A DNA stretch of 40,824 nt, from NCBI GenBank assembly GCA_032718475.1, contig JAUCBJ010004376.1:1-40824 (forward strand), written 5' to 3'. This DNA is from Nemertoderma westbladi. Its lineage: Eukaryota; Animalia; Xenacoelomorpha. Both the position numbers and the translations under genes were made by a program. Within the stretch, counting starts at the first letter, position 1; each line of letters opens with the position of its first letter. The notes beneath the pieces are model-generated. The model saw nothing but the letters and a program-made list of their open reading frames with translations, was not told where the DNA came from and searched no databases. Of this stretch, positions 1 through 40,824 are shown one piece after another.

Positions 1-394
1 ATCAATACCACCAAAACGATCCAAAATAATATATTTATATATTATTATTGATGTAATACGATAAAGTTACTGTAGAATTAATGATAAGTTTTATCTACTT
101 AATTATATAGTAGGTGTACCGAGCAACTATCAAAGAGAGTACTGTAAAAATGAATCATCTCATATTTCAATTTATAATTAATACAATTAATTTAAATTAT
201 CCTATTACGTTATCATACAGTATTTGCATGACATCTCATCAAAACAGTTATTGTATATGTGAACTAATGATAAAGGTTATATTCACAAGCCTATACTTAA
301 ACTTATCCTTTAGTTTTAATATTATATAATTATTATGAATACTGCATAACATATACTAATATCGATAACAAATTAAGAATACCAGCTAATAACA

Positions 395-1435
395 ATGAGC
401 AGCAAACTGCAACTGAATAATATCGACGATATTCAGCCCTACCCTATGCAACACGATTCGCGTGGAATTGCCTTGATATTCAACAACTCATTCGATGGAA
501 AATTTGCGTCAAAAGAACATGATGAGAGAAGTGGTTCTAAGGAAGACGAGACAGCCATTACAGCAGCATTGGGTATTTTGGGTTTCGATCGTATAAAATC
601 CTATCCGAATACAACGAAGAAGAATATGGAAGCATTGCTAGATGCGTACTCTGGCAATGATAAAATAAAACTAGACACTGAAGAGCTTAAAGAAGCAAAC
701 CACCTTAGTAGCGCTGTCCTGAAACAATCTGATTGTTTCGTTTGCGTGATCATGACACACGGAGGTGAGAACGATAAGATAGTTTGTGGGGACGGTAAGC
801 CCTGGGGTATTCGCAAAATTATCAGCAAGTTCGACGGTGAGAATTGTCAAGAACTAGTTGGTAAACCCAAAATATTTATAATTCAGGCTTGCAAGGGAGG
901 ACTAAAAAACAAACCTGTCTTTCGCAATGAACAGAAAGAAGGTCATGGACCAGCTGACGATGGTCAACTCTCGATTCCATCTTCTTCCGACTTTCTCATT
1001 TGTTACTCAACACTGGAAGGGTTTCCTTCTTATCGTCTCCCTGGTAGAGGCTCCTGGTACATTCGTACGTTGTCATTAGCTATACGCAACTTCGACAAAG
1101 CCAAGAAGTTGGAAACAACGGATTTTTCTCGACTACTTCTTTGGGTTCAAAATCGAATCGCGTTGATGTCAAGCCGAGGCCCAGCTTATCCCGATGAATT
1201 GGTCGAGGAGGATGGTGGTGATGTGATTGTTGAATTGATGAAACAACTAATGGTTGAAGCGAAATACGATGCAAAAGCTGAAGAAGTAAAAGCTGACGAA
1301 GTGCAAGCTGATGATGATAAGCTTACCGGTAGCGTCGGCAAAGAAAAGGAAGGAAAACAAATGCCGAGTCACCTCAATGCGTTACGATTTCTTCTGGTCT
1401 TTTCAAAGAAAAATTCACTTAAAAAAACGACATAA
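395..1435 (+). CDS. Caspase (peptidase C14A), short-prodomain effector-like, single exon
   Basis: 346-aa ORF with caspase motifs in order: YPM..SRGIALIFNN, ERSGS (S1 Arg), CFVCVIMTHG (catalytic His122), GKPKIFIIQACKG (catalytic Cys166), IP..SDFLICYST..GFPSYR...GSWYIRTL, KQMP. p20 and p10 are uninterrupted by introns. Orthology cannot be assigned by eye. Confidence 0.95.
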   Translation: MSSKLQLNNIDDIQPYPMQHDSRGIALIFNNSFDGKFASKEHDERSGSKEDETAITAALGILGFDRIKSYPNTTKKNMEALLDAYSGNDKIKLDTEELKEANHLSSAVLKQSDCFVCVIMTHGGENDKIVCGDGKPWGIRKIISKFDGENCQELVGKPKIFIIQACKGGLKNKPVFRNEQKEGHGPADDGQLSIPSSSDFLICYSTLEGFPSYRLPGRGSWYIRTLSLAIRNFDKAKKLETTDFSRLLLWVQNRIALMSSRGPAYPDELVEEDGGDVIVELMKQLMVEAKYDAKAEEVKADEVQADDDKLTGSVGKEKEGKQMPSHLNALRFLLVFSKKNSLKKTT

Positions 1436-2215
1436 TTAAATTTATCACAACTTGTTCGCCCGCTGGTGCTAAAACTGTCCCAACGAACTGTTTGAAAACT
1501 TGATGTTCAAGAAAAGGTTCAGTCTTGAATCAGGAACAGAATCTCAGCAACATTAAGTTCATATAAAAAAATGTACCTAGTAGTTTATCTATATTGATAA
1601 TAATATTTATTCGGAATAATATATCGTGAAATGTTTATGAAAAATATTTCTAAAAAAAATGTGAGGAAAGAAAATTTCATATTTATTCTTTGGAAAACAA
1701 ACACGGTTGTCTTCCCGCTGACCCTACTGTAAGATTTTAAGCTCCACTCGTACTGTGTACTTTAATACATATAATGGGAATATGGATCCCCCACAAGTTT
1801 TAGTCTCAAAGGAAAAATGATGAATGAATGAAAATGATGAATTTCTAGCAAAGCAACCATAACACTGCATATGAACAATAATAACGAAACAACCCATTAA
1901 AATTATTTAAAATCATTCAAAACCACCAGGACTAGCTACCATTAAACAAACATTAGTTTCGATATATAAAAGACTCATCTTTAGCTATTAATTCCTTATA
2001 ATTAAAGGGGGAATTTAATTAGTTCCAATTTTTTCTATTGGTTTTAGTTTTAGGTTGTCTTTAGAGCGATTAGTCACGAAAAGTCCGTACCGGTATTCCA
2101 TATAAAGTTACACTATACAATATTTCGATGCGCACCTGATATTAATTTGCCTGATATTAAATTGATATTAATTATATATTTTATTTGATTTAATGATATT
2201 AATATATTAACTTTT

Positions 2216-2700
2216 TTGCCGAGTCAGTTCTCGGGGAAAATAGCACACCATGGTTTGCAATTCCACAGGGTGGGTGTCGCAGTGGAGTCAGATATGAGGC
2301 CCATCACCCATATCTACTCGATGCACATGTCCCACCATTGGCTGTGCAGCTCATCTGCTGGGCCATGCCCTGTACCCCTGCTGCCAGGTGCAGGTCGCAG
2401 TGAAGTGCACTCCGAGTGGCCATGAGAACACTCTACTCCTGACCAGCCATTGGTAGATCACCATCTGCCTGGCCAGGCCATATACCCCTGCAGCCAATTA
2501 TATGGGGGTCCTTAATCCAGGACCAATGGCGTCCTTATCCCAGAACGTAGAGGGTCCTAGTTACAGAACCAGATTTGCCCTAGTAAGAGGGTCTATGCAG
2601 CCACAGGTAGCACCTCCTTTATGCTGCATGGAGGTGGCAAGTTTTCTTGATCAATGACCTAAAATACCTGACCTGACGATGGATAGCTGTTACTCAAACT
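2216..2700 (+). other. GC-rich structured block, possibly the 5' UTR of a non-LTR retroelement
   Basis: Sharp GC rise inside AT-rich DNA, local hairpins (CCGAG/CTCGG at about 2218-2234), no credible ORF, and an HDV-like pseudoknot near the 3' end. Identity is inferred. Confidence 0.3.
2595..2670 (+). ncRNA. Candidate HDV-like ribozyme fold (non-canonical P3)
   Basis: P1 ATGCAGC 2595-2601 / GCTGCAT 2623-2629; P2 CAGGTA 2604-2609 / TACCTG 2665-2670; loop CCTCCTT; GG 2630-2631; P4 with CAAG-TTTT-CTTG; CTAA 2659-2662. A canonical 3-bp P3 is not evident. Confidence 0.3.
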
Positions 2701-3150
2701 AATCATTGTACGCTCTCCATTTTGGGCTCAAACTGATCCAGAGATATGTCGGATTCTAAATAAAATAACTCTATCTACTGAGTCGAACGCGAGTTGAAAA
2801 ACCAAAATTGAAAAGGGGAATAGATAAACAGTACTGTGTGAATTAATATCAGATTGAATTATAATATCAGTTTGAATTAATCGATTTATAATATAATATC
2901 GAATAATATGTAGACAATATATGGAATTAATAACATCAGTTTCTATAAAACTCGAAGTTAGTGTTGGAGTAGGCGTGGGTAAAATAATGTAGAATGAAAA
3001 TGAATAATGGGAAACGTAATGGGGCAAAGGTAATAAATAATACTGATTTGGTCTGCCCTAAATGTTGATACAATGCGATGGTGACGTTGAGATTCCACCT
3101 ATCTCTATACTGTAGGCTCTATACAGAATCCAGTTGGCCTTTGTTTACGA

Positions 3151-3300
3151 GTTGCCGAAACGCATCTATCAGTTTGCCTAAGCGCATCCTGTTAACAGTT
3201 GCCGAAATACAACTAAGAGTTGCCGAAATGAATCACTTAGTTGCGGAAACGCAACCTTGCTACCATGTTGCCGAAACGCGACTATAGTTGCCGAAACGCG
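3151..3300 (+). repeat. Cluster of about 7 GTTGCCGAAA(CGC) motifs, probable MITE subterminal repeats
   Basis: Motif near 3151, 3198, 3219, 3240, 3267 and 3287, with a degenerate copy near 3172; spacers are short and variable. Confidence 0.6.
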
Positions 3301-3338
3301 ACAACGTCTGTATAATTAATACTGTGTATCTGTTAATA

Positions 3339-4223
3339 CCTACTGTCCACCTACTGGCTCCAGAAGTCGAGGAAATCCTGCTAAGTACCTAACTGATCTA
3401 GACTTTGCTGATGACTTAGGAGTACTCTCAGAATCATTAGAGGGAGCCCAACGGCTCCTCAGCTCATTAGAACATGCTGCTTCTAGTGTTGGTCTTTTTA
3501 TTAACTCCAAAAAGACCAAAATTCTGACAGTTAACTTTGAAAGTCCTCAGCAAGTCTCTGATCGGATGAGCATAAGCTCAAAGGATGGTATGCTTGAGCA
3601 TGTGGACGACTTCTGTTACCTGGGATCATGGATCCGGAAGTCAGGTGAGGACCTTCGAATACGTAAGGGAAAGGCATGGGCAGCCTTGAATAGGCTTTCC
3701 AGGATTTGGAAGTCACCGAGAATTAATCGGAAACTTAAGGTCCGATTATTTAGAGCAGCAGTAGTTCCAGTACTCCTCTATGGGAGTCCATGCTGGGCTC
3801 TAACTGCTGAGGACACCAAATCTCTGGATGGCACATTCACAAGAATGCTACGCCGGGTTCATTGTGTCAAGTACAATGCACACATCTCCAACCAGACACT
3901 ATATAACATTGGAAGTGTCTCATTGGTTCCCCCAAGCTTGACACTAGAACAAAATCGCCTCCGCTTTGCAGGACATTGCTTTCGCCGTGAGGACCAGCCA
4001 GTGCATAATCTTGTACTTTGGCAGCCTCATGGAGTGAATAAGCATGGTGGACAGCCCATGACTTTCTTGAGACGCATCTTAAAGGACACTGGCCTTGAAG
4101 ATGCGGATGATCTACAGTAGCAAATGTCATGGGTGATAGGGAGTTGTGGCGGTGCAATTTTGTTGACAAGCCGGCACAGCATTCTTAAAAATGCAGCTGC
4201 AATGCAGCATGCCGATCCTAGTA
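3339..4223 (+). mobile_element. 5'-truncated RTE-clade LINE with 13-bp target-site duplication
   Basis: Frame open from 3341: ...PAKYLTDLDFADDLGVLS...GLFINSKKTK...DDFCYLGS...LKVRLFRAAVVPVLLYGSPCWAL...RLRFAGHCFR. TSD GTATCTGTTAATA at 3326-3338 and 4224-4236; short (TAG)n tail. A 5-bp CAGTA insertion creates the stop at 4118-4120. Confidence 0.93.
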
Positions 4224-4355
4224 GTATCTGTTAATAAATTTCACTTATATTCGTTATATGTATGTAGTACATGATTAAAATGTTTAAATGAGCATCCATA
4301 AAATCCTTTCTTCACATACCGAACGCTGATAAGTTGGCAATGTAACAAAATCCCA

Positions 4356-4506
4356 TACATCATTGCTTGCAAAGGTCACTTTTCAGCGTTAAAGAACCTT
4401 GTTTATTTAAGTAAACCTCCCTCGCTGCGCTCGCTCGGTGCATAAATAAACTCGGGTGATAACGTTGTAAAGTGCTGCTTTGCACACAATGATGTAAATA
4501 GTTATT
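4356..4506. mobile_element. Short palindromic (hairpin) non-autonomous element, Crypton-like
   Basis: TACATCATTG..TGCAAAG pairs with CTTTGCA..CAATGATGTA; centre CTCGCTGCGCTCGCTCGG; ends GTAAATAGTTATT. Related to 5213-5365. Superfamily is inferred. Confidence 0.6.
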
Positions 4507-5211
4507 ATTCCAAAATTGTAACATTACCCAACGCCGTTAGTATTAACAGCGAGTTGTTAGTTAGAACTTACTTTACAGCCTTAGATGACATTACAGCATT
4601 GTATATTGGCCTGTACAATTAGCATTGTAGTGGGTGTTGTAATGTCCCATGTTTATGTAGTAACCAATGACGGCGAGCTGTAAAGTTACGGCGTCAATGG
4701 TTACGACGTAAACAATAGGTGGAAATTTGCCTGACAGCCAGATAGGCCTACTGCAATACCTACCGGTAGGCGGGGTATAGCTTAAGGCTATTAAGAGCTA
4801 CTTAGCTATTAAGAGATAGGATAGGCAACTTAAGACTGCCTGTTCAATAGAAGTGGATTAGGTGGGATAGTGAATGTCAGGGACAAGTGGCTGAACTGGT
4901 TAGCGCTACTGATGAGGCCTGACAGGCTGAAACGTACGTATAGCGCTGGTTCAACCCCCGGTGACGCGCTTTCTCATTTTTTTCCATTTCTGAACAAAAC
5001 CATAATATTACATACCTATTAATAACCGGTAGGGCCTAGCTATATTATTATAATAAGGCTCCAAACGTCACCATAAATATAAGCTAGCTTATTTATAACG
5101 TAATTTATGTCACTTTTACATTTATTTATACAGCAACTAATTTAATTTGTGCAGTTTCTATCATTTATAATATATATACAATCACTTCGTAATGCTACAA
5201 TTTTGGAATAA
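4505..5211. mobile_element. TIR element with 23-bp inverted repeats (TTATTCCAAAATTGTAACATTAC)
   Basis: 4505-4527 matches the reverse complement of 5189-5211 at 22/23. The same right end recurs at about 16255-16292. Confidence 0.7.
4880..4983 (+). ncRNA. Minimal type-I hammerhead ribozyme embedded in a tRNA-like (A-box/B-box) unit
   Basis: Stem I AGCGCTA 4902-4908 / TAGCGCT 4941-4947; core CTGATGA 4909-4915; stem II GGCCT-GAC-AGGCT 4916-4928; GAAAC 4929-4933; palindromic stem III ACGTACGT; cleavage triplet GTA 4938-4940. A-box-like TGGCTGAACTGG 4888-4899, B-box-like GGTTCAACCCC 4948-4958, T7 run 4977-4983. Confidence 0.85.
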
Positions 5212-5212
5212 A

Positions 5213-5365
5213 ACTATATACATACTTGTTGCAAAGTACTTTACAGTGTTCTGATCCTCGTGGCTTTATTTTCACTCACTCACTCACATTCGTTCGTGTA
5301 ACAAAGCCACTCGGATCATCACACTGTAAAGTGTTACTTTGCACACTAGTATGTAAATAGTTATT
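5213..5365. mobile_element. Second palindromic hairpin element, Crypton-like
   Basis: TACATACT..TGCAAAGTA.CTTTACAGTG..TGATCC..GTGGCTTT pairs with AAAGCCAC..GGATCA..CACTGTAAAG..TACTTTGCA..AGTATGTA; ends GTAAATAGTTATT like 4356-4506. Confidence 0.65.
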
Positions 5366-6420
5366 AAAATATACTAATATTGATTGTATTTAAATATTCC
5401 TTCAATCATATTCAAATTTTTAACAACTTGTGTGCTCTTTTTCAAATACAGTAATAAAATTTGTTACAATTTTGGAAATTACATTTTACTTAATTAATTC
5501 AAAGCTGCTATAAGTAAATATGTTTCGGTAAGGAAAGAACAACAAACGAAAAAGAATATTTTATCGAAATTGTATTATTGTTGCGGTACATAGTCCGTAG
5601 TTTGGGTGATTGGGATAATTTGTTTTTTTAGTGTTATTTATAACGTTTTTTGTGTGGCAATAAATATACTAAATCCTATACTATACTGTCTGGTCAGCTT
5701 GTACCCCAGAAAGATCTGACTGCCATTTTAGAACACTTTGACATCATAGTTTGATATTTGGTACATTGATGGACCTGATTTCAACATTTTTTTGTCAAAT
5801 TTCAAATTTTTGGCGGGAAATTTGAATTTTGACAAAAATTAGAAAAATTGCTACTAGTTTGTAACACGTTGGTCTTTTGAGGTGAAAATTTCATAATATG
5901 TTTGGAAAAATAACCTCCTCACTTGGTAGAAAAGGTATTACGATCGAACCAACGAACTCTGATATTTTGACAGTTAACCATATTTATTTTTAAATTTCTC
6001 AAAAAACTGTATTTTTTAAACAAAAAATGTTAAATTACTCAATTTAATTTAAGTTTTTCCAAAAAAAAAATCTACCAACTGACCACGGTATAATTACAAA
6101 CCGATCTGGAAAATTTCATCCGTATTGGTGCAAAATTAGCGGAGCCTTAGCCTTTAGAAGTTAAAAAAAAACATGAAACTGAGAAAAACAACTTTAAACA
6201 AAATTGTATATAAAACTTAATAATTTATAAAGGCCGATCGATTATATTTAAAAGCGTTTGTGTAGTTATGCATAAGTGTCAATTTCAAAGTTTTAGATTT
6301 TCCCTTTTGACTTCTTTCATTGCAAGCGCCCAGTATTTGAGTGCTGGAATGCTACATTTTAGGCTATATCAATGTTCAATAACAAGTCTGTCTGTCTGTC
6401 TGTACTGGCCTCCATATCTA

Positions 6421-7515
6421 CGAGGCGTTAAAGTCTATACAAATCAATCCAGGTTTCAGCCAATCACAAAGGAGATGACGTAGGGCCTATTACAAATGAA
6501 TGTGGATTGATTTGTATAGACTTTAATGACCACCCATGTTCTGTTAGAATCTATACATTTCAATTATTTTCATTTAAATACTGCTTTCCCACTACTATTT
6601 CCCATAATAGTACTAAAGTAAGTAAGATGGTCTTAGAACGGTCTTAAACTTCTGAAATTTCTGGTCTTAGATGGAAGATGGTCTAAGAAGATTCTGGAAT
6701 CCCTAAACAGTTCTGGGAGGCTACCTCCGCCATGTTTACGTCTAAGGAGGTAGGGTACCCCCTGCCTCGTCTGAACAAACTGAATGCTTTATGCTTTATT
6801 GCACAACCCGAAAATTACGTACAGCAATAAATTAATGGATCACAATGCCATGGACAACATTATAAAATCCTTAACACATCGATTACCACTACTCACAAAG
6901 TCGCCTAATAATAAACGAATTATCACCCAGTACCGCCGAATTTCCTAAATCCGACGGCAATTGTACACAACGCGAAAAAAACAAATTAGAGAAAAGAAGA
7001 AATAGGCTACCTAAGACCGACTAACATGGAACAAAATAGTATGCAGGTATGTCTGCATATCTCAATCGATTGCCAGATTGCAGCCGGTTGTAATTGGACA
7101 GGGCCGCGATCATGATTACGCATTAACTAACTGTATCTGACTGTACATTTTATACTGTACGTATATGATTAAATGTTCTGCGGCTTTCAGATAATGGTTT
7201 GCTACTGTATGATTAACCTGTTAATTTACTATAAGCATAACATATGTATCTATAATTATACAGTTATAATAATGTAGAACAAGTATGAGAGTGTCTAGCA
7301 AAGATTTTTCATATCCTTTCATATAGCCTATACAGTTGACTTGAACTTATAATTTAAATTATAAGTAAAAAAATTGCAATGTATAGATTCTAACAGAACG
7401 TGGGTGGTCATTAAAGCCCATACAAATCAATCCACATTCGGTTGTAATAGGCCTATGTCATCTCCTTTGTGATTGGCTGAAACCTGGATTGATTTGTATA
7501 GACTTTAACGCCTCG
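6421..7515. mobile_element. Foldback/MITE with about 138-bp terminal inverted repeats
   Basis: 6421-6559 is nearly the reverse complement of 7378-7515. Left end TA|CGAGGCG; the right flank lacks TA. No internal ORF. Confidence 0.85.
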
Positions 7516-7530
7516 TCCTTTGTGGTGGTG

Positions 7531-7712
7531 TGTAGTGTATTAGAGCAAACACTAGCAAGGGATCAGCCCAGCCGAGCCTATCGTGGCTAAGACAACGCCC
7601 TATCAGAGTACGTCATCCCTCATGCTGTTACTGTTGGTACCAGTGTAAGAACAAGGAGGCACACACACACCTGACGTTATACAGGTCTCTCACTACTCAG
7701 CCCACTAGCCCC
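7531..7712 (-). ncRNA. Structured GC-rich element with a degenerate HDV-like ribozyme fold (SINE or LINE 5' end?)
   Basis: Minus strand order: AGTGAGAG, hairpin ACCTG/CAGGT, (GT)n, GCCTCCTTGTT, CTTACACT, GG, long branched P4 (AGCA..AGGGAT / ATCCCT.TGCT), CTAA, TACAC. Preceded by a weak A-box-like head GGGGCTAGTGGGCTGAGTAG. Confidence 0.35.
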
Positions 7713-8189
7713 AGGTTATCACTGCAGTAATGACTATATTATATTGCCAGACAATGAAGCGTTAAGCGTTGTTCTTCAATTCAACTTTATAACTCTATAG
7801 AGGCACCTCCGGTATGCTTGTATCTTTACGTTTAAAGTCCTTCATGCATATAAAGCGTTTCACTCTCTCCAGTTTTTTTCACGTATATTTAACTCTAACA
7901 ATAATATTTAATATATATACGCTATACATGTCTGTGTAATTCGGTGCTTCACTCTACTCTGCAGAAAATTAAATTGTATCTCTTATTGGGCGGGTCCGGG
8001 TATTCCTTTGTAATAATCACTATAGTGCTACTGTATTAATAGATTTGTTTGTTTGTTTACCGGTATTGACATAGAACCTTTTATGGATCTGGAATAAAGA
8101 ATCTAATAATAATAATAAATTATACTCTACCTTCGTCATTTAGCGGTAAATCCGCATTTCATATTTGTGTTAATGCAATATGCATCTTT

Positions 8190-10012
8190 AAAACCTGCTC
8201 CTTTATTAACCTGCATAATTTTTTAAAACGAGTTAACTATCGTTTTTTGTTTTGGTTCAATCTACACGCCTCTGTAACCTGCTCCTGTACTAATCTACAT
8301 AATCTTGTAACACGTGTTAACTATCGTTTATTGTTTAGGTTCTATCTACACGCCTCGGTAACCTAGTCCTTTACTAAACTACATAATTTTCTCTAACACG
8401 AGTTAATCGTATATTGTTTTGGTTCAATCTATCCGCCTCCGCAACCTGATTCTTTACTAACGTACATGTTGTAACATGTGTTAACTATCGTTTATTGTTT
8501 TGGTTCTACCCACCCTCCTCTATAAGCCTGATCATTTACTAACCTGCATAATCTTATAACATGTGTTAACTATCGTTTATTGTTTTGGTTCTATCTACCC
8601 TCCTCTATAGCCTGCTCCTTTACTAACCTGCACAATCTTGTAGCATGTGTTAACAATCGTTTATTGTTTTGGTTCTTTCTATCTGCCTCTATAACCTGCT
8701 CCTTTACTAACCTGCATAATCTTGTAACATATGTTAACTATCGTTTATTGTTTTGGTTCTATCTACCCTCCTCTATAACATGATCCTTTACTAACCTGTA
8801 TAATCTTGTAACATGTGTTAAGTATCGTTTATTGTTTTGGTTCTATCTACCCGCCTCTATAACCTGCTCCTTTACTAACCTGCATAATCTTGTAACATGT
8901 GTTAACTATCGTTTATTGTTTTGGTTCTATCTACCCTCCTCTATAACCTGATCCTTTACTAATACTAACCTGCATAATCTTGTAACATGTGTTAACTATA
9001 TTTTATTGTTTTGGTTCTATCTGCCCGCCTCTATAACATGCTCCTTTACTAACCTGTATAATATTGTAACATGTGTTAACTATCGTTTATTGTTTTGGTT
9101 CTACCTACCCTCCTCTATAGCCTCATTTACTAACCTGCATAATCTTATAACATGTGTTAATTATCGTTTATTGTTTTGGTTCTATCTACCCTCCTCTATA
9201 GCCTGCTCCTTTACTAACCTGCATAAACTTGTAATACGTTTATTGTTTGGTTCAATCGATCCGCCTCCGCAACCTGATTCTTTACTAACCTACATGTTGT
9301 AACACGTGTTAACTATCGTTTATTATTTTGGTTCTATCTACCTGCCTCTGTAAACTGATCCTTTACACACTTGCATAATCTTGTAACATGTGTTAACTAT
9401 CGTTTATTGTTTTGGTACTATCTACCCGCCTCTATAGCCTGCTCCTTTACTAACCTGGACAATCTTGTAACATGTGTTAACAATCGTTTATTGTTTTGGT
9501 TCTATCTACCCGCCTCTATAACCTGCTCCTTTACTAACCTGCATAATCTTGTAACATGTGTTAACTATCGTTTATTGTTTTGGTTCTATCTACCCTTCTC
9601 TATACCATGATCCTTTACTAACCTGTATAATCTTGTAACATGTGTTAAGTATCGTTTATTGTTTTGGTTCTATCTACCCGCCTCTATAACCTGCTCCTTT
9701 ACTAACCTGCATAATCTTGTAACATGTGTTAACTATCGTTTATTGTTTTGGTTCTATCTACCCTCCTCTATAACCTGCTCCTTTACTAATACTAACCTGC
9801 ATAATCTTGTAACACGTGTTAACTATCGTTTATTGTTTTGGTTCTATCTGCCCGCCTCTGTAACCTGCTCCTTTACTAACCTGCATAATCTTATAACACG
9901 TGTTAACTGTCGTTTATTGTTTTGATTCTATCTGCCTGCCTCTCTAACCTGCTCCTTTACTAACCTGCATAATCTTGTAACATGTGTTAACTATCGTTTA
10001 TTGTTTTGGTTC
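8190..10012 (+). repeat. Tandem repeat, 84-bp unit, about 21-22 copies
   Basis: Unit AACCTGCTCCTTTACTAACCTGCATAATCTTGTAACATGTGTTAACTATCGTTTATTGTTTTGGTTCTATCTACCCGCCTCTAT (starts at 8861 and 8945, for example). Confidence 0.97.
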
Positions 10013-10159
10013 TTTTTGGTTCTAGTCGGTGGGGTTGACTTGTTGACGAGGGGCTATTATGAGGTATAATGAGATACGCATTGCGTATCTTCTTCAGTCA
10101 ACCACTATAATGGCCGATCAACAAATAAATACCAATAATCACTAATATAATGGCAGATC

Positions 10160-10519
10160 CCAAATTCCATATTCCCATAAATACCTTAATCCCAAATACC
10201 TTATTCCCAAATCCCAAATCCTTATTCCCAAATCCCAAATACCTTAATCCCAAATCCTAAATACCTTATTTCCAAATCCCAAATACCTTATTCCCAAATC
10301 CCAAATACCTTATTCCCAAATACCTTAATCCCAAATACCTTATTCATTAAATCCCAAATACCTTATTCCAAATCCCAAATACCTTATTCCCAAATCCCAA
10401 AGACCTTATTCCCAAATCCCAAATACCTTATTCCCAATTCCCAAATACCTTATTCCCAAATACCTTATTTCCAAGTCCCTTATTCCCAAATTCCTTAATC
10501 CCACATGGTATTTGCGTCC
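10160..10519 (+). repeat. CCCAAATACCTTATT (15/22-bp) array ending in a MITE terminus
   Basis: Array ends ATTTGCGTCC at 10519. The reverse complement GGACGCAAAT opens the same array at 32481. Confidence 0.9.
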
Positions 10520-11138
10520 GTACTCCGTACTGTAACTGTACTTCAATCCATACCGCACCACAGTACCGGTACCGGTACAGTCTTTTAATCTGACTTTTTA
10601 TCACCTGGCCACCTCTACCAGTCTACTGACCTATTGGGCTATTACTGTATTACAGTATTAATTAACAATGTTTTATCATAATTCTGTTTTGTATTACTGT
10701 ATTATTCTTTTACCGGTCAGCCGGTAAATAATTTTAGGCTATTGCAGTATTTCTGTAGGCCTATTTATTTATTGCCAATTATAATATTTACAATAGGCTA
10801 ACTACTGAACTATTTCATACAACTACGACTGTACGAGCACAAAATTTATTACAGTAGGCCTATTGTACAAGCTGACAAGCACACAATTTTGTAGAATTTC
10901 AACTGTTCAAGCCGGTACAGCGGTACCAGCTGTACACAGGCTGACAGGTACATTCAGCTGGTCCTGGCACCAGGTAGCCAGACACCAGACAGACAGCCAG
11001 AGCCATAGTGCTGCAGTGCCAGAAGGAACCAAAACAATAGGCCCAAAACTGTAAACTGCTAAACGATTTGAAAAAATAAAAATTCGAATTTTTCTGAGTC
11101 AGTTAGTATGTAGTATTACAGTATTACTGTAGTACCGT

Positions 11139-12776
11139 CAGTCAGTGATCTATGCCAAAATTGGCAGTTTTCAAAAATGGAAGTTTTTATTCCAATTTCG
11201 GCATTAATTCCAAAATTGGAACTAGTACTGATAGGCACCAGTCAGCCAGTTATTAGATTAATAATGTATTTTGACAGTTTGAACTAATCTATTTTCATGC
11301 AAATTTATTACCGTATAATGCATTATATTTCGGTAACCGAACTTAGATCCTGCAGTTCGTGACTTTGACAGTTTGAGGAACTTATCTATGCGAACTTGGG
11401 TCCTATATATGCGAACATAGATCCTATATCTGGCAGTCTCGTTGAACTTAGATCCTAACTAAGTGAACTTAGATCCTATCCGGTAGTCTGGGGGAGCTTA
11501 GATCCTAACTACTGAACTAGGTGAACTTAAGATCCCAAATTTATACAAATTCCTTAGCACACGCTAGACTGCTAGAGGAGAGGCGAACTTAGATCCCACA
11601 TCATGTAGTGCTGGCCATGTTCAATTGATATTTTAGTATTGTACTGTGTTACATTTTACATTAAGCTGTTAAGCATATAAAAGTACTTACAGACTTATAA
11701 TGATCTAATGCAAATAAGTCATACACTCAGAGTAGTTGCGATTAGTTACTCACCAATAAACTATAATTTGCAAATTAATAGCTATTTCGGTGCAATGTAT
11801 TATTTATTATTATTATGGTAGTAGGATCTATAAGTTCGCTTCCCTTCAAGCGTGATAATATTTACAGTAAGGTCTGCTGGCCTATGGCAGTATGGGGATG
11901 ACGTTTTTACATTAACACAGCTATGGCTGTATGGTACAGCAATATACTGATATATACCGTACAGATATATGCAAGGTGCAAGGTATATGCATAGTTCGTA
12001 TGTTGAGGATCGAAGTTCATATGGGAAGGATCTAAGTTCGTATGGCAGTATGGGAAGTATCTAAGTTCGCTCTAGGATCTAAAGCGGTTACTTATGCAGT
12101 AGACAGGTAGATGTGTGGCACAAAGTCGGCATTTAATAAAACAAAAGGCACTGGTAATGAATGACCGCCTCTGGCTGTCTGGAAGTACTAACACTAACAC
12201 AACAACTGGAACTAAGTCTTCTTCAAGCTAAGCAGGTGATGGTGATAGCGTTAAGGTATTCGGATATTGGATAGTACAAGTACCGTACCTACTGTACGTA
12301 CACATATACTACCACACACAAGCACATGCAACTCACTAGAATGTATAATGTCACACATCACAGCTGTCACAGCATGACACTGACACATTTACAACAAAAG
12401 TTCAGTAATATACCAATATACAGATATATGCCTGCAAGCTGCAACTCAGCAACTACAACCACTCTCTCTGTCAGTCTGCAGCTTCTCTTCCTCTATCAGA
12501 ATAAAAAATGCCAAAAACGGCAGATCAAAAACTTCCAATTTTGGAACTAGAGGTTACAGTATCAAAATTTTAATCATAAAAAAGCAAAAGCATGGTGAAT
12601 TTTTTTTTATCTCGGTCAAAAGTTTCTAAATGCATCAAAATATAATTTTTTGCAAAATTTAGTTAACCCCAGCCAATATTGGCTGACCCTGGTCAGAAAA
12701 TATATAAAAAATTCCAATTTTGGCATGAAAACTTCCAATTTTGAAAAATGCCAATTTTGGCATAGATCAGTGACTG
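11139..12776. mobile_element. Non-autonomous TIR element, CAGTC termini, 5-bp TSD (ACCGT)
   Basis: ACCGT|CAGTCAGTGATCTATGCCAAAATTGGCA ... TGCCAATTTTGGCATAGATCAGTGACTG|ACCGT; TSDs at 11134-11138 and 12777-12781; subterminal CCAAAATTGG repeats. Confidence 0.85.
11332..12092. mobile_element. Nested MITE with GAACTTAGATCC subterminal repeats
   Basis: GGTAACCG..TTAGATCCT at the left, AGGATCTAA..CGGTTAC at the right; motif direct over 11339-11597 and inverted over 11824-12083. No TSD seen. Confidence 0.7.
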
Positions 12777-13392
12777 ACCGTAACTGATTAATGCAGTAAT
12801 CAGGTTCAGGTACCGGTAATGTGCCCAAATTTTAATGTTAATGCTCAGCCTGCCAGCCCATTTCAATTTCAATAATGAATAGGCCTACTGGCCTAGCAGC
12901 CTGCTAGTACTGTAGTACCGGTACCCGTATTACCAGTTGCCAGTCGGTGATATAGGCGATTTTGGACTTATTCCAATTTTGGAACTTTGTGCGAGGGTAG
13001 ATTCCGAAATCGGAATACACTCCAAAATTGGACTTTTCTAAATTAAAAAAAAATATTTTAAGTCCTGCAAGTATAGGCCTATTTCCATCATAAATTCTAT
13101 CATTTTTCAATAAATATATGTTTTTTGTGCCAAATTAATTATTCCTACCATGCTTTTGCGGAAATTTATTCATACATTCCAAAATTGGACTTTGTTTGCA
13201 GAGATGCTATGTAGGATGACTGCTGTAACACTAACAAGGTACAGGGGTCCGTCCATAAGGTTATATGCAGATATGGCAGTATGGGCATGACTATGTCAGT
13301 ATGTAGAGCTGTACCCCTGTACCCTGTCTGCCTGTACAGCAAACAGCACAGTTTTACACTAGAAGCACAGCTGCAGCGAGACCCTAGACCAA

Positions 13393-13700
13393 GCAGCAGC
13401 TTGGTCTATTGGTGACATTCCTGGTTCGATCCCTAGATGGCAGGATGGGGCACGTCAGCCTGGGCACGGTACGGTGCACGGCTGCACGGGGGCAGCACTG
13501 TTTGAGCACAGCTGCACAGTGCTTTAAATGCTTCAGCGTAGACCAACCCTAGCTTTCATCCTTGTGAGTGGTCGATAAATGGGAACCAAGGCAACTTTGG
13601 AAAACATAATGGAAGGTTTACTATGGAATATCATCCGTGGTGGTGAACAGGCATTCCTTGGCTTTATTAGCCTAAAAAGATTATTATATTATTATTATAA
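13393..13700 (+). mobile_element. Decayed tRNA-derived SINE with Deu/Nin-like central domain
   Basis: A box TGGTCTATTGG 13402-13412; B box GGTTCGATCCC 13423-13433 (spacer shortened); CCAACCCTAGCTTTCATCCTTGTGAGTGGTCGATAAATGGGAACCA 13543-13588 resembles the Deu/Nin core as I recall it; (ATT)n tail. Confidence 0.65.
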
Positions 13701-13772
13701 AAGATTATTAATTATAGATTATATTATATTATATACGATTATAGAAGAAAATAGATTATTAGAAAAAATTAT

Positions 13773-15236
13773 AAACATTTCAACGGCTTGTTACATAATG
13801 TTACAGTATGCCACGTGCTGTGTGAAGGTCTCATAAACGTTTCAACAGCTTGTTACACAATCTTACAGTGCGCCTCGTTCTGCGCGAAGGCCTTTTAAAC
13901 TTTCCAACACCTTGCTGCCTGGCTGCCTTGTTACACAATGTTACACTACGTCACATGCTGCGCGAAGATCTCAAACGTTTCAACAGATTGTTTCAGTATC
14001 TCACATAACTGCATAATGCTTGAAGGCGGGAAGGTATCTTAATCGTTTCAACAGTTTGTTACACAATGTTGGAGTACGCCACGTGCTGCGCGAAGGTCTC
14101 TTAAACTTTTCAACAGCTTGTTAACAATGTTACACTACGCCAATTGCTGCGCGAAGGTATCTTAAAGTTTCAACAACTTGTTACACAATGTTACAGTATA
14201 CAACGTGCTGCGTGAAGGTCTCTTAAACGTTTTAACAGTTTGTTACAAAATGTTGGATTACGCCATGTGCTGCGCGAAGGTCTCTTAAACTTTTCAACAG
14301 CTTGTTACACAATGTTACAGTACGTCACATGCTGCGCGAAGGTCTCAAACGTTTCAACAGATTGTTTCAGTATCTCACATAATGCGTGAAGGCAGGAAGG
14401 TACCGGTATCTTAATCGTTTCAACAGATTGTTTCAGTACCCCACGTGCTGCTTGAAGGTCTATTAAACGTTTCAACAGCTTGTTAACAATGTTACAGTAC
14501 ACCACGTGCTGCACGAAGGTTTCTTAAACGTTTCAACAGCTTGTTACACAATGTTGGAGTACGCCACGTGCTGCGCGAAGGTCTCTTAAACAATGTAACA
14601 GTTTGTTACACAATGTTACAGTGCGCCATGTGCTGCGCCAGGGTCTCTTAAACGTTTCAACAGCTTGTTACACAATGTTACAGTTCGCCACATGCTGCGC
14701 AACGGTCTCAAACGTTTCAACAGATTGTTTCAGTACCCCACATGCTGCACGAAGGTCTATTAAACGTTTCAACAGCTTGTTAACAATGTTACAGTACGCC
14801 ACGTGCTGCGCGATGGTCTCTTAAACGTTTCAACAGCTTGTTACACAATGTTGGAGTATGCCACATGCTGCGCGAAGATCTCTTAAACGTTTTAACAGCT
14901 TGTTACACAATGTTACAGTTCTGCAGTTCGCAACATGCTGCGCGAAGGTCTCAAACGCTTTAAAAGATTGTTTCAGTATCTCGCATACTGCGAGAAGGTC
15001 TCTCAAACGTTTCATCAGATTGTTACACAATGTTACAGTATCCCATGTGCTGCACGAAGGTCTCTTAACGTTTCAATAGATTGTTTCAGTATCCAACGTG
15101 CTGCATTAATGTATCTTTAACGTTTCAACAGATTGTTACAGTGTCCCACATGCTGCACGATGGTCTCTTAAATGTTTCAATGGATTGTTTCAGCATCTCA
15201 CAGACTGCGTGAAGGCAGGAAAGACATCAAGGCAGG
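13773..15236 (+). repeat. Satellite of mixed ~62-bp and ~51-bp units, resuming at 17919-18012 after an insertion
   Basis: Unit AAACGTTTCAACAGCTTGTTACACAATGTTACAGTACGCCACGTGCTGCGCGAAGGTCTCTT; the short variant lacks the ACACAATGTT duplication. Confidence 0.95.
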
Positions 15237-15919
15237 AAGGGCAGTCAGGGAGATCATCAAATTTGAGAATACCTCAAATTTCAAATTATAGACCCAATTT
15301 TGGAATTACCTCAATTTTAATACAAGGTTAGGTTAATTCTCTAAATTTGAGTTATACCCCAAATTTGAATTTCATAGCAGCATAGTCAGATACAGACAGA
15401 AGTCATAGTTGACCTAGTTCAGTAGTTGTTAGCTTGTTACTGTATTGCAAAGGTAAAAAAATAAACTGATGTAGGCCTAGGGTAGTGTCTGAGTGTTGTG
15501 AAATATAATAATTAAAATTAAAACATATTCAGTATTAGTTTAAAAAGGCTTATACTTAAAAAGGCTACTGGTAGGGGTGCAGTGGGGTGGCTGATCAGAT
15601 GGTAGACATATAAAACGAAGTACAGAGCTTAAAGAACTTATATTTTTATATTGTTACTTTTTTGCTTGAATCAGTGAATATGCCCTAAAATCGGGAGAAA
15701 AAGTAGTAGGCCTACTTTTTTTCCCCACTAGTAGGGAAAAAGTTGTCCCCGTAATATCTGAATATTGTAACTTTTTGTTGGGCACAGCTTTTGCAAAGTC
15801 GGCAACACAGCAACCTGCAATAATATTGAATAATATTGCCACATAATAATGCATCATAGAGCCATAATTTTGCATTGATTTTACTTTTTCTCCCGGTAAA
15901 AAAAGTAAAATAAAACATT

Positions 15920-16184
15920 GGCACTTGTGTCAAATAGGGCTGTAGGAGACCCTCCTAGCTCCTATTCTGCTAATCCTGAAATCACCAAAACTAAAGTCAC
16001 TTTCACTAGTGTCCGGTTACAGGGTTAGCAAAGGAGCAGGTTACAGAGGTGAGTTGAAAGTAACCAAAAAACAATAAACAAGAGTTAGGAATATTGATAT
16101 CACCTGCACTAAATTTCAGCATTAGCTGGTGATTTCAGGATTAGCAGATTAGGAGGGTCACCTATTTGATTTGACACAAGTGCC
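15920..16184. mobile_element. MITE with GG termini and about 8-bp TSD (MULE/Merlin-like)
   Basis: GGCACTTGTGTCAAAT...TCTGCTAATCCTGAAATCACCA versus TGGTGATTTCAGGATTAGCAGA...ATTTGACACAAGTGCC; flanks AAAACATT / AAAATATT; shared central AAAGGAGCAGGTTACAG motif. Confidence 0.8.
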
Positions 16185-16599
16185 AAAATATTTTTGGTGG
16201 AATTTCTAAAATTTCATTGAAAGTGTTGATCAAAATTTTTGATCGAAATGTATATGTACAATCATTTCGTAATGTTACAATTTTGGAATAAAAAGCAAAA
16301 TCCATCCCTACACACTATCGACTATTGCAATGCAACTTTAGTGCCTGCAAGGTTTACTCCAGAAATGAGATAAAGCCTCGAGAATAGGTTGGTGAAAAAG
16401 GTTATACTTTTTGCCCAAGTTATAAATGATTCTGGTTCCTCATAAGGTCAATTTATAAGGATTTACTGATTTATGTATGTATAGTAGGCCTATAAACAAA
16501 CAGTCACTTAGATTTCTAAAACATTTCAGATGTCTTCTTGATAAGAAAGCAGAGTCTAAAGACTGTTTAAAAGACTAGCGATTAGTGATGAGATGATGA

Positions 16600-17110
16600 T
16601 GTTTCTACTGTGTTCCAGGTCCAGCATGTTCCATATGTTAATGACCCTGATAAAGAAGAGGTGATGTATGGAAAAAGCAGACCCAGACATGGCAGCATGG
16701 GCAGATGGGCGGGGCTTGGCCTTTGCTTCATAATTTTATTATATATGGCCAGGTCATGATTGCATTGGATGTCTGGCTGGGATATTATGTTGCACATTGT
16801 TGTAATGGAGGATCAGGTTTAGATTTTTACATATAAGTTTAAAGCACATTATCAAATTGAACTTTAATTGATGTATTATTGTATACTGCAGTAGGTGGTG
16901 GTTCCAACTTTAGAGTCTCCAGTTGCCAGTCATATAGAATAACTAACAAAAGAATCAAGTCCACATATATTGTATAAACCACGTCAACCTGTCAACCTTT
17001 GCGGCAACATTTGTCTGGGCTCCAAACTGATGGTACAGTATTCCAATTGACAGATAGAGCTAGGACATAGGACAGGCGAATATTACATAAGTCTTCAGGC
17101 TATCAGGAGA
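16600..17110 (-). mobile_element. Highly decayed CR1/L2-type LINE ORF2 3' remnant
   Basis: Minus-strand fragments across frameshifts: QLEYCT then VWSP (about 17050-17015), YDWQLETLKL (about 16935-16905) and HLFFIRVINIWNML (about 16663-16622). These match the LEY...WSP and FF.RV...WN.L motifs of CR1/L2 C-termini. Confidence 0.55.
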
Positions 17111-18052
17111 GGAATGGCTTCATTTGATATACAAAGTGTTAAAGAGGACATCAACAACCAGAAAACATATTTTTTTCCGAAGATGTGTGATATGAATGAT
17201 GAACAGAACAGATGAATGCCAGAATATGTAAACTTCCAAATTCTGGAATTGATTCAACATCCACAAGATATAGTAGGTCTTCCTGAGTCTGTGACTGTGC
17301 AGCTGTGTGAGCTTGAATCTCGCAACAGTGAGGATTTGGTCTACTGTTCTTCTTACCAACAGTAAGGCTGTAAGGATAGAGAATTTCTCTAGTCTTCTGC
17401 ATTTTTCTCACCAATCACTAACGGAGTTAACAATCATTAAAGTTATTGACTGTAAGTTACTGTGCTGTAAGGTTAAGCCTACCCTGCATACATGTCATGT
17501 CACAGGTTACACTGGTCACCCATTCTCACCAAGCTCTATAAGCACTAAGCAGCAAAGCCTACTGCTACACCCTACTGCTGACAGGCTGGTGATGTTGTAG
17601 TTGTACAGGCTGGCGAAATTTGAGGTTTTGTCTCAAATTTGAGGTTTAACCTCAAATTTCAATTTTCGCCCCCAATAAAAGCATGTTTGCATCGGTGAAA
17701 TATTTTATTGCATCGATAAAAGTTCTTATTTTACATTATATTTTAACATATTAAAAGTAGAAGTTGCTCCAATAGTTTCCCTAAGTCGCAGCAACACTCG
17801 ATATTATGAGTCTAAAAATACCTCAAATTTGAACAAAAAACCCAAATTTTCGACAGTCTATTACCAGAATTCGAAATTTGGGGTAACCCCAAAATTGATG
17901 ATCTCCCTGACTGAAGGGCAAGGTATCTTAATAATTTCAACAGATTGTTACAGTACCCCCCATGTGCTGCTGCTGCACGAAAGGTCTCTTAAACGTTTGA
18001 TCGGATTGTTTTAGTCGTTTTATTCACGTTTGGTTTGAGTTGGTTTGCAGTG

Positions 18053-18290
18053 CAGACTTCATTTCACATTCTGATATTATTTATTGACATTCTAGTTTTT
18101 AAAATCTATTTACACATGTACATTGGCAAAGTGAAAATAAATAGAGTAAATAAGAAAATATCTTCAGACTTCATTTCACATTCTGATAATATTTATTGAC
18201 ATTCTAGTTTTTAAAATCTATTTACGTAACCTATGTACAGTACATTGACAAAGTGAAACAAAATAGAGTAAATAGATAAATTTCATCCAG
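18053..18290 (+). repeat. Two-copy tandem duplication, period about 112 bp
   Basis: CAGACTTCATTTCACATTCTGATA...TTTAAAATCTATTTAC at 18053 and 18165. Confidence 0.85.
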
Positions 18291-18959
18291 AAAAGACAAC
18301 TGTGGGCTTAAGTGCTGCTATGTGCTGTTCAATACAAACAATACGCTACCCATTCTGCCATTTTACTGCAGTGTGCTCGTGCTGTCAGACTGTACGTACA
18401 GTGTACAGGTGTAGTACAGTAGTATAGTGCAGTAGTGCTGATGGAAAGACAAAATTGGAACTAAAGTCCTAAATTGGATGCGCAAAACTTTAAATGTCGG
18501 TTGTCTTTGTGGTGCACTGTGAAATTTTCTCGTGCACGGTTAAAACTCTTATTTTGTAGTAAAGAACATGTAGGTTAAATTTCAGATCCCGTCTGAAAAA
18601 ATTGTAGGCTGGGGAAAATTCACTGTAATTCATATCAAAATTAATTCCGATATTGGAATGGAAGTCCAATTTTGACTTAGCAAGTTCCAAAATTGGATCA
18701 AGTCCAAAATCGCCTATATCACCAACTGATTACAGTATGCAATATTCAGTATTAGCAGATTAGTCCTAGCACCTAGCCAGGTTGGAATTCTTGCTGCAAA
18801 ACGCGGACTGGCGGATGCGTACCTGCCAGCCTGCGCGAATGACCGCGAACCAGAACCAGATGCGCGTTCGGGTGAGACAGGTGCGCGTTTGTGCAGCCAG
18901 GCAGCAGCGCGCAGCTCTGACTGTCTGATGCGCACCACAAATTAATTGATGATTATGTG

Positions 18960-20270
18960 ATTACGACTGTACGGTACGAAAATACACAAAAAAAATTTCC
19001 GTTGTTCTGTTCCGTTTTCCAAAAGTTTGTGTATGTGTGTGTGTCAGTGTGTTGGAAGCCATAATTCTGTAATTGTCAGAAGCCAATAATTAACTGCCTT
19101 TTCCTTGAACATAGCTGCATAGAGCATAGATTGATAGAGTCCCAGTACAGCAGTAGCCAATAAACGCTGCGTATTTCTAGCTTTACTTGTCATCAGAGGC
19201 ATCCTGCAACTTCCCTTGCAGCTTTGTCAGCTTGCTTTAATGCTTTCATCTGCAAAATTGTTGTTGCTCAGCGACTGTTAGCGGTTGTTCGAGGAATTGC
19301 AGAATTGAACTAGCCATAGCTGCATAGTATAATTATAATTGTTCGCTAAGACAGTAAGATGGCTTGTAGCTTTAGCTGCACGAAGGCCTCACTCGTGTTA
19401 TTAAGACTGTATTATATTACGTTAGTAAACCAGGTAAAGTCAGAAAGTAACAATGTATTATTATTTATTAAGTATGACTTAATTATATAAGCCAACTCTA
19501 CTCACTGTATGTTAATGTTTACTAACATTACTATTATCAGATTACCGGTATTAACTTCATTTAATGGTAATGTTTACTGGTACCTAATGAAAATTAAGTA
19601 TTGCATATTTATTCAAATTTTATGGATACATGACCGAACGTAATCAGGATCGAATGTAACATAGTTATTACGTATCGAACGTAACCGCAATTATGTTACA
19701 TTGGATCCTATAACTATGTTACATTCGATCTACAAATTACTAAGCCCGAATGTAACATTGCCATTTACAGATTTAAAGGAGCAGGTTACAGAGGCGTGTT
19801 GGGGGAACCAAAACAATAAACGAAAGTTAACAAATGTTACAAGATTATGCAGGTTGCTTTTATTTAAAGGCTGAAAGGAGCAGGTTACAGAGGCGTGTTG
19901 GGGGAACCAAAACAATAAACGAAAGTTAACGCACATGTTACAAGATTATGTAGATACTTAATTGGGTCTTTGTTTTGTACTCTCCAACACCAAACTGTTT
20001 CTTCCTGTAAATAAATGAAGCATTTAATCTGTTAACGCCTGAAATCAAAACGAACTGAAATAAAAGTATGTTACATTCGATCTTAGTAATTTGTAGATCG
20101 AATGTAACATAGTTATAGGATCCAATGTAACATAATTGAGGTTACGTTCGATTCATAAAAACTATGTTACATTCGATCCTGATTACGTTCGGTCTGTCAC
20201 CCAAATTTTATACAGTAGAGTACCGGTAGCTGAGTAGGGCCTAATGTATTTTCAAGTGTAAATATACTGG
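18960..20270 (+). repeat. Direct duplication, copy 1 (copy 2 at 25109-25830)
   Basis: Both copies begin ATTACGACTGTACG..AAAATAC and are colinear through ..GTAGGG.CCT.ATGTATTT.CAAGTGT. Copy 1 also carries a MITE and several small scars. Confidence 0.9.
19624..20202. mobile_element. Mutator-like MITE, about 130-bp TIRs, 9-bp TSD (AAATTTTAT)
   Basis: TSDs at 19615-19623 and 20203-20211; empty site visible in the paralogue at about 25774-25782 (ACATTTTAT); TIRs built of CGAATGTAACAT repeats; GG..CC ends. Confidence 0.92.
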
Positions 20271-22271
20271 ATTAAAATTTTTTTTAAAATATTAACAATG
20301 TTGATGTTGCAATTATATTTATTATGTAGATTCAAAGTACTAGGCCTACAGTCTGACAGTACTAAGATAAGCTTTGAAACGCTCAAACTTGTAAAAAAGG
20401 ATGATGTATGAGGGGTGCTGGTCACCTCGCCGCACTGCCACTTCGCTGCAAGTCATCTCGCCGCAGATATTGTGCAGCGAGGTGTCTTGCGGCGAGGTGT
20501 CTCACTGTGATTGCCATTTCGCCGCAAATTATCGGACACCTCGCCGCAAGTCAATATTAATCATTTATTTCTATATTTACAGTGAAGCCTACTAAGCCTA
20601 GTTATGGCATTGGACATTATTATAAGAAGAAATAAAATAATACGGTAAGGTTGGTTGTTCTATTATAATTACTGTATTATTATTATAGATATACAGCGAG
20701 AGTATTTCAGTAACGTATTAGATTATAGTCAAACAGTCCTACTCGTATGTTTGTCAAAAATGTTGATCAGTTGTTTAAAACAAGTGTGACGTTATGAACG
20801 TTAAAAAATTTATATTTAAAATTGTAATGTATGCCTGCAGTATATTTCACTAGTTAAAATTTGGAATAAAACCTTTCATTGCGAAATTTATATTTCTAAT
20901 AACTATTTACGTACATGTACAATGCGTAGGCCTACATGGGTAGTTTTAGTAATGCAGTAACTAAGTACGGAAACGGAAGTAAGGTACATAACATAATGTA
21001 ATAAGGTTAATACTGTACAGTATGTTTATGTTAACTGATCGCCAACTCTAAGGGTCTGTTCACATATTACTATGGGGAGGGGAGGGTTCGGGAATAAATG
21101 TTACGTTTGCAAAGGGTCTGAGGTGTGGGGATGGGGGGTGGGGGCGGGTTGTCGGGGTCGGGGTAGGGTGCTTTCAATATACGACGATATTTGCAGTTTA
21201 AAGTTTACATTTATGATTTGCAATGTTTTTCTTTTATATTAAATTGCCACATTAGGGTTCAACAGAAGGCACTTTATGGTGCCGAACCGAACCGAAGCAG
21301 GGCCAACTTCGGGCCGAACCGAACCGAATCCGAACCGAAGTTCAGAAAGTTAGCAAGTTATGGTCATAAATTCGTATTTACGTCACTACAGCACTATAGG
21401 CCTACTGGCCTGCTGGCAGTGGCAGACTGGTACCTATTTGGTCTGCGGACTTAGCAAGAAAGCTATGATTAATTAAAAAAATAAGTACTACAAAATAAAA
21501 TGACAATATTTACATTACTGTACATTACTAACCTAAACTACTGTATACTTACTGTATGCACCACATTTTAACCCGTAGTAAGCCGTACAGTACACAGTAG
21601 TGACATCAAATTTAGAAAACCTCACTAAAAGTACAGGTAGTCTTTGTAATACTATTTATATGAGGTAGTAGGTATATTTCTGTATTTGGTATTATGTATC
21701 AAAGTTATGATTATTAAAAAATAGGTACTACAAAGTAAAATGGCAATAGGCCTATTTATTTAGCCTAACCTAAACTACTGTATAATTAAGCTAATTTTGA
21801 AACTACCCGGCAAGTAAGCTGAAAACAATTAAAAAAATAATGCCATTTAAATGGAAGTTCGTGTAAACGTTAAGCAGACAGTGGTGCAGACACCTGGTGC
21901 GGACAGTGGTGCAGACACCTGGTGCGGACAGTGGTGCAGACAGTGGTACAGCGTGCAGACGGTGGTGCAGGCACTGGTGCAGACACTGGTGCAGACAGTG
22001 GTGCAGACACAGGTGCAGACAGTGATGCAGACAGTGGTGCAGCGTGTAGACAGTGGTTCAGACACTGGTGCAGACACTGGTGCAGGTGCAGACAGTGGTG
22101 CAGACAGTGATGCAGACACTGGTGCAAACACTGGTGCAGACAGTGGTGCAAACTAGTGCAGAAAGTGGTGCAGACACTGGTGCAGACAGTGGTGCAGACA
22201 CTGGTGCAGACAGTGTTGCAGACAGTGATGCAGACAGTGGTGAAGGCAGTGGTGCAGACACTGGTGCAGAC

Positions 22272-24175
22272 CCAGGTTGGAATTTATGTAGAGTTTGCTC
22301 AACATGTGTGGCGCGGATTAAGGATCCTGGCGCGTAGTGACAGGGGCGTGTGGCGCGGATTAAGGATCCTGGTGCGTAGTGACAGGGGCGTGTGGCGCGC
22401 ATTGAGGATCCTGGCGGTCCTGGCGCGAATATGGATGTAGGGTTAGGTTAGGACAGTAGGAGGTTGCGTAGCAGTGCACTAGCAACACATCCCACTCTAC
22501 AGCTCTATTTGAAATTATTCCATACAGCCATATGTTTAAAAAGATTGAAAAATGTCCGCTCGCTTCGCTCGCGTTTATACTGTAAGCCTACTCTTAGCAC
22601 TGTCTGGCTGTGGACAAATGGAAACAGACAGATTGAGCATGACCATTAAAAACATGACTTGTTTCAAAAGTTTTTCAATTGTCAGATTCTTCAAACCAAT
22701 AAAACCATGACAGCCTGCATGATTCAGCAGAATTTCCGGGCTCCCTACGCTCGCCAGCTCGCAATTTAATGACATCTGCATTTCTGCATTTGAAAACAGT
22801 CGGTTTGCCTACTTTAAATGCTGAAATGTTAAAATTTTCGTGCTCGCTACGCTCGCATCTTGTTCACATCTGCATTTAAAAACAGTCAGTTGACGTTGAC
22901 CTACTACTAGGCCTACAACAGTACAACTACAGCACTATCTGACTTAGGGCTCAACAGAAGCTTCGGCTTCTGTTCGGTTCGGGCCGAAGTTTGGCAATTT
23001 CGGTTCGGTTCGGCTTCTGCAATTGATACTGCAGAAGCCCGGAGCAAACTTTGCTAAATATTCCAAGTATTACAGTATTACATTGACTGATTGAGCTAAG
23101 ACAATAAGACTAATCAATCTGTCCATCGTTGTACTAATTAATTTTGGACTGAACTTCCATTTAAATGGCATTATTTTTTTAATTGTTTCCAGTTTACTTG
23201 GGTAGTTTCAAAATTAGCTTAATTATACAGTAGTTTAGGTTAGGCTAAATATTGCCATTTTACTTTGTAGTACCTATTTTTTAATTAATCATAACTTTGA
23301 TACATAATACTAAATCTACTACCTCATATAAATAGTATTACAAAGACTACCTAACCTGTAATTTTAGTGAGGTTTTCTAAATTTATGTTACTACTGCAGT
23401 ACTGTCAGACTGTACGGCTTACTACGGGTGAAAATGTGGTGCATACTGCATACAGTAAGTGCATGCATACAGTAAGTGCATAACAGTACTTCTTAATACT
23501 GAACTGAACATCCAGCAGGAACATCCATTGAAAGTGTAATAGGCCTATTTTTTTGTGTATTTTTTTAATTGTTTGCAGTTTACTTGGGTAGTTTTCACAA
23601 TTAGCTTAATAATACAGTAGTTTAGGTTTGTAATGTACAGCAATGTAAATTTTACTTTGTAGTACTTATTTTTTTAATTAATTATAGCTTTCTCACTAAG
23701 TCCGCAGACCAAATAGCGAAATAGGTATCAGTCTGCCACTGCCAGTCAGCCAGTACTGCAGTATAGTCAGATAGTGACGTAAATACGAATTTATGACCAT
23801 AAACCTTGCTAACTTTCTGAACTTCGGTTCGGATTCGGTTCGGTTCGGCCCGAAGTTGGCCCTGCTTCGGTTCGGTTCGGTTCGGCCCCATAAAGTGCCT
23901 TCTGTTGAACCCTAATCTGACTATTACTGTCAGACTGTATTTATGTTTAACATAATTGGAAACTTTCCTTGCTCGCTACGCTCGCATTTTAATGTTAAAA
24001 TACTGCAGTACTGTAGGGCTGCAGCATTATAAACTGATAAATTATTAAAATTAAGCAATTACTGCAAAATTTCATAGTCAATTGTTGGCTTGGCGCGCAT
24101 TAGATATCATGGCTGGCGCGATTTTCGTTTAACCAGAAAGCGTGTGGCGCGCTTTTTGTCAGTATTCCATATAGG
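22272..24175. mobile_element. Second CCAGGTTGGAATT-type element inserted in the 12-bp array
   Basis: GTGCAGAC|CCAGGTTGGAATTT ... degenerate ATTCCATATAGG|GTGCAGAC; TGGCGCG subterminal repeats at both ends; internal GCTCGCT(A/T)CGCTCGC motifs. The TSD is weak evidence because it lies in a repeat. Confidence 0.65.
22945..23914 (-). mobile_element. hAT-type MITE copy B, 8-bp TSD (ATCTGACT)
   Basis: ATCTGACT(22937-22944)|TAGGGCTCAACAGAAG ... CTTCTGTTGAACCCTA|ATCTGACT(23915-23922). Confidence 0.93.
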
Positions 24176-25108
24176 GTGCAGACAGTGGTGCAGACAGTGC
24201 AGACTAACTACAGTAAGGTCTCAGGAATTCTTAGCCCGCGAGTTTTCTTAGCCTGCGAGTATTCTTGGCCCTTGGGTATTCTTAGCCTGCAAAACAATAA
24301 CGTTTATTGTTTTGGTTCCCCCAATACTCCTCTGAAACCTGCTCCTTTACTAAACTGCTCCTTTACTAACCTGCTCGCCCCTTTACTGTCTGCACCAGTG
24401 TCTGCACCACTGTCTGCACCAGTGTCTGCACCACTGTCTGCACCACTGACAGACTGGCTGCACCATTGTCTGCACCACTGTCTGCACCAGTGTCTGCACC
24501 ACTGTCTGCACCAGTGTCTACACCACTGTCTGCACCAGTGTCTGCACCACTGTCTGCACCACTGTCTGTACCACTGTCTGCACCAGTGTCTGCACCACTG
24601 TCTGCACCAGTGTCTGCACCACTGTCTGTACCAAAACCTGCACAACTGTCTGCACCAGTGTCTGCACAACTGCACCACTGTCTGCACCAGGTGTCTGCAC
24701 CACTGTTTGCACCACTGTCTGCACCACTGTTTGAACCACTGTTTGCACCACTGTCTGCACCACTGTCTGCCAGTCTGCACCACTGTCTGCACCACTGTCT
24801 GCACCAATGTCTGCCCAGTGTCTGCACCACTGTCTGCATCACTGTCTGCACCACTGTCTGCTCTGCACCAGTGTCTGCTTAACGTTTTCACCCCAAAATT
24901 AATTAGTACAACGATGGACAGATTGATTAGTCTTACTGTCTTCTGGCAGTCTGGTCTTAGCTCAATCAGTCAATGTATTACTTGGAATATTTAGCAAAGT
25001 TTGCTCCGGGCTTCTGCAGTATCAATTGCAGAAGCCGAACCGAACCGAACCGAAATTGCCAAACTTCGGCCCGAACCGAACCGAAGCCGAAGCTTCTGTT
25101 GAGCCCTA

Positions 25109-25830
25109 ATTACGACTGTACGAAAATACTCAAAAAAAAATTTCCGTTGTTCTGTTCCGTTTTCCAAAAGTTTGTGTGTCATTGCAGCAGTGTGTGTGTG
25201 TGTCAGTGTGTTGGAAGCCATAATTGTCGGAAAACCTTGAACATAGCTGCATAGAGCTGTAGAGTCCCAGTAGCCAATAAACGCTGAGTATTTCTAGCTT
25301 TACTTGTCATCAGAGGCATCCTGCAACTTCCCTTGCAGCCTTGTCAGCTTGCTTTAATGCTTTCATCTGCAAAATTGTTGTTGCTCAGCGACTGTTAGCG
25401 GTTGTTCGAGGAATTGCAGAATTGAACTAGCCATAGCTGCATAGTATAATTATAATTGTTCGCTAAGATGGCTTGTAGCTTTTGCTGCACGAAGGCCTCA
25501 CTCGTGTTATTAAGACTGTATTATATTACGTTAGTAAACCAGGTAAAGTCAGAAAGTAACAATGTATTATTATTTATTAAGTATGACTTAATTATATAAG
25601 CCAACTCTACTCACTGTATAGCTATAATAGTATTACAGTCTGACAGTCACTATAATAGATCAACCGACCTTACCGGATTATTTTACTTCATTCTTATGGT
25701 AATGTCCACTGCCGTAAGTAGGCATAGTATAGGCTTCCCTGTAATGATAAATTAAGTGATTGCATATTTATTCACATTTTATGCGGTAGAGTAGGGTCCT
25801 GATGTATTTGCAAGTGTCGATATACTGGCA
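25109..25830 (+). repeat. Direct duplication, copy 2 of 18960-20270
   Basis: Starts at the base immediately after the right TIR of hAT copy A; lacks the 19624-20202 MITE. Confidence 0.9.
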
Positions 25831-26659
25831 TTAACAGTGTGTTTTACACCTCGCCACAATGTCGACCTCGCCGCTACATTTATTATATAGCTTTAAGGTA
25901 CGAGGTGACCTGCGGTACGAAGATGAGCTGTGAAACGCGCGAGCGTGTACCAGCACGCAGCACCCATGTATGAGCTGCGCGATTTTTGGATTTTTTGAGA
26001 TTTGCATGACATGAGCCTGATGAGCTGCGCGATTTCGTATGGATTATGATGTGGTGCGCGACGAGCCTATTTCAGGTGCGCGGTGATGTCGAAACACAAA
26101 AGCGTACTTGCCCCCTAATGCATGAATTCCAACCTGGGCCTGTCTGCCTGTGGGCACCTAGTAATATACTGATTATATAGGCCTAGGCCTATCGATAATT
26201 CTAAATACTGCTGCAGTGCCTGTCTGCCTGTGTGCTGTAGCTGTACGTACCATACCAAACTGCCAAATACTGAAATAGAGGATAGCCCTCTGTCAGTCTG
26301 TCTACTGCTCTAAGCCGTAATTTGAGTTTATATACTTATCGCGAACAACTGTGGATGAGTGAAGTACGGTATAGCCTAGATACAAATAAGAATCAGATAG
26401 ATAAGACATAAGACTGTAAGATAAGAAAGATAAGAATCAAGTACCAGTATGCACAAAATCAATCTAAAACATTGAATGGAGCTTTGTTCATATTAATTAT
26501 ATATACCGGTAATTAGACAATTCTGATTTCGGGATACAGTATACAGAGATAGGCCTATCGCTATCAGCCTATTGCAAAAAAAATTATTTTTTGTAATTTT
26601 AACCTACCGTACAGCCGTAAGCCTACTCAGCTTGTCAGCTACTGTCCCGTTTATCTTGC

Positions 26660-26666
26660 TATAAAA
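26660..26666 (+). promoter_or_regulatory. Possible TATA box of the PTB-like gene
   Basis: TATAAAA about 90 bp upstream of the ATG; weak evidence in AT-rich DNA. Confidence 0.3.
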
Positions 26667-26750
26667 TAATTAAATAGGGCATCCCTACAGTACTGCAGTA
26701 ATAAGTTCAAGGTTTGCGACTTTTCTTAATCCAATGGTTGTGAGGAAATA

Positions 26751-28559
26751 ATGCAAAACATATATTATACTGGGACTGTGAGCGATTCTGCCAATCGAAC
26801 TCAACTAGAAGGTTATTCCAACGGTAGTGGGGCCGCCGGTAACGTTTCTGATTACTTAATAGCCCATCAATCGAGTTCCAACGACGTAATCGTAGACGCT
26901 ACCGGTAATTTCCAAACCACACCGTCCTTTGGTCAAGGCGACGCCGGAATCGGCTTGAAAAGGGGCTCGGTAGTCATGGATACCGACATTAGTATGTCTG
27001 TTGCTATGGACTCAAAGAAGGCTAAATTAGTGGAAGGAGATGGGTCGAGAGGCAGTCGGGGTGTGCCCCCACCTTCTCGAGTTATTCATATCAGAAATAT
27101 ACCGAGAGATATTTCTGAGGCGGAAATTGTTGAGTTTGGAGCTCCTTTCGGAAAGGTGACCAACATTCTAATGGCACGACAAAAGAATATGGCTTTTTTA
27201 GAGTTTGAATCTGTGGATCAGGGTGTTGCTTTGGTTTCGTATTACGAGCATAAATCGCCGATTCTGGGGAACAGAGTTGTATTTGTGAGCTACTCGATGC
27301 ACAAAGTCCTCGACATGCATGGCAGACCGAGTATAGATAGTACCAAGATGGGGTTTCTGCAAGGCGTCCAGACGAGCGCCCATTCCAACGCGGCCCAGGG
27401 ACGGCAAGTAAGTTGCGCGGGTAAGGTGTTGATAGTGATAGTGGAAAACATTCTGTACCCGGTGGAGGTAGACACGCTCCATCTTATATTCTCTAAGAGC
27501 GGTCCGGTCGCTCGCATAATGAGGTCCTTCAGTAAGCAGGGACCGTATCAAGCGCTCATTGAGTACGAACAGCCAGAAGCGGCGTACGCAGCGAAGGTTC
27601 ACCTCGACGGCCAGCGCATATACAACGTGTGCGACGGATACATCCTGCGAATCGATTACAGCAACTTGCCCACGCTAATGGTGCGACACAATGACGAAAA
27701 CAATCGGGACTACACCCTCGATAAAAGCCTGACCCACAGCAACCCCCAGCCCTTCCTCAACCCACCCATGATGGGCGAGGGGAGGTACCCCCCGAGTATG
27801 CTGCCTCTCTTACCGCCGTCTCACCAGTTTCCAGGCAACAGCAATGCCACCGCTCACGGATCCAACCAATCGCAGCAGGTGTTCCCTGGTCCTGGATTCG
27901 ATCCGGAGTCCTCCCGTGGTGGTGGCCCCATGATGCCGCCAATGCCGGGATCTGTTCTCCTCGTCACCAACATTAACGTTGATAAACTCAACATAAACGC
28001 GATGTTTACGTTGTTTGGAATCTACGGCGACGTCCAAAGAATTAAAATCCTATATGAAAAGCGAAATAACGCTCTCGTAGAGATGACTAATCCCACGGAA
28101 GCGCAGTCCTGCATAAATCACCTGTCGGGTAAAAGTGTGTATGGTAGCACCATCCGAGTGGTTCAATCGAAGCACCCCACAATCACATTCAACCGGCCGC
28201 AGGCACCCGACGATTCCGGGGATCCAATCCTCGCCAAGGATTTCTCCGGCTCCACGGCTCATCGATTCAAGATCCCTTCGTCCCGGAACCAACAGAACGT
28301 GTACCCTCCCTCATCCATCCTCCATATATCCAACATACCGGAAGGCGTCACCTCCGACGATATTGTCGCAATTTGCAAGTCGTTCGACCTCGACATAATA
28401 TCATTCAACTTCTTTAAGAATACACAGAAGATGGGACTGGCCCGTCTTGAGTCGATGGAGCAGGGGATTGAGGGTGTCATTGCATTGCATAACTACCCCA
28501 TCAAAGATAAGGTCTCACTCAAAGCCAGCTTCGCCAAGAACAATCCTCACTCTTTCTAA
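26751..28559 (+). CDS. PTBP: Polypyrimidine tract-binding protein (PTB/hnRNP I) homologue, four RRMs, single exon
   Basis: Bipartite NLS GLKRGS...DSKKAK; RRM1 PSRVIHIRNIP..FGKVTNIL..AFLEF; RRM2 VLIVIVENILYPV..LHLIFSKSG..QALIEY..LDGQRIYNVC..LRIDYS; Pro/Gly linker; RRM3 SVLLVTN..FTLFGIYGDVQRIKIL..ALVEM; KDFS.S..HRFKIPSSRNQQNVYPPSSILHISNIP; RRM4 ending LKASFAK. Confidence 0.95.
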   Translation: MQNIYYTGTVSDSANRTQLEGYSNGSGAAGNVSDYLIAHQSSSNDVIVDATGNFQTTPSFGQGDAGIGLKRGSVVMDTDISMSVAMDSKKAKLVEGDGSRGSRGVPPPSRVIHIRNIPRDISEAEIVEFGAPFGKVTNILMARQKNMAFLEFESVDQGVALVSYYEHKSPILGNRVVFVSYSMHKVLDMHGRPSIDSTKMGFLQGVQTSAHSNAAQGRQVSCAGKVLIVIVENILYPVEVDTLHLIFSKSGPVARIMRSFSKQGPYQALIEYEQPEAAYAAKVHLDGQRIYNVCDGYILRIDYSNLPTLMVRHNDENNRDYTLDKSLTHSNPQPFLNPPMMGEGRYPPSMLPLLPPSHQFPGNSNATAHGSNQSQQVFPGPGFDPESSRGGGPMMPPMPGSVLLVTNINVDKLNINAMFTLFGIYGDVQRIKILYEKRNNALVEMTNPTEAQSCINHLSGKSVYGSTIRVVQSKHPTITFNRPQAPDDSGDPILAKDFSGSTAHRFKIPSSRNQQNVYPPSSILHISNIPEGVTSDDIVAICKSFDLDIISFNFFKNTQKMGLARLESMEQGIEGVIALHNYPIKDKVSLKASFAKNNPHSF

Positions 28560-28690
28560 TTTGAAGGAAAAGTTGTGGTGGAATATGGTGTTCTAGAGGG
28601 AGTGGCCAGGATACAATTATACAAAACATACATGCAATCAATCTTAATAATCCTTATGCTTTATAGTTTGATGACATAAATTTGGGCAAC

Positions 28691-28696
28691 AATAAA
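28691..28696 (+). terminator. Putative polyadenylation signal for the PTB-like gene
   Basis: AATAAA about 130 bp after the stop, followed by a GT-rich/(GT)n tract at about 28731-28760. Confidence 0.5.
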
Positions 28697-30454
28697 TGCT
28701 ACAGTTGGAATCAAAATGGAACTATAATCATTGTGAGTGTGTGTGTGTGTGTGTGTGTATGTATATTATTATATGTGGGCTATATATATGTCTGTAGTGT
28801 GTAGTATATATAGTGTGAGAAAATTATGCAATTATTCATACAACCGCAGGCACAATTCGACTTGCATCACTATTAGTTGTGAAAAATTCCAAAAAAAATT
28901 TCAGCACTACAGTATATTGACTTCACTTTATCTACCGATACCTAGTTCGAAGAAAAACCAGTGTAATCACTGTCTTGGTCTTCCCAGGTCAAATAATGCT
29001 GAAAAATGTGTAAAATCTATTTTTGCTAAAATAATTATTAAAAAAAGTATAATTGTATATCCTGGTCACTCTTTATCTTCTCAGCTCAGATGACGCACGA
29101 TTGACCATTGCAGGTTCAAAGGGTACGTATGTCCTGCCCCAACTATATCACTGCTGTTTGTAGCATCATCTTTCATTGGTCTCTATCTACTCTCTACGGT
29201 CAATGCATCACGGGTGCTGGGATGGGATGCTTGCTTCTCTGACTTTCTATTAATCAGGGTAACAATCTGCATACTTTCTGGTTCACTGCAGCTTCTAAAT
29301 TTAAAACTTTGTTGTCATCATGACCTCTATACTTGTCCACCAAAGATTCCTACGTTTACTAGAGCTATATACTCCAATTTATGGTGTATAACTTGATATA
29401 TGCTGCTATACAACTTCTACACATTATTTACATCTGGGAGAATGAGTTTATCTAAAGGGATGGCCTCCTAAAGCTCTCATACCGTCTAATGTTCTGTTCA
29501 TCAGCAACTATTATTATTTTATTTAACTTGAAATCAATATCGGAAATATCTAGTACTGTTTTCTACATATTTATGCTATGGGTTGAAGATTCGCATCTGT
29601 CCTAATTGATGTTCTGGCTAGCTGGCTGCTAAGTCTAACTAACTTATCGACCGACATTCATGTGATTTCTTACTGGTGTTAGATTAACTATTACTGTAGT
29701 AATTACTTCTATTTCTATATACTGTACACGACGTACAGTATGTTAGTGTGTGTGTGTCATTAAACTATTATTAGGTAGGGATTACTGTTGGAATCTATTT
29801 ACACTACTATAGGCCTTCTATATAATCCTTTCCGTTTTAATTTTATGTCTCGTCTAACAATAATTTTAATCCTTACGTGTTCTCTAAGTGAATCATTATT
29901 TTCATATCTTAACACTCTAATAATGTGGCGTACTCTACTTGTACCAACTTAGGTGAGAGTCAGTTTTTATTGTAACCATCACTGTTTAACAGACGGCTGT
30001 TATCAGTTTGTGGCAGCACGTCCGACAATTGGACGTCATATTTTGTGTCTAATGATTAAGGCTTTACAGAAAAATGTCGTATCGTTCGTGATAGATAATG
30101 ATAAAATAATCACCTTCCATTATCCAAGATTACTAAATTTATAAAAGAAAATCTGTCTGAAGTTTTAGTCCAAAATGTTGTTCAAAAATCAAATGTAAAT
30201 ATTGGTATTAATATAGTATTATAGAATATTGGATTGATTTATCTGTATTATTCCAATTTTTTATTTCCCCCTTTTCTTTTTTGTACCGTAGTTTAAAGGC
30301 TTAATCTTTTCAATCTCTCATTTAACTTGCCGCATAGTACTAAAGAGATTTCGATCTGTCATTGTGTCGGCTTGTAGCTAACAGTAGGTGTAGTGGATGC
30401 GCCTTGTTTCCATGAGTGAATGTGCTGCTACCTACACTCCACTCCGACCTATGT

Positions 30455-30765
30455 ATGTGGGGCGAGCCACGGAGTGAGCGAAGCCTTAGCATATGGGTGC
30501 CATTGCGTTTTCTGTCGTCATCGCCTGTCGTCGTCGTAAATTTTTGATCGCTAATAACTCGGTTATTCCTTGATGAAATTAAACGAAACTTGGTATGTAT
30601 GTAGTCGATCAAAGGTTTGGTCAAAAACGAATGAACGCAACGAGGCACAAGTGGAGCACAGGTATTGTGTTGAAGACTTCTGACTAACGGCAGACAACTC
30701 GTTAATAGTGCCCATATGCTAAAGGCTTTGCTCACTTCGTGCTGCGCGAAGGCCTCACGAATGTA
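30455..30765 (+). mobile_element. Helentron-associated non-autonomous element (HINE / DINE-1-like)
   Basis: Subterminal inverted repeats GTGAGCGAAGCCTTAGCATATGGG (30474-30497) / CCCATATGCTAAAGGCTTTGCTCAC (30711-30735); (GTC)n microsatellite at about 30512-30536; ACGAAACTTGGTATG core; 3' stem-loop TTCGTG..CACGAA (30736-30761). Confidence 0.75.
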
Positions 30766-31569
30766 CGTATGTACGTATCAACTTATCTGGTATGTTTAGA
30801 ACGACACAAGCCTACCCCTACCCTACATACCGGTACATATGGGTCAATGCCAACCATATTCACCAATGTCCCGTTCGTGATTTTTGAAATTTGTTGAATT
30901 TTGAATTTAACTCTGAGAATGTGCCATAGTGATGGTTAGAAAGAGCGATAATTTCTGCATATTTAACCAGAAAGTGCCCCAAAAATATCTTGGCCGTTAT
31001 TGAGAGAAACGTTCTGGAATCCAAAAGTTGAGAAACATTTTTGTCACATATGGGAAATTTATTTATATTTCCATATTCCTTATATTCCCATTTCCATTTC
31101 CTTTATTTCCATATTCTTTAAAATTTGAAGTAACAGCCGTTTAATGGTGGTATTGAGGTGTCCGGCAAGAGATATCAGATCGAAGTAGAACGTTTTCTAA
31201 TGAGAAAAAAATAAAAAATAATGTCACGGATAAGACATTTTTCATCCTGTGACAACATAAAGTTTCACTTTGGGGGAAAATTTGCCATAAAAAGTGGGGC
31301 TGGTCGTTTTTTTTTCCTGTTAATAACAATGTGATACACAAAACTGAAATTGCATATGGTCAACTGAAAGTCGTTATTCTGTATCAAAAATTAAATTGAA
31401 AATGTAAATAGACAGTTTTTGATGTCATGTATATTGACATGGTATAGAACGAAATTTACATGGAAACTATTATTATAATTTTTGACATTTATTTTCCAAT
31501 TAAAAACAAATAATAAAATTCTTCAAACAACTCCTCAGTACTAGAATTTAAATCCAGTTTATCGTCCTT

Positions 31570-31650
31570 CCCACTGCCAACTCCTGTTCCATTCCAAACT
31601 TCCATCCCACTGCCAACTCCTGTTCCATTCCAAACTTCCATCCCACTCTC
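31570..31650 (+). repeat. 36-bp tandem repeat, just over 2 copies
   Basis: CCCACTGCCAACTCCTGTTCCATTCCAAACTTCCAT at 31570 and 31606, partial at 31642. Confidence 0.85.
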
Positions 31651-32480
31651 AACTATTGTCCCAATCTCAAAACCCTTTCAACAAATAGTTAATTCGGTCT
31701 GTTGTCAATTAAGGGGAAGGAGCAGGTTACAGTTTGTCTGTGACTGGTAATTAGTTGTTTAGACCATGATTAACTTCTGCCCCCAACACAATGTCAAGTA
31801 TGGCCGTATACAGGCCGTCACGTGGTGGGACATGGCAGTTTTTCAACCTGGCCAAATAAATGTTTACGTAGCAGTCTCACTGATACAACCCATACGGCAT
31901 ACATGGTAGAACTATCAGAGAAATGGATGTGGTGATCTAAATCTTTATGAGTTCGCGTTTTCTGATCGAAAACATCTGTTATGTATGGGACACTTTTTTG
32001 GACCATTTTGGAGACGCTCACGCAATTTAATCATATGAACTGCTAAAACACTAAAAATTGCCAATCTAACAGAAACACATGGAAGAATATGAGTGGAAAT
32101 ATGAGTGTTAACACATCGGGTTAATGGTCCTTATTTGACTATTTATATGCCATTAAATTAATCATTTACCGAGTGTCACGGACCACGTTAACTTTTGTTG
32201 TATTTCTGATATTTCAAATTTACTACGAAGCTACGTTTATTTGTTCACAGGAAGTATACTCAGCAGGGATATTAGTCGTTTAGCACCTGAATTGTAATTT
32301 TAATGGCCAAAATGAGCCCGTAATCACATTAACAAATTTTGTTTTTAAATTCGATGTTACTTTTTCTATAACAAACTGTGGTTGGTGTGTATCACAGCAG
32401 GAGGGGACCGATTATAATGTATCTGGCGCAGATAGGGGGGGAAACTGGACACACAGAAAATTATCTCACCAGTGGAAACT

Positions 32481-32790
32481 GGACGCAAATCCCAGAAATG
32501 GTGAATTTGGGAATAAGGTATTTGGGATTTGGGAATAAGGTATTTGGAATTTAGGAATAAGGTATTTGGGATTTGGGAATAAGGTATTTGGAATTTAGGA
32601 ATAAGGTATTTGGGATTAAGGTATTTGGGAATAAGGTATTGGGGATTAAGGTATTTCGGAATAAGGTATTTGGAATTTAGGAATAAGGTATTTGGGATTA
32701 AGGTATTTGGGAATAAGGTATTGGGGATTAAGGTATTTCGGAATAAGGTATTTGGAATTTGGGAATAAGGTATTTGGGAATAAGGTATTT
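32481..32790 (-). repeat. MITE terminus plus AATAAGGTATTTGGG array (same family as 10160-10519)
   Basis: GGACGCAAAT at 32481 followed by the reverse-complement 15/22-bp array. Confidence 0.9.
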
Positions 32791-33019
32791 GTCTCTTCTT
32801 ATTAGCCATCTGGTTACTATGATTGAGGTCTGTGAGGTAGTTGGATATAAGGATGTGTTTTAGTATTTTTTCAAAAATGTTGATAGATACTATGGGCCGG
32901 TAAGATGATGGGTTGTAAGTATTCCGTCCCTTGCCTTTGAATGGGCTGATTAAGACTGAATCTCCGTAAGAAGAGGGCACCGATTTTAGTAGGAAACAAC
33001 AATTGACCAAGTTAGCCAA
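32791..33019 (-). mobile_element. LINE reverse-transcriptase N-terminal fragment (pseudogenic)
   Basis: LANLVNCCF....VPSSY..SVLISPFKGKG....NPSSYRPIVSINIFEKIL, typical non-LTR RT domains 0-2; truncated by the adjacent repeat array. Confidence 0.75.
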
Positions 33020-33969
33020 TTTTCACATACAGGGTCTGGCTAGAAGTGAAGTAGGTGCTCTATTGTTAGAGATTACATATCTGGTGCCTTCCAGTAGATA
33101 TTGATATGATAGCGCGCCTTACTGAAAGAGGTGTGTGTGGCACGGGGTTTTTCTTGCAGTCTTCATCTAATTTATTTGAATTCTTAGATCGAGCAGCTTT
33201 TCTGTATCTTGACATAACCTACTATAATACGACCTGGCAAGCTGCAGCAACCCTTCAAATTTAGTGGGCCTACTTTTTTTTTACTTGTAAACTGGTTGTT
33301 ATTTTTCCAGTTACACTCTCCATGCGTTTTTTTTTTATCATTGGTGACATCAATCAACGATTTTTTCATGGAAAAATCAAGCAGCGTAGCTCAGACTGCG
33401 TAAACAAACCGTAAAATATTAATAATATAATGGGGGGTTACTGTGTTTGAAGTCAACATATTGAAATGGCATACTCCTCAAAAAATGAAATAAGTTTGAA
33501 TAAAGTGCAATATACATTTTTGTTGGACTATAATATTGAATTTAGATAAATTTACTTAAATTTCTGTAAGACTATCGGTCGGTCTCTCCAACTGTCTGTC
33601 TGCCAAATAAAAAGTAAAGCACACCATCTCCTAAAAGTACATTGCTAAGGGCTGCAATAGCTATTGTTATGGGGGTTTTCCTGGGCTGTGATTTCTATTC
33701 CCTATGTCTGTTTTTACGTACGTAAACGGTCCCTCAACCCATGCTTTACTGATATTATTACTTTATATTACTATTAGATACTTTATATCACTATCAAGTT
33801 CTTTATGTCAATACTTTATTGTTTATATTAGTATATATTACGACTACCGACCCAATATTTACCAGTCACCACCTCCTGTGTAAAAACACATCAATGGCAC
33901 ATCACTGTATGCACTGCACATAATGAAGTTTACGTTTATCGGTACTACTGTAGCTTTGTTATAACACAT

Positions 33970-34921
33970 ACACGGTGTACAACAGTCCATCTCGTTGGGT
34001 ACCCTATACCCACCCAACACGGTGTACAACTAACAGTCCATCTCGTTGGGTACCCTATACCCACCCAACACGGTGTACAACTAACAGTCCATCTCGTTGG
34101 GTACCCTATACCCACCCAACACGGTGTACAACAGTCCATCTCGTTGGGTACCCTATACCCACCCAACACGGTGTACAACAGTCCATCTCGTTGGGTACCC
34201 TATACCCACCCAACACGGTGTACAACAGTCCATCTCGTTGGGTACCCTATACCCACCCAACACGGTGTACAACAGTCCATCTCGTTGGGTACCCTATACC
34301 CACCCAACACGGTGTACAACAGTCCATCTCGTTGGGTACCCTATACCCACCCAACACGGTGTACAACAGTCCATCTCGTTGGGTACCCTATACCCACCCA
34401 ACACGGTGTACAACTAACAGTCCATCTCGTTGGGTACCCTATACCCACCCAACACGGTGTACAACAGTCCATCTCGTTGGGTACCCTATACCCACCCAAC
34501 ACGGTGTACAACAGTCCATCTCGTTGGGTACCCTATACCCACCCAACACGGTGTACAACAGTCCATCTCGTTGGGTACCCTATACCCACCCAACACGGTG
34601 TACAACAGTCCATCTCGTTGGGTACCCTATACCCACCCAACACGGTGTACAACAGTCCATCTCGTTGGGTACCCTATACCCACCCAACACGGTGTACAAC
34701 AGTCCATCTCGTTGGGTACCCTATACCCACCCAACACGGTGTACAACAGTCCATCTCGTTGGGTACCCTATACCCACCCAACACGGTGTACAACAGTCCA
34801 TCTCGTTGGGTACCCTATACCCACCCAACACGGTGTACAACAGTCCATCTCGTTGGGTACCCTATACCCACCCAACACGGTGTACAACAGTCCATCTCGT
34901 TGGGTACCCTATACCCACCCA
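33970..34921 (+). repeat. Homogeneous 47-bp minisatellite, 20 copies
   Basis: Unit ACACGGTGTACAACAGTCCATCTCGTTGGGTACCCTATACCCACCCA; three units carry a 4-bp TAAC insertion (952 = 20x47 + 12). Confidence 0.98.
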
Positions 34922-35487
34922 GTGACCCAATGGAGCAACATTAATTTGTTATAGAATAAGAAGCCTAATATTTATATAATTAGTGTTTACCAATTTGCCA
35001 TAATGCTTTACTTGCCTTCCATTAAATTAAACTACATCATTAAATCAAACTACAACTACTATATTAATAACGTCGTTAAAATAACGTTCAATTTAAAATG
35101 AAAATCATATTCTACATTATTACCATGCAATAAATAATTATTGTAATCCCGGAACATGTTTTATAACATTTCAAACAATAATATTTAAATATTAGTTCAA
35201 GAATAACCAATATTTAAACAAAATTCCTGTTTACCAATATGCCAAATTGCTTAACTTGCTATTCATTAAATTAAACTAATACAGTATAAGCCTATTTAAC
35301 GTCGTTGGAAAATATAACTACATGCATGTTAAATAGAGACGGTGCTGTATGTGTAGGGGGTTTGAAAAATTTATTTAATTTAAAACATTACGGGAATGGA
35401 GCAGGTTACAGGGGCGGGGTTTTCTAACCAACTATAAACGAGACTTTATTTCACTTGCGGTCAATTTCCGCTGAAGATCACTATATA

Positions 35488-35720
35488 GGGTCAGAGTAAA
35501 ACGCGGATCCGGATTCTACATTTAACATTGTCGCTACGGAAGTCTATTTTTTTTACATTTTTATAACTCCCAAAAATAAAACTACAGTATAACCTGTTCT
35601 ATTGACTTTAGTTTATTGTTTTGGTTAAAATAACGTGCCACTGTAACCTGCTCCTTTCCCTTAATTGATAATTTTTGGAATCCGGATCCGCGTTTTTTTT
35701 ATTGCAAGTTTTATGAGCCC
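35488..35720. mobile_element. Small MITE carrying the shared central motif
   Basis: AAAACGCGGATCCGGATTC (35498) / GAATCCGGATCCGCGTTTT (to about 35696); internal GTTTATTGTTTTGGTT..CTGTAACCTGCTCCTTT. Outer limits approximate. Confidence 0.65.
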
Positions 35721-35910
35721 TCAACCCCAAGTTAGAGCAATAAGGGCAACCTACTGTAGGCCTACAGTACTGTGAGTTTAAGGTGGATCCTACAGTACAT
35801 TGTTGAAATCCCTTTCAGTAATCATTAATCAATTAAGTACAGTAGTAGTGCACTCAGCTTTGCGCGTCTATTCGTTGACCCGTGGTACAGCATACAGTAA
35901 GAGGTCAGTA

Positions 35911-36087
35911 TGTTGGACGATATCCAAACTTATGCCTACAGTAGGCCTACAGTTCGTACGTGTTTACATAAATACATGAATCTTGCCTGTTGTAATTTCG
36001 TGTAGAAGACGACTCAACACAAAATTACAACGTAAACACGTACGAACTGTAGGCCCACTGTAGTGTAAGTTTGGATATCGTCCAACA
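35911..36087. mobile_element. Short inverted-repeat element (about 57-bp arms)
   Basis: TGTTGGACGATATCCAAACTTA..CTACAGT.GGCCTACAGTTCGTACGTGTTTAC is mirrored at about 36032-36087; no TSD seen. Confidence 0.75.
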
Positions 36088-36396
36088 TTTAATTCTATGG
36101 ACGCAGATCGTGTTATAATAATGACTTGTAGCCATTGCTTGCGGATAATAGTGCAATTAAAACAAAGTTTTTTTTATCGATTAAATTAAATGTTCGTACA
36201 AATAATTCCTGCGAAACCTGCCAACTCTTGCAGAATTCAAAACACAGACAAATTAGTTATAAAATTAATTTTAGTGTGATTACTGTAGTACCGATTACTG
36301 GAGATCAGTTTGTGAGTATTGAATACACATACATATCAGATAGTCTGCCAGCTAGTGGGTGAGTATTAAGGAGTACTGGGTTAAGTAGAGTTCAGC

Positions 36397-36758
36397 TATG
36401 GCATACATTTAGTATCAATATTCAATAATTTAATACGAGTGATTTTATTGATCGTTTTAATTGATTTTTGCCATGCTGAATTATTTCGATTGATATTATT
36501 GGTCGTTTTAATAATGTTTCAAAACTGCATTAATAAATTATAGGTCGTAATAAATGTGATCAGCTGACAGTGAATTATTTCGACGTATAATTATAGGATA
36601 TATTTAAAACAATCAATATTATATAATATAATATAACAAATATTTATATATATATTTATATTTATTTATTTAATAATATAATAACAAATATTTAAAACGA
36701 TCAATAATATAACTCGTATTAAATTATTAAAAAATATTGATACTAAATATATGCCATA
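36397..36758. mobile_element. MITE with TATGG termini and 6-bp TSD (TTCAGC), IS3EU-like
   Basis: TTCAGC(36391-36396)|TATGGCATACATTTAGTATCAATA ... TATTGATACTAAATATATGCCATA|TTCAGC(36759-36764). TAY..RTA ends with a 6-bp TSD are the IS3EU signature. Confidence 0.75.
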
Positions 36759-36805
36759 TTCAGCTAGTGTGAGGGCTGATTGTAATTTATTACTCACAAT
36801 TACTG

Positions 36806-37250
36806 TAGGGTGAGTGAGGGAGACTTCAACCCCAAAAGTTATAATCGCTCTAAAGAACAGATAAATGAATTTTACAATGCCGTTTTAACTTTATCACATT
36901 ACATTTATGATTGCTATCATTCTGTGAGAGTTTGAGAATTTCAACTCTTAAACTTTTTTAATTAAACCAATTATTCGTATTTTCGAAAAAGCGTCAAGTC
37001 TCCCTCATTGGGGGGAGACAACGAATATTTCATTCGTTGTAAAGGGCAACACTTTACTTTTGAACCCAGAAAAAGTTTATTGACAATAAAACAAAAAATA
37101 TCCAAAAGGTAATAAAACATTGTTGCGCGGGTGTAGCCAACATGTATTTTACACATTTTTGTGTGGTATTGTTAAATAATTTACAATAGTTTTTGAGTTA
37201 TTAAAAAAAATAAAGTCTCCCCTAAAGTCAAGTCTCCCTCACTCACCCTA
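36806..37250. mobile_element. MITE, Tc1/pogo-like
   Basis: TAGGGTGAGTGAGGGAGACTT / AAGTCTCCCTCACTCACCCTA, a perfect 21-bp inverted repeat including the terminal TA; internal AAGTCTCCC copies. Confidence 0.8.
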
Positions 37251-38297
37251 GTGTAAGTAGTACTCTGTATTATAAAGTTTATTTAGTGTGAGTGCTGAGT
37301 GTTATAGATCGTAGCTAGTGTGAGTACCGAATATTCAGCTAGTGTGAGTATTATTCAGTCACTGAGTAAGCCTAGTAAGCCTACCTGACTGATCTGGATT
37401 TTCTGATTACTCTTACATATGAGTACTGCAGTTGGGTATTCTCAGCGAGATTTGGTTTCCTCATGAAACCAAATCTGGTTTCACTCTTACTCTAAATTGA
37501 AACCAAATCTGGTTTCCTTTGAGATCTCAGGACATCAAAGGATGCCCGACTTTGCTACTGGGATATGAGTGACATGTATCTGAGAGTCAATTGCCTAACA
37601 ACAAGCACTGCAGCACTGGCTGGAAGTTGGTGCTCTTCTATCTGTCTATTTCATGTATTTAGCCCTGAGGCCATGTTCTCCTGTAGGAAGGTACCTCTGT
37701 TTACAGTAGGTACCTAAACTAAGGCTTTGCTTTATATACACCAGAGTCTTGGGTAGCTAGCTGGCTAGCACAGCATTGCCCAAGGCTAATAATATACCAT
37801 AGCCAAGGCAGGTTATTAACCTCCAACCCGCAATAGTCCACAGTCCTTACAGCCTTAATCAGTTACTATTATATCCCTATAGGGATAGTTAGTTTTATTG
37901 TGTAGCCAAACCTGTTGCTGCCTGGCTGCTGTGTGTTGGTGTGGAAGTAATTAATTGGTGGTCTAGAGTAAGGAGAGACAAGAGAGTGGGTTTAACAGTT
38001 TAATGTGGAATATGGCTATTGCTATTAATCTCTATGCTTATATGGCTGCAGCCCAATATTGCCAGATATTGGTGATTGGTATTGGGTTTTAGTTAAGTTC
38101 CCAGGTACCTGGCTCTGGCAGCCTGGACAAACGACCAAAGGACATATGTTCCGCGGGACTGTATGTTCCCGGACATTATGTTCCCAAAAAATACCAAAAA
38201 TGTGGGAACATAGGCCTATATTCTGTCCGAGTGTCCGACAGTAATAATGCAAACATAATGTCCGGAAACATATAATAAATAGGTAATCATAATATTA

Positions 38298-39115
38298 GGG
38301 TGTAAACGTTAAGCAGACAGTGGTGCAGACAGTGGTGCAGACACCTGGTGCGGACAGTGGTGCAGACACCTGGTGCGGACAGTGGTGCAGACACCTGGTG
38401 CTGGTACGGACAGTGGTGCAGACACCTGGTGCTGGTACGGACAGTGGTGCAGACACTGGTGCAGACAGTGGTGCAAACAGTGGTGCATGGTGCAGACACT
38501 GGTGCAGACAGTGGTGCAGACACTGGTGCAGACAGTGGTGCACACAGTGGTGCAGGCAGTGGTGCAGACACCTGGTGCGGACAGTGGTGCAGACAGTGGT
38601 GCAGGCAGTGGTGCAGACACCTGGTGCAGACAGTGGTGCAGACACTGGTGCAGACAGTGGTGCAGACAGTGGTACAGACAGTGGTGCAGACAGTGGTGCA
38701 GACAGTGGTGCAGGCAGTGGTGCAGACACCTGGTGCGGACAGTGGTGCAGGCAGTGGTGCAGACACCTAGTGCGGACAGTGGTGCAGACAGTGGTGCAGG
38801 CAGTGGTGCAGACACCTGGTGCAGACAGTGGTGCAAACAGTGGTGCATGGTGCAGACACTGGTGCAGACAGTGGTGCAGACAGTGGTGCAGACAGTGGTG
38901 CACACAGTGGTGCATGCAGTGGTGCAGGCAGTGGTGCAGACACCTGGTGCAGACAGTGGTGCAGACACTGGTGCAGACAGTGGTGCAGACAGTGGTGCAG
39001 ACAGTGGTGCAGACAGTGGTGCAGACAGTGGTGCAGACAGTGGTGCAGACAGTGGTGCACACAGTGGTGCAGGCAGTGGTGCAGGCAGTGGTGCAGACAC
39101 CTGGTGCAGACAGAC
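38298..39115 (+). repeat. Left arm of the MULE-like MITE with expanded 12-bp GTGGTGCAGACA array
   Basis: Starts GGGTGTAAACGTTAAGCAGACA as at 21861; about 800 bp of 12/13-bp units; right arm not seen. Confidence 0.92.
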
Positions 39116-39599
39116 TATCATTTTATCATATTTATTATCTACAAATATGCAAGTAACTACTGACTACTGAAAGATTGTACATGAAGTAGGGAGGACGTAT
39201 GTAGTACAAGCCGGGGTGCGTGCGGGTGAATGTGCCCTGACTGCCTGATTACAAATAATGATAAGTGTGTGTACGAATATAAATAGTCGGTATTCCCGTT
39301 TTCATATAAACAATAATGTCTATAATAATAATAAATAATGTCTAACAAGTAATGAGGTTTAAGCGACAGTGTTTGTTTGTTTATACATGGCCTACTTTAT
39401 TCAGAGTATGTTTATTTATTTATTTCTTTATTTACCGCAGGCAACATATGGAAAATATAATATTATATTATAATCGCACAATCAGCGCATATCGTCTACC
39501 TACGCTACAGCACAATAATTAAGTATGCAATTGATTATGTATGTATGTACTTAGTAATACTAATAATTCGCTAAATTAACAGATTTTCGGAATTGCACA

Positions 39600-40824
39600 T
39601 TTCAAAATTTCTAGAACTATGCAACGCGGTGTAACGATATACAGCATTTTACAATATAATTTCTGGAACATTTTATCCTACGATATAAACTTTGAATTGC
39701 TTTCAAACGTAAATGAATGAAGCACGGAATATTGTTGCAACCAAAGAAATATGACATACTAGAACCTACAGAGATGAAAAATAGCTTTCTTGCTGCATTA
39801 TTGTCTGATGCTACCCTTAACCGATTATAGACAACAGATGAATAGTTCCTACGTGACCATAGAGCATTGCAATATAGTGGAGTTATAAACGCTAGAAATA
39901 AACGAACTTTCACTGCAACGGTACAGAACAGGTACTAAATTTTCTAAACAACGTATTTGTACGGGCGTACATACTACCTATTTGTTTCTTAATGTCAAGA
40001 TCATCATCACGTGATTCGTGTATTATATGACCTAAATATGTAAATTTATCAGTTCTAGAAATAACACGCTGAGTATAAATATATGTGCAGCTATTGTACT
40101 TAAGTTACAAGATTTCGGGCACAAAAACATTACCTTAGTCTTCTTTAAATTAAACAATATAGAATGTGAAATTGCATAATCCTGACACACATTAACTAAC
40201 TTTTGTAAACCTATAAGTGAATTTGACATTAAACCAATGTCGTCTGCATACATTGTATGATTAATCCTTTGACCATTAATTGAACAACCTACGTTAGCCA
40301 TTATAAGTTTACGGGATAAGTCGTCCATGTAAACATTAAATAAATAACCAGATAATATTCCGCCTTGCTTCACGCCATTAAACACTGCAAACGTTCTGGA
40401 ATATGTAGCACCCCAGCGCACTTGTAATGTTTGATGTCGGTACCAAAAGGCTAAAATACGCACCAAATAGAGTGGTACATTCCTATTTATTAATTTCTGA
40501 AAAAGTTTATCGTGCTCTATTCTGTCAAATGCTTTAGATGCATCCAAGAAACAAATATACATAGGAGAATCATTATCTAAGTAATAATCTATAACCTCTT
40601 TCAGAGTATATACACAAAGCTCGGTACCGCTATTTGCCTTATATGTGAATTGGTGATCGCTACAAATTAAGAAAGACTGCACTCTAGATAATAAAATACG
40701 TTCAAATATCTTACTTATTGCTGTTGAAATAGCAACGGGCCGATAGTTTGATTTCTCATCTATAGCACCGTTTTTATCTTTAATGATAGGTACAATAATA
40801 CTACGAATAATGGAACTTGGTGTT
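39600..40824 (-). mobile_element. Non-LTR retrotransposon ORF2 (RT and C-terminus), RTE-X-like, frameshifted, running off the window
   Basis: Frame open from the window edge: IVPIIKDKNG...SNYRPVAISTAISKIFERI..CFLDASKAFDRI..NGVKQGGILSGYLFNVYMDDL..INHTMYADDIGL..FNLKKTKVM; continues in other frames (FTYLGHII..DIKKQIGSMYARTNTL; VKVRLFLAFITPLYCNALW). Clade is tentative. Confidence 0.9.

What the first reader, a model, noticed from the sequence alone, without database searches (positions are those of the whole stretch)
4880..4983. Hammerhead ribozyme replacing the anticodon arm of a tRNA-like Pol III unit
Seen: a complete hammerhead core (CUGAUGA, stem II, GAAAC, GUA site, 7-bp stem I) whose stem I starts right after a D-arm/A-box sequence and runs into a T-arm/B-box (GGTTCAACCCC), followed by a T7 run. 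Stem III is 2 bp closed by the palindrome ACGUACGU. Known: minimal type-I hammerheads with palindromic stem III occur in Penelope-like retroelements and cleave as dimers; Schistosoma Sm-alpha repeats combine Pol III boxes with a hammerhead. Inference: a roughly 100-nt self-promoting, self-cleaving mobile RNA that cuts itself into tRNA-half-like pieces after A4940, here carried inside a DNA TIR element. The first stem II pair is G-U rather than G-C, so this copy may be weakened.
Basis: partly seen in the sequence, partly recalled or inferred. Interest (0 to 1): 0.85.

Follow-up and report, generated by a model that had tools for sequence, protein, structure and literature searches.

The report
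Hammerhead retroelement splitting its tRNA promoter
A roughly 200-base repeat, present at many places in an animal-type genome, carries a predicted self-cutting hammerhead RNA placed between the two halves of a tRNA-type promoter motif, and it likely spreads as an RNA copied back into DNA by Penelope-type enzymes, a new layout of a design known from blood flukes.

Summary
The motif is real: a complete type I hammerhead (4902-4947, predicted cut after 4940) between an exact A box and B box, then T7. It is far beyond chance. It is not a tRNA fold, because the acceptor, D and T stems do not form. Instead the A and B boxes are predicted to pair and extend helix I. Contigs of four DNA runs show it belongs to a multi-copy family of at least 200 bp (4813-5013), with many unique 3' flanks and back-to-back inverted copies. 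Here it is a rare nested insertion in a TIR element, not cargo. Most copies have G-C at the first stem II pair, so this copy is the weaker form. The unit folds as a plus-strand rod reaching beyond the Pol III start and terminator, so the selected RNA is likely longer than 100 nt. Best reading: a solo, possibly 5'-truncated non-LTR retrozyme of the Sm-alpha type, likely moved by a Penelope-type enzyme. Expression and cleavage are untested. Earlier scan notes report the same layout in tandem arrays of this genome (unchecked here). New variant of a known kind.

The parts
4813..5013 (+). One copy of a multi-copy non-coding repeat (at least 200 bp; the family may run further on both sides); predicted rod-like RNA
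   Evidence: Depth rises from 361 (4790-4809) to 55,000-493,000 (4820-5009) in X1. 21 and 44 contigs have long, low-agreement loose ends behind 5012 and 5013. Fold -64.6 kcal/mol, z -3.5.
4819..4845 (+). 5' hairpin of the unit, role unknown
   Evidence: 9 pairs, probabilities 0.89-1.00
4848..4872 (+). 5' strand of the outer rod helices, upstream of any tRNA-type start site
   Evidence: Predicted to pair with 4967-4992. Duplex -24.9 against -13.1 +/- 2.6 kcal/mol, 1 of 2000 shuffles; minus strand -8.4.
4888..4899 (+). A box (Pol III type 2 promoter motif); 4892-4897 is also predicted to pair with the B box in the RNA
   Evidence: Strict consensus match. Pair probabilities 0.74-1.00 in the full unit. 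The natural variant at 4895 keeps both roles.
4898..4901 (+). 4-nt bulge in extended helix I; likely tertiary partner of loop II
   Evidence: Unpaired in the predicted fold; the role is inferred from canonical type I hammerheads (PMC4209133)
4902..4947 (+). Type I hammerhead: helix I 4902-4908/4941-4947, core 4909-4915, helix II 4916-4928, GAAA 4929-4932, palindrome 4932-4939, predicted cut between 4940 and 4941
   Evidence: None of the 18 listed X1 variants falls in the invariant core or helix I.
4948..4957 (+). B box (Pol III promoter motif), downstream of the predicted cut
   Evidence: Strict consensus match; no listed variant in it
4977..4983 (+). T7 run, Pol III terminator-like; one T shorter in 37% of X1 depth
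4967..4992 (+). 3' strand of the outer rod helices; includes the T run and 9 bases beyond it
4806..4812 (.). Candidate target-site duplication, left copy (CTATTAA)
   Evidence: Same 7-mer at 5016-5022. Empty-site contigs join 4780 to 5016/5017.
5016..5022 (.). Candidate target-site duplication, right copy
4781..4805 (.). 25-base filler at the 5' junction, with a second copy of the target/element junction
   Evidence: Absent from the empty site; internal repeat 4787-4800 with 4805-4818
4505..5211 (.). Host non-coding TIR element (MITE-like) into which the unit inserted; arms 4505-4527 and 5189-5211
   Evidence: 22 of 23 complementary. 43 (X1) and 49 (X3) contigs with unique flanks before 4505.

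Best explanation
This is a solo, possibly 5'-truncated copy of a multi-copy non-coding repeat of at least 200 bp, likely a non-LTR retrozyme (Sm-alpha-like retroelement), whose predicted dimer-type hammerhead lies between the A and B boxes of a likely RNA polymerase III promoter. Shown: the motif, the multi-copy family, its 3' boundary, the nested insertion, the inverted joints. Predicted by folding: the A and B boxes pair to extend helix I, the whole unit forms a rod with the ribozyme at its tip, and two molecules join through the palindrome into an active double hammerhead. Inferred: in master copies (likely tandem) polymerase reads through the T6-7 run into the next unit; neighbouring ribozymes cut after position 4940; the unit-length RNA would be closed into a circle by RtcB; and a Penelope-type reverse transcriptase/endonuclease primes near 5013 at an A+T-rich target and copies it into DNA. 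Because the cut lies between the two boxes, a cut linear monomer would carry them in the wrong order, so copies like this one, with the cut site intact in the middle, would have to come from uncut or re-ligated RNA.
For: Motif beyond chance. 1,611 X1 contigs lie on 4760-5050, and 65 have long unique-looking flanks behind 5012/5013. 5 of 15 listed joints (21 in all) join opposite strands. One (4834 to 4908) must be 5'-to-5' by geometry, and three start at 4813-4816. An inverted 5'-truncated copy next to the 5' end is a PLE hallmark (PMC8557442). There is a 7-bp repeat on both sides, a clean 3' junction and a scrambled 5' junction. Flanks are A+T-rich, as PAc prefers (PMC11167929). The rod is strand-specific: z -3.5 plus, -0.4 minus; plus-minus difference -19.5 against -8.2 +/- 4.3, 0 of 300 shuffles. 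14 of 18 listed X1 variants fit the structure and 0 of 18 hit core or box invariants. The double hammerhead is the dimer minimum for the majority state at three lengths. 3 of 5 listed back-joints land at 4942, next to the cut site. Retrozymes are 170-400 nt, highly self-paired, RtcB-circularised, and occur as solo monomers (PMC7229834; bioRxiv 10.64898/2026.07.22.740005).
Against: No tandem junction of this unit was seen among 15 of 21 listed joints or 14 of 243 listed loose ends, and the window copy is single. A T6-7 run 19 nt past the B box should stop Pol III before the rod is complete (recalled rule), so read-through is assumed. The variant test weakens to P 0.063 (structure) and 0.12 (core/boxes) with the whole unit as null range; 10 of 28 X1 variant sites were not shown; 4 of 18 break a pair. 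X4 contigs carry core or stem breaks (4915 in 9%, 4931 in 6%, 4925 in 15%, 4942 in 20% of depth; one or two contigs each). 12 of 204 windows show as large a strand asymmetry. The landing point of the back-joints is uncertain by about 3 nt and two of them may be one locus. No partner enzyme was identified. In PAc, cleavage is not needed for insertion in vitro.
Confidence: 0.6

Rival explanations
1. It is the 3'-terminal stump (pseudo-LTR) of a longer, protein-coding Penelope-like element whose body lies 5' of 4812 in other copies; the boxes serve as that element's internal promoter.
For: 13 X1 contigs share short upstream letters before 4812 (agreement 0.68), and some share letters behind 5013. 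Inverted joints and 5' truncation are PLE hallmarks. Scan notes on other genomes describe tRNA heads in pseudo-LTRs (unchecked).
Against: The ribozyme has the canonical, retrozyme-type build (helix II of 4-5 pairs, no extra base before G10.1), not the PLE minimal form. Three inverted joints start at 4813-4816. A T6-7 run follows the B box. The rod closes within 200 bp.
Confidence: 0.15
2. One reading: the functional and mobile species is the roughly 100-nt Pol III transcript (about 4876-4983), cut into two tRNA-half-like pieces.
For: Exact A box, B box and T7 at the right spacing. The T run stays at 6-7 in X1. Back-joints at 4942 could record a short 3' product.
Against: Family homology extends about 65 bp upstream and 30 bp downstream of that transcript. 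These flanks pair with each other in a strand-specific way. No cloverleaf.
Confidence: 0.08
3. It is a solo LTR of a small non-coding LTR retrotransposon (LTR retrozyme or Helenus-like TRIM with a tRNA-derived promoter).
For: The 3' end reads CA at 5011-5012. TRIMs with tRNA-derived Pol III boxes in their LTRs exist (PMC10886601). A scan note describes an animal case (unchecked).
Against: No TG at the 5' end and no 4-6-bp duplication at the ends. 3' ends vary (5012, 5013). The consensus letters behind them show no primer-binding site. Inverted 5' joints are not expected from an integrase. Plant LTR retrozymes use type III hammerheads.
Confidence: 0.07
4. The unit spreads as DNA, as cargo of the TIR element or as a rolling-circle element, and the ribozyme is a passenger.
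For: It lies inside a multi-copy TIR element; hairpin near one end.
Against: X1 depth at the junction (4790-4809) is 361 against at least 61,763 inside the unit, and 0 in X4. Empty TIR copies exist in X1-X4. Long contigs match the unit alone. No terminal inverted repeat and no TC...CTRR ends (end rule recalled).
Confidence: 0.05

Closest known systems
Sm-alpha / Sj-alpha SINE-like hammerhead retroposons of Schistosoma (PMC6765202 passages; PMC2770079 passages; Ferbeyre 1998 not held)
   Same: tRNA-type Pol III promoter plus type I hammerhead in one high-copy non-coding repeat
   Different: There the promoter is followed by the ribozyme and the tRNA-Gln head is whole enough for tRNAscan-SE to call it. 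Here the ribozyme and its cut site lie between the A and B boxes, the boxes are predicted to form part of helix I, no tRNA fold remains, and a T6-7 run follows.
Metazoan non-LTR retrozymes (PMC7229834 passages; bioRxiv 10.64898/2026.07.22.740005 part 1 of 5 and passages)
   Same: Canonical type I hammerhead with a 2-bp helix III and palindromic loop, no ORF, size range, highly self-paired RNA, solo copies
   Different: Tandem copies of this family were not shown here. Neither paper mentions Pol III (0 hits), and the bioRxiv text has no hit for promoter or tRNA.
Penelope-like elements with hammerheads in the pseudo-LTR (PMC4209133 parts 1-2 of 4; PMC8557442 passages; PAc, PMC11167929 passages)
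   Same: Dimer-type hammerhead, inverted 5'-truncated neighbours, A+T-rich targets, variable 3' ends
   Different: No ORF seen. The ribozyme lacks the min-HHR marks (7-8-bp helix II, extra base between positions 9 and 10.1).
Helenus / TRIMp3 (PMC10886601 passages)
   Same: Non-autonomous retroelement with tRNA-derived Pol III boxes inside a longer repeat
   Different: Those are LTR elements with PBS/PPT, and the paper's text links no ribozyme to them; this copy lacks LTR ends.

Membership tests
Type I hammerhead ribozyme | Core CUGANGA, GAAA, UH and helices I-III in type I order | tested here: met
Type I hammerhead ribozyme | Rfam family at gathering score | tested here: not met
   None; Hammerhead_3 18.2 bits against 48.5
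Type I hammerhead ribozyme | Self-cleavage at the predicted site | not testable with these tools
   Folding only; weak back-joints at 4942
PLE minimal hammerhead (min-HHR) | Long helix II (7-8 bp) and an unpaired base between positions 9 and 10.1 | tested here: not met
   Helix II has 4-5 pairs and follows A9 directly (definition)
tRNA gene or pseudogene | Cloverleaf with acceptor, D, anticodon and T arms | tested here: not met
Pol III type 2 unit | A box, B box 30-90 nt apart, downstream T run | tested here: met
   (consensus recalled)
Pol III type 2 unit | Transcription by Pol III | not testable with these tools
   No usable RNA data
Non-LTR retrozyme | Multi-copy non-coding repeat of 170-400 nt with a canonical type I hammerhead | tested here: met
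   At least 200 bp, multi-copy; full unit length not established
Non-LTR retrozyme | Tandem copies, each with a hammerhead | tested here: inconclusive
   Single in the window; no tandem joint among 15 of 21 listed; short contigs can hide it
Non-LTR retrozyme | Expressed as linear and circular monomers | not testable with these tools
   No usable RNA data
Sm-alpha-type SINE | Whole tRNA-derived promoter followed by the hammerhead | tested here: not met
   The B box lies downstream of the cut site (Sm-alpha layout)
Penelope-like element (autonomous) | RT plus GIY-YIG ORF | tested here: inconclusive
   None next to this copy; 5 window ORFs scanned, only a LINE-type RT fragment; genome not held
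Penelope-mobilised element | Inverted 5'-truncated copy next to the 5' end | tested here: met
   5 of 15 listed joints; orientation fixed by geometry for 1, inferred for 4
LTR element (TRIM, LTR retrozyme) | TG...CA ends with a 4-6-bp duplication | tested here: not met
   (rule recalled)

The most novel reading that the evidence does not exclude
The promoter boxes do double duty as DNA promoter and as part of the ribozyme's helix I, and the family makes two RNAs. A short Pol III transcript ending at the T6-7 run acts in trans as the second half of the double hammerhead, so dispersed solo copies and long read-through RNAs can be cut without a tandem neighbour: a retroelement with its own small activator RNA.
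Probability: 0.15. Interest if true: 0.8.

Novelty: new variant of a known kind. Interest (0 to 1): 0.52.

Why it matters
The two retrozyme papers consulted do not mention Pol III, so how these elements are transcribed looks open. This family offers a compact test case in which promoter, ribozyme and terminator share about 100 bases and the cut site splits the promoter. That layout predicts that only uncut or circularised RNA yields offspring with a working promoter, which makes the circle model directly testable. It also shows how a tRNA-type promoter and a ribozyme can overlap in sequence.

Tried and rejected
No genome is held, so copies could not be aligned and no covariance model was built. 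Sequencing runs: 6 listed, 5 hold the stretch or part of it, all organism A; no RNA holder listed. X5 gave 2 contigs and X6 none. Relatives elsewhere: the family-specific pattern gave 0 hits in metagenome contigs; relaxed patterns gave 30 metagenome and 16 viral loci, of which 0 of 46 had both stems (best stem II 3, best stem I 3) or an A box, and 0 of 38 scanned had a tRNA; 0 hits in prokaryote genomes. Relaxed ARAGORN gave 25 spurious calls, none matching 4881-4969. A second ribozyme in 4813-4880 was considered; Rfam shows none. The host lineage was not determined: the PTB-like protein is at most 40% identical to the 120 listed homologues, nearly all vertebrate, and 0 of 3 exact look-ups matched. 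Scan look-ups by sequence found no look-alike. Rod z-score alone is not distinctive: neighbouring DNA palindromes reach z -5 to -12; strand asymmetry is what separates it. The energy of a constrained active monomer or short-plus-long heterodimer was not obtained.

Full report
Observation. The hammerhead core, stems, palindrome, A box, B box and T7 run are at the stated places. A type I descriptor finds only this site in the window and none in 300 shuffles; the only strict A..B pair of the window lies on it (0.18 expected per shuffled window). With the core fixed, both boxes appear in 61 of 200,000 shuffles of the flanks. The box consensuses are recalled. Rfam gives no match at gathering score and only a weak Hammerhead_3 match.

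It is not a tRNA with a swapped arm. Stem I uses the 3' side of the D arm and the 5' side of the T stem, so cloverleaf and ribozyme exclude each other. The acceptor stem makes 2 of 7 pairs, the D stem 2 of 4 and the T stem 3 of 5. ARAGORN and Rfam see no tRNA. In the predicted RNA the A box (4892-4897) pairs with the B box (4948-4953), extending helix I past a 4-nt bulge. With helix II of 4-5 pairs, no extra base before G10.1 and a 2-bp helix III closed by a palindromic loop, this is the canonical metazoan type I build rather than the PLE minimal one (PMC4209133, parts 1-2 of 4). tRNA ancestry of the boxes is inferred from the motifs alone.

The family. No genome is held, so I used contigs of public DNA runs, all labelled organism A. 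In X1, 1,611 contigs lie on 4760-5050; 447, 461, 479 and 224 are at least 99, 95-99, 90-95 and under 90% alike. Summed depth is 361 at 4790-4809 but 55,000-493,000 over 4820-5009; this figure is not a copy number. 21 and 44 contigs leave the stretch behind 5012 and 5013 with long loose ends of agreement 0.47-0.50, that is, separate flanks. Long contigs match the unit alone, for example 4812-5013 inside a 1,461-base X4 contig. So the unit is its own multi-copy family, at least dozens of loci. Its 5' limit is less sure: 13 contigs share short letters before 4812 (agreement 0.68), and some share letters behind 5013, so the family may be longer than this copy.

The TIR element. The copy lies between 23-base inverted arms (4505-4527, 5189-5211). 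Contigs of X1-X4 join 4780 to 5016 or 5017, the same element without the unit, and X4 has no depth at 4790-4809. CTATTAA stands at 4806 and 5016, with 25 bases of filler on the 5' side. This reads as a nested insertion with a clean 3' and a scrambled 5' junction, as target-primed reverse transcription leaves (inference).

Marks of retrotransposition. Of 15 listed joints (21 in all), 4 skip the unit, 5 are internal deletions, 5 join opposite strands and 1 goes back. The joint 4834 to 4908 has 91 letters on its shorter side while only 75 lie 5' of 4834 in the stretch, so two 5' ends are joined. Three others start at 4813-4816; their orientation is inferred. An inverted 5'-truncated copy next to the 5' end is typical of PLE insertions (PMC8557442, passages), and PAc cuts A+T-rich DNA and starts copying inside the RNA (PMC11167929, passages). 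Of 5 back-joints listed within the unit, 3 land at 4942, beside the predicted cut. Two share one depth and may be one locus, and the landing point is uncertain by about 3 nt, so this is only a hint of cleaved templates. No tandem junction of the whole unit was listed.

Variation. X1 has 28 variant sites at 1% or more; 18 were shown and 10 were not. Of the 18, none hits the invariant core or box positions and 14 fit the predicted structure. Against random placement P is 0.005 and 0.02 within 4855-4978, a range chosen after seeing the data, but 0.063 and 0.12 over the whole unit. The structure was folded from the majority state, and linked variants are not independent. Useful cases: 4928 is C in 58% (X1) and 84% (X4) of depth, restoring G10.1-C11.1; the variant at 4895 (26%) fits both the A-box consensus and pairing with the B box; the variant at 4936 (5%) keeps the dimer helix by wobble. 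Against: 4869, 4872, 4883 and 4972 break a pair, and X4 has core or stem changes in one or two contigs each (4915, 4925, 4931, 4942).

RNA length. The 201-nt unit folds at -64.6 kcal/mol on the plus strand (z -3.5, 1 of 200 shuffles) but not on the minus strand (z -0.4). The upstream flank pairs with the T run and the bases beyond it (-24.9 against -13.1 +/- 2.6, 1 of 2000; minus strand -8.4). The plus-minus gap exceeds all 300 shuffles of the unit, though 12 of 204 windows of this region show as large a gap. A transcript from about 4876 to the T run lacks both outer strands, so the RNA under selection is likely longer than 100 nt.

Dimer. Helix III has probability 0.01-0.02 in the monomer. 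For the majority state the double hammerhead is the dimer minimum at three lengths, 11 kcal/mol below two monomers. For the window copy it lies 1.5 kcal/mol above an inactive duplex.

Mechanism and what is known. The best fit is a non-LTR retrozyme with an internal Pol III promoter, likely moved by a Penelope-type enzyme; a LINE partner is not excluded. Retrozymes are 170-400 nt, self-paired, closed by RtcB in vitro, and include solo monomers (PMC7229834, passages; bioRxiv 10.64898/2026.07.22.740005, part 1 of 5 and passages). Sm-alpha already joins a Pol III promoter to a hammerhead, but promoter first and with a recognisable tRNA-Gln head (PMC6765202 and PMC2770079, passages). Ferbeyre 1998 and Lunse 2017 were not held and are cited through the review. 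The difference here is that the cut site splits the promoter and the boxes are predicted to be part of the ribozyme. The T6-7 run is unexplained under this model: it needs read-through, or it points to a second, short RNA (the novel case). Transcription, cleavage and circles are all untested.

Novelty. Ten literature searches, judged from listings and the passages named above, showed no description of a hammerhead between A and B boxes. The library lacks most subscription papers, no supplements were read, and Repbase and Dfam were not available, so an existing catalogue entry cannot be excluded. Earlier AI notes of this scan report the same layout in tandem arrays of this genome (369-bp units, and a triple in 1,028 bases). 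I could not check them, and a look-up by sequence found no match; they are leads, not support. The host is animal-like (caspase and PTB-like genes), lineage undetermined. Verdict: real, a new variant of a known kind, interest 0.52.

Noticed in passing
window 4340-4507 and 5212-5366: Two related palindromic, multi-copy non-coding elements flank the TIR element directly; each has an end with unique flanks in the runs (behind 4507 and 5366).
   Followed up: partly
window 4650-4714: Imperfect inverted repeat inside the TIR element; this part has the lowest depth of the TIR element's left half.
   Followed up: no
window 3320-4120: 3' fragment of a LINE-type reverse transcriptase frame (RVT_1 and DUF6451, both below Pfam cut-off).
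   Followed up: partly
window 377-1435 and 26730-28559: Uninterrupted caspase (Peptidase_C14) and PTB-like reading frames; the PTB-like protein is at most 40% identical to listed homologues.
   Followed up: partly
window 4884-5011 in run X4: One 145-base contig of high depth (1,108) differs by 12 letters and 6 gap letters; variants of the same depth touch helix I and the T run: possibly a diverged subfamily.
   Followed up: no
window 4977-4979: Five listed deletion or inversion joints land at 4977-4979, leaving the last 35 or so bases as a separate piece, the size of the PLE 'tail'; T-run length variation may bias the landing point.
   Followed up: no
window 8111-10532, 13710-15241, 21861-22284, 24361-24814, 32477-32842, 33938-34993, 38300-39100: Many tandem arrays (periods about 12, 15-22, 47, 62, 84), the 12-mer family at three places in both orientations.
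   Followed up: no
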